Assembly (NCBI GenBank): GCA_964590815.1
Contig: CAZPYR010000001.1
Span: 1-51,514, forward strand
Direction of reading: 5' to 3'
From: an uncultured Gammaproteobacteria bacterium
GTDB lineage: Bacteria; Patescibacteriota; Microgenomatia; UBA1406; GWC2-37-13
Length of the DNA: 51,514 nucleotides
In this document: piece by piece, positions 1-51,514 of the stretch
Layout: each line of letters opens with the position of its first letter
Numbering within the stretch: position 1 is the first letter of the stretch
The notes under the pieces: generated by a model
Databases searched by the model: none
What the model saw: only the letters and a program-made list of their open reading frames with translations
Told to the model about the DNA's origin: nothing
Program-made: the position numbers and the translations under genes

Positions 1-402
1 ACCTACGGGGATACTTACGAGGTAGCTTGAACCAATGATAAGTCCATCGATGAGATTATGTAGAGCATCCCCAATAAGATTCATATAAGCAAAACGGTGC
101 ACGTGCCCGGCTTCTAGTGGAGTATGGCAATGGCGCCACGCAATAATTTTTTCCATGATAAATGAGACGATTATGCCAAAAAGTATATAGAGAGATGCCA
201 AAGTAGAAATACCGGATTCCTCAGCAGCTTCAGGAAGCAAATGTATAAAAACATCTCCAAGTAATGCTCCCGCCGCAAAGCTAACTAAAGGAATAATAAT
301 TCTTTTTATTGTGTTCGTTTTTACTCCGATTCCGAGGATGCCAATAAAAGAGAGAAGACTAATCATGATAACACTCAATATTGCATAGATCCAGATTTCC
401 AT
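1..402 (-). CDS. ZIP-family divalent-metal transporter (5' part; gene runs off the window start)
   Basis: Absent from the ORF track because it is open at the window edge. Reverse translation from ATG (402..400) gives MEIWIYAILSVIMISLLSFIGILG...AWRHCHTPLEAGHVHRFAYMNLIGDALHNLIDGLIIGSSYLVS. A His-rich loop is followed by the HNxxDGLxIG helix typical of ZIP/ZupT transporters. Confidence 0.75.
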   Translation of the reverse strand, partial: MEIWIYAILSVIMISLLSFIGILGIGVKTNTIKRIIIPLVSFAAGALLGDVFIHLLPEAAEESGISTLASLYILFGIIVSFIMEKIIAWRHCHTPLEAGHVHRFAYMNLIGDALHNLIDGLIIGSSYLVSIPVG

Positions 403-457
403 AATATTATTTATTAATAATAGTCATATTGTATAGGGTTTCGATTTAAAATGCAAC

Positions 458-1030
458 TTAATTGCATTTAGACCATAAGCCGCTTTTTTCCTGTTGTGCT
501 TTTTTTTGAGCTGCAATCATTGTTTTATTGTATTTGACATCCGGCGGATAGGTGAGTGCCTGAGCATATCCTTGTTCTACAAGATATTCATTGACAAAAA
601 GAGCCTCGTTTGTAGCTTCAGGATTGGGGAGGTAGATGTATCGGAGGAGTCTTCCGTAGTGGTCAGTGTTTGAAACATCTTTTTCCATCAATATTTGTTT
701 GCCTTCCACTAGTTCTTTATTGCGAACTGATGCTTCTCGTCCAAAACACTGTATACCTTTAGTGGGATGTTTGGTTTCTGGCGTATCTATACCGACATAT
801 CGTACTTTTTCGCCAGTTGTTAGCTCTATTGTGTCGCCATCTACTGCTTTTGCAACGTGTGCAGTTTCAAATACGCGTTGGTCTACTTCAGCCAGTGCAT
901 TGGTCTCTTTGGCTATTTGTTCAAATGTTTGACGTTTGTTAAAGAAGGTCTTGAGTTGCTCTGAAGCAAGTATAGTGAGCACTACTAGAAATGGAAATAG
1001 GTATAGTTTCCAAAGGCGAGTGTTGAGCAT
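458..1030 (-). CDS. Membrane-anchored thermonuclease (staphylococcal nuclease/SNase-like)
   Basis: N-terminal TM helix, then DGDTIEL...VRYVGIDTPET...GREAS..NKELV..K.I..E.D....D.YGRLLRYIY, the SNase catalytic-core pattern. Confidence 0.85.
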   Translation of the reverse strand: MLNTRLWKLYLFPFLVVLTILASEQLKTFFNKRQTFEQIAKETNALAEVDQRVFETAHVAKAVDGDTIELTTGEKVRYVGIDTPETKHPTKGIQCFGREASVRNKELVEGKQILMEKDVSNTDHYGRLLRYIYLPNPEATNEALFVNEYLVEQGYAQALTYPPDVKYNKTMIAAQKKAQQEKSGLWSKCN

Positions 1031-1064
1031 GGATACATTATATAGGGATTTAGTATAAGTTGAA

Positions 1065-1093
1065 TTGCAGATATGCGGTCAAACTGTTACAAT
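1065..1093 (+). promoter_or_regulatory. Sigma70-type promoter for tRNA-Pro
   Basis: TTGCAG (1065..1070), a 17-nt spacer, then TACAAT (1088..1093). It lies 16 nt upstream of the tRNA 5' end. Confidence 0.5.
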
Positions 1094-1109
1094 AAAGCTC
1101 ATTGGAAAT

Positions 1110-1183
1110 CGGGGCGTAGTTCAGATGGCTAGAACGTACGCTTTGGGAGCGTAAGGTCGCGAGTTCAAGTCTCGCCGCCCCGA
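1110..1183 (+). tRNA. tRNA-Pro (anticodon UGG)
   Basis: Hand-folded cloverleaf of 74 nt. Acceptor CGGGGCG/CGCCCCG, D arm GTTC-AGATGGCTA-GAAC, anticodon arm TACGC-TTTGGGA-GCGTA (anticodon TGG), variable AGGTC, T arm GCGAG-TTCAAGT-CTCGC, discriminator A. No encoded CCA. Confidence 0.9.
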
Positions 1184-1291
1184 CATTCTAATCCTTCAGT
1201 TCAACTTTTTAAATTTGGCTACTTAGATTCTTTTCATCAATATTTTTTTCTTACCTAATCCTTTCACTACATTAGCCTGAGGCTTTTTAAT

Positions 1292-2500
1292 ATGGAGTAT
1301 ATTCGAAATATGAATACATTAAAAGTAAAGGATATGGTAACACCATTAAATAATAATTTAATTTCTGCACCAGATGAAATATTAGGTGCAGCACTTTCTA
1401 AACTGAAGCAGTCGAACGATACTCTTTTTATTTTTGAAGATAATAACTTTTTAGGAATACTTACTGTTTATAGTTCTCTCTTTAAAAAAAGATACGCACC
1501 AACAACAAAGGTGAGACAGATCATGTTTAAGCCTATGAAAATAACTGAGGATTCATCAATATATGAAATCGCACGTTATATGTCAGATGAACAGATTTAT
1601 ATGTTGCCATATTTAGAGGAAGATACCGTTGTTGGTGTAATAAAGGCGCAAACAATTGCAAATGTAATACAGAAAGATGACAAAATTCTCGAATCAGTTG
1701 CTAATTCTTTAGACTACAAAAAAGCAGAAACGGTCTCTCATAATGCTTCAATGAGTGAAATTTACTCAATTTTGAGTGACAAAGTCAGTTTGGGTGTAGT
1801 AGCTATTGACGAAAAAGGTAAAGCAAAAGATTATATAAGTCGTCAAGAAATGATTAATACTTTCACTCAGCCATCGGATAAACAACGTTTTGGAAAAGAT
1901 GGACATCCATCTACTAACTGGGCTTTTGATGAAGAGAAGGTGAAAAGATTAGATGATTCTATTCACAAATATCTGAGTGGTCGTACAGTATATGCAACGA
2001 GCGATTCTTCGGTAAAAGACAATATACATAACCTTTTTTCTTCACAGCAAGAGGCTATCATAATAGTCGATGATGAACAAAAACCCCAGAAATTACTATC
2101 AATGCAACAGATATTACAGTCTTTTGCTCTGTTGCAACCAGGTTCAGGCGTGAATATCGTTTTGCAAAAACCAGGAACTAATGTTTCTAATGAGGAATTT
2201 AATAAGTCGTATAAGTCTTTAATAACTTTTTCTGAGAAAATGAATAAGCGTACTCCGTTAGAAAAAATGCTAGTCAGTACTGAAGAACCCAAGTATCAGA
2301 ATCAAAAAACAGCTGTCTTTAACTCGACTATTATTATCGTTCCCTATAATGAAGGTCAATATGTGGCAAAAGCAAAGGGAGAATCTTATACTCAAAGTTT
2401 AAATAGCGCCATGAAACAGATAGAGAAGCAGCAAAGACGTGATCATTTACAAACAAATACATTTAGTGCAGAAGATTCTTTAGATAATCAGGCATTATAA
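1292..2500 (+). CDS. Four-CBS (two Bateman modules) protein with a C-terminal RaiA/HPF-like (S30AE) domain
   Basis: Four CBS-like units lie in residues ~10-280. Residues ~285-385 (VNIVLQKPGTNVSNEEFNKSYKSLITFSEKM...AVFNSTIIIVPYNEGQYVAKAKGESYTQSLNSAMKQIEKQQRR) follow the beta-alpha-beta-beta-beta-alpha pattern of ribosome hibernation factors. The C-terminal domain call is by eye only. Confidence 0.6.
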   Translation: MEYIRNMNTLKVKDMVTPLNNNLISAPDEILGAALSKLKQSNDTLFIFEDNNFLGILTVYSSLFKKRYAPTTKVRQIMFKPMKITEDSSIYEIARYMSDEQIYMLPYLEEDTVVGVIKAQTIANVIQKDDKILESVANSLDYKKAETVSHNASMSEIYSILSDKVSLGVVAIDEKGKAKDYISRQEMINTFTQPSDKQRFGKDGHPSTNWAFDEEKVKRLDDSIHKYLSGRTVYATSDSSVKDNIHNLFSSQQEAIIIVDDEQKPQKLLSMQQILQSFALLQPGSGVNIVLQKPGTNVSNEEFNKSYKSLITFSEKMNKRTPLEKMLVSTEEPKYQNQKTAVFNSTIIIVPYNEGQYVAKAKGESYTQSLNSAMKQIEKQQRRDHLQTNTFSAEDSLDNQAL

Positions 2501-2540
2501 TGTAGGTCCTTTGTTTTTATTTTTCATGATTTATTGAAAA

Positions 2541-2712
2541 TGAGAATTACTTTCCTTTTAAATACTTTTTGAATTTTCTTAAGTTGTTTTGTAGAATGCG
2601 TGACAGAGGTAGTAAGGTTGTCAATAAGTATAATTACAAATCATATTGTTTTCGTAAATACAATTCTTGTTATTCCAACATTTAAAAATTGAAGTAGTAA
2701 GCAGTTCAAGAT
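2541..2712 (+). repeat. Direct repeat, copy A (three conserved blocks), upstream of the T-box/glyA cassette
   Basis: Blocks tgagaattactttccttttaaatact (2541..2566), caattcttgttattcc (2661..2676) and tagtaagcagttcaagat (2695..2712) recur in the same order at 4891..4985. The spacing between blocks 2 and 3 is identical (18 nt). Confidence 0.8.
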
Positions 2713-2867
2713 GTATCGCTTTTTTTTGATATTTGGAGCTTCTTATAAAGAAAAGTTTTTGATCACCTGTGAATTATATATCCACATTTTACGTAAATAT
2801 ATTAGTTGTCAATTTTTAAGTTCAGAATGTATTTTTAAAAAATTAAGTTATACTATTTACAGTTATG

Positions 2868-3094
2868 TGGCAATGAAGAGGAGGAGTAACAAAAGCGAGT
2901 TTGGTAGGAAATCAACTCACCGACTGAAAGGTTGAACAAACAGATTTTTGTGAAAGGCGCCTTGGAGCTACAAACCTCTAATGAAGAAATTCAACTTAAG
3001 CGATTATCGAGAGTTGAATAATTAGGGTGGAACCACGAGATAGAAAACTCGTCCCTAAGCTTGTATGTTACAAGTTTACTGACGAGTTTTTTTT
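2868..3094 (+). promoter_or_regulatory. T-box leader 1 (glyQS-class layout, putative GGC/Gly specifier)
   Basis: K-turn (UGGC-AAU-GA at 2868..2876 pairing with GA-GCUA at 2965..2970). Specifier loop GAAAGGCG with GGC at 2956..2958. Stem III AUUCAACU/AGUUGAAU. T-box core AGGGUGGAACCACGAG at 3024..3039, with AGGG able to pair with the downstream CCCU to form the antiterminator and leave the UGGA bulge. A terminator follows. A possible -10 TATACT at 2849..2854 would start the transcript near 2861. Confidence 0.75.
3044..3094 (+). terminator. Intrinsic terminator of T-box leader 1
   Basis: AAAACTCGTC (3044..3053) pairs with GACGAGTTTT (3081..3090), and the T tract continues to 3094 (8 T). Its 5' arm overlaps the antiterminator 3' strand. 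Confidence 0.8.
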
Positions 3095-3107
3095 ATGGAA
3101 TAAAATC

Positions 3108-3273
3108 GTGACGATGAAGGCTTGGCACGCCGGAGTCACAAAAAATTAGGAGATAAGAGAGTAAGTTCAATGGATTAACATTACTTACTAAATAGGGTGG
3201 AACCGCGACTCTACCATAGAGAGCCGTCCCTATACAGTTACATTATAAATAGCTGTATATGGACGGCTTTTTT
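3108..3273 (+). promoter_or_regulatory. T-box leader 2 (ultrashort Stem I variant)
   Basis: K-turn GUGAC-GAU-GA ... GGA-GUCAC (3108..3139), capped by GGC/GCC and the 7-nt loop UUGGCAC (3122..3128). Stem III AGUAAGU/ACUUACU. T-box core AGGGUGGAACCGCGAC at 3194..3209. A terminator follows. Confidence 0.6.
3222..3273 (+). terminator. Intrinsic terminator of T-box leader 2, abutting the glyA start codon
   Basis: AGCCGTCCCTATACAG (3222..3237) pairs with CTGTATATGGACGGCT (3253..3268), followed by a T6 tract. The glyA ATG is at 3275. Confidence 0.75.
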
Positions 3274-3274
3274 A

Positions 3275-4501
3275 ATGAATTTTATGTATACAAAAATATT
3301 GCAGAGTATTGACAAACACAATCAGTACCGAAGGGAATGTATCAATTTAATTGCTTCGGAAAATGTTATGAGTCCAATGACTAGGAAAGTTTTGGCATCT
3401 GACCTTGGGAATCGGTACTCATATGGAGAAGCAGGAAAAAAATTATTTGCCGGGAATACATATATGGATCAGATTGAATGTATTGCGGTTGATCTTGCTA
3501 AAAAAGCATTTAGTGCAGAATATGTAACTGTACAGCCTATTTCTGGAATGGTAGCTAATCTAGTAGCCTTTAATGCTGTACTCAAACCTAACGATATTGT
3601 AATGACGTTACCACTACATCATGGAAGTCATTTCAGCCACGAAAAAAAAGGAATGCTTAAATTATTTCAGGCTCGTATAGAGTATTTGCCATTTAACAGT
3701 GATGAGTATGTAATAGATATAAATGCTGCGAAGGATGCTATTACAAAGCTACGGCCAAAACTAATTATAGTGGGTGCTATGGAGTTTCTTTTCCCTGTTC
3801 CATTACGTGAATTAAAGGAAGTATGTAGCAAAACAGGAACGTATATTATGTATGACGCTGCTCATGTTGCCGGTCTAATAGCCGGGGGAACATTTCAAAA
3901 TCCCTTACAGGAAGGTGCTGATATTCTCTCAATGAGCACCAATAAAACTCTCGCTGGGCCTGATCATGGTATAGTAGCCACATCACACGCTAGCAGATTT
4001 AGAGAAGCTATTTGGCATGGTGTTAATCCTATGTTTTTGTCTAACATCCATCCACATCATATTGGAGGTTTAGCAATAACACTGGCTGAATTACAGATGT
4101 TTGGAAGAGATTATGCCACACAAGTAATTAAAAATGCACAGGCACTTGCGAAGGAATTGTATAAACATGAGATTGATGTGCTTTGCCCTCAAAAAGGGTT
4201 TACCCAATCGCATACTCTACTTATTAACACGCATGATGAAGCAATGAAGTACGTGAGATTGCTTGAACAAGCGAATATAATGTCAAATACATTTATGAAC
4301 TGCACTGATACTATATATGAATCTGGGCTACGGTTTGGCACAAATGAAATAACAAGAGTTGGAATGAAAGAGCAAGAAATGAAAATTATTGCTCAGTTTA
4401 TCTGTAATGTTTTATTAAAACGCAGATCGGTTACTAAAGTACGAGATGAGGTACGAGAGTTTCGCAAACCATTTCAGAAAGTTCACTATTGTTTTGAGTA
4501 A
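3275..4501 (+). CDS. glyA: Serine hydroxymethyltransferase family protein (divergent)
   Basis: LIASENVMSP, QPISGMVANL, YDAAHVAGLIAGG and the PLP-lysine segment SMSTNKTLAGPDHG. The start is moved from 3197 to ATG 3275 because 3197..3274 encodes the T-box 2 terminator. Confidence 0.8.
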   Translation: MNFMYTKILQSIDKHNQYRRECINLIASENVMSPMTRKVLASDLGNRYSYGEAGKKLFAGNTYMDQIECIAVDLAKKAFSAEYVTVQPISGMVANLVAFNAVLKPNDIVMTLPLHHGSHFSHEKKGMLKLFQARIEYLPFNSDEYVIDINAAKDAITKLRPKLIIVGAMEFLFPVPLRELKEVCSKTGTYIMYDAAHVAGLIAGGTFQNPLQEGADILSMSTNKTLAGPDHGIVATSHASRFREAIWHGVNPMFLSNIHPHHIGGLAITLAELQMFGRDYATQVIKNAQALAKELYKHEIDVLCPQKGFTQSHTLLINTHDEAMKYVRLLEQANIMSNTFMNCTDTIYESGLRFGTNEITRVGMKEQEMKIIAQFICNVLLKRRSVTKVRDEVREFRKPFQKVHYCFE

Positions 4502-4541
4502 TTAAAATTTTTTGTACACTAAACACATACGGAGAACGTAA

Positions 4542-4888
4542 TTGATAAGATTATTTTCTCTTTGTAAAAGAAGAGGGTTTATATTCCCTAATTCCGAAAT
4601 TTATGGAGGAATACAAGGGTTTTATGATTATGGACAACTCGGAGTTGAGTTAAAGAATAACGGGAAGCGTCCGGACATATCCAAAACTTTGTTGACACAC
4701 TGGTTGAGTGTAAATCTTGCCATAAACGATTTCGAGCAGATCATATTGTAGGATACAAGCTTGAGCATGTCGATGAAGAAAATCAACAGTACAGACTCAA
4801 TAGAATTGATCAAATCATTCAAAAAGACCAAATAAAATGCCCTTCCTGCAAAGGAGATCTGACATCCTGTAGAAAGTTTAGTCTGATG
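4542..4888 (+). pseudogene. glyS: Remnant of a glycyl-tRNA synthetase gene (alpha2 type): frameshifted, internally deleted and 3'-truncated
   Basis: Frame A (4542..4658) reads [39 protein letters not shown], the GlyRS N-terminus. After ~29 nt, a different frame (from 4688) reads [21 protein letters not shown]...IKCPSCKGDLTSCRKFSLM, matching the GlyRS insertion-domain segments (..DCK.CK.RFRADHL.. and ..CP.C.G.LT..R.FNLMF). About 45 codons are missing between the two pieces. The whole catalytic core and anticodon-binding domain (roughly 330 codons) is also absent. Confidence 0.8.
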
Positions 4889-4890
4889 AA

Positions 4891-4985
4891 TGAGGTTTAC
4901 TTTCCTTTTAAATACTCATTTTTTTTATTAAAACAATTTTTGTTATTCCTATGTTCTGCTATTAAAATAGTAAGCAGTTCAAGAT
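4891..4985 (+). repeat. Direct repeat, copy B, immediately after the glyS remnant
   Basis: tgaggtttactttccttttaaatact (4891..4916), caatttttgttattcc (4934..4949) and tagtaagcagttcaagat (4968..4985). See copy A. Copy B lacks ~77 nt found between blocks 1 and 2 of copy A. Confidence 0.8.
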
Positions 4986-5254
4986 CCTTTGCTTCATCAT
5001 GTATATTATACTTTCCCGGCTATATGTCGTAAATTTTTGAGAAATAATTTATCTACTGCAATTATCTAAGACGAATACTATATTATGGCACGGTCGGCCT
5101 TTTAGGATATAAACTTAAAAGCTGCATTTATGGACGAGAGTAATCGTGAAGTATAATAGTGATACCCTGTGTAAGCCTATACTTACGCCAAAATGATGTA
5201 TTTAGGTTGGTAACAACAACTATATAATACATAATAAAGAAGTATAATGAACCT

Positions 5255-6574
5255 ATGTCTCTGGATAATTTGAAAACTGAGCAATATGCTCAAAAAAGGA
5301 TTGTACCTTATATGCTTGGAATTTTCATTGTCCTTTGTTCTCTCCAAATGGTGGCAGTCTTTCTAGGTATTCGTTTTTTTTCTCTACAACAAACTCGTTC
5401 TGAACTCAATGATTTTACTAAGCGCGTTGCACAAGGACTATCTTATCAAAACGGCAAATGGGATACGACAAAGTATACTTCCGATCCCGAAACACCGCAT
5501 CCAAGTGGATCAAGTGGTTTTTCTACACCGCTCTATATTATAGCTGCCGATGGTTTTGTCATTGAACGAAATGCTCCTATCCCGGGAATTCTTGATTCTT
5601 CTGACTTTAGCCATCTTATGGAATTTCAACAAGCTCAGACGATAAGTGTTGTAACCAATGAACAATGGAGGATTATGTCACGACCTTTAGTTCATAATGG
5701 GAAGACAATTGGCGTAATTGTTGGAGCCCTTTATCATCCAGAAAGATTTGTTCCGAATGTCTCGGATTCTAAACTACTTAGTACTATAAATTATCTTGAA
5801 AAAGCTGTGCCTATTAATAATGGCGTAATTGATGTCAGTAATGTTGACGTGCGAGGGGTAGATTATGACATATCTTTTGAAATCGTCAGTAATTTCAATA
5901 AGGTCTTATTAAATAATGGTAGAATGCCGACATTTATCGATAAAAGTTATGTGTACGCGGAACTAAACGCAAATAACACAGCAAAGATAGTAAGGGATTC
6001 ACAAAAAAACACTTCATTTATGATAGCTAAGCAAACTATCTATGATAGCGAAAATAACCCGGTGGGTATAATTATTGCTGGGAAATCTATTGGGTTTATC
6101 TACTTAGTCTTTATGCAAGCCCTGCCCTATGTATTAGGTTTCATGCTCTTGTCTACGCTAATATCAATATATCTGGTTCAAAATCTTATCAAAGGTGTAA
6201 TTCAACAAATTATTACTTATTATGAAAAATCGAAACAGGAAAAACACCTGCCCAATACTCTTGATTTTGACAGGAAAACAGGAAAGCTTATAATCGGAAA
6301 TCAAACCATAGATATACCACTGGATTCTAACCAGTATTATTTTTGTAAAGCGATATTCTCCAATGTGAAGAAAAGATGGGAACTAGATGAGTTACTTGAG
6401 CAATTTGGAGACGATCCCAGTAGTGACAATTGGCGTAAAGTTTACGATACTATGACCGTCTTGAATAAAAAAACAGCGCAGTATTTACCCGTAAAATTGA
6501 TTGAACTTAAGGAGAAAACATATATTCTAAATCCAGATCTTCACCATCTCATCAAACATATTCATACTCCTTGA
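5255..6574 (+). CDS. Membrane one-component regulator: TM, extracytoplasmic sensor-like domain, TM, C-terminal OmpR/PhoB-type winged helix
   Basis: TM1 at residues ~18-42 and TM2 at ~283-310. The C-terminus (LDFDRKTGKLIIGNQTIDIPLDSNQYYFCKAIFSNVKKRWELDELLEQFG...WRKVYDTMTVLNKKT...LIELKEKTYILNP) follows the Trans_reg_C pattern. Confidence 0.55.
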   Translation: MSLDNLKTEQYAQKRIVPYMLGIFIVLCSLQMVAVFLGIRFFSLQQTRSELNDFTKRVAQGLSYQNGKWDTTKYTSDPETPHPSGSSGFSTPLYIIAADGFVIERNAPIPGILDSSDFSHLMEFQQAQTISVVTNEQWRIMSRPLVHNGKTIGVIVGALYHPERFVPNVSDSKLLSTINYLEKAVPINNGVIDVSNVDVRGVDYDISFEIVSNFNKVLLNNGRMPTFIDKSYVYAELNANNTAKIVRDSQKNTSFMIAKQTIYDSENNPVGIIIAGKSIGFIYLVFMQALPYVLGFMLLSTLISIYLVQNLIKGVIQQIITYYEKSKQEKHLPNTLDFDRKTGKLIIGNQTIDIPLDSNQYYFCKAIFSNVKKRWELDELLEQFGDDPSSDNWRKVYDTMTVLNKKTAQYLPVKLIELKEKTYILNPDLHHLIKHIHTP

Positions 6575-6869
6575 TTTATTTACTTGACTCAAGTGTGATT
6601 CATAGTGGATTCCATAGGCCTTTTCATATAATGCAGAATATTAACAGTTAAACAAGCCATATGAAATACGCACTTTTTATCTTAGGGCTGGGTATGATCA
6701 TAACATATCATACATACAAGGTGAATCACATGTGTGAAACACCGTCGCGGATGGGAAGAACAATAATCACACATTGTAATAAAGAAGAGGCTTTTAACAA
6801 CTTTTCAGAGCAGCAAAATGTTTTTGGTAGGGCTATTGTTAAGTAAGTAAATAATTAATTATTATAACT

Positions 6870-7436
6870 ATGAATGTATATTTCACCGCATCAATTGCCG
6901 CAAAGAATCAGTATTTAAAAAATTATCATGCAATTATTTCTTATCTGGAAAAACGCAATTTCCATGTTGTTCATGAGCATATATTAAACTCGACAGAGGC
7001 AAGCGTACGTGAAATGGAACGAGATGATAGAGTAGCCTTTTTAAAAAGAGTAGAAAATTGGATTAAGGCTTGTAGTTTTGTCATTGCGGAAACCTCATTC
7101 CCAAGTGTTAGTGTCGGATATGAAGTAGCACTCGCTCTAAGACTCGCTAAACCTGTACTCGTTTTATATAGTGAAGGTGACCCACCCTCTCTCCTCAAGT
7201 ATCACACATATGACCGACTTCATACAGAAAAATATGCAGTTCAATCAGTAGGCTCAGTTATTGATGACTTTGTACGCTATATAGAAGGCAAACATGATAC
7301 TCGTTTTACTTTTTTTCTTCCTGAAGAGTTAAATGCCTATCTGGAAGACGCCTCGAAAAAAAGAAAAATGACAAAATCAATGTATATTCGACAGTTACTA
7401 GAGAAAGATCTTCAGATAAACGATATTGTTATCTAG
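6870..7436 (+). CDS. Nucleoside 2-deoxyribosyltransferase-like domain fused to a C-terminal ribbon-helix-helix (CopG-like) domain
   Basis: The N-terminal MNVYFTASIA...CSFVIAETSFPSVSVGYEVALALRLAKPVLVLY resembles the NDT-like Rossmann fold with a conserved Glu. The C-terminal TRFTFFLPEELNAYLEDASKKRKMTKSMYIRQLLEKDL is a typical RHH strand-helix-helix. Confidence 0.55.
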   Translation: MNVYFTASIAAKNQYLKNYHAIISYLEKRNFHVVHEHILNSTEASVREMERDDRVAFLKRVENWIKACSFVIAETSFPSVSVGYEVALALRLAKPVLVLYSEGDPPSLLKYHTYDRLHTEKYAVQSVGSVIDDFVRYIEGKHDTRFTFFLPEELNAYLEDASKKRKMTKSMYIRQLLEKDLQINDIVI

Positions 7437-7449
7437 GTGGTATGAAATC

Positions 7450-9264
7450 TTAGATAGGAATACTGAAATAGAAAGTGGAGCCTTGGTCTTTTTTACTATC
7501 AACCCAAATTTTTCCATCGTGGCGACTAATAATCTCTTTTGAAATATATAAGCCAAGGCCGAGACCTGGATATGTTTTTTCCTCCGGATCGTTTACCTGA
7601 TATAATCTTTCAAAGATACGTTTCTGTTGATCTTCCTTTATACCAATTCCAAAGTCTTGTACACCTACAACAACAGTTTTTTTTGTCTTTTTAACTGTAA
7701 CAATAATCCCTTTTGACTTGGGTGAATATTTTATTGCATTAGTAAGAAGATTAACGAGGACTTGATATAACCTATATTTATCGGCAAAAATGGAAAAATG
7801 GGGATTCTTTTTGATTGTTATAATATGGTCCTCTGTGGAAGCCTGTATTCCTTCAACTGTATCGTTAATAAAACAATCGAAGTCAAATGACTCTTTGCTA
7901 AGCCTAAGTTTACCTGTCTCTATGCGGGAGACATCGAGTAGATCATTTGTTAATTCTGTAAGTCTGTTTGCCTGGTCATAAATTCTTTTTGCAAAATATT
8001 TTGGTCGTTCAAGTTCAGTTCTATCTATATATTTGCGGAGAAGATCTATAAACATTTTCATACTCGTAAGAGGAGTTTTTAGTTCATGCGAGGCCATACT
8101 CAGAAAATCACTTTTATCCTGTTCCATTTGTTTTTGGTGAGTAATATTGGTGGTTGCTCCCAACATACGGACTACTTCTCCTTTTTCATTCAACGTAAGC
8201 GAAGCTTGAGTGCTTACCCATCGTGTTTGCCCTTGAGGAGTTATTATTCTAAATTGCGCTACAAATGGTTTTTTACCCGAAATACTCTCCTTAATTTTAT
8301 TGCTTGCATACTCTCTATCTTGAGGGTGGACAAGAGTCGAAAAATTTTCAAAGCTAAGATTAAAATCTTTTTTTGAAACTCCGTGAATGGAATAAACTTT
8401 TTCTGTCCAGGTGAGTATGTTTGATGCTATATCCCAGTCCCAAACGCCAATCTCCCCGGCTTCTAGCGCAATTCGCAATCGTTCTTCATTTTCTTTTAAT
8501 CGTTGCTCAGCTTTCTTTTTGTCCGAAATATTTCGGGCTATCTTTGAAGCACCAATGATGCTTCCTTGACCTGTCTTAATAGGTGAAATACTAAGTGATA
8601 CTGATAGCCTATTGCCAAATTTATCTATACGAGTCGTCTCATAATGTTCGATGTGTTCACCTTTTTTCAATTTACTAATAATAATTTTTTCTTCAGAAAG
8701 AAGTTCGGGCGGAATGAGCAAACTGATATGTCTCCCGATTGCTTCCTCTGGTTTATATCCAAAAAGTTTGGTTGCTGCTTTATTCCAGCTTGTTATGACG
8801 CCTTGGAGAGTTTTACTAATAATTGCATCATCAGAAGATTCTACAATAGCCGCTAGTCTATATATTTGTTCTTCAGATTCTTTGCGACTAGTTATATCCT
8901 CATGTTCAAGTACTATGTGTGTGATCTGTCCTTTTCCATTGCGAATAGGATACATTTTCGCTTGGAGCCATCGATTTGCGGACTCCCCCGGCATAGATAC
9001 ATTTTTTGACGGCGAGTACATAATAGGAGGAAGTTGCACAATTTCACCGTTGAATCCTTTTATAATATATGGCATAGCACCGTTTTTTATCAACTGCTTA
9101 TCATGAAGGATACTATATGATTTTAATTGTATAAATGTACGGCTCCAGAGTTTCTCCCAAGCACGATTTACAAAAAGAATTTTTCCTTCTGGTGTAAAAA
9201 TTTGAGTACTTATCGGAGTTTGTTCGAAGATGGTTTTGAAAAGTAATAGCTGATCCTCATCCAT
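7450..9264 (-). CDS. Cytoplasmic sensor histidine kinase with three PAS domains
   Basis: H box SHELKTPLTS, N box LLTNAIKYSP, G boxes QDFGIGI and GLGLGLYISKEI. Three PAS-like repeats precede the kinase core. No TM segment. Confidence 0.9.
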   Translation of the reverse strand: MDEDQLLLFKTIFEQTPISTQIFTPEGKILFVNRAWEKLWSRTFIQLKSYSILHDKQLIKNGAMPYIIKGFNGEIVQLPPIMYSPSKNVSMPGESANRWLQAKMYPIRNGKGQITHIVLEHEDITSRKESEEQIYRLAAIVESSDDAIISKTLQGVITSWNKAATKLFGYKPEEAIGRHISLLIPPELLSEEKIIISKLKKGEHIEHYETTRIDKFGNRLSVSLSISPIKTGQGSIIGASKIARNISDKKKAEQRLKENEERLRIALEAGEIGVWDWDIASNILTWTEKVYSIHGVSKKDFNLSFENFSTLVHPQDREYASNKIKESISGKKPFVAQFRIITPQGQTRWVSTQASLTLNEKGEVVRMLGATTNITHQKQMEQDKSDFLSMASHELKTPLTSMKMFIDLLRKYIDRTELERPKYFAKRIYDQANRLTELTNDLLDVSRIETGKLRLSKESFDFDCFINDTVEGIQASTEDHIITIKKNPHFSIFADKYRLYQVLVNLLTNAIKYSPKSKGIIVTVKKTKKTVVVGVQDFGIGIKEDQQKRIFERLYQVNDPEEKTYPGLGLGLYISKEIISRHDGKIWVDSKKDQGSTFYFSIPI

Positions 9265-9317
9265 AATGATGTGGCTTAGTATAGCACAGTAATATCTAAA
9301 GTTTGAAAGAGTAGAAA

Positions 9318-10034
9318 TTAGTCGTTTAGGTGCTCTTTATGAAGTGTTTCTTCGATATCTTTGAATGTCGCATGTTTCATTTGCGCCTTTGTCATTTTAG
9401 GTGCACGACGATAGCTTATAAATTCGTAAATAAGGGGAACTAGAGATACAAATATGATACCAACAACAGCATAGTGAAAATTATGCTGAACAAATTCAAG
9501 TCCTCCAAAAAAATAGCCGGCAAATGTAAATAACGTGACCCACAAAAAACCACCCACAATATTATAGAGTATAAAGGTATCATAGTGCATTTTACCTACA
9601 CCTGCGACAAAGGGAGCAAAGGTACGAATAATAGGAAAGAAACGTGCAAGGATAATAGTTTTGCCACCGTGTTTTTCGTAAAATTCTCGAGTTTTTTCTA
9701 GGTATTCCTTTTTGAAAATTCGTGAATTTTCTTTAGTAAAGACTGTTGGACCAATGTAGTGACCGATCCAATAATTTACAGTATCTCCTAAAATAGCTGC
9801 AACTAATAGTGAAAAATATATTATCCATATATTAAGATGTCCGGCACCTGCTAATGTGCCTGCTACAAAAAGAAGTGAGTCTCCCGGTAAAAAAGGAGTT
9901 ACGACAAGTCCAGTCTCAGCAAAAACAATTGCAAATAGAATGACATAGGTAAAGCCACCAAACTGTTGAATGATATTACCCAGATGTTCATCCAAGTGTA
10001 GAAATAAGTTTACAATTTGCATGAGAATTTCCAT
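9318..10034 (-). CDS. DedA family membrane protein
   Basis: VFAETGLVVTPFLPGDSLLFVAG...ARFFPIIRTFAPFVAGVGKM is the DedA/SNARE-associated signature. Confidence 0.85.
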   Translation of the reverse strand: MEILMQIVNLFLHLDEHLGNIIQQFGGFTYVILFAIVFAETGLVVTPFLPGDSLLFVAGTLAGAGHLNIWIIYFSLLVAAILGDTVNYWIGHYIGPTVFTKENSRIFKKEYLEKTREFYEKHGGKTIILARFFPIIRTFAPFVAGVGKMHYDTFILYNIVGGFLWVTLFTFAGYFFGGLEFVQHNFHYAVVGIIFVSLVPLIYEFISYRRAPKMTKAQMKHATFKDIEETLHKEHLND

Positions 10035-10155
10035 AGGTTCACTAATTATATAAAAAAAATTTAGGTGGTCAACACGAAAATCTTGTTGTGTCCTTCATGG
10101 TTTAATTCTGATAGACTTTAATTTGGCAAGATTGTCAAAATAAAACTATATAGAG

Positions 10156-11094
10156 ATGATTTTTATCCATCTACTTTTTTATATCTGTTCTTTACTCTGT
10201 ATCTGGTTCGGTGCCGGATTGATTGTGCGTGGTGTAGATAATTTTTCATCACAACTTAAAGTTTCATCCTTTACCGTGTCATTTTTTGTTCTGGGTATCT
10301 TGACGTCGATTCCCGAGTTATCACTAGGGCTTAATGCAATAGCTATTAATGATCCAGAAATTTTTGTTGGTAATTTGTTGGGTGGCGTAATTGTTATCTT
10401 TTTACTTATTATTCCATTGTTTGCTATTTTGGGCGGTGGAGTCACAATATCCAGGCAGCTTGATAAAAGAAATTTGCTTTTTTCTCTTCTCACTATAGCG
10501 GCACCAGTATTTTTTTTGGCAGATAATAAATTGACAAATGTAGATGGTGCTTTTATGTTGATACTATATGTTGTTTTACTTCTTTTTATACAGAAGAAAA
10601 AAGGTTTTCTTGATGCCTTAGGAAGTACGAATAAACCAAAAATTAATTATGTCGATTCTTTTGCTCGGATAATAATAGGCATAGTGATTGTATATTTTAC
10701 GAGTAAGTTTTTAGTTGATAGAACTGTATATTTTTCCCATCTTTTTCAAGTATCCCCATTTATTATTAGTCTGATAGGTTTATCTATAGGTACCAATATT
10801 CCCGAATTATCTTTAGCTATTCGATCAGTGTTGACCGGAAAGAAGGATATTGCGCTCGGTGACTATGTAGGTTCTGCTGCAGCCAATACCTTATTATTTG
10901 GTTTTTTTAGTATTCTAAATCCAGGAGTTATACATATAAATGGTAACTTTTACATAACTGTAGTTTTTATATTGCTGAGTGTTTTTATGTTTTATTTTTT
11001 TTCTCGTAGTCGTAATGATATATCTCGAAAAGAAGGATTTTTATTATTGTCTTTTTATATTTTCTTTCTATTAACTGAACTATTAAAAGTATAA
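10156..11094 (+). CDS. CaCA-family cation/Ca2+ exchanger (YrbG-like)
   Basis: About 10 TM segments with two alpha-repeats (GILTSIPELSLG and GLSIGTNIPELSLA). Confidence 0.8.
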   Translation: MIFIHLLFYICSLLCIWFGAGLIVRGVDNFSSQLKVSSFTVSFFVLGILTSIPELSLGLNAIAINDPEIFVGNLLGGVIVIFLLIIPLFAILGGGVTISRQLDKRNLLFSLLTIAAPVFFLADNKLTNVDGAFMLILYVVLLLFIQKKKGFLDALGSTNKPKINYVDSFARIIIGIVIVYFTSKFLVDRTVYFSHLFQVSPFIISLIGLSIGTNIPELSLAIRSVLTGKKDIALGDYVGSAAANTLLFGFFSILNPGVIHINGNFYITVVFILLSVFMFYFFSRSRNDISRKEGFLLLSFYIFFLLTELLKV

Positions 11095-11106
11095 TATGGT
11101 CAATAT

Positions 11107-13617
11107 ATGAAAGGATTAACTACACAAAAAGCGGAAGAATTGCTGAAAGTCCACGGGTTAAATACTATTCAGGAACAAAGGAAGAAGCGTTTTATTACGA
11201 TTCTTTTTGAACAGTTCAATAATTTTCTAACCATACTTCTGGTTGTTGCAGCACTACTTTCATTTTTTATTGGAGAGCCAATTGATGGGATATTAATACT
11301 TTTGATTGTTATTTTAAATGGTTTATTTGGTGTTTACCAGGAAGCTAAGGCATCAGAAGCAATTGCTGCACTTAAAGAGATGACTATTACCAGAATACGA
11401 GTGTTACGTGACGATCAGGAAGTGGAGCTGGATAGTCGATATCTTGTACCAGGAGATGTTATTTTTGTTGAGGAGGGTGTGAAAATACCGGCTGACGGGG
11501 TCATCCTTGAAACTATCAATCTTGAGATAAATGAAGCGGCTTTGACCGGAGAATCTATGGCTGTATCTAAAGCCACAAATGAAGAACTGTATATGGGTAC
11601 TATTGTGAGCCGGGGAAGAGGTTATGCAAAAATAAAATCGACTGGTATGCAGACAAAATTTGGGGAGATTGCAAGTCGTTTATCCACAATGACGGAGGCA
11701 AAGAGTCCTCTTATGATGAAACTGGAAAGTGTTACCAAGGCAATTGGTATTATAGGTATCATCGCCTCGATGCTTGTATTCTTTTTGGCAACCATGGAAG
11801 GTTCGGCGTATTTTGCTGCTTTCTTACTAGCCATATCTCTCGCAGTCGCTGTTGTACCCGAAGGACTGCCAGCTGTCATGACTATTACTCTGTCTATAGG
11901 TGTAAAAGAAATGGCCAAAAGAAAGGCTATTATTCGCAAACTTACGGCAATTGAAGCTTTGGGTAGTGTGACTTTGATTGCTACAGATAAAACAGGTACA
12001 TTGACCACAAATAAAATGCAAGTAAAGGAACTGTACTTTAATGAGCATAGACATGAAAATTTGGAAGAGATTTCTATTAAAAATAGTGTTTTTAATCTGC
12101 TTGTTTTAAATGGTGTAGTATGTTCCACTGCCACATTATCTCCTCATGTAGACGGAAAAGGATTTGACATATTGGGTGATCCAACTGAGGGTGCTTTGCT
12201 TCTGCTTGCTCAGAAAAAAAATCAAATGGTGGAGGATGTACGATCACAATGGAAATTGATTGAAGAAATACCTTTCGATAGCATATCAAAAAAAATGGTT
12301 GTAAAAGTAAAAAATCAATCTGAAGAACTGACTTTTACAAAAGGTGCACCGGAATCTATATTGCAGCTCTCTCATAAAATTTTGATAGGTGATACAGAAC
12401 TGGATCTTACGGAAGAAAGAAGGAAAAATATAACTGATGTGCTTGAGCATTGGGCCAACCAAGGGCTGAGGGTATTAGCATTTTCTTATAAAAAGGAACA
12501 TACCACAAAGCTTGATAAACAAGTATTTTTAGGCATGGCAGCAATTTATGATGCTCCACGTCCTGAAATTCGTGCTGCTGTACAACGTGCTCATGCGGCT
12601 GGCATACAAGTGGTCATGATTACTGGTGATAATGAAAAAACAGCGCAAGCTATAGCACGAGAGGCTCATATTATGGAGACAGGCGATAGAGTACTCACAG
12701 GTCAAGATCTGGATACTATGTCAGATAAAGAGCTGCTAACAATACTCAAGGATGTAAAAGTGTTTGCTCGTACTACGCCTTTTCATAAACATCACATTGT
12801 GAGTTTATATCAACAACAAGGCGAGATAGTTGCCGTGACTGGAGACGGGGTCAATGATGCAATTGCATTAAAGCAGGCTGATGTGGGTGTAGCTATGGGA
12901 TTGGTAGGGACCGATGTCGCACGTGAAACTGCGGATATGGTGATTACCGATGATAATTTCGCGACGATAGTAGATGCCATAGAGGAAGGTCGTAACATTA
13001 TCAAAAATCTTAAAAATGCTATTGCTTATTTGTTATCCTGCAATGTAACAGAAGCATTATCCTTAATAATCGGCATGCTGCTTGGTTTCCCACATATCTT
13101 TTATCCTATACAGTTTTTGTATATCAATCTAGTAACAGACGGTATCCCAGCATTAGCTCTTGCTTTTTCTCCACGAGATGCCATGGCAATGAAACATAAA
13201 CCACAAAAGCATGTAGAATTATTGGATAAAGGAAATTTGTTTTATATTTTTTCTGTTGGAGCGATATCCTCGGTGTTGGTAATAGGTACTTTTATGTGGT
13301 ACTTACAGGTAAGTAGCGAACTTGCTACCACTGCAGCCTTTTGTGTACTTGCATTAATTCAGTCATTTATTTTAGTAGATGTATGGCTTTCACGACGCAG
13401 TTTGATGGGTAATTTATATAAACTTATATCTCCTATCTTTTTCCTCGCTTTTTTGCTGCCTTTTATGACACAGTTGACTATAGTTTCTGTCCCTTCCCTT
13501 GCCGCAGTATTTAGGTCGACAACGGTATCTTTTTGGATGTTTGGAAGCTTTATATTGATTGCATTCCTTATTCTAGTAGGAATAACTATTACAAAGTTAT
13601 TTTATAGAGAAGAATAA
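11107..13617 (+). CDS. P-type cation-transporting ATPase, P2 (Ca2+-ATPase-like)
   Basis: TGES, PEGLPAV, DKTGTLTTN, KGAPE, MITGDN and TGDGVNDAIALKQADVGVAMG. Confidence 0.9.
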   Translation: MKGLTTQKAEELLKVHGLNTIQEQRKKRFITILFEQFNNFLTILLVVAALLSFFIGEPIDGILILLIVILNGLFGVYQEAKASEAIAALKEMTITRIRVLRDDQEVELDSRYLVPGDVIFVEEGVKIPADGVILETINLEINEAALTGESMAVSKATNEELYMGTIVSRGRGYAKIKSTGMQTKFGEIASRLSTMTEAKSPLMMKLESVTKAIGIIGIIASMLVFFLATMEGSAYFAAFLLAISLAVAVVPEGLPAVMTITLSIGVKEMAKRKAIIRKLTAIEALGSVTLIATDKTGTLTTNKMQVKELYFNEHRHENLEEISIKNSVFNLLVLNGVVCSTATLSPHVDGKGFDILGDPTEGALLLLAQKKNQMVEDVRSQWKLIEEIPFDSISKKMVVKVKNQSEELTFTKGAPESILQLSHKILIGDTELDLTEERRKNITDVLEHWANQGLRVLAFSYKKEHTTKLDKQVFLGMAAIYDAPRPEIRAAVQRAHAAGIQVVMITGDNEKTAQAIAREAHIMETGDRVLTGQDLDTMSDKELLTILKDVKVFARTTPFHKHHIVSLYQQQGEIVAVTGDGVNDAIALKQADVGVAMGLVGTDVARETADMVITDDNFATIVDAIEEGRNIIKNLKNAIAYLLSCNVTEALSLIIGMLLGFPHIFYPIQFLYINLVTDGIPALALAFSPRDAMAMKHKPQKHVELLDKGNLFYIFSVGAISSVLVIGTFMWYLQVSSELATTAAFCVLALIQSFILVDVWLSRRSLMGNLYKLISPIFFLAFLLPFMTQLTIVSVPSLAAVFRSTTVSFWMFGSFILIAFLILVGITITKLFYREE

Positions 13618-13829
13618 AATAGGAGGGATTTTAATATTGAGATTAGATTTGTGATGGGTTTGTGAAGAATCTACAGCGAATTATTTACAATCTTCTTTTT
13701 GCATGGCAAGAAATAGTTTAGACATTATATAGGTAATAAATTTCGCATATCCACTTAGTGACATGAATATTGCTGTCAATAGAAATAGGAGGCGTATTGA
13801 TATATAATGGTATAAGTTTTAAAATAACT

Positions 13830-14498
13830 ATGAAAATTAAAAGTATGCCATCGCATACAAGACCTCGTGAAAAGCTCATACAAAAAGGGGTTGCTAATCT
13901 AAAAGATAAAGAGCTCCTGGCCATATTATTTCGAACTGGTAGTAAAGGCAAAAACGCGATAGAGCTAGCAGATGATTTTTTAAAAAAATATACAAATAAA
14001 GAAATACCCCATCTTTCATTTCAGGATGTCTGTAAAGTATCGGGAATAGATGCTGGTAAATCCTGTATGTTGCTGGCGGCATTAGAATTTTCTAAAAGAC
14101 TTTTTGAATCAACTATAGAGGGTTTATCCACCGTGGCTTCCCCTGTAGACGCCCTACCTTATTTAACTACTATAAAAAATTTAAAAAAAGAGCATTTTGT
14201 TGCACTTTATATGAATGCACGTAATCAAGTCATACATCAGGAAACAATTTCTATTGGGACCCTTACTGCGAGCCTTGTACACCCTCGTGAGGTATTTGAA
14301 CCGGCCGTAAGGGTTTGTGCCGGTTCAATAATTATTGCTCATAATCATCCATCTGGAGAGATCAGTCCATCAGATCAGGATATACATATTACTAGGCAGC
14401 TACAGGAAGCAGGGAAGATATTAAATATTGAAATACTAGATCATCTTATTGTTACGACCAAAGGATATGTCTCCCTTAAAGAAAAAGGATTTATTTAG
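13830..14498 (+). CDS. radC: RadC-like JAB/MPN domain protein
   Basis: RPREKL...ELLAILFRTG at the N-terminus and the JAB motif HNHPSGEISPSDQD. The start is moved to ATG 13830 (MKIKSMPSH). Confidence 0.85.
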   Translation: MKIKSMPSHTRPREKLIQKGVANLKDKELLAILFRTGSKGKNAIELADDFLKKYTNKEIPHLSFQDVCKVSGIDAGKSCMLLAALEFSKRLFESTIEGLSTVASPVDALPYLTTIKNLKKEHFVALYMNARNQVIHQETISIGTLTASLVHPREVFEPAVRVCAGSIIIAHNHPSGEISPSDQDIHITRQLQEAGKILNIEILDHLIVTTKGYVSLKEKGFI

Positions 14499-15096
14499 TA
14501 GAAAGACTTCTCCACAATAATAAAGAGGCATATGTCCGATAAGGTGACCATATATGAGAAATATTCTCTAGTTCAGCTATTGTTGGCTCATGTGAAATTT
14601 TGTATAATTTTTGTATACCTCTTTTGAGACCTAAATCTTTTGTAGAAAAAATATCTTCACGTCCTAGAGTAAACATGAGAAACATTTCAACAGTCCAGGG
14701 ACCAATACCTTTTACTTTAGTGAGTTCTTTCATAATTTCATCCGCAGACTTGGAAGAAAGTGTATCCAGTTGTATCTCTTTAGTTGTAACTTTTAAAGAA
14801 AGATCATGGATATAGCGGGCCTTAGAACCTGAAAGGCCGATAGAACGTAATATATCTGGTTGCATTATTATTGCAAAATTTGCTGAAACTTGCTCTTGTG
14901 GGAATAAAGACTTAAATCTACCCCAGATGGCATCACCTGCCTTGGTAGAGATCTGTTGACTGATAATAGATTCACAAAGAGCTGAAAAATATTCCGCTTT
15001 AGGTGTAATGTAGATTGGACTTTGCAAAAGGGAAATAGCATTATACAGAATAGGATCCACTTTTTGGAAATGTTGTGCTACATGTTTGGGGATCAT
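14491..15096 (-). CDS. HhH-GPD DNA glycosylase (3-methyladenine DNA glycosylase II/AlkA-like)
   Basis: LTKVKGIGPWTVEMFLMFTLGREDIFSTKDLGLKRG is a helix-hairpin-helix followed by the catalytic Asp. Confidence 0.8.
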   Translation of the reverse strand: MIPKHVAQHFQKVDPILYNAISLLQSPIYITPKAEYFSALCESIISQQISTKAGDAIWGRFKSLFPQEQVSANFAIIMQPDILRSIGLSGSKARYIHDLSLKVTTKEIQLDTLSSKSADEIMKELTKVKGIGPWTVEMFLMFTLGREDIFSTKDLGLKRGIQKLYKISHEPTIAELENISHIWSPYRTYASLLLWRSLSTK

Positions 15097-15818
15097 ACAG
15101 ATTGAGACCTATTAGGAGAAACCGCCGGTTTTTTATAGTATGTAGCAAACCATAACCTGATACGTAACAGGAGTACTGCGATACCGAATAAAAAAATAAG
15201 CAACCCAATTGCGGGGAAAATACCATTAGACTTGCCAGTTAACCATGATAGCCACTCATGAGATCCCTTTATAAACATATGCATAAGTGAAAGTATGAGC
15301 GCGACATATCCCCATCTTAGTAGCTGACGCCAACGCAGGCCACCGATTTCATGAATGACAGTCTGCGTAGAAATAATAATCATGCCAATATATATAATGA
15401 TTGCTATTTCGGCGCTTAAGAGAGCGATATCTCCGTATCGAGTAAGGGAGAATGGAATGAGGATCTTAGCTGTGCCGGAGTGATAGAGGACTACACTTGT
15501 ATGGATAAGGGCATAGATAAAACCTATTACACCAAGTTGTTTTCTATATATTATAAAGTGATCAGCAAAATTCCAAAAATAGCAAAGACCACTGAGCATG
15601 AACGATAATCCAATGAGTATGATCCCAACATTCGCGGTAGCTCGACTAAAAGCACGAAGATCATAGATACCTTGCGTTGCAAATATATATAGACTAATAA
15701 TAATAAATATAACGAGACTATACATTCCTGTATCAAACCATAGATTGCGAGGTAGGGGAGGGGGATTTTTTTTTATCTGTTCGTTTAGTTTTTCCTGTAT
15801 TTGTATTTCTGGATGCAT
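15093..15818 (-). CDS. Ferric-reductase-like transmembrane protein (MsrQ/YedZ-like)
   Basis: Six predicted TM helices with conserved His positions (FIYALIHTSVV and LILSLMHMFIKG). The start is moved to ATG 15818 (MHPEIQ), which has a -10-like TATACT 6 nt upstream. Confidence 0.5.
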   Translation of the reverse strand: MHPEIQIQEKLNEQIKKNPPPLPRNLWFDTGMYSLVIFIIISLYIFATQGIYDLRAFSRATANVGIILIGLSFMLSGLCYFWNFADHFIIYRKQLGVIGFIYALIHTSVVLYHSGTAKILIPFSLTRYGDIALLSAEIAIIIYIGMIIISTQTVIHEIGGLRWRQLLRWGYVALILSLMHMFIKGSHEWLSWLTGKSNGIFPAIGLLIFLFGIAVLLLRIRLWFATYYKKPAVSPNRSQSV

Positions 15819-15840
15819 ATTATTAGTATATAGTATATCT

Positions 15841-16281
15841 ATGATTTTTATAAAAAAATATTGGTTTTTCATAGTCTTTGTGATCATGCTTTTATGTTCT
15901 GCATACTTATTTACACTAAATAGCAATCGGGAGATGTTATATTCAGGTAATGGCCTTTGGAAAGATTACACGATAGAGACTATGACTGTTGATGGAAAAG
16001 AACGAAGGCTTGTTGTGGCTGATTCGCCGCAGCGGTGGACACAGGGACTTATGTATGTGCGAAAACCGGTTTCCGATTTTGACGGTATGGTTTTCAAATT
16101 TCCCGATAGACAACCTCGCGTTTTCTGGAATCAAAACACATTGGAAACATTAACTATATTTTGGTTAGCAGAAGGGAAGGTAATAGGACAAAGTACACTT
16201 CCATCAATAGAAATAAGTAAAAAAATAGTTACCGTTGAGTCTCCGGCCCCTGCGGATACGGTAGTAGAAATAATACAATGA
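15841..16281 (+). CDS. DUF192 family protein with N-terminal signal anchor
   Basis: VADSPQRWTQGLMYVRKPVSDFDGMVFKFP...RVFWNQNTLETLTIFWL is the DUF192 pattern. The start is moved to ATG 15841, because the upstream part of the ORF is antisense to the neighbouring gene. Confidence 0.7.
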   Translation: MIFIKKYWFFIVFVIMLLCSAYLFTLNSNREMLYSGNGLWKDYTIETMTVDGKERRLVVADSPQRWTQGLMYVRKPVSDFDGMVFKFPDRQPRVFWNQNTLETLTIFWLAEGKVIGQSTLPSIEISKKIVTVESPAPADTVVEIIQ

Positions 16282-16282
16282 T

Positions 16283-17236
16283 CTATTTGAATTTTTTGGA
16301 TTCGGGATGATGATGGGTGGTCAGATAGCGAACAGTTTTTGAAGCACTTCTCATGACGACAGAGTGGGTGATAATATAATCCGAAGTGAAATTAACCCCC
16401 GCTAATAAAGGGCCATCAATTACACCAGTTGCTGTAAAAGAAAGGAAGTCTCCCTTTGCCAAGTCTTCAGTTGTGTAGATTTTATCTTTTTTTATATCTA
16501 ATTCATCCATTTTTTTTGAATCAGCTTCATTGCGTGGTTGGAATCGAATATGGATTGCGCCGCCCAGTATCTTTACTGCAACAGCAGCTAAAACACCTTC
16601 GGTACTTCCACCGGTACCGATGAGCATATCTATAGGGTTTTCTTTTTGACATGTCGCAACTGCAACAGCCACATCTCCATCACTTATCATTCGTAGGCGA
16701 GCCCCTGATTCGCGGATTTCATGTATCAGCTTTTCATGTCGTGGCCGATCTAGGACACATACTGTTATCTCTTCAATATCTTTTCCTAATGCTTTGGCAG
16801 TCTTTGCGATATTGTCTTTTACAGGAGCATCTAAATCAATTACATCTTTAGCAGCTGGTCCTACTGCAATTTTCCACATATAGGTATCTGGAGCCATGAG
16901 TAAACTGTGGCGAGGACCGGTAGTAATGACAGTGAGTGCGTTATATCTGCCAAAGGCTACACTATCGGTACATTCCAAAGGATCAACTGCTATATCCATT
17001 TCTGGCCCTTTACCATTTCCAACCCGTTCTCCAGTATAAAGTTCTGGGGCTTTGTCTTTACTGCCTTCGCCAATGACGATAGTGCCTGAAAAGTCTATTG
17101 TGTTAAACCATTTACGCATGGCATCTACAGCTGCTTTATCTGCTGCTATTTTATTTCCTTTTCCAATAAATCTAGCTGCTTCTATTGCGGCCGCTTCTGT
17201 TACACGGACAAATTCAAGTGCTAAATTTTTATCCAT
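16283..17236 (-). CDS. glpX: Class II fructose-1,6-bisphosphatase (GlpX type)
   Basis: LALEFVRVTEAAAIEAARFIGKGNKIAADKAAVDAMR...DPLECT...GTGGSTEGVLAA matches GlpX over the full length. Confidence 0.9.
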   Translation of the reverse strand: MDKNLALEFVRVTEAAAIEAARFIGKGNKIAADKAAVDAMRKWFNTIDFSGTIVIGEGSKDKAPELYTGERVGNGKGPEMDIAVDPLECTDSVAFGRYNALTVITTGPRHSLLMAPDTYMWKIAVGPAAKDVIDLDAPVKDNIAKTAKALGKDIEEITVCVLDRPRHEKLIHEIRESGARLRMISDGDVAVAVATCQKENPIDMLIGTGGSTEGVLAAVAVKILGGAIHIRFQPRNEADSKKMDELDIKKDKIYTTEDLAKGDFLSFTATGVIDGPLLAGVNFTSDYIITHSVVMRSASKTVRYLTTHHHPESKKFK

Positions 17237-17240
17237 AATA

Positions 17241-18437
17241 TTATTTTTTTAAAGCCTCGAGTCCAGGTAGGGTACCCTTTTCTATAAATTCCAACATAGC
17301 ACCTCCGCCTGTAGAAATGTGAGTAATTTTATCCAAATATTCTTTTTTTGAAATAGCCGCCAATGTGTCTCCACCCCCAACAACTGATATCGCTTCAGTA
17401 TTATTGGTTATAGCATAATAAACAAAATCAGTACCTTGTCTGTAGTGGGGGTTTTCAAAATATCCGACCGGGCCATTCCAAATGATGGTCTTTGCTTTTG
17501 CGATAACTGTTCCAATGCGTGCAGAGGTTTCTGGCCCTATATCTAAGATTTGACCACTGTCAGGAACATTCTTGATTTTATAAACCATCCCTCCTTTTTC
17601 CAGTTCTTGTGGATTTCCAATGATACAATCCATTGGTAAGATAAGTTCTACGTTTTGAGCTTTAGCTTTAGTAATTAGCTCTAGGGCAATGTCTTTTTTT
17701 TCTACCTGTGCATAACTTTCACCAATATTATATCCTTGTGCAAACAAAAAAGTATTAGCTAATCCACCTCCGATAATTACTGAATCGGAAATATCTATTA
17801 GTTTATCGATTATATGTATTTTAGAATCTATTTTTGCTCCACCCACAATTGACACAACTGGTTCTTGTGCATTTTTAAGAACTTTTGTTATCATTTCGAT
17901 CTCCTTTTTGAGTAGAATTCCCCCAAACGAAGGTAAGTATTTAGTAATACCTACCACAGAGGCAGCAGGCCTGTGTGATACTCCAAAAGCATCATTTACA
18001 TAAATCTCAGCCAAGGAGGCAAGGTTTTTAGCAAAATCTTCATTGTTATCTTTTTCCCCTGGGTAGTAACGAGTATTTTCCAATACATAAATCTCATTGT
18101 TTTTTTGATTTTCAAAAGTTTTTTTGTCTTCGGTGAGAAAATCGTTAATGAGGCGTATTGGATTGTTCGGAAGATATTCGTGTAGTTGGTTGCAAACGAT
18201 TTTCATTGAGTATTTTGGATCTCTGTTTTCTTTAGGACGACCTAAATGAGACGCTATAATAATCCTATTATTATTTTTGAGCAAAAACTCTATTGTAGGT
18301 ATGCTTTGACGGATACGGGCATCATCGGCGATCGTGAGATTATTTGGATTTAACGAGACGTTAAAATCTACTCGCAATAGAATTGTTTTATTTTGTATTT
18401 GTTCATCCTGGATAAATCGTATATGTTTCTCTTCCAT
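17241..18437 (-). CDS. pgk: Phosphoglycerate kinase
   Basis: LLRVDFNVSL, ASHLGRP, LENTRYY, GGGDTLAAI and STGGGAMLEF. The start is moved to ATG 18437 (MEEKHIRF), 4 nt after the gap stop codon. Confidence 0.9.
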   Translation of the reverse strand: MEEKHIRFIQDEQIQNKTILLRVDFNVSLNPNNLTIADDARIRQSIPTIEFLLKNNNRIIIASHLGRPKENRDPKYSMKIVCNQLHEYLPNNPIRLINDFLTEDKKTFENQKNNEIYVLENTRYYPGEKDNNEDFAKNLASLAEIYVNDAFGVSHRPAASVVGITKYLPSFGGILLKKEIEMITKVLKNAQEPVVSIVGGAKIDSKIHIIDKLIDISDSVIIGGGLANTFLFAQGYNIGESYAQVEKKDIALELITKAKAQNVELILPMDCIIGNPQELEKGGMVYKIKNVPDSGQILDIGPETSARIGTVIAKAKTIIWNGPVGYFENPHYRQGTDFVYYAITNNTEAISVVGGGDTLAAISKKEYLDKITHISTGGGAMLEFIEKGTLPGLEALKK

Positions 18438-18441
18438 AATA

Positions 18442-19458
18442 TTAGGAATGTATAATACTTGCAATTTTTTCAACAACATCGACCAATCTTGTTGAATATC
18501 CCCATTCATTATCATACCAACCATAGACTTTTACGAAATGTCCGTCAATAACTTTTGTATAGTGTGGATCAAAAATACACGAATACGGAGTTCCAATTAT
18601 GTCAGATGAAACAATTATATCCTCTGTATATCCCATTATCCCTTTCATTGTTGTTTCAGACGCATCCTTAAAAGCTTGATTCACTGCTTCAATTGATGTC
18701 TCAGATTCAACAACTGCTGAAATGTCTGTAAAAGAGCCTGTGGGAACAGGTACGCGCATTGCCATACCATCAATTTTGCCCTTTAGTTCAGGCAATACTT
18801 TTACAACTGCTTTGGCGGCGCCCGTGGTAGAAGGGATGATATTCAGAGCTGCCGCTCTAGATCTTTCCGTGTTTTTGCCTGCATCATCAAGTAAACTCTG
18901 TGTGAGGGTATAGGCGTGTATAGTTGATAGATTCCCATATTTCACCATAAATGCATCATTTAGTATTTTAAACATAGGTGCTGCACAATTGGTTGTGCAA
19001 GATGCATTTGATATAACTTGTTCCGCATTCCAATCCACTTTATCATCATTGACACCTAGAACAACGTGAGTAGTATCATCTTTTGAAGGAGCAGTAAGTA
19101 ACACTTTTTTAACGGAACCTTTTATATGCTTGGTCAATTCTTCTTTCGTAGTAAAAGCCCCTGTCGCATCCACGACAACATCTACTTCACTGGCTTCCCA
19201 AGGGATAGTCTCTGGTGTGGCAATTTGTGTAGTTTTTATATCAGTTCCTCCAACTTGAATACCGGTTTCAGATGCGTAGATAGGCATTTCGAATTTACGA
19301 TATACTGAGTCGTACTTAAGTAGATACGCAAGCATATCATTTGGCGTTTTTCGGGTATTTATGTGTACGACTTCAAACATATTGCGTAGAGTTGCGATGC
19401 GTGTAAACGCACGGCCAATTCTTCCAAAACCATTGATTCCAACTCTTAATTTTTTCAT
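18442..19458 (-). CDS. gap: Glyceraldehyde-3-phosphate dehydrogenase
   Basis: INGFGRIGR, SNASCTTNC and WYDNEWGYS. Confidence 0.95.
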   Translation of the reverse strand: MKKLRVGINGFGRIGRAFTRIATLRNMFEVVHINTRKTPNDMLAYLLKYDSVYRKFEMPIYASETGIQVGGTDIKTTQIATPETIPWEASEVDVVVDATGAFTTKEELTKHIKGSVKKVLLTAPSKDDTTHVVLGVNDDKVDWNAEQVISNASCTTNCAAPMFKILNDAFMVKYGNLSTIHAYTLTQSLLDDAGKNTERSRAAALNIIPSTTGAAKAVVKVLPELKGKIDGMAMRVPVPTGSFTDISAVVESETSIEAVNQAFKDASETTMKGIMGYTEDIIVSSDIIGTPYSCIFDPHYTKVIDGHFVKVYGWYDNEWGYSTRLVDVVEKIASIIHS

Positions 19459-19491
19459 AGATAAATAAAAAATTATTAATATTTTGTAGCG

Positions 19492-20397
19492 TTATTTTTC
19501 ATTATATACCTTAAGAGCTTCTTCTACCGATTTATTTTCTACTGTTATGGCATAGATTGCATTACAGAAACGTACTGCTTCCTCAAGTGGCCGTTGGTGA
19601 ATATTTCGACCCGTAGCATTACCGGCTGCTCCGCCTATATGTATCTGATCATGAAGTCCTTTCAAAAAACTTTCAACCGAAGTAGAAGATCCACCGGCAC
19701 ACACTAGTTTAGTACGTCCAGCTGCTTGAGTTGCAATTTTTAGCATTTCAGCGGAAATATGTCCCTCTTTTTTAGGTGGGTTTACTTTGACAAAATCAGC
19801 ACCAAGAGTCGCGACTGTACCGGCTGCCCCTGCAATAATCTCAGGAGATTTTTCGTCCATCAGAGCTTTACCACGAGGATAGCACCATATGACTGATAGG
19901 AGACCATATTGATGTGCTTCATAAATTGCTTGTGCAGCTTCAGTTAGCATTGCTGATTCATTCTCACTCCCTATATAAAGCGTATAACCAATTCCCAGAA
20001 TATTTAAACCGCTGTTTTCTTTAAATTCTATTATCTGTTCTATATCAAACCATGCACGACTAACAGGATCAGACTGTGAGACGCCAACAATATTTGTTTT
20101 AGAATTTACTTTTACTAAGTAGGGCACATCCTTGTAATCCATGCCATAGCGAGCTACAAGACCAAGTTGACTGGCAAAAACACCAATGTTAGCTTTGGAG
20201 GCAATGCGAAACATATGCTCGGGGTCATTGTCTTCTGGAGAAATGCCATCACCATAAAAATCTTCATTTAAGTGCTCTATCTTTTGATCTCCCGCAAATA
20301 GCATCAGGCGGCCGGAATCATTCGTAATCTTTCGATAATTTTCTTCATAGAGTGCGTGTGCATCTTTAGGAATGTCAGCAGGTATATGGATTTTCAT
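19492..20397 (-). CDS. Class I fructose-bisphosphate aldolase, archaeal/DhnA (FbaB) type
   Basis: DeoC/FbaB-family TIM-barrel pattern (GADFVKVNPP with a Schiff-base Lys candidate, and GGAAGNATGRNI). It heads an operon with gap, pgk and glpX. The start is moved to ATG 20397 (MKIHIPADIP). Confidence 0.7.
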   Translation of the reverse strand: MKIHIPADIPKDAHALYEENYRKITNDSGRLMLFAGDQKIEHLNEDFYGDGISPEDNDPEHMFRIASKANIGVFASQLGLVARYGMDYKDVPYLVKVNSKTNIVGVSQSDPVSRAWFDIEQIIEFKENSGLNILGIGYTLYIGSENESAMLTEAAQAIYEAHQYGLLSVIWCYPRGKALMDEKSPEIIAGAAGTVATLGADFVKVNPPKKEGHISAEMLKIATQAAGRTKLVCAGGSSTSVESFLKGLHDQIHIGGAAGNATGRNIHQRPLEEAVRFCNAIYAITVENKSVEEALKVYNEK

Positions 20398-20524
20398 AAA
20401 AAAAAGATTAAATGATAATATATTATGTCGTTGAAACAATGATAGCATATCCTATCTGACACTATCATACATTTTATAAAGTGTTTGTCAATATGGCTTA
20501 CCTGGTGTAAGATGACTTATACAT

Positions 20525-20914
20525 ATGGATGACTGCATTTTTTGTAAAATAGTACAGGGAACTATACCAGCTTACACGGTATATGAAGATGCACATTATA
20601 TGGCTTTTCTTGATATATTTCCAAGAGTAAAAGGGCATACATTACTTATTCCCAAGAAGCATTATCGATGGGTGTATGATGTTCCAGAATTTGGAGAATA
20701 TTGGGAAATAGCCCGTAAAGTCGCAAATTCAGTACAAAAGAAAACAAAATCTTCATTTACGAGTTTTATAACTATGGGGGAAGAGGTGCCACATGCGCAT
20801 ATCCATATTTTGCCTCAGCGCACAAATACGTCGGCAGGTATAACCTTTGCTAAGGTTATACCTATGTCAAAACAGGAACTATTGCAACTTGCTGAGGATA
20901 TAAAAAATAATTGA
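20525..20914 (+). CDS. HIT family nucleotide hydrolase
   Basis: CIFCKI at the N-terminus and the histidine triad HAHIHILP. Confidence 0.9.
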   Translation: MDDCIFCKIVQGTIPAYTVYEDAHYMAFLDIFPRVKGHTLLIPKKHYRWVYDVPEFGEYWEIARKVANSVQKKTKSSFTSFITMGEEVPHAHIHILPQRTNTSAGITFAKVIPMSKQELLQLAEDIKNN

Positions 20915-20924
20915 CGACTGAATT

Positions 20925-21842
20925 ATGAAAAAAATTTTCTACAGAAATCTCCGTGATAAAAAACTTCAGACGATTGAACAATTTAGAGTCGGTTCATGGA
21001 TACATATTGAGGAACCCTCAGAACAGGACCTCATAGAACTTTGTGATGTATTTCATCTTGACGAAGGATTGCTTGCAGATGCTTTGGATATCTATGAAGT
21101 GCCTCGTATGGAAGTAGAAGACGGAATTGTATACATATTCACGCGATATCCTTTTAAAAAAAAAGATCAAGTTTCTACTAATCCATTGCTTTTTGTTATT
21201 GCTAAAGAAGTTTTTATCACCATTACGAGAGAAAAGTTTTTTTTACTTGATAATTTCTTAGAGCGTTATGACTTTTATACTACGCAAAAAAACAAACTAT
21301 TACTTCATCATTTTAGACTTATAGATAATGCCTACAATACCTATTTCCATACGATAAGTCGACAAATACGAAGTAGTGCGTACGAACTTGAAAAAATCAC
21401 AAATAAAGATATTATCCAGTTTGTAAACTATGAACGAGTCCTGAATGATTTTCATCTGGCCTTGGTTCGTATGAACGCAGTTTTAAATAGTCTGACTGGA
21501 CATCATATTATTAAATTTTATGAAGAAGATAAAGAACTGATTGAAGATCTATTCCTCAGTAATGATCAGTTGATTCAGCTTTCAAAAGAAAATCTTCGGA
21601 GTATAGTAAATATTCGCGATGCTTATACCACGATTATGACCAATAATACCAACAGAGTTATTCGTTTTTTCACCTCAATTACCGTAATTTTAACTATCCC
21701 TATGATTGTGACAAGTATGTATGGCATGAATGTCGGCCTTCCATTTGCTCAGTCTCCCTGGGCCTTTACCGGTCTTATGCTGTTTACCTTAGTCATCACA
21801 GGCGCGCTTGTGCTTGTTTTTTTGATCAACGATTGGCTTTAG
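20925..21842 (+). CDS. corA: CorA-family Mg2+/Co2+ transporter
   Basis: YGMNV (GMN motif) lies between the two C-terminal TM helices. Confidence 0.9.
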   Translation: MKKIFYRNLRDKKLQTIEQFRVGSWIHIEEPSEQDLIELCDVFHLDEGLLADALDIYEVPRMEVEDGIVYIFTRYPFKKKDQVSTNPLLFVIAKEVFITITREKFFLLDNFLERYDFYTTQKNKLLLHHFRLIDNAYNTYFHTISRQIRSSAYELEKITNKDIIQFVNYERVLNDFHLALVRMNAVLNSLTGHHIIKFYEEDKELIEDLFLSNDQLIQLSKENLRSIVNIRDAYTTIMTNNTNRVIRFFTSITVILTIPMIVTSMYGMNVGLPFAQSPWAFTGLMLFTLVITGALVLVFLINDWL

Positions 21843-23980
21843 TTTGGTTTTTCAACTGAAATATGTATTTTATTTCCTTTTAAATCAGCGGTAACTGTAT
21901 CTCCTGGCCTAATTTTATTTTCCACAACTTGTAGGGCTATTTCATCAATAATAAGTTCATTGATTACTCGTTTTAATGGACGGGCGCCATATATCGGATC
22001 AAAGCCGAGACTAGCCAGATGATCTTTTAGTTTATTGCTAATTTTAAATTTTAGTTGTTGACGATCTAGTCTTTTTGTCACAGCTGCAATTTGAATATCT
22101 ACTATAGTTCTCATCATTGTTTCATCAAGTGGGTTAAATATTACAACGGAGTCCAATCTGTTGATAAATTCAGGTTTAAAGAAAGTTTTAAGCTGATCGG
22201 TGATTTGTAGTTCTCGTTCTTTTTTATCTAGGTTTTGAGCGTAAATATCACTGCCTAAATTGGAGGTGAGAATAATAATGGTATTTTTGAAATTTACGAT
22301 GTGTCCTTTTCCATCAGTAAGTCGTCCGTCATCTAGAATTTGGAGGAATGTATTAAAAACGAGAGGGTGTGCTTTTTCTATTTCATCAAAAAGGAGTACA
22401 GAGTATGGTCGCCTGCGTACTGCTTCAGTAAGCTGCCCGCCTTCCTCATATCCTACATATCCTGGTGGAGCACCTACTAGTCGTGCGATACTATGCTGCT
22501 CCTGGTATTCACTCATATCGATCCGAATCATTGCATTTTTATCATCAAAAAGAGCGTATGCTAGAGCTCTAGCAGTTTCTGTTTTGCCCACACCAGTCGG
22601 TCCTAAAAAGAGGAATGATCCGATGGGTTTGTTTTCTTCGCTGAGTCCAGCGCGTGATCTTCGAATGGCGTTTGCGATTTTATGAAGAGCTTGATCTTGT
22701 CCGACTACTTGTCCTTGTAAGTCTTTTTCAAGGTGGGCAAGCTTTTCAGATTCTGATGCCATAAGTCGAGTCACTGGGATATTAGTCCAGCGAGCGACAA
22801 TTCGTGAGATGTCTTCTTCTGTCACTGATTCCTGGATAATCCGATCTTCTGCAGGTATAGTTTTCCATTCTTTTTCAAGTTCAGTGATATCTTTTTCAAT
22901 TTGAGGTATCTTGCCGTACTTGATTTCTGCTGCTTTATTGAGATCTACTTCACGCTCCGCTCGTTCCAGATCCGCCTTACATTTATCCAGATCTACCCGG
23001 CTTTTTTGAAGTCGTGAAATAAGCTTTTTTTGTTCGTTCCATTTTTTTTGCAATGTATCAAATTTAGTTTGCAAGTTACGACGCTCAACATCAAGAGATT
23101 CTTTGCGTTTTTCCAGTCCTTTTTCCTTTTTTAATGCAGCAAGCTCAATATCAAGCTGCATGATGCGCCGACGTATTTCATCCAGTGATAAGGGCATGGA
23201 TTCGACTTCAATTTTAGCAGCTGAAGCAGCTTCATCAATAAGATCAATTGCTTTATCTGGCAAGTATCTATCGGTAATATAGCGAGTAGAAAGTTCGACT
23301 GCGGCAAAGAGTGCATCATCTGAAATTTTGATGCCATGATGAACTTCATATTTTTCTTTGATTCCACGTAATATTGCAAGAGAATCTTCTTTCGTGGGTT
23401 CATCAATATATACAGGTTGAAAGCGTCTTTCAAAGGCTTGGTCTTTTTCAATATACTGTCGGTATTCACGAATAGTGGTTGCACCAATAGTCCGCAGTTC
23501 GCCGCGAGCGAGCGCCGGCTTAAGCATATTACTGGCATCTACAGCACCTTGAGCCCCGCCTGCACCAACAAGAGTATGAAGTTCATCTATAAAAAGAATA
23601 TACTTTCCGTCACTTTCGGTAATTTTTTTTAGAATATTCTTGAGTCTTTGTTCAAATTCACCGCGGTAGGCTGCTCCTGCAAGAAGTGCAGCTAAATCCA
23701 AAGATAGAATCTCTTTATTTTTCAATGTATCTGGCACATCACCACTTATGATTCGTTGTGCTAGTCCTTCTATAATCGCTGTCTTTCCCACACCGGGATC
23801 TCCCAGCAATACCGGATTGTTTTTTGTACGGCGTGAAAGAATTTGCATTACACGTCGAATTTCAGTATCACGGCCAATAACTGGATCAAGTTTTCCTTTA
23901 TTAGCCTGAATCGTAATATTGATAGTAAATTGTTCAAAAGGATCTCCTTGTTCTTGAGGAGGTTGATAATTCATTTGCAT
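21839..23980 (-). CDS. clpB: ClpB-type AAA+ disaggregase lacking the N-terminal domain
   Basis: Two Walker A sites (GDPGVGKT and GPTGVGKT), a long coiled-coil M-domain between the NBDs, and sensor motifs. The protein starts ~20 aa before LDPVIGRD (the start of NBD1), so the ~150-aa N-domain is absent. Confidence 0.9.
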
Positions 23981-23986
23981 ATATTA

Positions 23987-24013
23987 TTAGCAATTAATAA
24001 GATCAAGTGCTAA
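23987..24013. promoter_or_regulatory. CIRCE-like inverted repeat (candidate HrcA operator) in the clpB 5' region
   Basis: TTAGCAATT-N9-AAGTGCTAA compares with the CIRCE consensus TTAGCACTC-N9-GAGTGCTAA. The outer TTAGCA/TGCTAA halves are perfect and 7 of 9 arm positions are self-complementary. It lies between the -10 element and the ATG of clpB. Confidence 0.55.
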
Positions 24014-24016
24014 ATA

Positions 24017-24045
24017 ATTATAACGAGTAAGCATTTCTTTTGCAA
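24017..24045 (-). promoter_or_regulatory. Sigma70-type promoter of clpB
   Basis: On the minus strand: TTGCAA (24045..24040), a 17-nt spacer, then TATAAT (24022..24017). The CIRCE-like repeat follows 3 nt later. Confidence 0.6.
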
Positions 24046-24116
24046 GTTAAAAATGTGTATAAAATATGTTATACTTTATGATACATTTTTTATTATAAAG
24101 ATGTATTTTTTGATAC

Positions 24117-26006
24117 ATGTATTTTGAAAAAGATAGTATTGTCGACAATGAAGTAGTATCGTTGCCACAGTCCGACCCATATGATGGTAGCCTTTCCGAG
24201 ATAGCGGAGAAAAGATTACCTACCACTTGGGAAGAATTCCTTCAAGAAATGCAATTTGCCGATCCTCGACTGGTAGCTTTCAAAAAAAATTATTGGGAAT
24301 TCTACCTTCTCCAAAAAGCCAAAGAAGATCAAACTATCAGATTGATGATGGATGAAGTGCTTACACGAACATATCAACTCTATCCTCCCGAAGAAGCATA
24401 TGAAATATCTCGATTTTATGTTTTTATCACGGTCTTAACACAAAAGAATGAAGTATTGAGTGCAAGTGGTCGCGATCAAACAGTAAGGAAGAAAGAAATG
24501 GATGCACAAGGGAATTTACAGCCTACTATCAAACACACAACGGAAGTTTATTTAGGAGGGCTTACAATAGATGGTGAAGCCGTAGATCCAGCTACTGCTA
24601 TGACACTAAAAGGTCATGACGTATATGAAGACTGTGGTATGTTTGTAGAAGATGAGCAAGGAAATAAGACCAGAGAGTGGATAGGAAAAGATACATTGCT
24701 CGATATTATAGAAAGTGAATTCAAATATAAAGAAGAATTATCGATTGCTTTACTGGGCATGTCAAAATACGATCGAGTACCAGAAGAAATAAGAATAGCT
24801 TCCCAAGATTCTCTTTTATATGACTGTCTTGATCATTTTATTGCCGCAGCTTATAAAAGGGAAGGAAAAATGGAAACAATCATGAGTGATCCTGATCTTT
24901 GGGAAAAACATCATGATGATATCATGAAAACAATCACTTCCATATTGCGCCTTCGCTACGAAAATTATCTACAGTTTCAAATAACCGGCGATCTAGAAGC
25001 CTATCTTACCGGAGTTATGAGAGACATGTATCCTAAAGGTAAAGATATTACTGTCAATTTGCCAGATGTAAGTTACGCGGGAAGATTAAGAGCCAGGCTT
25101 ATGGCTACATTAATGCGAGTACTACATTTGGATATTAGTAATCAAATCATGCATAAATTAGCTCTTTCTACAGAAGATGCTTTATTTGACACATTACAAA
25201 CAAAGCCATTAGCGGAAAAACTGAACCAGAAGCATTTTAAGGAAGATAAAGATATGCAAATGGAGCACTTTATTAGTGAAGAATTAGGTATATCAGCTAA
25301 AGCAAATCTTGGTTATAGAATAAGTTTTCTTGACGAGGCTGCCAATTCTGAAGAAGAACCCTATGCTGCATTCCAAATCCTTGTTGAAGTAAATACTGAG
25401 AATTATGATGAGTTAATTGCCGGTCTCAAAGCACACATCAATAATCCAGCACTACAAGCGTTTATTGAAGGAAAAGGAGAACTTAGAGTTGAAGAATTCA
25501 ATGGTGTCTTACAAAAAATTATTGAAGTGTTAGGTCGGAAAAATTGTATGTTTGAAATAAAAGATGAATCAGGTAATGTTATTCATTACATACGAATTGT
25601 GGAAAAAAAACCGCGGATGTCGGATCGTATTTTGTTAGATAGAAAAGATATGGTAAAATCCCCAGAAGATAAATTTTTCGCACCACCGATTGATCCAACT
25701 ACCGCTGTTCAAAAATTTCTCAATATGCAGTTATTATTGTTTAATGCAGAATATTTAAAAGGAAAAGGAGATAGAATAGTAGTGCTCGTATGGGATGGTG
25801 GTGTGACTACCTGTGCAACCATACAAGAACTGCGTGAGTTAAGTGGGCAGTTAGGTATAACAGAAAAAGAATATACGTTCGTTGAATTAATGGCAGAGGA
25901 CAGACTGATTGACTGGAACAGTCTACCAGAATATCCCTTTTATTATGCAAAACGCAATAGTGATTTCGGGTTTATGGGACAAGATGATTTTTTGCAATCA
26001 GTTTAA
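24117..26006 (+). CDS. Hypothetical protein, 629 aa, acidic, no recognisable domain
   Basis: A long uninterrupted ORF with no TM segment or signal peptide and no motif I can assign. Its 3' end overlaps the msrA 3' end by 35 nt. Confidence 0.6.
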   Translation: MYFEKDSIVDNEVVSLPQSDPYDGSLSEIAEKRLPTTWEEFLQEMQFADPRLVAFKKNYWEFYLLQKAKEDQTIRLMMDEVLTRTYQLYPPEEAYEISRFYVFITVLTQKNEVLSASGRDQTVRKKEMDAQGNLQPTIKHTTEVYLGGLTIDGEAVDPATAMTLKGHDVYEDCGMFVEDEQGNKTREWIGKDTLLDIIESEFKYKEELSIALLGMSKYDRVPEEIRIASQDSLLYDCLDHFIAAAYKREGKMETIMSDPDLWEKHHDDIMKTITSILRLRYENYLQFQITGDLEAYLTGVMRDMYPKGKDITVNLPDVSYAGRLRARLMATLMRVLHLDISNQIMHKLALSTEDALFDTLQTKPLAEKLNQKHFKEDKDMQMEHFISEELGISAKANLGYRISFLDEAANSEEEPYAAFQILVEVNTENYDELIAGLKAHINNPALQAFIEGKGELRVEEFNGVLQKIIEVLGRKNCMFEIKDESGNVIHYIRIVEKKPRMSDRILLDRKDMVKSPEDKFFAPPIDPTTAVQKFLNMQLLLFNAEYLKGKGDRIVVLVWDGGVTTCATIQELRELSGQLGITEKEYTFVELMAEDRLIDWNSLPEYPFYYAKRNSDFGFMGQDDFLQSV

Positions 26007-26508
26007 GTTTTTGTATTTTAGGATCAATCACAATCTGGCAATAAGGGTATTCTCTATTGTCTTTATAATAATTTTTATGATAGTCTTCAGCTTCATAAAA
26101 ACTGGTATAAGGTGATATTTCAGTCACAATAAGATCTTCATATTCTTTTTGTATTTCCTGTTTGGTTTTTTCAGCAATTATTTTTTGCTCGTTATTATGG
26201 AAAAAAATGACAGATCGGTACTGTGTTCCGACATCTGCACCTTGTTTATTGAGGGTTGTGGGATTATGAATATGCCAGAAAACATATAAAATTTCCTCAT
26301 ATGAAATTTCTTGTGAGTCAAATTCTATTTGTATCACTTCCGCATGCCCAGTATTACCGGCAGATACTTCGTCGTATGAAGGATGTGGCAATTCTCCTCC
26401 CGAATACCCAGAAGTGACTTTTTTTATGCCCTTAAGTTGCTGAAAGACAGCTTCACTGCACCAGAAACAGCCCATGCCAAGTGTCGCTTTTTGTAGAGTG
26501 TTTGTCAT
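25972..26508 (-). CDS. msrA: Peptide methionine (S)-sulfoxide reductase
   Basis: ATLGMGCFWCSEAVFQ and GHAEVIQIEFD. Confidence 0.95.
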   Translation of the reverse strand: MTNTLQKATLGMGCFWCSEAVFQQLKGIKKVTSGYSGGELPHPSYDEVSAGNTGHAEVIQIEFDSQEISYEEILYVFWHIHNPTTLNKQGADVGTQYRSVIFFHNNEQKIIAEKTKQEIQKEYEDLIVTEISPYTSFYEAEDYHKNYYKDNREYPYCQIVIDPKIQKLKLIAKNHLVP

Positions 26509-26518
26509 AAGATGGATA

Positions 26519-26920
26519 TTACTTTTTTATAAAATTCAAAGCCAACGAATTTATACAGTAGCGTTGTCCTGTTTTATCCGTTGGGCCATCGGGGAAGACA
26601 TGTCCAAGATGTGCACCACATGTTTTACAGGTTACTTCAGTTCTATTCATGCCATAGCCAGTATCTTCATGAAGTTCAACCGCATCACTGTTTGCAACAT
26701 CATAAAAACTTGGCCAACCAGAGTCAGAATCAAATTTGGTATCTGATGTAAAGAGGGTGGCTCCACAGTTGGAGCACGTATACAATCCAGTTTCTTTATT
26801 ATGCAAAAGTTTGCCACTCCCTGGAGGTTCGGTGCCTTTTTCCCGAGTTACATGATAGACCTCGGGTGTGAGCTTTTTCTTCCATTCATCAACTGTTTTG
26901 TATTTTTTTTGAGTAGTCAT
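26519..26920 (-). CDS. msrB: Peptide methionine (R)-sulfoxide reductase
   Basis: Two CxxC pairs (CSNCG and CKTCG), GWPSF and the catalytic RYCINS. Confidence 0.95.
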   Translation of the reverse strand: MTTQKKYKTVDEWKKKLTPEVYHVTREKGTEPPGSGKLLHNKETGLYTCSNCGATLFTSDTKFDSDSGWPSFYDVANSDAVELHEDTGYGMNRTEVTCKTCGAHLGHVFPDGPTDKTGQRYCINSLALNFIKK

Positions 26921-27228
26921 ATGGTATTTACTTATTTATTATTTGGTTCTGTTACTCGTCTCTCAAATTCGGCTGATTCCCTCCAGAAATCTTCCATAAC
27001 CTGTGTTGTATCAGTCCCAGGAGGAAAATTTTGTAGTTGGGTCATTCTTGTATCTAAGAACTGCTACAACAATGTTACCGCAGATGGATCAAGATTGTAA
27101 CGTTCTGCCAGCTCACCCAATGTGTCTTTCTGAAATTTTAAATGCGCTACTAAGTCTGGAAAAGGGCCTGTTGAAATTTCATGAGTCATAGTAACAATAC
27201 TATACTATATACAATTTAATACTAGATT

Positions 27229-27468
27229 CTAGTAAGGAATAGGATCGAGGCCACCTTTAGTCCACGGATTGCAGCGTAGTATCCGTTTGAACCCCAGATA
27301 GCTACCTTTAATACTGCCATGTTTTTCAATTGCTTGATACATATAATCTGAACAGGTAGGCGTGAATCGGCAAAGTTCGGTCGTCATAAGTAGTGTTTTG
27401 AAGAAAGGAATATATATAAAAGAAGTTTTTTTATAGAAACGAATGAGTAGCAATAGGATGTTTTTCAT
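27229..27468 (-). CDS. yidD: Membrane protein insertion efficiency factor YidD
   Basis: [19 protein letters not shown]...RILRCNPW. Confidence 0.9.
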
Positions 27469-27529
27469 TGATATATTATACTCGTCCTTTTATAACGCTG
27501 TCTGATTGTGAATTTAGTACAATAAGGGT

Positions 27530-28315
27530 ATGAAAATAAGTATTATTACCTTATTCCCAGATATGATACAAGGATTTACGAATCAAAGTATCATCAAACG
27601 CGCTTTAGAAAAAGAAGCTGTTGAAATTGAAATAGTCAATTTGCGAGATTTTGCCATAGATTCCTATGGTACGGTCGATGAACGTCCATATGGTGGAGGG
27701 GCTGGCATGGTGCTCCGAGTCGATGTAGTAAAAAAAGCATTAGATAGTGTAATATTCAAAAACACTTCAGCTTATTTTCAGAAAGACAGTATAAAAACAT
27801 TATTAACTTCTGCAAAAGGGAAGCCATATAATCAGAGAAAAGCAGAAGAGTTTGCAAAGCTTAAGCATATAGTCATCCTAGCTGGTCATTATGAAGGATT
27901 TGATGAACGTATACTTGAGCATATAGATGAGGAAGTGTCACTGGGAGATTTTGTGATGACAGGAGGAGAAATTGCCGCCGCCGCCATAATGGATTCTATT
28001 GTTCGTTTGTTGCCGGGAGTCCTTAAAAAAAATGAGGCAACTGAGCAGGAAAGTTTTTTTGAATTACCGATAGAGCTCGTTATAGATGCAGTTGGGGAAA
28101 CGCAAATTTTGCAGGACTTAAAAAAAAGAGGTGTCACGAGGATACAGCTATTAGAATATCCTCATTATACGCGGCCATCAGAATTTGGAAATCAGAAGGT
28201 TCCAGATGTCCTTATGGAAGGTAATCATGCGGCAATCGAGAAGTGGCGAGTCCGCGAAGCATATAGAGAAACTTGTGAAAAACGATATGATCTTCTTGAC
28301 AAACAGATCGAGTAA
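27530..28315 (+). CDS. trmD: tRNA (guanine37-N1)-methyltransferase
   Basis: IITLFPDM, DERPYGGGAGMVL, GHYEGFDERI, GDFVMTGGEIAA and PHYTRP. A ~27-aa insertion precedes PHYTRP. Confidence 0.9.
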   Translation: MKISIITLFPDMIQGFTNQSIIKRALEKEAVEIEIVNLRDFAIDSYGTVDERPYGGGAGMVLRVDVVKKALDSVIFKNTSAYFQKDSIKTLLTSAKGKPYNQRKAEEFAKLKHIVILAGHYEGFDERILEHIDEEVSLGDFVMTGGEIAAAAIMDSIVRLLPGVLKKNEATEQESFFELPIELVIDAVGETQILQDLKKRGVTRIQLLEYPHYTRPSEFGNQKVPDVLMEGNHAAIEKWRVREAYRETCEKRYDLLDKQIE

Positions 28316-29025
28316 TGCAAGAATTTACACACAAACTCATTATGATAACCCTTACTCAAGTCACAAAACGATACTTAACAAAAACTGCAGTTGACAATAT
28401 AAGTCTCACTACAAAGAAAGGCGAAATTATAGGATTTCTTGGACCAAATGGCGCCGGCAAAACGACCACAATGAAGCTTATTTTGGGCTTGCTGAAGCCT
28501 ACATCAGGAGAAATAACAGTAAACAATTTGGATCCTGTACGTCAACGATTAAATGTTGTAAGTAGCATAGGCTATTTGCCTGAGAACAATCCATTATATG
28601 GTGAAATGAAAGTTCGAGAGTATCTTGAATTTATAGCTTCAGCAAAGAATGTACACAAAGATGAAATTGTTAAAGTCATTGGAGAGGCGAGTCTTTCGGA
28701 TGCAGAGTTTACAAAAATAGAGGATTTATCGCGAGGTTATAAGCAACGAGTTGGGATGGCGGCAGCACTAATGGGAAATCCTGAGATACTAATACTCGAT
28801 GAGCCAACATCAGGATTAGATCCAATAGAACAAGATAAAATCAAAGAACTTATTTTGAAAATTTCAGAAGAAAAAATCGTTATTTTTTCTACACATATAC
28901 TTTCAGAAGTTGAAGCAGTAGCAAATAGATTAGTGATTATAAATGCTGGAAAAATAGTTTATGACGGCTCTAAACCTAAAGGCAGTGGAGCTGTGGAAAA
29001 ACTTTTTAAGAAATTGTTGAGCTAA
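28315..29025 (+). CDS. ABC transporter ATP-binding protein (GldA-like)
   Basis: GPNGAGKTT, LSRGYKQRV and LILDEPTSGLD. The ATG overlaps the trmD stop (TAATG). The alternative start at 28342 (MITLTQV) is also possible. Confidence 0.9.
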   Translation: MQEFTHKLIMITLTQVTKRYLTKTAVDNISLTTKKGEIIGFLGPNGAGKTTTMKLILGLLKPTSGEITVNNLDPVRQRLNVVSSIGYLPENNPLYGEMKVREYLEFIASAKNVHKDEIVKVIGEASLSDAEFTKIEDLSRGYKQRVGMAAALMGNPEILILDEPTSGLDPIEQDKIKELILKISEEKIVIFSTHILSEVEAVANRLVIINAGKIVYDGSKPKGSGAVEKLFKKLLS

Positions 29026-29029
29026 CTAT

Positions 29030-29746
29030 ATGAAAGGACTTTTTCGTAAAGAATTGTTATTTTATCTAAATAATCCAATTGGATATATTACGATTATTTT
29101 ATTTGCTGTTTTTGCAAATTTTTTGTTTGTTAAAGATATCTTTACAGTAGGTGTCGCTTCAATGAGACAGTTTTTTGATATGCTTCCTTGGCTTCTCATG
29201 ATTTTTATACCAGCAGTTGCCATGCGTACTTTTTCTGAGGAAAAAAAGAATAACACTATTGACATACTCTTAAGTTTGCCAATTTCAGAGATGCAAATAG
29301 TACTGGCTAAGTTTTTTGCGATTTTAGTTGTAGTTGCTATAGGGTTGTTACTGACTTTGGGGCTTCCTATGAGTTTGTATGCGCTTACGCAGGAATTCGG
29401 ATCAAATCTGTATTTGCCCGAGATTTTCGTTGGCTATCTAGGTGTAATTTTGATGTCTGCGGTATTCTCGGCTATCTCACTTTTCTATTCAACGCAGACA
29501 AAAAATCAGGTAATCGCATTCTTGTTTTCTTCAATTACTCTTTTCTTTCTCATTGTTTTTTCTAGTGATTTTGTAGCAGGACTTATACCTTCAATTGCGC
29601 AAGAATTTCTCAATTATTTGAGTCCTGCGACACATATGCGAAGTTTTATAAAGGGTGTTATAGATGTTCGATCTGTTTATTATTTCTTGAGCTTGACAGC
29701 GATTTTTTTGTTCTTAACAGTGGTTGATGTAGAAAAAAGAAAATAA
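29030..29746 (+). CDS. ABC-2 type permease (GldF-like)
   Basis: Six TM segments. It lies directly between the ATPase gene and the GldG-like gene. Confidence 0.75.
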   Translation: MKGLFRKELLFYLNNPIGYITIILFAVFANFLFVKDIFTVGVASMRQFFDMLPWLLMIFIPAVAMRTFSEEKKNNTIDILLSLPISEMQIVLAKFFAILVVVAIGLLLTLGLPMSLYALTQEFGSNLYLPEIFVGYLGVILMSAVFSAISLFYSTQTKNQVIAFLFSSITLFFLIVFSSDFVAGLIPSIAQEFLNYLSPATHMRSFIKGVIDVRSVYYFLSLTAIFLFLTVVDVEKRK

Positions 29747-29755
29747 GACTAAAAA

Positions 29756-31348
29756 TTGTCTCATTCTGAATGTATGAAAAATATTGCAAGTAGGATTAAA
29801 AACTTTAATTTTGTAAAGACCTTTAAACTTGATAGGTTTACTATGCCGGTAATTATTACGGCTGCAATAGCAATATTTTTAATGTCAAATTATTTGCTTT
29901 CCCAGTTTTCATTAAGACTGGATTTGTCTCAAGGGCAAGCGTATACACTAAGCACAGCCACAAAAAATACACTGAATAAACTGGACAAAAACGCAACTAT
30001 AACTTTTTTTGTATCTTCAGATATCCCTGCCATGCTACAACCTCTTAAGCGTGAAGTATTAGATTTACTACAGGAGTACGATAAAAGTAGCGGAAAAATA
30101 CAACTGAAAGTACTCGACCCTAAAACAGATGAGAACGCTAAAAAACAAGCCGATGAAGCAGGTATTCAGCCGTTACCATTTCAACAACTTCAGCAAAATC
30201 AATATCAAGTCACCAATGCGTATTTTGGTGTTTTAATTGAATATAACAATCAAAAGGAAGCTTTACCACAAGTTACTGAAGTTGAAACTTTAGAATATAA
30301 TATCACCACTGCGCTTTATAAGCTTTCGCGAAAGGAACTGCCACGTATTGCTATCATGGGTTATGAAGAATCATTTATGCCAGGGGGTGACCAAGTAAGT
30401 CTATTGCGACAGGTACTTAGTAGACAATTTACTGTAGAAAGTATTACTTTGCCTCCGCCCGCAGGTACTGATGCAGAACCCACCCCTACCCCTGAAAAGC
30501 CTTTTGCTATTGATCAAAAATACAATGCAGTGTTGCTTTCTGTCCAACCTGGACGTACTTTTGACGATGCAGAAATAGCTGCCTTAAAGACATACTTAAA
30601 TAATAAAGGGAAAGTCATTGTCCTTATGAATGGGGTTGGAGTAGAGGAACAGCTTACTACTACCGAGGCTCCAGCAAAATTGTTGGTGTTACTTAAAGAA
30701 TATGGCTTAAATGTACAGAAGAATTTAGTACTGTCTACAGCTTCCGAACTTGTAAATCTTGGCCAGCAAGGTCAATCATTACTTTTTTCTTATCCTTTTT
30801 GGATTTTGTCCAACCAATTTGCTAAAGATTCTTCTTATTTTTCCGGAGTGGGCATGGTTTCCTACCCGTGGGCTTCTTCAGTAACTGTTGAAAAAAAGAA
30901 GGGATATCAGGCAAAAGAACTCATATTTAGTTCACGAGAATCTTGGACGCAACAAGGTTCGTTTATATTAGACCCTCAGCAAATTCCACAGCCAAAGCAA
31001 TCTGATATAAAACCATTTCTCATTGCAGCTGAAAGTAAAAAGGAAAATGGAGGAGCTGTGCTCTTTATTGGTTCATCGCGGTTTATAGAAGATAGATATT
31101 TGTCACCTCGTTCTCAAAATTTAGGTTTTGTTTTGAATGTGTTAAACGATTACGCATCGGCTGGCGCACTCAGCGGTATACGTTCAAGAGCATTGTCTTT
31201 ATTCCCATTACCTGACCTTCCCAAGCAGATGCAAACAGTGTATCAATATATGAATATCATATTACTCCCTGCTATATTTGCTATTTATGGAGTCGTGCGT
31301 TTGTACAAACGCAATAAAGCATCTCGCATGGGGTCAAATGCAAATTGA
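29756..31348 (+). CDS. GldG-like ABC transporter auxiliary protein
   Basis: N- and C-terminal TM anchors flank a large external domain, as in GldG. Position 29756 is a TTG, and the ATG at 29774 is the likelier start. Confidence 0.65.
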   Translation: MSHSECMKNIASRIKNFNFVKTFKLDRFTMPVIITAAIAIFLMSNYLLSQFSLRLDLSQGQAYTLSTATKNTLNKLDKNATITFFVSSDIPAMLQPLKREVLDLLQEYDKSSGKIQLKVLDPKTDENAKKQADEAGIQPLPFQQLQQNQYQVTNAYFGVLIEYNNQKEALPQVTEVETLEYNITTALYKLSRKELPRIAIMGYEESFMPGGDQVSLLRQVLSRQFTVESITLPPPAGTDAEPTPTPEKPFAIDQKYNAVLLSVQPGRTFDDAEIAALKTYLNNKGKVIVLMNGVGVEEQLTTTEAPAKLLVLLKEYGLNVQKNLVLSTASELVNLGQQGQSLLFSYPFWILSNQFAKDSSYFSGVGMVSYPWASSVTVEKKKGYQAKELIFSSRESWTQQGSFILDPQQIPQPKQSDIKPFLIAAESKKENGGAVLFIGSSRFIEDRYLSPRSQNLGFVLNVLNDYASAGALSGIRSRALSLFPLPDLPKQMQTVYQYMNIILLPAIFAIYGVVRLYKRNKASRMGSNAN

Positions 31349-31803
31349 TCAAAGGGAAGACAAGCTTCGTCAAAGAATTCATAGCATTCCGCATCATCTG
31401 ATGCTTTCAAATCTTTCGAATTTATCATCCGAGCCTCAAAAAGAAAACAAATAGTATACGCTTTTATCCCTCCAAATTCATAGGTATCATAAAAAGAGCA
31501 TACATAGCGTATATCTGAAATACGAATATTGAGCTCTTCGCTTATTTCTCGATGTACTGATTCTTCCACTGTTTCGTTAATATTGATAAATCCACCCGGC
31601 AAATCCCAGAGACCTTTTTGAGGATCATGCTTTCTTTTAACAAGTAGTAGTTCTTCTTTTTTATTGCGAAGCATGACTGCATTGGTGGGACGAGGGTTTA
31701 TATAATATTCGAGTTTACAGTTTGTGCAAATCAGATGATTATCTGCACGATCAAAGTTGGATCCGCAATGCGGACAGTAAATAAATTCAAATTCAGTTAG
31801 CAT
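31285..31803 (-). CDS. NUDIX hydrolase with N-terminal zinc ribbon
   Basis: CPHCGS...CTNC followed by the Nudix box GGFININETVEESVHREISEELNI. Confidence 0.9.
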   Translation of the reverse strand: MLTEFEFIYCPHCGSNFDRADNHLICTNCKLEYYINPRPTNAVMLRNKKEELLLVKRKHDPQKGLWDLPGGFININETVEESVHREISEELNIRISDIRYVCSFYDTYEFGGIKAYTICFLFEARMINSKDLKASDDAECYEFFDEACLPFDQFAFDPMRDALLRLYKRTTP

Positions 31804-31858
31804 GAAGATTATTATAGATCATTAATATAAGTAAGAAGGGTATGATGTGAGAAAGAAA

Positions 31859-34483
31859 TTATCGATTCTGTTTTTTTGTATTATTGATTGTTTTTATTTT
31901 TTGTTGAAGTGACTGTCTCAATTTTCTTAGTTTAGCTTCTTCGGCTGGGTCATTACATTCTATAATTCGAAAATCAAATTCACGTAGGGTATCTTCTGAA
32001 GTTGCGAGAATAATTTCAAGTATATTTTGTCTACTTGTGGTTCTATGTATAGCGCGCCAATCTATACCTTGAACTGAATTATTACTTATTATATTATCGA
32101 TAACACTAAGTAAACTATTTGGATTAGTGAAATGTTCTAAAAATGACTGATGATCTAGTAAATTTAAACAATCTTTATAGTAATTAGCACTAGTGCGAAT
32201 ATAGTCTTGGCCATAATCACCCCGTTCTACACGAATAAAATTACTCACGCTGTGTCCCGTTACACCCATTAAAAATTCTTCATATGTGTCAAGCATCTCT
32301 CTTTTGCTTTCCATAGGGATAGCTGCAGTTTTAGTAAATGATTTTAAAAATCCTACGATATATATAATCTCATAACTTAATTGTGCAGATGTTGTATATA
32401 TACCACTATTGAGCAAAAGTGTTTTGAAAGGTTCAAGCATTTCTTCACTTAAATCAGGTGCTTCTCGTGTCAAAGCTACTATTGTTGAATACAATGTGCT
32501 GTAGGGAAAATCAGTTTCTACATAACGATTAGGATCTTTAATTTTATCAGTATCAATTTCAGTAAGACGCAAAACCTTTGCTGGCTCATTAAGCAAATGA
32601 TTCATGAGTGTCGTAACTGCATATTGCCTAACCGTTGCAATATTTACAAGTGCTTGATCCAATATTGCAATGGTTGAATTGCCTTCACTGTCCTCAGGAC
32701 GAAGTGTCTGCCTTAAATTGTCTATCCACATTCGTCCTTGGAACAACGCATCTGTTTGTGCTGCTACAACTGTCTGTAATTCAAATGCTGCTGCAGGATT
32801 TGTCAAAGCCTGCTGTGCTAATACATCTGTTGCTTGATTAATAATAGCGACATATCCATCCCCAACTTCACGATTAGTAGGATCATTATGTGCTGCAGTT
32901 AAAATAGTAGTTAGAAATTTTCCCCAGGGATTATTTCCATTTATTCCTTCCATACTATTTATGGAAAGATCTAAGATTGGAGCTTGTTGACGACCCTCAT
33001 TGGTCAAAAGTTGCTTTTTGTAATGTTCCATAAAAAAAGGTCTAGCATATGCTTGTAAAGTATTTTGTCTCCAATAGTTTTTGATCAGATGTGCTGCTGT
33101 ACCATTTCCATTATAGTTATTTCCTGCTTCTTGATTATAAAGATTATCTGTATGCCTTTTAGTTTCCATGGCATTATTAAATTTGGGATCAGTTGTAAAC
33201 GCACATTGAACGTCTTGGCTCATGGGGAAGGCGAGAGCAAGTGCAGTGTAGGGAGCCATTTTGTTTGATTTAGTTGCTATGTCTCTTATAGATGTATTTA
33301 TTTTCTCAACCAACTGTTTTTTATGATGTGTAAGGCGAGTTCCTTCACCTTCTGTTTCAATAAGTGCAATATTAGTCATAATTTTTTTTATAGCTGCAAG
33401 TCGAGGATTTCCTATTTCCTTTATTAAGGATGGAAGATGTTGAATTTGTTCTGGTCCAATAAGAGGAAGATGGCTTGCAGGTAATTCGCCTTTTTGACTA
33501 TATACATTTAAATTTCTTTCTATTTCCAGTGCTCTGCCCATGATGAGGATTTGCCATAATGGTTTTAATTGACTATTCTCATCTAAAATCATCTCATTTA
33601 TAAATTTTTTTCTATCCTTTGGTTCCAAATGTGATAGGGACTTTTTACCTTGAATAACAGGGTCCTGCTGAAGGTATGGAGGTAATTGATAAATTGATGC
33701 AGCCGCACGATCAAGTGTCTGTAACTCTTGCTTTCCTATAGATTTATTTAAAATTCTTCGAGATTGTAAATCATACAAAGATGGTAGTAGAGGCATCATG
33801 GTAGCATGTTCTTGAATAAGAGCAGGAAGAACTTCCATTTTTCTTCCATGCAGAGTGTTCACAGCATGCCAGTGCTTTATGCCTGTAGCAATTACCCCTA
33901 AAGCGCCAGCGGCAGCTAAAGCACTACCTGATTCTGGATAAGAAGAAGAGGTGAGACTGCCAGTAAGCATAACAGAACCACTAGCTATACCCGATTTTAT
34001 AAACATATCTATAAGTTGATCTTTACCCATTCCCTCAATACTGTGTAATCCTTCTCCTCTCAGTACATCAAACAATATGTTAGGACTTACCCCTTGCTCC
34101 TCAAATATTTTGCGGAGTGAGGTAACACTTTGTGCTGTAGCTAAAGACCTTACTTCTCCAATTTGGCTTAGATCGGCTGACTGTCCAATAGTATAGCGAT
34201 TATAACGTTTAGTAATCGGTGTTACCACAGCCACAGGATATATAGCTTGTAGTATTTCCTCAGTTACTTCGGGAGTGTTTGCAAATATTGAAATTCCCGC
34301 GGCAGTAATCCCCATATTAAGAGCTTTTCCAGCAGGACTGTTCATAAGCGCAATAACTGTATCTAACTGTCTAGATTCGGGTCCTTCAAAAAACTCTAAA
34401 GCTCTTTCTTTTATACGACCTACCCCTCCATAATATGGATCGCCAGAGAATAACTGTGCTGTGATTTCGGGAAGTCGACTCAT
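31859..34483 (-). CDS. Hypothetical protein, 874 aa, predicted mostly helical, no recognisable domain
   Basis: A long ORF with a -10-like TATAAT 8 nt upstream of its ATG. Gly/Ala-rich hydrophobic stretches lie in the first ~200 aa (NMGITAAGISIFA and SGIASGSVMLTGSL...SALAAAGALGVIATGI). Confidence 0.6.
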   Translation of the reverse strand: MSRLPEITAQLFSGDPYYGGVGRIKERALEFFEGPESRQLDTVIALMNSPAGKALNMGITAAGISIFANTPEVTEEILQAIYPVAVVTPITKRYNRYTIGQSADLSQIGEVRSLATAQSVTSLRKIFEEQGVSPNILFDVLRGEGLHSIEGMGKDQLIDMFIKSGIASGSVMLTGSLTSSSYPESGSALAAAGALGVIATGIKHWHAVNTLHGRKMEVLPALIQEHATMMPLLPSLYDLQSRRILNKSIGKQELQTLDRAAASIYQLPPYLQQDPVIQGKKSLSHLEPKDRKKFINEMILDENSQLKPLWQILIMGRALEIERNLNVYSQKGELPASHLPLIGPEQIQHLPSLIKEIGNPRLAAIKKIMTNIALIETEGEGTRLTHHKKQLVEKINTSIRDIATKSNKMAPYTALALAFPMSQDVQCAFTTDPKFNNAMETKRHTDNLYNQEAGNNYNGNGTAAHLIKNYWRQNTLQAYARPFFMEHYKKQLLTNEGRQQAPILDLSINSMEGINGNNPWGKFLTTILTAAHNDPTNREVGDGYVAIINQATDVLAQQALTNPAAAFELQTVVAAQTDALFQGRMWIDNLRQTLRPEDSEGNSTIAILDQALVNIATVRQYAVTTLMNHLLNEPAKVLRLTEIDTDKIKDPNRYVETDFPYSTLYSTIVALTREAPDLSEEMLEPFKTLLLNSGIYTTSAQLSYEIIYIVGFLKSFTKTAAIPMESKREMLDTYEEFLMGVTGHSVSNFIRVERGDYGQDYIRTSANYYKDCLNLLDHQSFLEHFTNPNSLLSVIDNIISNNSVQGIDWRAIHRTTSRQNILEIILATSEDTLREFDFRIIECNDPAEEAKLRKLRQSLQQKIKTINNTKKQNR

Positions 34484-34581
34484 AAGGGTATATTATATCA
34501 CAAAAGCATCGTATAACAATATGCTATAAGATAGTTTTTATGTGTTAGAAGCTATTGAAAAAATATAGTATAATGTGCTTC

Positions 34582-35982
34582 ATGATACGCACCCGTATAG
34601 CACCTTCGCCAACAGGACAAGATATACATATAGGTAATCTATATACGGCTTATATCAACTGGGCATTTGCTAAAAAAAATAATGGTAAATTTATCATCCG
34701 CATTGAGGATACAGATCGCACTCGCTATGTAGAAGGAGCGGAAGAGAAAATACTTTCAACATTACAGGCTTATGGCCTTACTCATGATGAAAGTGTAGAT
34801 ATCGGTGGTGCATTTGCCCCTTATAGACAATCTGAAAGATTGCCTATTTACAAAAAATATGCAAATCAACTGATTGAGTCCGGACATGCCTACTATTGTA
34901 TTTGTTCACCAGAAAGACTTTCAGAAGTACGCAAGCAAATGACAGATAAAAAACAGATTCCTCGTTATGACAAGTACTGCCTAGATAAGCAAAATGAAGT
35001 AAAAAAGAAAATAGAAGCAGGGGAGAAGTGGGTCGTACGTTTAAATGTACCTGAAAATACTGATGTTATCTTTGAAGATATCATTCGTGGGGAAATAAAG
35101 ATTAATACGAGTAATATTGATGATCAGGTACTCCTGAAATCTGACGGATTCCCGACGTATCATATGGCTGTGGTCATAGATGATCATCTTATGGAAATAA
35201 GCCATATCATCCGGGCAGAAGAATGGATATCCTCAACTCCCAAGCATGTTCTCTTATACCAAGCATTCGGATGGGATTTACCTCTGTTTGCTCATCTACC
35301 AATCCTTCGAAATCCAGATAAATCTAAACTCTCAAAGCGTAAAAATCCAGTGTGGGCCTCATGGTACTTGGAGCAGGGATATTTACCTGAGGCGATTCTC
35401 AACTATTTAGCTTTGATGGGCTGGTCACATCCAGATGAAAAAGATATCTTTGATAAAGAAGAATTTATAAGCGTATTTAGTCTTGAGAGAGTGTCTCCTG
35501 TCGGACCTGCTTTTGACCCTAAAAAGCTCGAGTGGGTAAATGGACAGTACATCATGAAGCTCTCAGATGATGAACTGGCTGCAAAATTACAAACTTTTTA
35601 TCATGAGAAACAGTTATCGGAAACTATTGTCAGGAAATCAGCACCTCTTGTTAAGGAGAGAATTAAAATACTGTCTGATTACTGGCCTTTGTCATCTTTC
35701 CTTTTCGAAAAGCCTCAACAATACGAAGTAGATTTGTCACAAGATAGGGAAAAATTAAATGTAGTTATAAGTGTTTTAGAAGAGGTAAAAGACTGGGAAG
35801 CCACTCATTTGGGAGAAGCATTGCTTCAGGTAGCAAAAGACAATAATATACCAAATAGTAAATTTTTTATGATGCTTCGTGTTGCGATATCGGGTAAAAA
35901 AATTTCTCCACCCTTAAATGAATCAATGGAAATTTTAGGAAAAGAGGAATGTGTCTCTAGAATAAAGATGATTATAGGTTAA
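34582..35982 (+). CDS. gltX: Glutamyl-tRNA synthetase
   Basis: RIAPSPTGQDIHIGN (HIGH region), RIEDTD and KLSKRK (KMSKS). The start is moved to ATG 34582, because 34555 is a TTG inside the promoter region. Confidence 0.9.
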   Translation: MIRTRIAPSPTGQDIHIGNLYTAYINWAFAKKNNGKFIIRIEDTDRTRYVEGAEEKILSTLQAYGLTHDESVDIGGAFAPYRQSERLPIYKKYANQLIESGHAYYCICSPERLSEVRKQMTDKKQIPRYDKYCLDKQNEVKKKIEAGEKWVVRLNVPENTDVIFEDIIRGEIKINTSNIDDQVLLKSDGFPTYHMAVVIDDHLMEISHIIRAEEWISSTPKHVLLYQAFGWDLPLFAHLPILRNPDKSKLSKRKNPVWASWYLEQGYLPEAILNYLALMGWSHPDEKDIFDKEEFISVFSLERVSPVGPAFDPKKLEWVNGQYIMKLSDDELAAKLQTFYHEKQLSETIVRKSAPLVKERIKILSDYWPLSSFLFEKPQQYEVDLSQDREKLNVVISVLEEVKDWEATHLGEALLQVAKDNNIPNSKFFMMLRVAISGKKISPPLNESMEILGKEECVSRIKMIIG

Positions 35983-36512
35983 GCTATTCTTTGTTGTTGC
36001 AGTTTTTCTAATTCTTTAAGCCTTGCAACCTGAGGTTTTGTAGGCCGTATAAATGGTCGCACCGATTTGACCAGACTAAAGGCATCTTCGTAGAGCAATC
36101 CTGTACTCATGAGATAAGCTATGGCCATACTAGGTCCACGACCTTCACCTAAATGGCAATGTACATATACTTTGCCACCGGCATCAAGTTCTTTTTGAAT
36201 AAACAAAATACCTTTTTGTAAATTTTCTAAAGAAGGAGCACTGAGATCCCTGGTTGATAGATGTAACTTTTTTATACCTTCAAATCCTTCTAATTCTTTA
36301 ATAGAGCGTTCTCTCATGCTTACAATCCCTGTAATCCCAATATTTTGTATATTTTTTAAAGCGTGTGAATAGTATTGTCCGCCTAGATAAAGTTGAGGTG
36401 TAATTTCACTGTATTTCAATAAAGGTAAGCCAGTATAGCGTCTATAAATATGATCACAGGCACGAAGAAAGTGAACTTTAAAAACTTGAATGAGGCTTGT
36501 AATTTTATACAT
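35979..36512 (-). CDS. Dual-specificity (Cys-based) protein phosphatase
   Basis: The CX5R P-loop VHCHLGEGRGPS, with an upstream Asp in the segment STRDLSAP. Confidence 0.8.
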   Translation of the reverse strand: MYKITSLIQVFKVHFLRACDHIYRRYTGLPLLKYSEITPQLYLGGQYYSHALKNIQNIGITGIVSMRERSIKELEGFEGIKKLHLSTRDLSAPSLENLQKGILFIQKELDAGGKVYVHCHLGEGRGPSMAIAYLMSTGLLYEDAFSLVKSVRPFIRPTKPQVARLKELEKLQQQRIA

Positions 36513-37353
36513 ATGCTGTGGGTACTAATACATGTAGTTTATCAGATGCAATGCTGAATTTTAGTTTTTTAGCTACTATTACATCATCATCACACGTAAT
36601 TTGATGATATGGTTCTCCTTGTAAAACAGTGATCCTTTTACCATGCCATTGAGTAAGTGTTTGAGTTCGTGGATCGAGGGCATTTTTAATGAGAAATACA
36701 TTTAGTATACCGTCAGTCACCGAAATATCTGGTGTTACAGAAAATCCAGGAAAACCAACATTACCACTATTTGCGACAACGAGCGAATAGCCTGTATCTT
36801 CTATAAAGGTATTATCAACAGAAATACTATATGTAGTAGGCTGTATTTGACTTAAATTTTGAATAGCTGTAATTGGATATGCAAGTTGACCAACAGTTTT
36901 TTTTAAATTTGAATCAGCCTGGATTACCATATCAGCCATAAGACCTATACTTACTCGCAAGAAAAAAGGTATGTTGTTGCAAAGGCCTACATCTATTTTT
37001 TGTATATATTTTTTCTTCTGGAGGAGTACATCAATTGCTTGTTCTATATTTGTTGGTATCTTTAATTCTTTTGCAAGGATATTTGCTGTACCACCAGGTA
37101 GAATGACAAGAGGCATGGACGTTGTATATAGTATTTTTGCGGCTTCTATGATACTCCCATCCCCCCCATATACTGCTACAGCGTCAACTTTTTTATCAAG
37201 AGCTTCTAATGTCAATTCTTTTATACCTTGATTTTGTTGAGCGACTGTAATGTGAGATTTTATCGGGGAGTCTTTCAGTTTGCGAGATAGTACGGATAGT
37301 ATTGGATAATCGGCTCCAGCGCTAGGGTTTATGATGATATATATGTTTTTCAC
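36505..37353 (-). CDS. Diacylglycerol/lipid kinase family protein (YegS/BmrU-like)
   Basis: AVYGGDGS and LPGGTANILA. GTG start. It overlaps the downstream phosphatase gene by 8 nt. Confidence 0.85.
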   Translation of the reverse strand: MKNIYIIINPSAGADYPILSVLSRKLKDSPIKSHITVAQQNQGIKELTLEALDKKVDAVAVYGGDGSIIEAAKILYTTSMPLVILPGGTANILAKELKIPTNIEQAIDVLLQKKKYIQKIDVGLCNNIPFFLRVSIGLMADMVIQADSNLKKTVGQLAYPITAIQNLSQIQPTTYSISVDNTFIEDTGYSLVVANSGNVGFPGFSVTPDISVTDGILNVFLIKNALDPRTQTLTQWHGKRITVLQGEPYHQITCDDDVIVAKKLKFSIASDKLHVLVPTAYV

Positions 37354-37399
37354 AGTATAGGTATTGTAGTCTGAACATTGTAAGAATGTGGTAAAGATA

Positions 37400-38104
37400 T
37401 TATTTTTTACCAGTTAGTAATTTTCTATTGGTTTCACGAACAGCGATTGCCGGCAGGGATTTGTTATTTTTTGATACGTATTCAGCTATTTGTATGTTAA
37501 ATTTTTTGGTACATTCACGTAAAGCCCAGGAAATAGCTTTCGTAATTAGAATGTCTTTTTCCTGTTTGAGAATTTCTATATTTTGTATGGCGAGATTATA
37601 AACTCGAATATCGGTGGTTTGACGAAGAGGTTTGCAAAGGAGGACGAGACTTGCTCTTCGATGATTGATATTGGCATGTTTGGCAAAGCGGGTTAGACCT
37701 TTGTTCCAAAGATTCCAGTTTTCTATTAATATATTCTCGTTTAGTCTGTTTTGACAAAGTGTATCTATCTCACACCAGCCTTCAAGGCTATAGAGCCATG
37801 TTTGTATATGATCAGGAGTAATTAATGATGCACTATGTTTATAGGAGTTTAATAAAAATGATCCAATTGTTTTTTCCTCAAAACTAATACCTCTCATGAG
37901 ATGGGTAACTACTTGTATCATATCTTCAAAACGTAAGTCTGGGTGTTTAAGAAAAAAAGATTTTGCGATATCTGTCTTGGCTTTTGTAGATAATCCTACA
38001 TATGGATGTTTTGTTCCCATATAGCGCTCAGGATTAAAACCCTTTAGTGGTTTTGTTGGAGCATTTTTTATAGATTCACGTATCTCTTCTGCAAGATCGC
38101 ACAT
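37400..38104 (-). CDS. DNA alkylation repair protein (AlkD-like HEAT-repeat family)
   Basis: EGWCEIDTLC...NHRRASLVLL...ITKAISWALRECTKK matches the family pattern. The start is moved to ATG 38104 (MCDLAEEI), which has a TATAAT 6 nt upstream. Confidence 0.7.
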   Translation of the reverse strand: MCDLAEEIRESIKNAPTKPLKGFNPERYMGTKHPYVGLSTKAKTDIAKSFFLKHPDLRFEDMIQVVTHLMRGISFEEKTIGSFLLNSYKHSASLITPDHIQTWLYSLEGWCEIDTLCQNRLNENILIENWNLWNKGLTRFAKHANINHRRASLVLLCKPLRQTTDIRVYNLAIQNIEILKQEKDILITKAISWALRECTKKFNIQIAEYVSKNNKSLPAIAVRETNRKLLTGKK

Positions 38105-38130
38105 AATTATATTATATATAATAGGACCAT

Positions 38131-39093
38131 ATGGAATCTTGTTTACCATCTGCTTTTATAGAAAAAATACAAATATTCTTTGGTGATAAGGCGAGTTCTA
38201 TACTGGAATCTTTTGGAAAAAAAAGGAGTATCAATGTACGCGTAAATATACTTCGCGCGTCTATAAAGGAGATTGAAGACTTTTTTAAAAAGAACAACAT
38301 CATTTATATTGTTATCTCAGCTGTACCTTTGGCATTTGTGTTGCCCAACATAACCACCAGAGATGTTACAGACTTAGAAATATATAAAGAAGGAAAAATA
38401 TATATACAGTCGCTCTCAAGTATGTTACCTGTCTTGGTGTTAGATCCTCAACCAGGAGATCATATCCTTGATATGGCGGCGGCACCGGGTAGCAAAACTT
38501 CACAGATTGCGGCTTACACAGCAAATGGAGCAGAAATCGTCGCAAACGATATAGATAGAGGACGATTATATAAACTAAAGGCTATTATGGCACAACAAGG
38601 TTGTGAACACATTACCGTTACAAGTATCCCAGGCCAAACTATTTGGCAACAATATCCCGAATATTTTGATAAAGTACTACTTGACGCTCCATGTAGTATG
38701 GAAGGTCGATTTGATTGCCAAGATAAAAAGAGCTATAAACATTGGTCAACTAAAAAAGTCAAAAATCTTGCTCGGCTTCAACAATGGCTTTTACGATCAG
38801 CGCTAAGCAGTACGAAAGTAGGTGGTACTATAGTGTATTCAACTTGTACCATTTCACCGGAAGAAAATGAAGGTGCGGTGAACTGGTTGCTGGAAAAGGA
38901 AAAAAATGCAGTAATAGTCGAAGATATAGCATTATCCGATTTGCCTATGCATAATGGTTTTACTACATGTGGAAATACTCACTATTTGCCTCAACTTATT
39001 AAAACTAAAAGAATAATACCCACAGAATATTATGAAGGATTTTATGTGGCAAAGTTGAAAAAAATACAATCGACTGTCAAAAGACTCTCATAA
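38131..39093 (+). CDS. RsmB/RsmF (NOL1/NOP2/Sun) family RNA cytosine-C5 methyltransferase
   Basis: LDMAAAPGSKTSQIA, LLDAPCSMEGR and YSTCTISPEENE. Confidence 0.85.
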   Translation: MESCLPSAFIEKIQIFFGDKASSILESFGKKRSINVRVNILRASIKEIEDFFKKNNIIYIVISAVPLAFVLPNITTRDVTDLEIYKEGKIYIQSLSSMLPVLVLDPQPGDHILDMAAAPGSKTSQIAAYTANGAEIVANDIDRGRLYKLKAIMAQQGCEHITVTSIPGQTIWQQYPEYFDKVLLDAPCSMEGRFDCQDKKSYKHWSTKKVKNLARLQQWLLRSALSSTKVGGTIVYSTCTISPEENEGAVNWLLEKEKNAVIVEDIALSDLPMHNGFTTCGNTHYLPQLIKTKRIIPTEYYEGFYVAKLKKIQSTVKRLS

Positions 39094-39094
39094 T

Positions 39095-40144
39095 TTATTG
39101 CATATATTTTTTGTAAAATTCAACAGTTCTTTGCATTGCCTGATTAAAACTATTTCCTGAAATATTGTGGCCACCAGTTTCATACTCATAAAGTTCGTGA
39201 GGTACTGTTGTCTGATCAAGTAAAGCAGCAAGATCACGACTATATCCAATATTTACGACATCGTCATCTTTTGCGTGATGAATTTGTATAGCTCCTTTAA
39301 GATCCTTTACATAATTCACAGGTGCAAATTGTTGCCAGAAGATACTATCTGCATTCGGTTCTCCTACCTTGTCAATCATCCGCTGGCGTTGTTGTCGGGG
39401 TTGTGAGCTTGGACTTGGCGGGACATAGCTATAATCTGTAATGCGATATTTTTGTAAATCTGTATATGAATACACAGCACCAGCCCATATGACCGAAGCA
39501 GGTATCTCCGGTCTTATTGCAACAGTACGCATCACTATGTTGCCTGCCATGCTGTGCCCCCATAAGCCTATTTTTTTTCCGTTTATAAAATCAGCATTTT
39601 GTAAGGCGTTATATGCTGCCAGTGTATCTTTTACATAATCTGCTGAGTAATATCCACCTCCTGCTTCACCTTCTGAGTAGGCATGTCCACGTAAATCTAT
39701 TTTAAAAACAACAAATTGATTGCGTGCAAGGTAATCAACATAGTCGGTGTATTTTTCAAATGGATTATATTGTCGGGGCGGGATATATCCATGAATAAAT
39801 ATTATGGCCGGCCATCCGTCTTGTGGAGGTGTCCCTTGTGGTACTGTTAACAGGCCATTTACTTTAAGGCCCTCTGATGAGTAACTTGTGAGGTATGTGG
39901 TATACGATGTATTTTGAGTAGCCATTTCGAGGCTGCTGAGTTGTGTCGCAAAATTTTGAGCGCGTAAATAGGGGATAGTGAGTTCTTGATAGGGAAAGAG
40001 AGTGGGACTTATTCTTAAAACTGTTTTTACATTTTTAGATATGGATTTTAGAGAAGAAGATGTTTCTTTTTTTGTTATAAAGAAAAAAAACATATATGCT
40101 ACTGGGACCAGTAATAGTAGTAATAAATATTTTTTTTGAAACAT
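39095..40144 (-). CDS. Membrane-anchored alpha/beta hydrolase (S9 peptidase/dienelactone-hydrolase-like)
   Basis: N-terminal TM segment, nucleophile elbow GLWGHSMAG, and a later HHAKDDDVV...GGH segment supplying the acid and His candidates. Confidence 0.75.
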   Translation of the reverse strand: MFQKKYLLLLLLVPVAYMFFFFITKKETSSSLKSISKNVKTVLRISPTLFPYQELTIPYLRAQNFATQLSSLEMATQNTSYTTYLTSYSSEGLKVNGLLTVPQGTPPQDGWPAIIFIHGYIPPRQYNPFEKYTDYVDYLARNQFVVFKIDLRGHAYSEGEAGGGYYSADYVKDTLAAYNALQNADFINGKKIGLWGHSMAGNIVMRTVAIRPEIPASVIWAGAVYSYTDLQKYRITDYSYVPPSPSSQPRQQRQRMIDKVGEPNADSIFWQQFAPVNYVKDLKGAIQIHHAKDDDVVNIGYSRDLAALLDQTTVPHELYEYETGGHNISGNSFNQAMQRTVEFYKKYMQ

Positions 40145-40232
40145 AATTTATTACAGTATAAACTATGATTTTTTCCATAATGTAAGGAGTTTATAGAATA
40201 CTTACTCTATTTTTTTTGTATACTAAACGAAT

Positions 40233-41141
40233 ATGACGGTAACACAGATACGACCGGATTTTGATTATCTCAAACAAAAGTGGAATGAACGTCACACAGA
40301 AATTATAGAGACATTTCATGAAAAGCATAAAGAATCTCTGGATTGGCTCAGTTTTAATTCAAAACAATTCATGCTTGGTTCTATGGCTGGTTTAGTTATG
40401 TTATCACATCCTGCTGTATCTCCTATTTACGCAGAACGATTGCTTCCAGCGCCTACTAAGAATTCAACGGATACCGCACAGGTTGCTCAACATAATCCAA
40501 GAACACAAGCAAACCTCATATCAGATTTGGCGCCATTATTGCCCTCCGCAGTACAATCGCTTTCCACAGAACAGGAAATGCAGATAGCACAAAAATTGTC
40601 AGATTATTTTCAAATGTCTGTTAGTCCGATTTTACAAGGAAAACGTCTCAATAGAAGCTATGGTATTATAGGTGCCGAACAACATTTGATGCGCTATCCT
40701 GGGGATACAATGGAAACGCATTTTACTTCAGAAGAAGATAAACGATATTGGTCTTCAGGCATGGCTCCAGGGAGAGGAGCCTGGGGGTATTTTGCAGATT
40801 CTGCTGATACTATGTCGCCAAAAGATATTGAGAGAGAGAAATATTATATTGCTGTGCAGTCTTTTTTAGCCCCAGGGTGGAATGAAAATGTAAATGAATT
40901 ATATGCTTTTTTTAAATATCGAAAAATGCTCGTGGTAAACCCAGAGAATGGTAAAGCTATAGTAGTCGTAATAGGCGATGCAGGCCCTGCCGAGTGGACC
41001 GGTAAACATCTTGGTGGTTCTCCGGAAGTTATGATGCACCTTGAACGACAGGATGGAGGAGCTCGGGGGCCAGTGTTATATTATTTCATTGATGATCCCG
41101 AAGACAAGATACCTCTGGGTCCAGTTATGCCTCATAATTAA
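40233..41141 (+). CDS. Hypothetical membrane-anchored protein, possibly with a C-terminal RlpA/DPBB-like barrel
   Basis: One TM segment near residues 45-62. The C-terminal KMLVVNPENGKAIVVVIGDAGPAEWTGKHLGGSPEVMMHL resembles RlpA-like double-psi beta-barrels. The similarity is weak and judged by eye. Confidence 0.4.
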   Translation: MTVTQIRPDFDYLKQKWNERHTEIIETFHEKHKESLDWLSFNSKQFMLGSMAGLVMLSHPAVSPIYAERLLPAPTKNSTDTAQVAQHNPRTQANLISDLAPLLPSAVQSLSTEQEMQIAQKLSDYFQMSVSPILQGKRLNRSYGIIGAEQHLMRYPGDTMETHFTSEEDKRYWSSGMAPGRGAWGYFADSADTMSPKDIEREKYYIAVQSFLAPGWNENVNELYAFFKYRKMLVVNPENGKAIVVVIGDAGPAEWTGKHLGGSPEVMMHLERQDGGARGPVLYYFIDDPEDKIPLGPVMPHN

Positions 41142-41210
41142 AGATGAGGCACAAAGCATCGTAAAAACTACAGAGTTTTTTCTAGACGATGCGTAGTATA
41201 CAATAATAAT

Positions 41211-41549
41211 ATGAAACCACATTTTTATAGTCATGTTATAGAAATAGATTCTATACATAATTCTTTAGATGAATTAGGTCTGGAGACCCAGGAAAAACAT
41301 GAGCTCATTATTATAGTTGAGTCGAGTATCCATCATGTCGTTATGGATACTGTGCTGTCAGAACTATCTGAAAGAGATAAAAAACTCTTTTTAGGACATG
41401 TAGTTTCAAAGGAGCATGAAAAAATATGGGATTTAATAAGTATGAAGATTGAAAATGTAGAAAGTAAAATTAAGCATGCGGTTGAAAATTTTAAACAGAA
41501 ACTGCATGAGGATATAAAGGAAACCACGAAAAAATCAAAAAGTGTATAA
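41211..41549 (+). CDS. Hypothetical protein, 112 aa
   Basis: An ORF with a TACAAT 6 nt upstream of the ATG. It ends 9 nt before the next gene. No recognisable motif. Confidence 0.45.
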   Translation: MKPHFYSHVIEIDSIHNSLDELGLETQEKHELIIIVESSIHHVVMDTVLSELSERDKKLFLGHVVSKEHEKIWDLISMKIENVESKIKHAVENFKQKLHEDIKETTKKSKSV

Positions 41550-41558
41550 TGTACTCCT

Positions 41559-42425
41559 ATGGCTGGTGATAAATACGCTGCAATATGGGTCTCGCATTCT
41601 TCTATCAATGATTTTTTGAAGTGTCCTCGGACATATTATTTAAAGAATATTTATAGAAGCCCGAAAACAAATCATAAAATAAAAATCATGTCTCCTCCTT
41701 TGGCTCTGGGACAAGCTGTCCATGAAGTAATTGACGCTCTTTCAGTATTACCTGTAGAAAAAAGATTTAGTGAAATGCTCATGGATCGATTTGAACGAGC
41801 ATGGGAAAAAGTGCACGGTAAACAAGGTGGATTTAGTAGCGATGATTCAGAAGCCCAGTATAAGGCTCAAGGTCGTGAGATGATAGCTAGAGTGAATAAA
41901 CATCCAGGTCCAATTGCTAAAAAGGCTGTCAAAATTAAAGCGGAATTGCCACATTCGTGGTTATCGGAAGAAGATAATATTATACTTTGTGGTAGAGTAG
42001 ATTGGTTGGAGTATATCCCAGAAACAGACTGTATTCATATCATAGATTTTAAAACGAGTAAAAATGATGAGGATGTGGATTCATTACAACTTCCTATTTA
42101 TTATATTCTGGTTAGCAACAGCCAGCACAGAAAGGTTAGTAACATAAGCTATTGGTATTTAGAGCGCAACGATGAACCAACCGAAATGCCACTCCCCGAC
42201 GTCGTAGAATCAAAAGATCGTATACTAGAAGTTGCTCGTCAGATAAAGCTGGCACGGCAACTGGATCGATTTAAATGTCCTCATGACGGCTGTAAGTACT
42301 GTAAGCCTTTTGAAGCTGTAGTTGAAGGTAAGGCTGAGTTTGTATATGTTGACGGCTATAATACAGATGTCTATATTTTAGATACCACATCTGAAAATTT
42401 GGAAGATATGAGTGAAATACTCTGA
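41559..42425 (+). CDS. PD-(D/E)XK nuclease of the RecB/Cas4-like type with a Cys cluster
   Basis: N-terminal Cys (FLKCPRTYY), GRVDWLEY, IIDFKTSK (D-x-K), QLPIYY (QxxxY) and C-terminal CPHDGCKYC. Confidence 0.75.
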   Translation: MAGDKYAAIWVSHSSINDFLKCPRTYYLKNIYRSPKTNHKIKIMSPPLALGQAVHEVIDALSVLPVEKRFSEMLMDRFERAWEKVHGKQGGFSSDDSEAQYKAQGREMIARVNKHPGPIAKKAVKIKAELPHSWLSEEDNIILCGRVDWLEYIPETDCIHIIDFKTSKNDEDVDSLQLPIYYILVSNSQHRKVSNISYWYLERNDEPTEMPLPDVVESKDRILEVARQIKLARQLDRFKCPHDGCKYCKPFEAVVEGKAEFVYVDGYNTDVYILDTTSENLEDMSEIL

Positions 42426-42427
42426 TT

Positions 42428-42997
42428 ATGAAGATTATATTAGGTTCGCAATCAAAAGGTAGAGCACAAGTGCTTATCCAAGCAGGCTATAAATTTAATA
42501 TAATGCATGCGTCTATTGATGAAAAAGCGATACGTTCTGAAAATTTTCAGGAAATGACTCTTCTCATTGCTCAAGCAAAGGCTCAGGTGTTACTACCTCA
42601 AATATCAGAGCCAGCATTGCTGATCACCGCAGACCATGTTATGGTTTGGAATGGAGAGCTGCGTGAGAAACCACAATCCATAGAAGAAGCAAAGAGATTT
42701 TTAGAAACATATTCCAATAATTTTGCTGTATCAATTTCATCTGTTGTGGTTACAAATACACAAACACTTATACAAAAATCTGGTACCGATATATCTAAAG
42801 TTTTTTTTAAAGAAATACCTACACAGGTCATAACTTCAATTTTGCAAGAAGATGATATCTTGTCAATGTCGGGAGCCTTAAATATAGATGATGTTAAGAT
42901 TGCACCTTACATTGATAGAATAGAGGGAGACAGAGACAGCGTGATAGGTTTGCCATTGAAATTGTTTGAGAAGTTATTGGTAGAATTACAAAATTAA
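42428..42997 (+). CDS. maf: Maf-like nucleoside-triphosphate pyrophosphatase
   Basis: ILGSQSKGR at the N-terminus, ITADHVMV, and the C-terminal RIEGDRDSVIGLP. Confidence 0.8.
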   Translation: MKIILGSQSKGRAQVLIQAGYKFNIMHASIDEKAIRSENFQEMTLLIAQAKAQVLLPQISEPALLITADHVMVWNGELREKPQSIEEAKRFLETYSNNFAVSISSVVVTNTQTLIQKSGTDISKVFFKEIPTQVITSILQEDDILSMSGALNIDDVKIAPYIDRIEGDRDSVIGLPLKLFEKLLVELQN

Positions 42998-43752
42998 ATA
43001 CTTGTCCATCCTCCATCTACAATAAGTGTCTGCCCCGTCATAAAACTCGATGCATCTGATGCAAGGTACACAAGCGCGCCATCGAGTTCACCTTCTCTTC
43101 CAATTCTTTTCATAGGAGAAAATGTTTGTATAAACTGATTAAATTCTTCAGTCTCCAAGTCATCAGAAGTCATTTCTGTTTTAAAAAATCCAGGCGCAAT
43201 ACTATTGACGGTAATATTATATTTAGCCCATTCTATCGCTAAAGCTTTGGTTAAACCTATGACTCCATGTTTTGAAGCATGATAATTGGCAAGAGGGTAC
43301 ATAGTATTCGCTACAAAACCATACATAGAGCTAATATTTACAATTTTGCCATATTTTTTTTCAATCATATGTCTGCCTACTGTGCTAGACATCATAAAAA
43401 CACTGCGAAGATTTACATCAAGCACCTTATCCCATTCCTGCATAGTCAACTGTTCGCTTGGGGCCGTATTGACGGCTCCTGCATTATTGACTAAAATATC
43501 TATCTTGCCACATTTTTTTATAATAGCATCTATTGCTTCATTCACTAAATTTTCATTAGTTACATCACAACATATAGCTATACATACGGAACCTTTTTTT
43601 TCTAGATTCTGTTTGACAGAGCGCAGCTTATCTTCACTTCTTGCTAAGATTGCAACAGATGCTCCTTGCTTTGCTAAAGCCTGAGCAAACTGTATACCCA
43701 ATCCACTAGAGGCCCCAGTGATAACTGCAACTTTTCCTGTAAGATCAAACAT
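42994..43752 (-). CDS. Short-chain dehydrogenase/reductase
   Basis: TGASSGLG, NNAG and YHASK. The start is moved to ATG 43752 (MFDLTGK), because 43758 is a TTG. Confidence 0.9.
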   Translation of the reverse strand: MFDLTGKVAVITGASSGLGIQFAQALAKQGASVAILARSEDKLRSVKQNLEKKGSVCIAICCDVTNENLVNEAIDAIIKKCGKIDILVNNAGAVNTAPSEQLTMQEWDKVLDVNLRSVFMMSSTVGRHMIEKKYGKIVNISSMYGFVANTMYPLANYHASKHGVIGLTKALAIEWAKYNITVNSIAPGFFKTEMTSDDLETEEFNQFIQTFSPMKRIGREGELDGALVYLASDASSFMTGQTLIVDGGWTSI

Positions 43753-43794
43753 ATTCAAATAGTATAACGATTTGTTATGAAAACTGTGAGAGAC

Positions 43795-44514
43795 TTAATG
43801 TTTTGAATATGTACCAAATGGATATGAAATTTTGTCTGCTAAATTGTATGCTCCAAATATAAAACAAAAAGATAACAAGATATAGGTAGTAAGTGTTTGC
43901 CATATTCCGTATTTTTCAAATCGTCGAGGGGAAACATGTATTTTTGTTGAAAGAATTCTGAACTTACCAAAATGAGCTGCTTTGCGAATAAAATAGATAT
44001 CATCATAGGTGTAGTCTTCTTTAAAGCCATCTGTATGCCTAAGAATTTTTTTTGTTGCAACAATACAAGATCCGGCACCTGATGGCAGAACCCATTGTGC
44101 CAGATAAAACAGTCCATTAAAAAACTGGTATATTTTTTTTATTCGCCTATCTTTAGTAATTGGGTCGTAAATGGGACAGGCTATATCAAGTTCTTTTTCA
44201 GTAAAATCATTCAAACTGTCTTTAATAAAAGTCGGTGAGCAACGGGTATCTGCGTCTAAAAAAACAACAATATCACTCACTGATTTTTGCCAGCCCGTAT
44301 TCCTTTGTTGTCCTATATTAGGTTTTTTATTATATAAACAAATATTCTGTATTAATTTAATTATTTTTCTAGTGTTATCGGTAGAACCTCCATCTACAAT
44401 GATTATTTCTTTGGGTTGAAATGTTTGTTTTTGCAAATCAGTGATAAGATTTTGAATATTTACTTCTTCATTAAGAGTAGGTATTACCACACTATATTCA
44501 GGAATTGTAGGCAT
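43795..44514 (-). CDS. Family 2 glycosyltransferase with C-terminal TM segment (candidate carotenoid glycosyltransferase)
   Basis: YSVVIPTLNEE, IIVDGGSTD and FLDADT. It is the last gene of the overlapping carotenoid operon. Confidence 0.8.
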   Translation of the reverse strand: MPTIPEYSVVIPTLNEEVNIQNLITDLQKQTFQPKEIIIVDGGSTDNTRKIIKLIQNICLYNKKPNIGQQRNTGWQKSVSDIVVFLDADTRCSPTFIKDSLNDFTEKELDIACPIYDPITKDRRIKKIYQFFNGLFYLAQWVLPSGAGSCIVATKKILRHTDGFKEDYTYDDIYFIRKAAHFGKFRILSTKIHVSPRRFEKYGIWQTLTTYILLSFCFIFGAYNLADKISYPFGTYSKH

Positions 44515-45322
44515 ACAGATATAATAAAAAACCTAATAAGCTTGTTATATAGGGAAAGCGCCAATACATTTGTATAAGCGAAATTCTGTTCGTTAAGACG
44601 AGTATGGCACAGATAGGATATACAAAGGCTAAAAAGAGAAGTGGAGAAATAATTACACTTAGGATGGCCATGCAAAGCCATAAAATCAAGCAAAGGTACA
44701 AGCTTTTATTTGTGCCTAACAGTACCGCAGTCGTTTGGATACCGGCTTCTTTATCATATTTTATATCCGGAATTGCCGAATATAGATGCATAGCTGCGGT
44801 CCATAGCAAAATTATGAGTATTACAATGAGAGGTGGAAAGTGGGATTGTAGTTGTGTAACTCCAATAAGTGCAGGAATACCATAAAGTATATTAGTTATA
44901 GAGTCGAAGAAGGGGCGGCTTTTAAATCGGAATGGAGGGGCACTATAGTAATAAGATAGCAATAAAAAAATAATAGTTAAAAAATTGCTGATAGCGTCTT
45001 GTAAAAAAAAGAGTGGTATAGTAAGCAATAAGGAAATTAAGACACTACGTTGATACAATATTAAAGTAGTATTTTGCGTAGCTTGTTCTTTAGAATTCTT
45101 TTTAGGATTGATCTTATCGGTCTCCATGTCATTTATATCATTCACTCCATATAAAAATATATTAGCGGGAATCAAGAAAAAAAGGAGAGAATACAAAAAG
45201 ACAGCATTTAGAAATGGTTCTCCGTGCTCGTATGCAAAAGTATAACCCAACAAGTATGGACCAGCCAAGTATATCCAAAATCTTGGACGAGACAATTTGA
45301 ATATAAGATTTGTTATTCTCAT
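44498..45322 (-). CDS. UbiA-family prenyltransferase, lycopene-elongase-like (CrtEb/LyeJ-like)
   Basis: LSRPRFWIYLAGPYLLG, LYGVNDINDMETDKINPKK, YSAPPFRFKSRP and SAIPDIKYDKEAGIQTTAV. As I recall them, these resemble the CrtEb/LyeJ motifs (SRPxxW..., YG(V/I)ND..D...D..NP(K/R)K). The gene is embedded between the polyprenyl synthase and GT2 genes. Confidence 0.65.
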   Translation of the reverse strand: MRITNLIFKLSRPRFWIYLAGPYLLGYTFAYEHGEPFLNAVFLYSLLFFLIPANIFLYGVNDINDMETDKINPKKNSKEQATQNTTLILYQRSVLISLLLTIPLFFLQDAISNFLTIIFLLLSYYYSAPPFRFKSRPFFDSITNILYGIPALIGVTQLQSHFPPLIVILIILLWTAAMHLYSAIPDIKYDKEAGIQTTAVLLGTNKSLYLCLILWLCMAILSVIISPLLFLAFVYPICAILVLTNRISLIQMYWRFPYITSLLGFLLYLYAYNS

Positions 45323-46371
45323 TTATTTCGTATTAAGTTGTATTTCACTAAATCCTGTAATATCTCTGTGGAAAGTCCCGCTTGTGCAAGAGCAGTTAAA
45401 GTTTCATGTATTCGATCAAGCCTTTTTTCAATTTCACGATTTATGAGAGTACGACCATGATAGCGCTCTACGCTTTCACGTACAAAGCGAAGTTCATCGG
45501 TAGAAATGGTACTTTTGCCAAAAATGGAAAGTAATTGCTGTTTATCTTTGCCAATAGCATTTTTAAACGTATACCATCGCAACAAGGTTTTTTTATTTTC
45601 ACGAATATCTGAACCGATTTGTTTGCCAATATCCTGTTCATTACCAAAAATACCCAAGTCATCATCCTTTAGTTGAAAAATAATACCCACATCTTCCCCG
45701 AACTGTTTGAGTAGAGATATGTCTTGTTTTACTCCAAATAATGATCCCAATATGAGAGGTACAGAAAAAGAATAGTGTGCTGTTTTATATAGGTACTTTT
45801 TGTATATTTCAACTTCGTTAGGTTCGGTTGCAGTCATGCCATGTGCTGTATCTGCCATTTGTGCAGGTCCCACAAGTTGAAATTCTTCGCTTGTAATCTG
45901 GACAATACTTCGCAATATAGCATTGTCAACTATGTACTTAGTCAATATTTCAAATCCCAGGAAAAAACATATGTCTCCCACACAAAGACCCATTGACTGA
46001 CCATATAATAGAGGGTTTTTGGCCTTATATTGTTCTCCTTCCTTCATGTATTGATAAAACACAGATTCTTTATTCCGTCTTTTGAAATCATTATCCATGA
46101 TATCATCATGTATAAGCAACCCTGTATGAAATATCTCAATAGCAGAAGCTGTGGCAAAAACTTCTTCATCTATGGTCTTTCCATGGATTTCAGCACCAAG
46201 TAGAACCAGCATGCCGCGTATCATTTTGCCATCTGTGACGCAATCTTTCACTTTTTGTAGTGCATTTTTTGCCTCGTGCATTGGAGAAGTCGCGATCTTG
46301 GCGTCCATACACGTATTTATGAATGATTCAAGTTGTGCTCGGTGTTGAGATATAAATTCAATAAAGGTCAT
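45319..46371 (-). CDS. Polyprenyl diphosphate synthase (GGPP-synthase-like)
   Basis: FARM motif LLIHDDIMDND and SARM motif FQLKDDDLG. No aromatic residues at -4/-5 before the FARM motif. Confidence 0.85.
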   Translation of the reverse strand: MTFIEFISQHRAQLESFINTCMDAKIATSPMHEAKNALQKVKDCVTDGKMIRGMLVLLGAEIHGKTIDEEVFATASAIEIFHTGLLIHDDIMDNDFKRRNKESVFYQYMKEGEQYKAKNPLLYGQSMGLCVGDICFFLGFEILTKYIVDNAILRSIVQITSEEFQLVGPAQMADTAHGMTATEPNEVEIYKKYLYKTAHYSFSVPLILGSLFGVKQDISLLKQFGEDVGIIFQLKDDDLGIFGNEQDIGKQIGSDIRENKKTLLRWYTFKNAIGKDKQQLLSIFGKSTISTDELRFVRESVERYHGRTLINREIEKRLDRIHETLTALAQAGLSTEILQDLVKYNLIRNK

Positions 46372-47174
46372 ATAGTAAGTGAATGTTTAATAATAGTCGC
46401 AAAAATACGGAGTTTAGACGGTTTTAATTTTTTCTCAAACACAATGAGAGGGTTCTTATAAATTTCTTTTGCTGTCCAATAATACATTTGTGCTGCTGTC
46501 TGAATAGGAATTAAATATTTTTTAGGAATATATTTATATCCTTTTTCAGCTTCTTTTTGAATACTGAAATATCTTTCGATTTCATAACGTATAAGTAAAA
46601 TGAATTTTTCATTTTCTTGTTCATTTGTCGGTTGAATAGTTTGGAGTTTAAATTTTCGCAAATCCTCTTGTGGTATATACGTTCTCCCTAGATCAATATC
46701 TTCCTTAATATCTCGTATAAAATTAATAAGTTGCATAGCCTTACCTTGCAGTCCAGCATATTCAAATGATTCTTTTGGTAAGTCCATGATTGCAGCCATC
46801 ATATACCCTATGACATTTGCGGAGCCATATATATATTCTTCTAGCTCTTTATATGATTCGTAGGTAGTTTTATGTATATCAAGTTCCATAGAATGGAGGA
46901 AAGATATGTACCAATCTTTCTGAAAATTATTATCTTTTGCAAGCTTTAGGAACGCATCAATAATTTCGTTATTGGTCATGCCATTGACTGTTTGTTCTTT
47001 ATACTGAAAAAATGAGTGCATATCTACAGGCACCGTATCCACAAAATCATCTATTGTCCGTACATATGCATAGAGGTTAGTAACTTTATCTCGTATATCA
47101 GGAGGGAAAAAAATACTCGAAAAATAATATGTTTTACTTCCTTTTTTGAAAATAGTAGTTGCTTTATTGGTCAT
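46368..47174 (-). CDS. crtB: Phytoene/dehydrosqualene synthase (CrtB/CrtM family)
   Basis: YAYVRTIDDFVD and QLINFIRDIKEDIDLGRTYIP. I cannot decide between C40 and C30 specificity by eye. Confidence 0.85.
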   Translation of the reverse strand: MTNKATTIFKKGSKTYYFSSIFFPPDIRDKVTNLYAYVRTIDDFVDTVPVDMHSFFQYKEQTVNGMTNNEIIDAFLKLAKDNNFQKDWYISFLHSMELDIHKTTYESYKELEEYIYGSANVIGYMMAAIMDLPKESFEYAGLQGKAMQLINFIRDIKEDIDLGRTYIPQEDLRKFKLQTIQPTNEQENEKFILLIRYEIERYFSIQKEAEKGYKYIPKKYLIPIQTAAQMYYWTAKEIYKNPLIVFEKKLKPSKLRIFATIIKHSLTI

Positions 47175-48648
47175 TGCAAATGCGTTGAACTACTAACTCG
47201 GCGGATATCAAACACATAGGCATACCTATCCCGGGGTTTGTATATTGTCCCACATAATACATATTCTTTACCTTGCTACTTTTTTGTTTGGGTCGTAACA
47301 TCATGCTTTGTGTAACGCTTTGTGATAGGCCAATAGCCGTGCCTTTATAAGCATTAAACGTATCCTCAAAATCTGATACGGTAAAAATATGTTGTAATAC
47401 AATGTTTTTTTCAATAGATTCTTTTGTATATCGTTCTAATTTCCGTATTAAGTGGCTGGCATATTGTTCTTTTTCCTCTTTAGATATATTTATTCCTGCC
47501 GGTATAGCAGCGGTAATAAACAAATTTTCATGACCTTTAGGCGCAACTTGGGGATCGGTTTTTGAAGAACATGAGAAATAAATAAGTGGATCGTAAGGTA
47601 AGGATCTACCTTGAGCAATAGTCTCAAAATGACCACTCCAATCCAGAGGAAAATAATAATTATGATGAAGTAGAGACTTGAAAGTTCCTTTTGTTCCTAA
47701 ATATACAATAAAAGCCGAGGGCGCAATATTTTTTTTAGCCCAGTACGATTCGGGGTAGGTCTGCCATTCCTTTTCAAGAAGTTTAGTCTCAGTATATGGA
47801 TAATCGGCGTTAGAGATTACTAGATCGCATGTGAATTTTTGATTACCCACCCACACCTGTTTAGCATTATTCTTTGACACTTCTACTTTACTTACATCCA
47901 TGTTTGTTAGGATTTGTACGTTATGTTCTTTACATAGCGTTACTAGTGCTTGTATAAAGCTGTTGATCCCGCCAATAGGATACTCTACGCCAATAGCTAA
48001 ATCCAAATGAGTAAAGAGAGACATAAATCCTCGGGACTCTTTTGGATTCAGTCCAATAAATAATCCCTGATGCAGCAGTATCTGTTGTAATTTGTGATTG
48101 GTTACATATTGTTTTGTAAGCGATTCAAGGCTCTGAAATACTTTAAGAGTGCTTAGCTTTTTGCGTATTTCTGGATTTAAAAATGTTTTAAATGAATCTA
48201 GATCTTGATATAGTACGCAATCTCTCACCGTTTCATACTCATGTTTGCTTAATAGTAAATATTCTAGTATCTTTTTTGAAATACCAGGCTCCAGCGATTC
48301 GAAGGTAGCAAGATTTTTTTTTAAATCCCGCATGATGGTAATTATTGTTTCATCGGCAAAGAAAATTCGATATTGTGGATCTAATTTTTTGAGTGTGTAA
48401 TAATCTGCGGGAGATTTATTAAACAGAGAAAAAAAAGCTTTAAAAACCTCTGGCATGTGATACCAGGATGGTCCCATGTCAAATCTGAATCCATTCTGTT
48501 CATAGATCATAGCTCTACCTCCTACACAGTGATTTTTTTCAAGTATAGTAACGTTATAACCTTTTTTACCAAGTAGAGCAGCCGCAGCCAAACCTCCAAT
48601 ACCAGCGCCAATGATAATAATATTTTTTTGATTAGTCATAATCTTCAA
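47164..48648 (-). CDS. crtI: Phytoene desaturase (CrtI family)
   Basis: IIIIGAGIGGLAAAALL, FRFDMGPSWYHMPEVF and the C-terminal YYVGQYTNPGIGMPMC. Confidence 0.85.
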   Translation of the reverse strand: MKIMTNQKNIIIIGAGIGGLAAAALLGKKGYNVTILEKNHCVGGRAMIYEQNGFRFDMGPSWYHMPEVFKAFFSLFNKSPADYYTLKKLDPQYRIFFADETIITIMRDLKKNLATFESLEPGISKKILEYLLLSKHEYETVRDCVLYQDLDSFKTFLNPEIRKKLSTLKVFQSLESLTKQYVTNHKLQQILLHQGLFIGLNPKESRGFMSLFTHLDLAIGVEYPIGGINSFIQALVTLCKEHNVQILTNMDVSKVEVSKNNAKQVWVGNQKFTCDLVISNADYPYTETKLLEKEWQTYPESYWAKKNIAPSAFIVYLGTKGTFKSLLHHNYYFPLDWSGHFETIAQGRSLPYDPLIYFSCSSKTDPQVAPKGHENLFITAAIPAGINISKEEKEQYASHLIRKLERYTKESIEKNIVLQHIFTVSDFEDTFNAYKGTAIGLSQSVTQSMMLRPKQKSSKVKNMYYVGQYTNPGIGMPMCLISAELVVQRICNDQ

Positions 48649-50146
48649 GTATTCTCTCCGTAACTAGTTGTCCACTGGTTACACATGTAGGTAGGCCAGG
48701 ACCTGGGATAGTTGAACCACCGACATGATATAGATTGGTAAACTCCCGAGCTTTATTGGGCATTCTAAAATTATTAATCTGAAATATATCAAGGGAAAAA
48801 CCGAGAATTATATTTTCCCATAAGTTAAACTCTTTTCCCCAACGAGCTGGGCTATATATCTCTTCAACCTCAATAAGATCTCGAATTGGGATATTGTCTC
48901 TTTGTTCTATACAGTCATAAATAAGATTTTTAAAAGTCGATTCATATTCTATCCAGTTAAAATTTGGGTCATATCCACATACGGGGACAAGAATAAAAGC
49001 AGTCGCTTTACCTTCAGGCGCCATGTTTTGATCTGTAATCGAGGGTTGCATAATATAGTAGCACAAATTTTTTTTATTGAATTTAGTTGCAGAATTTGGC
49101 TCTAAAATGAGATTATAAAAATCATACCATTGTTCCGCTACCATAAAGGTATGATGGTTGATATTTGGTATTGCTTTGCGAAGACCTAAATTGATAGTGA
49201 AGTAACTGTTTGTGTGATTCATTTTTCTTAAGTGTGAATCTGTATAGATTGTATTCTTCTCAGCTGGCATGATATGTGTGTAAAAAAATGCAGCGTCAAT
49301 ATTATTGACTATAATGTCACAATTTTTGACGCCATTGGTTGTTATTACTCCCGTAATCTTTTTATTTGTATACACTAACTCTTTTACTTCGGTATTAAAT
49401 TCAAAGGTCACACCAAGCTCAAGAGCAAGTTTATAAAAACCTTGTACTAAATTGTAGGTGCCTCCATGTATGGCATACATACCATCTGTGATATTGGCCC
49501 AAGGAAGGAAAATATATGTTCCTAATGCGGTAGTTGGTCGCATTCCCATAAAAGTAGCCTGGTAGGAAAAAACAGCGCGGAGTTCGGGAGCGGTGAAACA
49601 CTCGTTTACAATTTGTTCCCAAGTTTTATGGATATAAAGTTTTTTTAGATGAGCAAAAACATTTCGATGTAATAGAAAATCAAAACCAAAAAATTTATGA
49701 TAATTCCGTTTGGCATACCCAGGCCCTTCATATAAAAGTGAATGAATATCTTTACCCATATTCATAAAACGATCGAATCCGTTTAGGTCTTGAGGAAAGG
49801 TTTTTTCAATCTCATCGCGTACATCTGTAAGCCCAGAGTATAAAGTGAATTTTTTATCATTGCTAAAACAGAATGTGGTATTGGTTTGCATTTTTTTCCA
49901 TTCAAAATAGTCTTTTCTATTTTTGCCAACAGAATGAAAAAAATCTTCATATACTTGAGATAAGGTAATAAAACTAGCACCTCCATCAAAAGTAAAACCG
50001 TCTTTTTTTATTTGAATTATTTTACCGCCGGGTTTTTCCTGTTTTTCTAAAACTTTGACGGAAAATCCTCGATATGCAAGCTGAATTGCAGCCGAAAGGC
50101 CACCGATACCTGCCCCTAAAATGATAATGTTTTTATCTGTTTTCAT
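48632..50146 (-). CDS. Second CrtI-family carotenoid desaturase/oxidase paralog (CrtD/CrtN/CrtP-like)
   Basis: IIILGAGIGGLSAAIQL, FTFDGGASFITL and the C-terminal YHVGGSTIPGPGLPTC. Confidence 0.8.
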   Translation of the reverse strand: MKTDKNIIILGAGIGGLSAAIQLAYRGFSVKVLEKQEKPGGKIIQIKKDGFTFDGGASFITLSQVYEDFFHSVGKNRKDYFEWKKMQTNTTFCFSNDKKFTLYSGLTDVRDEIEKTFPQDLNGFDRFMNMGKDIHSLLYEGPGYAKRNYHKFFGFDFLLHRNVFAHLKKLYIHKTWEQIVNECFTAPELRAVFSYQATFMGMRPTTALGTYIFLPWANITDGMYAIHGGTYNLVQGFYKLALELGVTFEFNTEVKELVYTNKKITGVITTNGVKNCDIIVNNIDAAFFYTHIMPAEKNTIYTDSHLRKMNHTNSYFTINLGLRKAIPNINHHTFMVAEQWYDFYNLILEPNSATKFNKKNLCYYIMQPSITDQNMAPEGKATAFILVPVCGYDPNFNWIEYESTFKNLIYDCIEQRDNIPIRDLIEVEEIYSPARWGKEFNLWENIILGFSLDIFQINNFRMPNKAREFTNLYHVGGSTIPGPGLPTCVTSGQLVTERILEDYD

Positions 50147-50724
50147 AATGATAAAGAACTTTTTTGATAGTTAGTTGCTACAGCTCGCAAAATAAAAGAG
50201 CTAATCATATTGATTATTTCGTTTCTTTTTTTGCCTACAGGTATATCTGGATAATATTCTAAAATAAAACCATTTATAGCGTGGGTGATCACTTTTGCAT
50301 CATGGTCAATGTTTGGGATTTTAAATAGTTTTTGTTTGAGACCTACTTCTAATACTTCTTTTATATGCAAATACCCTTTTTCAGGTATATAACCGCCTGC
50401 ATTCTTTTCAAAGGTAGGGCGATGTGTCATGAAATACTTCAATACAAAAATAACATCTTGTGCATGCTCAAACTGGAAATCAATACGTTGCAAAAGTAAC
50501 TTACGTGGATCCGAAACTGATGGTAATTTAGAACGTTCAATACCGAGTTGAGTATTTGTTGTATCAAAAGCTACCTTTAATAATTCATTTTTATTCTTGA
50601 AGTAGTAATATAGTACAGAAATACCTATACCACAAGCTTCTGCCAGCTGTCTCATAGAGAAGCTAATGATATTCTGAGCGTACAATTCTTTAGATTTCAA
50701 AAGTATGAGTTCCTTTGTATTCAT
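50143..50724 (-). CDS. TetR-family transcriptional regulator, first gene of the carotenoid operon
   Basis: N-terminal HTH FSMRQLAEACGIGISVLYYYFKNKNEL. Its stop overlaps the start of the next gene by 4 nt. Confidence 0.85.
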   Translation of the reverse strand: MNTKELILLKSKELYAQNIISFSMRQLAEACGIGISVLYYYFKNKNELLKVAFDTTNTQLGIERSKLPSVSDPRKLLLQRIDFQFEHAQDVIFVLKYFMTHRPTFEKNAGGYIPEKGYLHIKEVLEVGLKQKLFKIPNIDHDAKVITHAINGFILEYYPDIPVGKKRNEIINMISSFILRAVATNYQKSSLSL

Positions 50725-50726
50725 GA

Positions 50727-50744
50727 ATAGAACGTTCGATCTAT
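50727..50744. promoter_or_regulatory. Imperfect 18-bp palindrome, candidate TetR operator
   Basis: ATAGAACGTTCGATCTAT has 7 of 9 self-complementary pairs and contains the perfect 8-bp palindrome GAACGTTC (50730..50737). It begins 3 nt upstream of the tetR ATG, in the 79-bp region shared with the photolyase gene. Confidence 0.4.
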
Positions 50745-50803
50745 AGAGTATTTATTAATATAAATCTGTTATGATAAATTGTAATCAATCTATATTATGA
50801 CAT

Positions 50804-51514
50804 ATGAATTTGCAGCGTGTCTATAAAATAAATGGAAAATCGGAAGTAGCTGATAAAGCAGTAGCCTATTGGATGAGCAGAGATCAAAGAGTCGCTCATA
50901 ACTGGGCCTTGATATACGCTGCAGAAAAAGCTCAACAGTACAACATGCCTTTATATGTTTTTTTTGCATTAACTCCTTCATTTTTAGGAGCTACATGGAG
51001 ACAGTATGATTTCATGATACGTGGATTACAAGAGGTGGAAGAGCAACTACGTGCTTTAGGGATCGGTTTTGAAATAGTTTTACAAAATCCGGTCGAAGGG
51101 ATACCCGCTTTAGTAAAAAAATATGACATAGGGAGTTTAGTATGTGATTTTTCTCCTTTACGAATTGGGAGAGAGTGGAGGAAAGTGATCGGGAAAAAGA
51201 TACCGGTTGCTTTGTACGAAGTAGATGCCCATAATATTGTGCCTTGTCGTGTAGTAACTCAAAAAAAAGAGTATGCTGCTCGGACAATCCGGCCGAAAAT
51301 TCACGCTCTTCTGGATATTTTTATGGATTCTTTTCCTGATATGACAGTTTATGCAGGTAAAATAGTCTCCAAAATAACGGATTGGGAATATGTCTATCAA
51401 AAATTGCCTTGTGATAGAAGTGTGAAGCCCGTGGATTGGCTATCTCCTGGCTCTGAGGCAGCCCATAAGTTGTTAAATGACTTCATTTTACATCGATTAG
51501 AAACGTATAATGAT
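50804..51514 (+). CDS. phr: Class II CPD photolyase (N-terminal 237 codons; runs off the window end)
   Basis: Absent from the ORF track because it is open at the window edge. Translation reads MNLQRVYKINGKSEVADKAVAYWMSRDQRVAHNWALIYAAEKA...RQYDFMIRGLQEVEEQL...VCDFSPLRIGREWRKVI...YEVDAHNIVPC...KEYAARTIRPKI. This closely follows the class II photolyase N-terminal domain. Confidence 0.85.
   Translation, partial: MNLQRVYKINGKSEVADKAVAYWMSRDQRVAHNWALIYAAEKAQQYNMPLYVFFALTPSFLGATWRQYDFMIRGLQEVEEQLRALGIGFEIVLQNPVEGIPALVKKYDIGSLVCDFSPLRIGREWRKVIGKKIPVALYEVDAHNIVPCRVVTQKKEYAARTIRPKIHALLDIFMDSFPDMTVYAGKIVSKITDWEYVYQKLPCDRSVKPVDWLSPGSEAAHKLLNDFILHRLETYND

Follow-up and report, generated by a model that had tools for sequence, protein, structure and literature searches.

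Two leader RNAs in front of an SHMT gene

Within the window, by which we mean the whole 51,514-nucleotide stretch of DNA analysed, two T-box leaders lie in series at 2864-3059 and 3103-3231, 5' of a glyA-like SHMT gene (Table 1). The preliminary description had named the downstream gene as SHMT, and both Pfam and NCBIfam bear out this identity. Its start codon is either ATG 3284 or ATG 3275; the mechanical ORF start, GTG 3197, was dismissed because it overlaps the leader and runs through conserved RNA helices, and an ORF at 2711-2935 was rejected as coding sequence on the grounds that it overlaps the leader and crosses conserved RNA helices. The host is an ultrasmall Microgenomates (CPR) bacterium; the PGK of the window is 100% identical to one named Candidatus Woesebacteria by NCBI, and the nearest named SHMT is that of Candidatus Roizmanbacteria. 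Any promoter is inferred only: sites retrieved by the consensus scan are no more numerous than in shuffles and the exact promoter in the window remains unsettled, while near-consensus promoters (TTGACA-N17/18-TAnnnT) can be read from the sequences of relatives 10-20 nt 5' of Stem I.

Leader 1 can be aligned to the Rfam model throughout, save for a deletion of the Stem II segment. It satisfies the T-box criterion of a specifier codon in an internal loop of Stem I followed by a purine; the GGC sits inside GAAAGGCG (2952-2959), and the related leaders L014-1 and L019-1 carry GGC in the same alignment column. The distal part of its Stem I aligns to the T-box model and is conserved in the same two relatives, from which we do not infer the three-dimensional platform motif. 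Leader 2 follows terminator 1 after a gap of about 10 nt and is far more compact, with 7 nt in place of positions 18-95 of RF00230. Its MFE fold opens with a base helix of 5 bp, followed by an internal loop and a 3-bp stem that closes the 7-nt loop, and continues with Stem III and the antiterminator; the codon is located in the apical rather than an internal loop, with an A after it. The criterion of a distal Stem I platform (the AG bulge and distal loop that stack on the tRNA elbow) is not met; that of an ultrashort (US) Stem I, namely a short helix, a terminal-loop specifier and no platform, is met, and the same design is found in 32 units overall. Between Stem I and Stem III lie some 20 A-rich nucleotides (3140-3159) that are unpaired in the MFE fold, and RNAalifold applied to the ultrashort units detects no helix in this interval.

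The two leaders share the downstream, discriminating half of a T-box. The T-box sequence AGGGUGGAACC(A/G)CGA is aligned with high posterior probability at model positions ~185-200 in both, and both meet the criterion of a 7-nt UGGNACC bulge together with the 5' side of the antiterminator. In each case the CCCU partner of AGGG resides within the 5' arm of the terminator, so that antiterminator and terminator are mutually exclusive; these alternative folds are shown. With two Rfam matches, two terminators and a 10-nt gap the arrangement also qualifies as a tandem. The preliminary description, made from sequence alone, had placed T-box cores at 3024-3039 and 3194-3209, each with exclusive antiterminator and terminator folds, had assigned leader 1 to the glyQS class with GGC at 2956-2958 and no Stem II, and had drawn leader 2 as a K-turn and a 3-bp stem capped by UUGGCAC at 3122-3128. 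All of this held, the features being where they had been placed: the exclusive folds are supported by Rfam and folding, the class of leader 1 by its full-length Rfam alignment, and the small loop of leader 2, as a selected feature, strongly by the comparative data below.

Table 1 Features of the T-box locus, with positions in the window
Feature	Position	Strand	Evidence or detail
Candidate sigma-70-type promoter	2806-2835	+	TTGTCA / 18 nt / TATTTT; consensus scan, 9/12 matches, weak
Leader 1, full-length glycine T-box, glyQS-like, without Stem II	2864-3059	+	Rfam RF00230, 77.8 bits, E 3.9e-17, model positions 1-219
Leader 1 Stem I	2867-2971	+	Rfam alignment, folding, coordinates
Leader 1 base helix	2867-2871, 2967-2971	+	GUGGC pairs with GCUAC
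Leader 1 K-turn strands	2872-2878, 2964-2967	+	AAUGAAG, GGAG
Leader 1 AGGAGUA	2882-2888	+	
Leader 1 Stem I distal region	~2895-2945	+	Almost identical in L014-1 and L019-1
Leader 1 specifier codon GGC (Gly)	2956-2958	+	Rfam specifier position GAA-a-NNN-a-CC; purine G2959 follows
Leader 1 Stem III	2989-3019	+	AUUCAAC...GUUGAAU; inner CUUAAGC..UU..GA.AGU = invariant columns
Leader 1 T-box sequence and antiterminator	3024-3056	+	Core AGGGTGGAACCACGAG at 3024-3039; AGGG 3024-3027 pairs with CCCU 3053-3056
Leader 1 bulge UGGAACC	3028-3034	+	
Terminator 1	3046-3094	+	AACUCGUC...GACGAG, arms ACUCGUC...GACGAG, then U8 ending at 3094; fold -27 kcal/mol, z -4.5
Leader 2, glycine T-box, ultrashort Stem I, without Stem II	3103-3231	+	Rfam 40.7 bits, E 1.5e-7
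Leader 2 ultrashort Stem I	3108-3139	+	MFE fold; both helices covary across 32 units
Leader 2 base helix	3108-3112, 3135-3139	+	GUGAC pairs with GUCAC
Leader 2 K-turn strands	3113-3118, 3132-3134	+	GAUGAA, GGA
Leader 2 hairpin	3119-3131	+	GGC / UUGGCAC / GCC; 3-bp stem, 7-nt loop
Leader 2 candidate specifier GGC	3124-3126	+	Apical loop 3122-3128 (UUGGCAC); U before, A after
Leader 2 Stem III	3160-3189	+	Conserved apical UGGA...CAU; UGGA 3171-3174
Leader 2 T-box sequence and antiterminator	3194-3231	+	Core AGGGTGGAACCGCGAC at 3194-3209; AGGG 3194-3197 pairs with CCCU 3228-3231
Leader 2 bulge UGGAACC	3198-3204	+	
Terminator 2	3223-3273	+	GCCGUCCCUAUACAG...CUGUAUAUGGACGGC, arms GCCGUCC...GGACGGC, then U6 ending at 3273; fold -37.3 kcal/mol, z -7.2; terminator scan
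SHMT gene (glyA-like), proposed regulated gene	3284-4501	+	Pfam SHMT E 2e-63; NCBIfam NF000586 364.8 bits, cutoff 335

The RF00230 scores were obtained in E-value mode on a 651-nt region. At 77.8 and 40.7 bits both leaders have significant E-values and both stay under the gathering cutoff of 93 bits, which is why standard annotation misses them; an Rfam scan in gathering mode returned tRNA-Pro only and no T-box. The leaders of the relatives likewise all score below 93 bits. A leave-one-out covariance model (R2), built from the ultrashort units of relatives without any sequence of the window, identified 3103-3231 in a search of the whole window at 101.2 bits (E 1.7e-21), and its sole other match was the 3' half of leader 1. 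The bare core pattern is, by comparison, weak evidence (two matches against 0.45 expected). Further weak Rfam matches in the region, to Ref64 and several miRNA families, are merely the two terminator hairpins. Model R1 revealed no extra copies elsewhere in the window or at more distant SHMT loci, and the GluRS gene (34555-35982) lacks a T-box core. Scanning genome contigs for SHMT proteins yielded distant SHMTs only (30-38% identity; archaea, Ignavibacteria and Terriglobia), none of them with the T-box core. The pattern TGGCA..GAG..GGGTGGAACC, with 18 specified bases and two variable gaps, matched viral contigs 111 times, about the level of chance, and none of these matches fits model R1; there is thus no evidence of ultrashort units in viral contigs.

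Ultrashort units in related Microgenomates

The orthologous SHMT genes on about 20 related Microgenomates (CPR) contigs are all associated with one or two T-box cores containing the UGGA bulge, and 32 ultrashort units lie 5' of these genes, either singly, two in a row or preceded by a full-length copy. The ultrashort form is the dominant one in the clade. It is the sole leader at five loci (L006, L009, L092, L093 and L095) and is present twice at 11; the combination of a full-length and an ultrashort unit occurs in the window, L014 and L019, and a tandem arrangement of one kind or another recurs in 14 related loci.

The conservation and covariation of these units are shown, and all five helices covary. 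In a MAFFT alignment made blind to structure, paired cells amount to 84.7%, compared to 65.4% in shuffles and 33-43% when the partners are slid, with double changes in all four pairs of the short hairpin and in four of the five base-helix pairs. A model-fitted alignment gives the same picture, and RNAalifold unaided predicts the same helices, with compensatory pairs at 17 of 22. Greedy hairpin parsing mis-registered several units (L011-1, L011-2, L016-2, L017-2, L018-2, L021-2 and L095-1), and we relied on the alignments and the covariance model instead. Conservation extends to the short hairpin loop, whose codon is GGC in 31 units and GGA, also a glycine codon, in the remaining one. The base that follows is A in 32/32, and the base that precedes is U in 28 and G in four, hence a proposed fifth pair with A37 cannot be universal. 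Some relatives have a degenerate K-turn (GUUUGUA in L016-2, L017-2, L018-2 and L093). The expression platform varies as well: three quarters of the units (24/32) end in an intrinsic terminator with a U tract, and the other eight (e.g. L019-2, L097-2 and L006-1) sequester the Shine-Dalgarno sequence instead, GGAGG/AGGGA being paired just 5' of the ATG without any U tract. Some relatives place a transcriptional unit ahead of a translational one.

The alignment of first copies (A5) shows that the ultrashort ones equal their full-length counterparts minus ~72 nt of distal Stem I, with the lower helix, the GGC and the remainder kept; the stem of the ultrashort hairpin is the same helix as that below the specifier loop in full-length homologues. 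The clade appears to hold deletion intermediates, from full-length to ultrashort, at one orthologous site.

These data bear on the possibility that leader 2 arose by duplication of a T-box and then decayed, leaving its terminator as a constitutive or non-specific attenuator, and that leader 1 alone senses tRNA-Gly. In favour of this are the low Rfam score of leader 2 (40.7 bits), the lack of an elbow platform that is held necessary for transcriptional T-boxes (PMC7583486) and the derivation of ultrashort forms by deletion. However, the 32 units retain the GGCA loop (GGA in a single case), the T-box core and the bulge, and their helices covary; ultrashort units serve as the only leader at five loci and occur paired at eleven; and a relic would not be expected to persist among SHMT orthologues sharing no more than 50-60% identity. 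We regard the remnant hypothesis as very unlikely, and leader 2 as a member of a conserved class.

A second alternative holds that the ultrashort units sense only an uncharged 3' end, that of any tRNA ending in UCCA, and that the K-turn hairpin does not decode an anticodon and serves, for example, for binding of an L7Ae-type protein or as a folding aid. K-turns are protein-binding motifs, and with platform and Stem II both missing, a contact of three bases in a small loop looks weak. Against this, the loop triplets are glycine codons without exception, the A that invariably follows them mirrors the purine after canonical specifiers, and full-length homologues carry the same GGC at the canonical specifier position. 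This explanation, too, is most improbable.

According to a third alternative the full-length and ultrashort units form a composite switch sharing one tRNA, with Stem I of leader 1 holding the anticodon and elbow and the discriminator of leader 2 reading the 3' end. Partially tandem T-boxes of unknown mode of action do exist (review PMC7583486) and leader 2 begins only ~10 nt past terminator 1. Yet leader 1 possesses a complete discriminator and terminator, leader 2 a codon loop of its own, and the ultrashort units are conserved alone and in ultrashort pairs in relatives, from which their independent function is inferred. We consider a composite switch very unlikely.

A proposed response to uncharged tRNA-Gly

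The UGGA bulge of both leaders implies a tRNA with U73, in agreement with the match to tRNA-Gly claimed in the preliminary description. This discriminator base is shown in two tRNA-Gly genes of related contigs, the tRNA-Gly(UCC) of L009 and the tRNA-Gly(CCC) of L092. The only tRNA in the window is tRNA-Pro, so the tRNA-Gly of the genome itself is absent from it, and the GCC isoacceptor was not found at the related loci.

We propose that the glyA-like SHMT gene is controlled by two successive T-box attenuators that sense tRNA-Gly, a reading which is likely on the present comparative evidence and for which the function is inferred, without experimental evidence. Transcription would start a few tens of bases 5' of 2867. 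Uncharged tRNA-Gly(GCC) would pair with each leader twice, through its anticodon at the GGC codon and through its free U73-C-C-A terminus at the bulge sequence UGGA, thereby stabilising the antiterminator and allowing RNA polymerase to pass the terminator; charged tRNA-Gly could not make the 3' end contact and the terminator would form. As both terminators would have to be read through, basal expression may be expected to be lower and the response to glycine starvation steeper, a multiplicative logic that is inferred only. The SHMT would then supply glycine from serine. Binding of tRNA is likewise inferred. In leader 1 the GGC would be offered, as is customary, from the internal specifier loop of a long Stem I. 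In leader 2, which has neither an elbow-binding platform nor Stem II, it would be offered from the apical loop of a 3-bp hairpin set directly on the K-turn. The suggestion in the preliminary description that this loop could kiss the GCC anticodon remains an inference, albeit one for which codon conservation supports the loop. The lost contacts may be offset by an all-G-C codon-anticodon duplex and by a pre-stacked loop resembling an anticodon loop, whose UGGCA is complementary to U33-G-C-C-A37. The conserved UGGA...CAU tip of Stem III could possibly provide a new compensating contact.

An objection stems from model systems, in which transcriptional T-boxes depend on the Stem I platform and are impaired once it is disabled, and in which a short Stem I goes together with translational control (review PMC7583486); by this rule a terminator-coupled unit devoid of platform and Stem II might bind tRNA too weakly or too slowly. 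We nevertheless lean, with caution, towards the bolder reading that the ultrashort glycine units are self-sufficient and would decide termination through two tRNA contacts, the kissing of anticodon and apical loop and the helix between NCCA and bulge, with neither platform nor Stem II. If true, they would be the smallest natural T-boxes (~125 nt including the discriminator), and the first ultrashort class beyond ileS of actinobacteria, and no T-box regulon would have been described in CPR/Patescibacteria before them.

The current understanding is that terminator-coupled T-boxes require a long Stem I and elbow platform for fast and tight tRNA capture, a short Stem I being tolerated only in slower translational ileS switches that rely on Stem II. 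A functional terminator-coupled glycine family without platform or Stem II would be a natural counter-example that defines the minimal needs of tRNA sensing. Units of this compactness could be suited to structural work and synthetic biology, and related genomes, in which one and the same leader is found in full-length and in ultrashort form, constitute a natural comparison set. T-box regulation would, by inference, be extended to CPR bacteria and to glyA; the biosynthetic capacity of such hosts is minimal, and their glycine may come mainly from SHMT. There is also an annotation gap, as standard Rfam thresholds miss all of these elements.

Comparison with known T-boxes and riboswitches

The closest counterparts are the glyQS/glyS T-boxes of Bacillota (B. 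subtilis, G. kaustophilus, O. iheyensis and S. aureus), with which the leaders share the GGC specifier, a UGGA bulge that implies U73, the absence of Stem II, the K-turn at the base of Stem I and the terminator/antiterminator switch, leader 1 representing this layout at full length. In contrast to them, the gene is SHMT (glyA) and not GlyRS, whose gene follows glyA in two relatives (L011 and L093); the host belongs to the CPR/Microgenomates, the units are in tandem and score under the Rfam gathering cutoff. Moreover, the entire distal Stem I, and with it the tRNA-elbow platform, is missing from leader 2 and 31 related units. The preliminary description's statements that glycine T-boxes normally control glyQS or glyS rather than an SHMT gene, and that a tandem of a full-length and an ultrashort unit is not known to have been described, agree with the literature searched, which is incomplete; the tandem is not unique to the window.

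Ultrashort Stem I T-boxes are known from ileS of actinobacteria (Sherwood, Grundy & Henkin 2015; covered also in bioRxiv 10.1101/2023.02.28.530422 and PMC12990946). The literature assigns this class translational control, specificity for tRNA-Ile and an occurrence restricted to ileS. Common to both are a short helix replacing Stem I, a specifier in the terminal loop and the absence of an elbow contact, the anticodon and NCCA contacts being kept in both, here by inference. The ileS class retains Stem II and the IIA/B pseudoknot, whereas the glycine units have no Stem II, Stem I and Stem III being separated by merely ~20 nucleotides without structure. They differ further in having a glycine codon and an SHMT gene instead of an isoleucine specifier and ileS, in keeping a K-turn directly under the hairpin, in their location 5' of glyA in CPR bacteria, and in their output, which in leader 2 is an intrinsic terminator (U6) and not Shine-Dalgarno sequestering, a type shared by 24 of the 32 units. 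In the literature we searched, of which coverage is incomplete, only the translational ileS elements are described as ultrashort T-boxes.

Tandem T-boxes of Bacillota, e.g. those of the trp, thrZ and leu/ilv operons (survey PMC12452182), likewise consist of two complete units with their own terminators ahead of an amino-acid biosynthesis gene, for which a sharper response with lower leakage is expected. Known tandems pair full-length units, whereas here a full-length unit is joined to an ultrashort one or two ultrashort units are combined. The same survey lists glyA under the control of tandem glycine riboswitches only, not T-boxes, and Streptomyces gcvT-gcvH-glyA is under glycine riboswitch control (PMC12452182). 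Both systems place an RNA element, often in tandem, 5' of glyA, with glycine status as the signal, for the T-box by inference, but the riboswitch has free glycine as its ligand and activates catabolic genes at times of abundance, whereas the T-box would sense uncharged tRNA-Gly and is expected to switch on glycine synthesis at times of scarcity. What is new compared to all of these systems are glycine-specific ultrashort T-boxes that are mostly terminator-based, dispense with Stem II and, as inferred from their conservation, control glyA.

Anatomy and detection of the two leaders

Two successive T-box units, leader 1 and leader 2, precede the serine hydroxymethyltransferase (SHMT, glyA-like) gene of the window (see table). 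Host and target gene aside, leader 1 is a standard T-box of the glyQS type. Leader 2 is an ultrashort unit, its Stem I cut to a 5-bp base helix (GUGAC/GUCAC), a K-turn and a small hairpin flanked by GAUGAA and GGAG. Folding places a stem-loop and U tract after each core (terminator 1, -27 kcal/mol, z -4.5; terminator 2, -37.3 kcal/mol, z -7.2). The CCCU partner of AGGG sits within the terminator 5' arm in both leaders, and antiterminator and terminator are therefore mutually exclusive. The preliminary description had claimed a glycine-specific tandem with a glyQS-type first copy, an ultrashort second copy and such an exclusive switch in each; all its listed sequence features lie where it had placed them, the glyQS-type reading and the switch (by sequence and folding) held, and its interpretation is supported overall.

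Scanned with Rfam at default settings, the window yields only a tRNA-Pro and no T-box. In E-value mode the Rfam T-box model, RF00230, found both leaders, with 7 nt of leader 2 standing in for the bulk of Stem I (model positions 18-95). Such elements go unannotated because both scores lie under the gathering cutoff of 93 bits. A model built from the 31 non-window ultrashort units recovers leader 2 end to end (101.2 bits, E 1.7e-21).

Features of the window and of related loci with orthologous SHMT (L numbers; -1 and -2, first and second T-box unit)
Feature	Position	Details
tRNA-Pro(UGG)	1110-1184	Rfam 66.9 bits; ARAGORN
Promoter candidate (weak)	2806-2835	TTGTCA-18-TATTTT
RF00230 match, leader 1	2864-3059	77.8 bits, E 3.9e-17
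Leader 1 codon	2956-2958	GGC within GAAAGGCG
CUUAAGC-type Stem III	2996-3012	also first copies of L014, L019, L021, L056, L094, L097, L098
Leader 1 T-box core	3024-3039	AGGGTGGAACCACGAG, bulge UGGAACC
Match to model from 31 units	3103-3231
RF00230 match, leader 2	3105-3234	40.7 bits, E 1.5e-7
Leader 2 hairpin	3119-3131	GGC/UUGGCAC/GCC; loop 3122-3128
UGGA-tip Stem III	3169-3181	UGGA 3171-3174; e.g. L019 330-345, L093 2915-2930
Leader 2 T-box core	3194-3209	AGGGTGGAACCGCGAC, bulge UGGAACC
SHMT gene, after terminator 2	3284 or 3275 (ATG) to 4501	Pfam, NCBIfam
ORF next after glyA	5255-6574	no Pfam match
Glycolysis/gluconeogenesis cluster	16283-20448 (- strand)	GlpX-type fructose-1,6-bisphosphatase, phosphoglycerate kinase, DeoC/LacD-family aldolase
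Glutamyl/glutaminyl-tRNA synthetase gene	34555-35982
Units without U tract		L006-1, L019-2, L021-2, L022-2, L056-2, L092-1, L097-2, L098-2
Shine-Dalgarno-pairing units		L019 371-443; L021/L056 1428-1500; L097 2942-3000; L098 1653-1717; L006 2942-3000; L092 2943-3000
L011 units	2717-2802; 2836-2959	first; second
GlyRS genes		L011 4251-5636; L093 4288-5679
Full-length, then ultrashort		window, L014, L019
Ultrashort, then ultrashort		L011, L016, L017, L018, L021, L056, L094, L096, L097, L098, L099
Single ultrashort		L006, L009, L092, L093, L095

The ultrashort unit in relatives

Relatives were defined as loci encoding SHMTs 50-61% identical to that of the window. All those with upstream DNA carry one or two T-box cores, each with the UGGA bulge and each under the Rfam cutoff; no T-box core was found at less closely related SHMT loci, archaeal ones among them. 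The units counted comprise 3 full-length (window leader 1, L014-1, L019-1) and 32 ultrashort, the latter being the commonest form in the clade and able to serve as sole leader. The full-length plus ultrashort tandem is real in the window and recurs in two relatives, and the window arrangement is therefore not unique. The first unit of L011 is even smaller, with about 20 nt joining the ultrashort Stem I to the core and no Stem III, yet its terminator and U tract are normal.

Of the 32 ultrashort units, 31 have GGC as loop triplet and one (L011-2) has GGA, both glycine codons; the base before it is U in 28 units and G in the remaining 4, and the base after it is always A. Canonical specifiers likewise have a conserved purine after the codon. 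In the second unit of L011 the loop is CUUGGAAAA, which would match tRNA-Gly(UCC), and the two units of this tandem (GGC, then GGA) may possibly read different isoacceptors.

Around the conserved GGCA-type loop the stems compensate (GGC/GCC, GGGA/UCCU, GGUA/UACC, GCA/UGC, CUCA/UGAG, UAGCA/UGCUA, GCCA/UGGC, GUUA/UGAC and AGC/GCU, for example). In a structure-blind MAFFT alignment 84.7% of cells are paired, against 65.4% when columns are shuffled (none of 500 shuffles scores as high) and 33-43% when partners are slid by 1-3 columns; double changes occur in all five helices, including 4 of 4 short-hairpin pairs. A model-fitted alignment gives 87.2% paired and a covariation score of 0.561 versus 0.186. 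Unguided RNAalifold returns the same base helix, hairpin, Stem III and antiterminator, with 17 of 22 pairs compensatory; here and in individual folding Stem II is absent, about 20 unpaired nt separating Stems I and III. Four units (L016-2, L017-2, L018-2, L093-1) have the 5' K-turn strand GUUUGUA, not GAUGAA or GUUGAA (e.g. L093 2858-2890), so tandem G-A pairs are not obvious; their K-turn is perhaps non-canonical or absent, and the GGCA loop is retained.

When full-length and ultrashort first copies are aligned, those of L094, L097, L098 and L021 prove to be the same leader as those of the window, L014 and L019, with lower helix (GAUGAAGAGG...CCUUGGAGCUAC), discriminator and CUUAAGC-type Stem III in common, and differing by a clean ~72-nt gap that opens right after the lower helix and closes right ahead of GGC. 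The stem of the ultrashort hairpin therefore corresponds to the helix that normally lies beneath the specifier loop, and the specifier strand has turned into the apical loop. Judged from this alignment, the ultrashort form probably arose via that difference from a full-length leader.

Stem III sequence is usually not conserved in T-boxes. One type here has an invariant internal CUUAAGC, a covarying mini-hairpin and then GA.AGU; it occurs in full-length leaders and in those ultrashort units that derive from such leaders. The other, seen only with ultrashort Stem I, bears NN-UGGA-N(2-5)-CAU over a covarying stem, at the same position in 21/32 ultrashort units. Its UGGA is the tetranucleotide of the T-box bulge and also U plus the glycine codon GGA; judged from sequence, it may provide a second contact with the tRNA, or one that compensates for lost contacts.

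Outputs, tRNA match and regulated gene

Folding of the 3' parts predicts an intrinsic terminator with U tract for each leader of the window and for 24 of all 32 ultrashort units. In the other 8 a Shine-Dalgarno-like GGAGG/AGGGA, 6-9 nt before the ATG, is paired. Those with coordinates in the table are gene-proximal, and in some relatives a transcriptional and then a translational unit thus share a single leader; as far as folding can tell, the same ultrashort sensor therefore serves both outputs.

The only tRNA gene in the window is the tRNA-Pro. The preliminary claim that the UGGA bulge matches discriminator U73 is in keeping with the tRNA-Gly genes near the leaders of L009 (UCC) and L092 (CCC), both with U73 and an anticodon loop UU-NCC-AA; for the window the fit is by analogy. 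A GCC isoacceptor would present U33-G-C-C-A37, the complement of the conserved loop UGGCA, and by inference up to five loop-loop pairs may form. Such pairing fits the classical finding that two complementary anticodon loops associate much more strongly than free trinucleotides do. Both leaders are likely functional tRNA-Gly sensors, although tRNA binding and kinetics are inferred without experiment, and the chief doubt is the kinetic competence of a two-contact sensor at a terminator. They would act as two attenuators in series, each opened by uncharged tRNA-Gly, whose read-through probabilities would multiply; falling tRNA-Gly charging would induce SHMT. In relatives, near-consensus promoters lie directly ahead of Stem I; the window has only the weak candidate in the table.

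The regulated ORF matches Pfam SHMT (E 2e-63) and narrowly passes NCBIfam NF000586 (364.8 bits, cutoff 335). Its nearest named relative is from a Candidatus Roizmanbacteria MAG (60% identity), and the phosphoglycerate kinase of the window is 100% identical to an NCBI protein named Candidatus Woesebacteria, with other matches to Roizmanbacteria and Microgenomates; these matches place the host in the Microgenomates group of the CPR/Patescibacteria (window G+C ~36%). Outside its own CPR clade the SHMT is nearest to archaeal SHMTs (Caldarchaeum, Thaumarchaeota, Hadarchaeum, Bathyarchaeota; 43-46% identity), not typical bacterial GlyA. The glycolysis/gluconeogenesis cluster is typical CPR core metabolism and has no bearing on the T-boxes.

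Directly 3' of glyA, and on its strand, L011 and L093 carry a class II GlyRS gene. This gene order links the regulon to glycine, and the T-box of these two loci probably governs a glyA-glyS operon. Elsewhere glyA is followed by a formyl-transferase/ACT protein (L099) or an asparagine synthase-like gene (L092). No T-box core lies anywhere near the glutamyl/glutaminyl-tRNA synthetase gene of the window. From sequence alone, T-box control in the window appears confined to glyA.

Comparison with known T-boxes

In the literature searched, which is incomplete and does not exclude an earlier description, we found no T-box riboswitch in Patescibacteria or CPR and none ahead of glyA; in a tandem riboswitch survey glyA appears only under glycine riboswitches. 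Within that limit, an ultrashort, glycine-specific T-box without Stem II, mostly transcriptional, kept in Microgenomates and often in tandem, is likely new and differs from the known class. According to a 2020 review, T-boxes that act on transcription generally need the long Stem I and its elbow platform (PMC7583486). Leader 2 has its nearest precedent in the ultrashort actinobacterial ileS T-box, a class described as translational, specific for tRNA-Ile and limited to ileS (bioRxiv 10.1101/2023.02.28.530422; PMC12990946). Unlike that class, the Microgenomates units read another codon class, precede another gene, have no Stem II and are mostly coupled to terminators.

Follow-up and report, generated by a model that had tools for sequence, protein, structure and literature searches.

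The TetR-headed operon

The window, the whole stretch of 51,514 nt that was analysed, carries an operon that is self-contained, begins with a TetR gene and belongs to a Roizmanbacteria-like bacterium of the CPR (Microgenomates). The minus-strand order is a TetR-family regulator as the first gene (50143..50724; PF00440, 2.6e-08), a CrtI-family flavoenzyme paralog (CrtI2, 48632..50146), a phytoene desaturase (CrtI1, 47164..48648), a CrtB-like head-to-head prenyl-diphosphate synthase (46368..47174), a short-chain prenyl-diphosphate synthase (IDS, 45319..46371), a UbiA prenyltransferase (44498..45322) and a GT2 glycosyltransferase of 239 aa (43795..44514). An SDR oxidoreductase gene lies downstream on the same strand (42994..43752), and a divergent DNA photolyase gene begins on the plus strand (50804..51514) beyond a 79-bp, AT-rich intergenic region (50725..50803).

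An earlier sequence-only reading had described seven overlapping carotenoid genes, and every ORF was found at its minus-strand coordinates. Its family calls have strong support (SQS_PSY, PF00494, 1.9e-50; polyprenyl_synt, PF00348, 1.5e-43; UbiA, 3.5e-25; Glycos_transf_2, PF00535, 2.3e-27; crtI_fam, 326 bits for CrtI2 and 442 bits for CrtI1). The overlaps of 4, 17, 11, 4, 4 and 17 nt hold for the ORFs, and the overlap sequence is ATGA at three junctions. The 17 nt at CrtI is lost if translation begins at an ATG: gene callers place the CrtI1 start at the ATG at 48639, giving 491 aa, and this is more likely the true start, with a CrtI2/CrtI1 overlap of 8 nt (ATGACTAA). Measured against an 80%-identical relative, the operon genes are under purifying selection (dN/dS of 0.09 for UbiA and 0.20 for GT2), and the entire architecture, photolyase included, is repeated in locus L165 at 70% identity.

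The UbiA protein is a LyeJ-type elongase homolog

The UbiA protein passed NF009516, the NCBI model built around haloarchaeal LyeJ (283 bits, cut-off 205), while quinone and lipid prenyltransferase models gave at most 50 bits. The CrtEb type was ruled out, as the protein failed the CrtEb-type model NF009608 (120 bits, cut-off 217) and a neighbour-joining tree places it within the LyeJ clade with CrtEb outside. Both models were typed with reference proteins, namely a Halocatena LyeJ from an annotated haloarchaeal crtI-prenyltransferase-cruF-crtB locus (426 bits on NF009516) and an Arthrobacter CrtEb from a crtE-B-I-Ye-Yf-Eb cluster (470 bits on NF009608). The two motifs on which the elongase claim had first been based, KLSRPRFWIYLAGP and LYGVNDINDMETDKINPKK, are present and occupy columns that do not vary across the family alignment (S11, R12, F15, W16, N61, D62, D65, D69, N72, K74 and K75). 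The second Asp motif, D186/D190, is likewise invariant, and both Asp-rich motifs are intact. On model scores and phylogeny, the protein is a homolog of the LyeJ-type carotenoid elongases (lycopene C5-elongase/1,2-hydratase) and not a quinone or lipid prenyltransferase.

Relatives of this protein occur in at least 582 GTDB species genomes. Gene order was compared in the best 80 loci among the elongase relatives, which span CPR, Armatimonadota, Bacteroidota, DPANN, Asgard archaea, Bathyarchaeia and methanogens, and the order CrtI1-CrtB-(IDS)-UbiA is common to most of them. In addition, lyeJ, crtD and cruF were reported for Patescibacteria in 2023 (PMC9948471), and the flavobacterium Jejuia pallidilutea, which has a desaturase and elongase locus, makes the C45 carotenoid 2'-isopentenylsaproxanthin (PMC4256183). 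The earlier view that such a pathway would be unexpected in this lineage is thus not upheld; the core module is widespread in uncultured bacteria and archaea, and its presence here is a smaller surprise than first thought.

CrtI paralogs and synthases

The two CrtI paralogs share just 26% identity. CrtI1 scored 549 bits on the CrtID equivalog model NF058655, under the cut-off of 640, and groups in the tree with haloarchaeal and methanogen CrtID proteins that themselves pass it (749 and 659 bits). In most of the 80 loci its gene adjoins CrtB and precedes the elongase gene. The plain CrtI label given before is therefore too general: CrtI1 falls in the clade of haloarchaeal c0507, a protein once named CrtD and shown to have both CrtI and CrtD activities (PMC11946383), and it is a probable 3,4-desaturase. 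CrtI2, for which a CrtD-like identity had been proposed, belongs instead to a deeply divergent, CPR-only branch of the family. It has 33 relatives at 53-95% identity, the next being at 32% or less, and forms a separate clade with the proteins of L005 and L009. L165 and L166 also have it; in L167 it carries an apparent frameshift. We presume it to be an accessory desaturase.

The CrtB-like protein, presumed to be a phytoene synthase, passed none of the equivalog models (HpnD 126 bits, CrtB 90 bits). Its PDB matches to phytoene and dehydrosqualene synthases are equally weak, and it stands equally near to dehydrosqualene, presqualene and phytoene synthases. CrtB proteins encoded by this module in other phyla share 41-56% identity with it. 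The IDS is presumed to be a GGPP synthase in the CrtE role, with IdsA and GGPP synthase types as top NCBIfam matches and the P. horikoshii GGPP synthase 1wy0 as top PDB match. Its FARM motif, DDIMD, has no insertion, and its SARM variant, DDxLG, is near the DDFLS of CrtE in the Arthrobacter C50 cluster. The cluster includes an IDS gene in 22 of the 30 bacterial loci as against 2 of 51 archaeal loci, both of the latter DPANN (Fisher p=3e-11), which is consistent with a need to make GGPP where archaeal lipid synthesis does not provide it.

A small glycosyltransferase in the place of CruF

Neither CruF (tblastn E>0.1) nor CrtYe/Yf or another lycopene cyclase was found in the window, in agreement with the sequence-only reading. 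The gene after the elongase encodes the GT2, which has a C-terminal hydrophobic helix. Among 30 bacterial loci, the gene in this position is a GT2 in 12 and CruF in 8, and none has both (P=0.0075); the 12 GT2-bearing loci are labelled CPR, Armatimonadota and Weeksellaceae, many of these labels being doubtful. In L005 and L009 the genes follow one another as they do here, with CruF occupying the GT2 slot. Together the LyeJ-linked GT2s make up a conserved subfamily, whose members share 41-71% identity with the window protein, and the motifs DAD (DxD), IPTLNE, GAGS and SDRRFR are kept in 12 elongase-linked homologs. Together with the translational coupling to the elongase gene through the 17-nt overlap, the CruF-exclusive slot makes the earlier placement of the GT2 in the pathway plausible, presumably as a carotenoid 1-OH glycosyltransferase.

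CruC, CruG and CrtQ are GT2-family carotenoid glycosyltransferases of roughly 375-390 aa, and CruC glycosylates a tertiary 1'-hydroxyl, the kind of acceptor that we also propose for the window protein. They share with it the GT2 fold and would share the action on membrane-embedded carotenoids, but the window protein is much shorter at 239 aa. Membership in a known carotenoid glycosyltransferase family was ruled out: the CruG model matched the N-terminal region alone (47 bits, cut-off 600), and the family models for CruC, CrtQ and CrtX gave no match. From the sequence comparisons, the elongase-coupled GT2 subfamily and the CPR-only CrtI paralog look new. In the literature, we identified no glycosyltransferase for bacterioruberin; one claim was traced to a citation that does not support it.

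Proposed product and alternatives

We consider it probable, judging by gene content and family assignments, that the product is a red, acyclic carotenoid of the bisanhydrobacterioruberin type that is elongated by C5 units (C45/C50) and glycosylated. The dedicated IDS would supply GGPP, two molecules of which would be joined to phytoene by the CrtB-like synthase. CrtI1 would convert phytoene to lycopene and later introduce the 3,4 double bonds, and CrtI2 probably takes part in these desaturations or serves as a backup. The LyeJ-type UbiA protein would then attach a DMAPP-derived C5 unit to C-2 and hydrate C-1 of one or both psi-ends, giving tertiary 1-hydroxyl groups. Finally, the membrane-anchored GT2 would place a sugar on the 1-hydroxyl, whereas haloarchaeal CruF hydrates the added C5 units. 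We infer the C40 backbone, the choice between C45 and C50, the acceptor and sugar of the GT2 and the ligand of the TetR regulator. Other parts of the genome may encode CruF or an IPP pathway, and most Microgenomates encode mevalonate-pathway enzymes (PMC6107057). The sequence-only reading is partly supported: in its elongase, its plausible GT2 and its missing CruF and CrtYe/f, and not in its CrtI labels or its unexpected lineage.

It is also possible, though we think it rather unlikely, that the product is an unglycosylated carotenoid of the bisanhydrobacterioruberin type (C45/C50), and that the GT2 merely travels with the cluster and has another purpose, for instance in making polyprenyl-phosphate sugars or cell-envelope glycans. 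It is similar to generic GT-A enzymes, with 117 bits on a TIGR04283-like model (cut-off 182) and polysaccharide synthases as PDB matches, and its distant relatives (28-36% identity) lie outside carotenoid contexts. Moreover, the close relative L166 has the operon without the GT2, and in L167 and L168 a polysaccharide deacetylase follows it. Against this stand the overlap with the elongase gene, the adjacency to the elongase in 12 of the 30 bacterial loci, doubtful as many of their taxon labels are, the conservation of the LyeJ-linked subfamily and the strict exclusivity with CruF, an enzyme that uses the elongase product.

A CrtI-CrtB-UbiA module that modifies another head-to-head or polyprenyl lipid, for example by chain-end prenylation and hydration for membrane adaptation, and yields no coloured carotenoid is very unlikely here, but it would account for the module in strict anaerobes. 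The module, often with CruF, is found in Methanobacterium, other methanogens, Bathyarchaeia and Asgard archaea; methanogen carotenoids are undescribed (PMC9410494), and a Methanosarcina acetivorans phytoene-desaturase homolog is reported to take part in the synthesis of hydroxyarchaeol (Mori et al. 2015, as cited in PMC9128505). Because the same module occurs in strict anaerobes without known carotenoids, its function at the family level is not fully secure. However, haloarchaeal proteins of the same clades have been experimentally linked to bacterioruberin (PMC11946383; Yang et al. 2015, as cited in PMC9258230), a photolyase adjoins the bacterial module in several loci, and CrtI-type desaturation followed by LyeJ chemistry requires a lycopene-like psi-end.

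A C30 staphyloxanthin-like route, with the SQS_PSY protein as CrtM, CrtI1 as CrtN, CrtI2 as a CrtP-type oxygenase and the GT2 as CrtQ-type, can draw on the dehydrosqualene synthase matches and on several of the nearest named CrtI2 relatives (about 29-31% identity) being annotated 'diapolycopene oxygenase', but it is extremely improbable, as had been suspected, since it gives no role to the LyeJ-type elongase or to the dedicated IDS, CrtI1 lies in the C40 CrtID clade and matches the same 'diapolycopene oxygenase' proteins equally (30%, 244 bits), CrtI2 branches outside their group and is missing from the GT2-bearing loci of other phyla, and the window has no aldehyde dehydrogenase and no CrtO-type acyltransferase.

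Comparison with known C45/C50 systems

The glycosylated C45/C50 product that we favour can be set against the bacterioruberin pathway of Haloarcula japonica, which comprises CrtB, c0507/d1086 (CrtI and CrtD), LyeJ and CruF (PMC11946383). The operon shares with the haloarchaeal pathway the elongase family (38-39% identity to haloarchaeal loci), the CrtI clade upstream of the elongase and an acyclic-backbone logic with no cyclase. It differs in having a small GT2 in the slot of CruF, a CrtB of another lineage (26-31% identity with the haloarchaeal CrtB), a GGPP-type synthase and a TetR regulator of its own, and the extra CPR-only CrtI paralog; the expected end product would be a bisanhydro-stage glycoside, not bacterioruberin.

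The actinobacterial C50 pathways, such as the decaprenoxanthin pathway (crtE-crtB-crtI-crtYe-crtYf-crtEb), likewise rely on a UbiA enzyme for C5 elongation and have a dedicated CrtE-like synthase, whose motif pattern is similar. Their known end products include glycosylated C50 carotenoids (PMC3598387; PMC10991996), among them bacterioruberin glycosides from Arthrobacter (PMC10991996). In contrast, the window elongase is only 26-29% identical to Arthrobacter CrtEb, and CrtYe/Yf genes are lacking.

Jejuia pallidilutea offers a non-actinobacterial 'phytoene dehydrogenase plus lycopene elongase' locus with a chemically identified C5-elongated carotenoid, but that carotenoid is monocyclic and elongated at a single end, the strain has cyclase and hydroxylase genes, and a GT2 with the elongase is not reported (PMC4256183). 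The Ca. Patescibacteria from Lake Baikal belong to the same superphylum and have lyeJ and crtD, in both cases predicted from sequence alone; there the genes are scattered or on separate reads and cruF is present (PMC9948471), whereas the window has a single compact seven-gene operon from GGPP synthase to glycosyltransferase and no cruF.

Regulator and flanking genes

TetR homologs (38-70% identity) head the cluster in L004, L013, L057, L058, L062, L077, L165 and L166. The intergenic region upstream of the regulator is the presumed promoter/operator region. On the operon strand, TAGACA-18-TGCATAAT at 50823-50794 is the top sigma-70-like match, but such matches are no more numerous than in shuffles, and the search for an operator gave just imperfect inverted repeats and no clear candidate. 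The divergent photolyase is represented by 237 codons of its 5' part, with a frame that stays open as far as the end of the window; in L001, the full gene on the same contig encodes 439 aa and matches PF00875. Of the first 84 loci, 6 have a photolyase beside the carotenoid cluster, and so do L165 and L167. The divergent photolyase and the MsrA/MsrB and DNA-repair genes neighbouring the operon suggest a role in photo-oxidative protection and in the membrane, and the operon would thereby be linked to light.

At the other end, the SDR gene (adh_short_C2, 4.8e-66; gluconate-5-dehydrogenase subfamily model NF006070, 288 bits, cut-off 279) is possibly co-transcribed, as no terminator-like site was found between it and the GT2 gene. 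The gap of 36 nt given before is valid only for a TTG start at 43758 and becomes 42 nt to the ATG at 43752. The gene is absent from L167, L168 and every more distant cluster and is kept downstream only in the closest relatives, L003, L165 and L166, in the last of these even though the GT2 is missing.

Layout of the predicted carotenoid operon and its host

The seven intact minus-strand open reading frames that the sequence-only reading had placed at 43795-50724 were found at exactly these coordinates. In operon order, their products belong to the Pfam and NCBIfam families TetR_N, CrtI-family flavoenzyme (twice, CrtI2 and then CrtI1), SQS_PSY (the CrtB-like protein), polyprenyl_synt (the prenyl-diphosphate synthase, IDS), UbiA and Glycos_transf_2 (GT2). 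All junctions overlap as proposed, and the shared sequences are, in the same order, ATGA, TTGAAGATTATGACTAA, ATGACCAATAA, ATGA, ATGA and ATGCCTACAATTCCTGA; the CrtI1 overlap is reduced to 8 nt if the gene starts at the ATG at 48639, which is the more likely start because gene callers picked it on three contigs. The gap to the downstream SDR gene is 42 nt counted from the SDR ATG and not 36 nt as first given. The same contig was independently assembled twice, in the Logan assembly of SRR11088486 and as the NCBI MAG GCA_018003525.1. The dN/dS values of UbiA (0.09), GT2 (0.20) and SDR (0.11) indicate that these genes are under purifying selection.

Upstream of the operon, a DNA photolyase gene (50804-51514, incomplete at the window end) diverges from TetR across a 79-bp spacer. 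A photolyase adjoins the carotenoid cluster in eight loci in total, which fits a photoprotective role. Promoter and terminator scans gave match counts not above those of shuffled sequence, and a search for a TetR operator found no clear palindrome.

The window has a G+C content of 35% and also codes for glycolytic enzymes, ClpB, MsrA/MsrB, two-component kinases and several family-less proteins. Among 8000 relatives of its GltX, the closest named ones all belong to Candidatus Roizmanbacteria or the Microgenomates group (60-71% identity), and on this marker we assign the host to the CPR (Patescibacteria). Enzymes of the mevalonate pathway are encoded by most Microgenomates (PMC6107057), which makes a supply of isoprenoid precursors in the host plausible by analogy.

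The UbiA protein is of the LyeJ type

The UbiA protein scored 283.2 bits against NF009516 (PRK12875), the model of LyeJ-type lycopene elongase/hydratases (cut-off 205), but only 120.5 bits against the CrtEb-type sister model NF009608 (PRK13105; cut-off 217) and 115 bits against the other sister model. To type the models, we relied on proteins whose identity is known from gene context. NF009516 gave 426 bits for the prenyltransferase in a Halocatena locus annotated as crtI-prenyltransferase-cruF-crtB, and NF009608 gave 470 bits for the UbiA encoded in a crtE-crtB-crtI-crtYe-crtYf-crtEb cluster from Arthrobacter. Since the window protein passes the model typed on Halocatena and fails the one typed on Arthrobacter, we classify it, by sequence, as LyeJ-type and not CrtEb-type. 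Its sequence identity is 38-39% with the haloarchaeal proteins and 26-29% with CrtEb, and in a neighbour-joining tree, the kind of phylogeny that the sequence-only reading had called for, it lies within the LyeJ clade with CrtEb outside. The motifs to which that reading had drawn attention are invariant across the family. The two Asp-rich motifs, NDxxDxxxD and DxxxD, are also intact, with N61, D62, D65, D69, D186 and D190 unchanged in 28 homologs, LyeJ and CrtEb.

A CrtEb-type identity is ruled out by the sub-cut-off NF009608 score together with the lack of crtYe/crtYf nearby; these genes were found neither in the window nor in any LyeJ-type locus. A quinone or lipid prenyltransferase is excluded by scores of at most 50 bits, against 283 for the LyeJ model, on the MenA, UbiA, DGGGP and chlorophyll synthase models, and the heme and archaeal-lipid prenyltransferase models likewise gave at most 50 bits.

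Two CrtI paralogs on different branches

CrtI1 scored 549 bits against NF058655 ('CrtID', the bifunctional phytoene desaturase/3,4-desaturase represented by Haloarcula japonica c0507), below the cut-off of 640; on the same model a Halocatena protein (749.5 bits) and a Methanobacterium protein (659 bits) exceed the cut-off. Neighbour-joining trees of the two paralogs, also proposed earlier, grouped CrtI1 with haloarchaeal and methanogen CrtID and placed CrtI2, the Arthrobacter CrtI and the CrtP-like proteins outside this cluster. The position of the gene agrees between loci: a c0507-type CrtI is encoded upstream of the elongase both in the window (CrtI1-CrtB-IDS-UbiA) and in most of the 80 best loci of the survey described below, Halobacteria included.

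CrtI2 is 26% identical to CrtI1, and its relatives form a tight set of 33 proteins at 53-95% identity, the named ones from Patescibacteria, with none other above 32%. The next matches are partly annotated as 'diapolycopene oxygenase', and CrtI1 matches the same proteins equally well. This equal similarity and the separate branching of CrtI2 argue against a CrtP-type oxygenase. By analogy with the c0507/d1086 desaturase pair of Ha. japonica, we favour CrtI2 as a redundant or specialised desaturase. In L167, one of the related loci in other genomes (L-numbers), TetR is absent and the CrtI2 ortholog (4229-5669) changes frame near residue 145, so that it is split in two, while the remaining operon is intact; the split is either an assembly error or a natural loss of the accessory paralog.

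Precursor synthases and the C30 alternative

The CrtB-like protein passes only the Pfam SQS_PSY model (172 bits); it scored 78-90 bits on the CrtB equivalogs NF042419, NF045686 and NF045921 (cut-offs 480-550) and 126 bits on the HpnD model (cut-off 279). The IDS reached 149 bits on polyprenyl_synt; in NCBIfam it came closest to IdsA and GGPP-synthase models and reached the cut-off of none. The closest solved structure in the PDB is a GGPP synthase, and the FARM/SARM motif pattern resembles that of Arthrobacter CrtE. An IDS is present in the cluster in 22/30 bacterial loci versus 2/51 archaeal loci, both of Woesearchaeota (p=3e-11). This skew would be expected if the IDS took the CrtE role, providing GGPP where the archaeal lipid pathway is absent.

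A staphyloxanthin-type C30 pathway (CrtM, CrtN, CrtP, AldH, CrtQ, CrtO), which had been offered as the alternative to a C45/C50 operon, fits the window poorly: CrtI2, the candidate for a CrtP-clade oxygenase, falls outside the group annotated as diapolycopene oxygenase, and the window contains neither an aldehyde dehydrogenase nor a CrtO acyltransferase.

A glycosyltransferase in the CruF position

Six queries for the hydratase CruF (PF04240) gave no match in the 51.5-kb window (E>0.1), so that a complete bacterioruberin pathway is not present there, and no lycopene cyclase was found in the window; the absence of CruF and CrtYe/f noted from the sequence was thus borne out. In 42 of the 80 best loci, CruF is found no more than 8 kb from the elongase. 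Of the 30 bacterial loci, 12 have a GT2 of the window type directly after the elongase, and none of the archaeal loci does. The two genes occur together in no locus (P=0.0075 for zero overlap, with the relatedness of the loci ignored). Among relatives within the CPR, L005 and L009 have the order CrtI2-CrtI1-CrtB-IDS-UbiA with CruF in the position of the window's GT2. L165 (70% identity) has the same architecture as the window, photolyase included; L167 and L168 have the GT2 followed by a polysaccharide deacetylase, and L166 lacks the GT2 and retains the SDR gene.

The 12 elongase-linked GT2s have the DxD and other motifs in common. The best model for the window GT2 is TIGR04283 (117 bits, cut-off 182), and on the CruG model NF045692 it scored 47 bits (cut-off 600) over residues 6-110 only. 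CruC, CrtQ and CrtX are further known carotenoid glycosyltransferases, and the GT2 reached neither a model cut-off nor full-length similarity for this group of enzymes. A scan of JGI metagenome contigs returned only distant relatives of the GT2 (28-36% identity), 0-1 of 80 in a carotenoid context, and neither extends nor contradicts the association with the elongase. A single-sequence AlphaFold model (pLDDT 44) was too poor for use.

An elongase/hydratase of the LyeJ type is predicted to add a C5 unit at C-2 of lycopene and to hydrate C-1. The GT2 would attach a sugar to the resulting 1-hydroxyl, since this is the sole oxygen function expected from the core module in GT2 loci without CrtI2 and CruF. 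The deacetylase (PF01522) after the GT2 in the two CPR relatives (L167 10558-11433, L168 4714-5589) points tentatively to an N-acetylhexosamine as the transferred sugar, with deacetylation as a later step. The Halocatena salina plasmid NZ_CP096020.1 carries a canonical haloarchaeal crtI-lyeJ-cruF-crtB cluster and, 1.3 kb upstream of it on the opposite strand, a 226-aa TIGR04283-like GT2 (L084 1453-2133) with 29% identity to the window GT2. Glycosylation of bacterioruberin has been ascribed to GT-2 enzymes 'unique to C50 carotenoids' (PMC10991996), but the source cited there gives no support.

Among known systems, the haloarchaeal bacterioruberin pathway comes closest, and the operon has its elongase and desaturase clades in common with it. 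Unlike that pathway, the operon has no CruF; it includes the GT2, a TetR regulator, a GGPP-type synthase of its own and a CrtI paralog confined to the CPR, and its CrtB is from another lineage. Two features appear to be new, the subfamily of GT2s coupled to the elongase and the glycosylated product of the bisanhydro type that is predicted here.

Spread of the LyeJ module

C5-elongated carotenoids are classically ascribed to 'haloarchaea and Actinobacteria'. Our survey, with each GTDB species represented by one genome, yielded at least 582 UbiA relatives, which suggests that the genes for C5 elongation are spread far beyond this range. Gene order was examined in the best 80 loci of these, and in most of them the CrtI1 ortholog, the CrtB-like gene and UbiA stand in the same order. 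The bacterial members are CPR, Armatimonadota, a Weeksellaceae MAG, Limisphaerales and Anaerolineae, and the archaeal members are Woesearchaeota, Nanohaloarchaea, Asgard, Bathyarchaeia, Thermoplasmata, many methanogens and Halobacteria. This breadth, a 2023 study that reported lyeJ, crtD and cruF from Patescibacteria (PMC9948471), and the C45 carotenoid made by Jejuia pallidilutea (PMC4256183) weaken the earlier argument that an elongated-carotenoid operon is unexpected in this lineage.

Some taxon labels call for caution. The L003 proteins are 80-89% identical to those of the window, whose GltX points to Roizmanbacteria, yet the MAG is labelled 'uncultured Gammaproteobacteria'. With L003, MAGs labelled 'Gammaproteobacteria' that carry this cluster are L005, L016, L020, L024, L026, L028, L029, L040, L047, L057, L058, L060, L062, L077 and L082, and the label is doubtful, at least for L003. 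A Weeksellaceae-labelled MAG (L004 4055-9531) has TetR-CrtI1-CrtB-IDS-UbiA-GT2, a near-copy of the window architecture, with 57% identity in TetR and 45-51% in the enzymes. Because the architecture is nearly identical and TetR is more conserved than the enzymes, this suggests either a whole-cluster transfer between phyla or a mis-binned contig.

We regard it as possible, if somewhat short of probable, that an ultra-small CPR bacterium that is not autonomous in the synthesis of fatty-acid membrane lipids makes an undescribed glycoside of a bisanhydrobacterioruberin-type C50 carotenoid through a new family of small, elongase-coupled GT2s replacing CruF, and that the LyeJ module is an ancient, widespread membrane-pigment system reaching methanogens and Asgard archaea and not a speciality of halophiles and actinobacteria. 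If so, some CPR bacteria would spend resources on a glycosylated, membrane-spanning C50 pigment of their own, which would bear on membrane stabilisation and on survival of light and oxygen in reduced CPR cells. The GT2 would then define a new carotenoid glycosyltransferase family of ~240 aa, and the six enzymes, with the GGPP synthase at one end of the route and the glycosyltransferase at the other, would form a compact cassette that could be transferred to hosts for C50-glycoside production.

Other observations in the related loci and the window

The cultured methanogen Methanobacterium sp. ACI-7 (L070 5701-9586; complete genome NZ_CP166866.1) has a full bacterioruberin-like gene set, with CrtID (659 bits, cut-off 640), a CrtB-like gene, a LyeJ-type UbiA (349 bits) and CruF (Pfam, 171 bits). 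Such a set was also found in many methanogen MAGs (L022, L030, L042, L049, L066, L072, L027, L069, L076, L034, L050). Methanogen carotenoids were listed as unstudied in a 2022 review (PMC9410494). In seven loci of Asgard and unclassified archaea (L008, L019, L036, L041, L044, L051, L055), an extra divergent pair of SQS_PSY and CrtI-family genes lies beside the CrtID-LyeJ module, upstream and on the opposite strand; its SQS_PSY is 24-28% identical to the window CrtB, and the pair may represent a separate squalene or C30-type route.

Within the window, neither Pfam nor NCBIfam gave a match for the open reading frames at 5255-6574 (439 aa), 24117-26006 (629 aa), 31859-34483 (874 aa) and 40233-41141 (302 aa). 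The ClpB homolog (21839-23980; 713 aa) lacks the N-terminal domain, its alignment to the ClpB model starting at position 146. Damage-repair genes cluster around the operon, namely those for an HhH-GPD glycosylase (14491-15096), MsrA and MsrB (25972-26920), a DNA-alkylation repair protein (37400-38149) and the photolyase (50804-51514).
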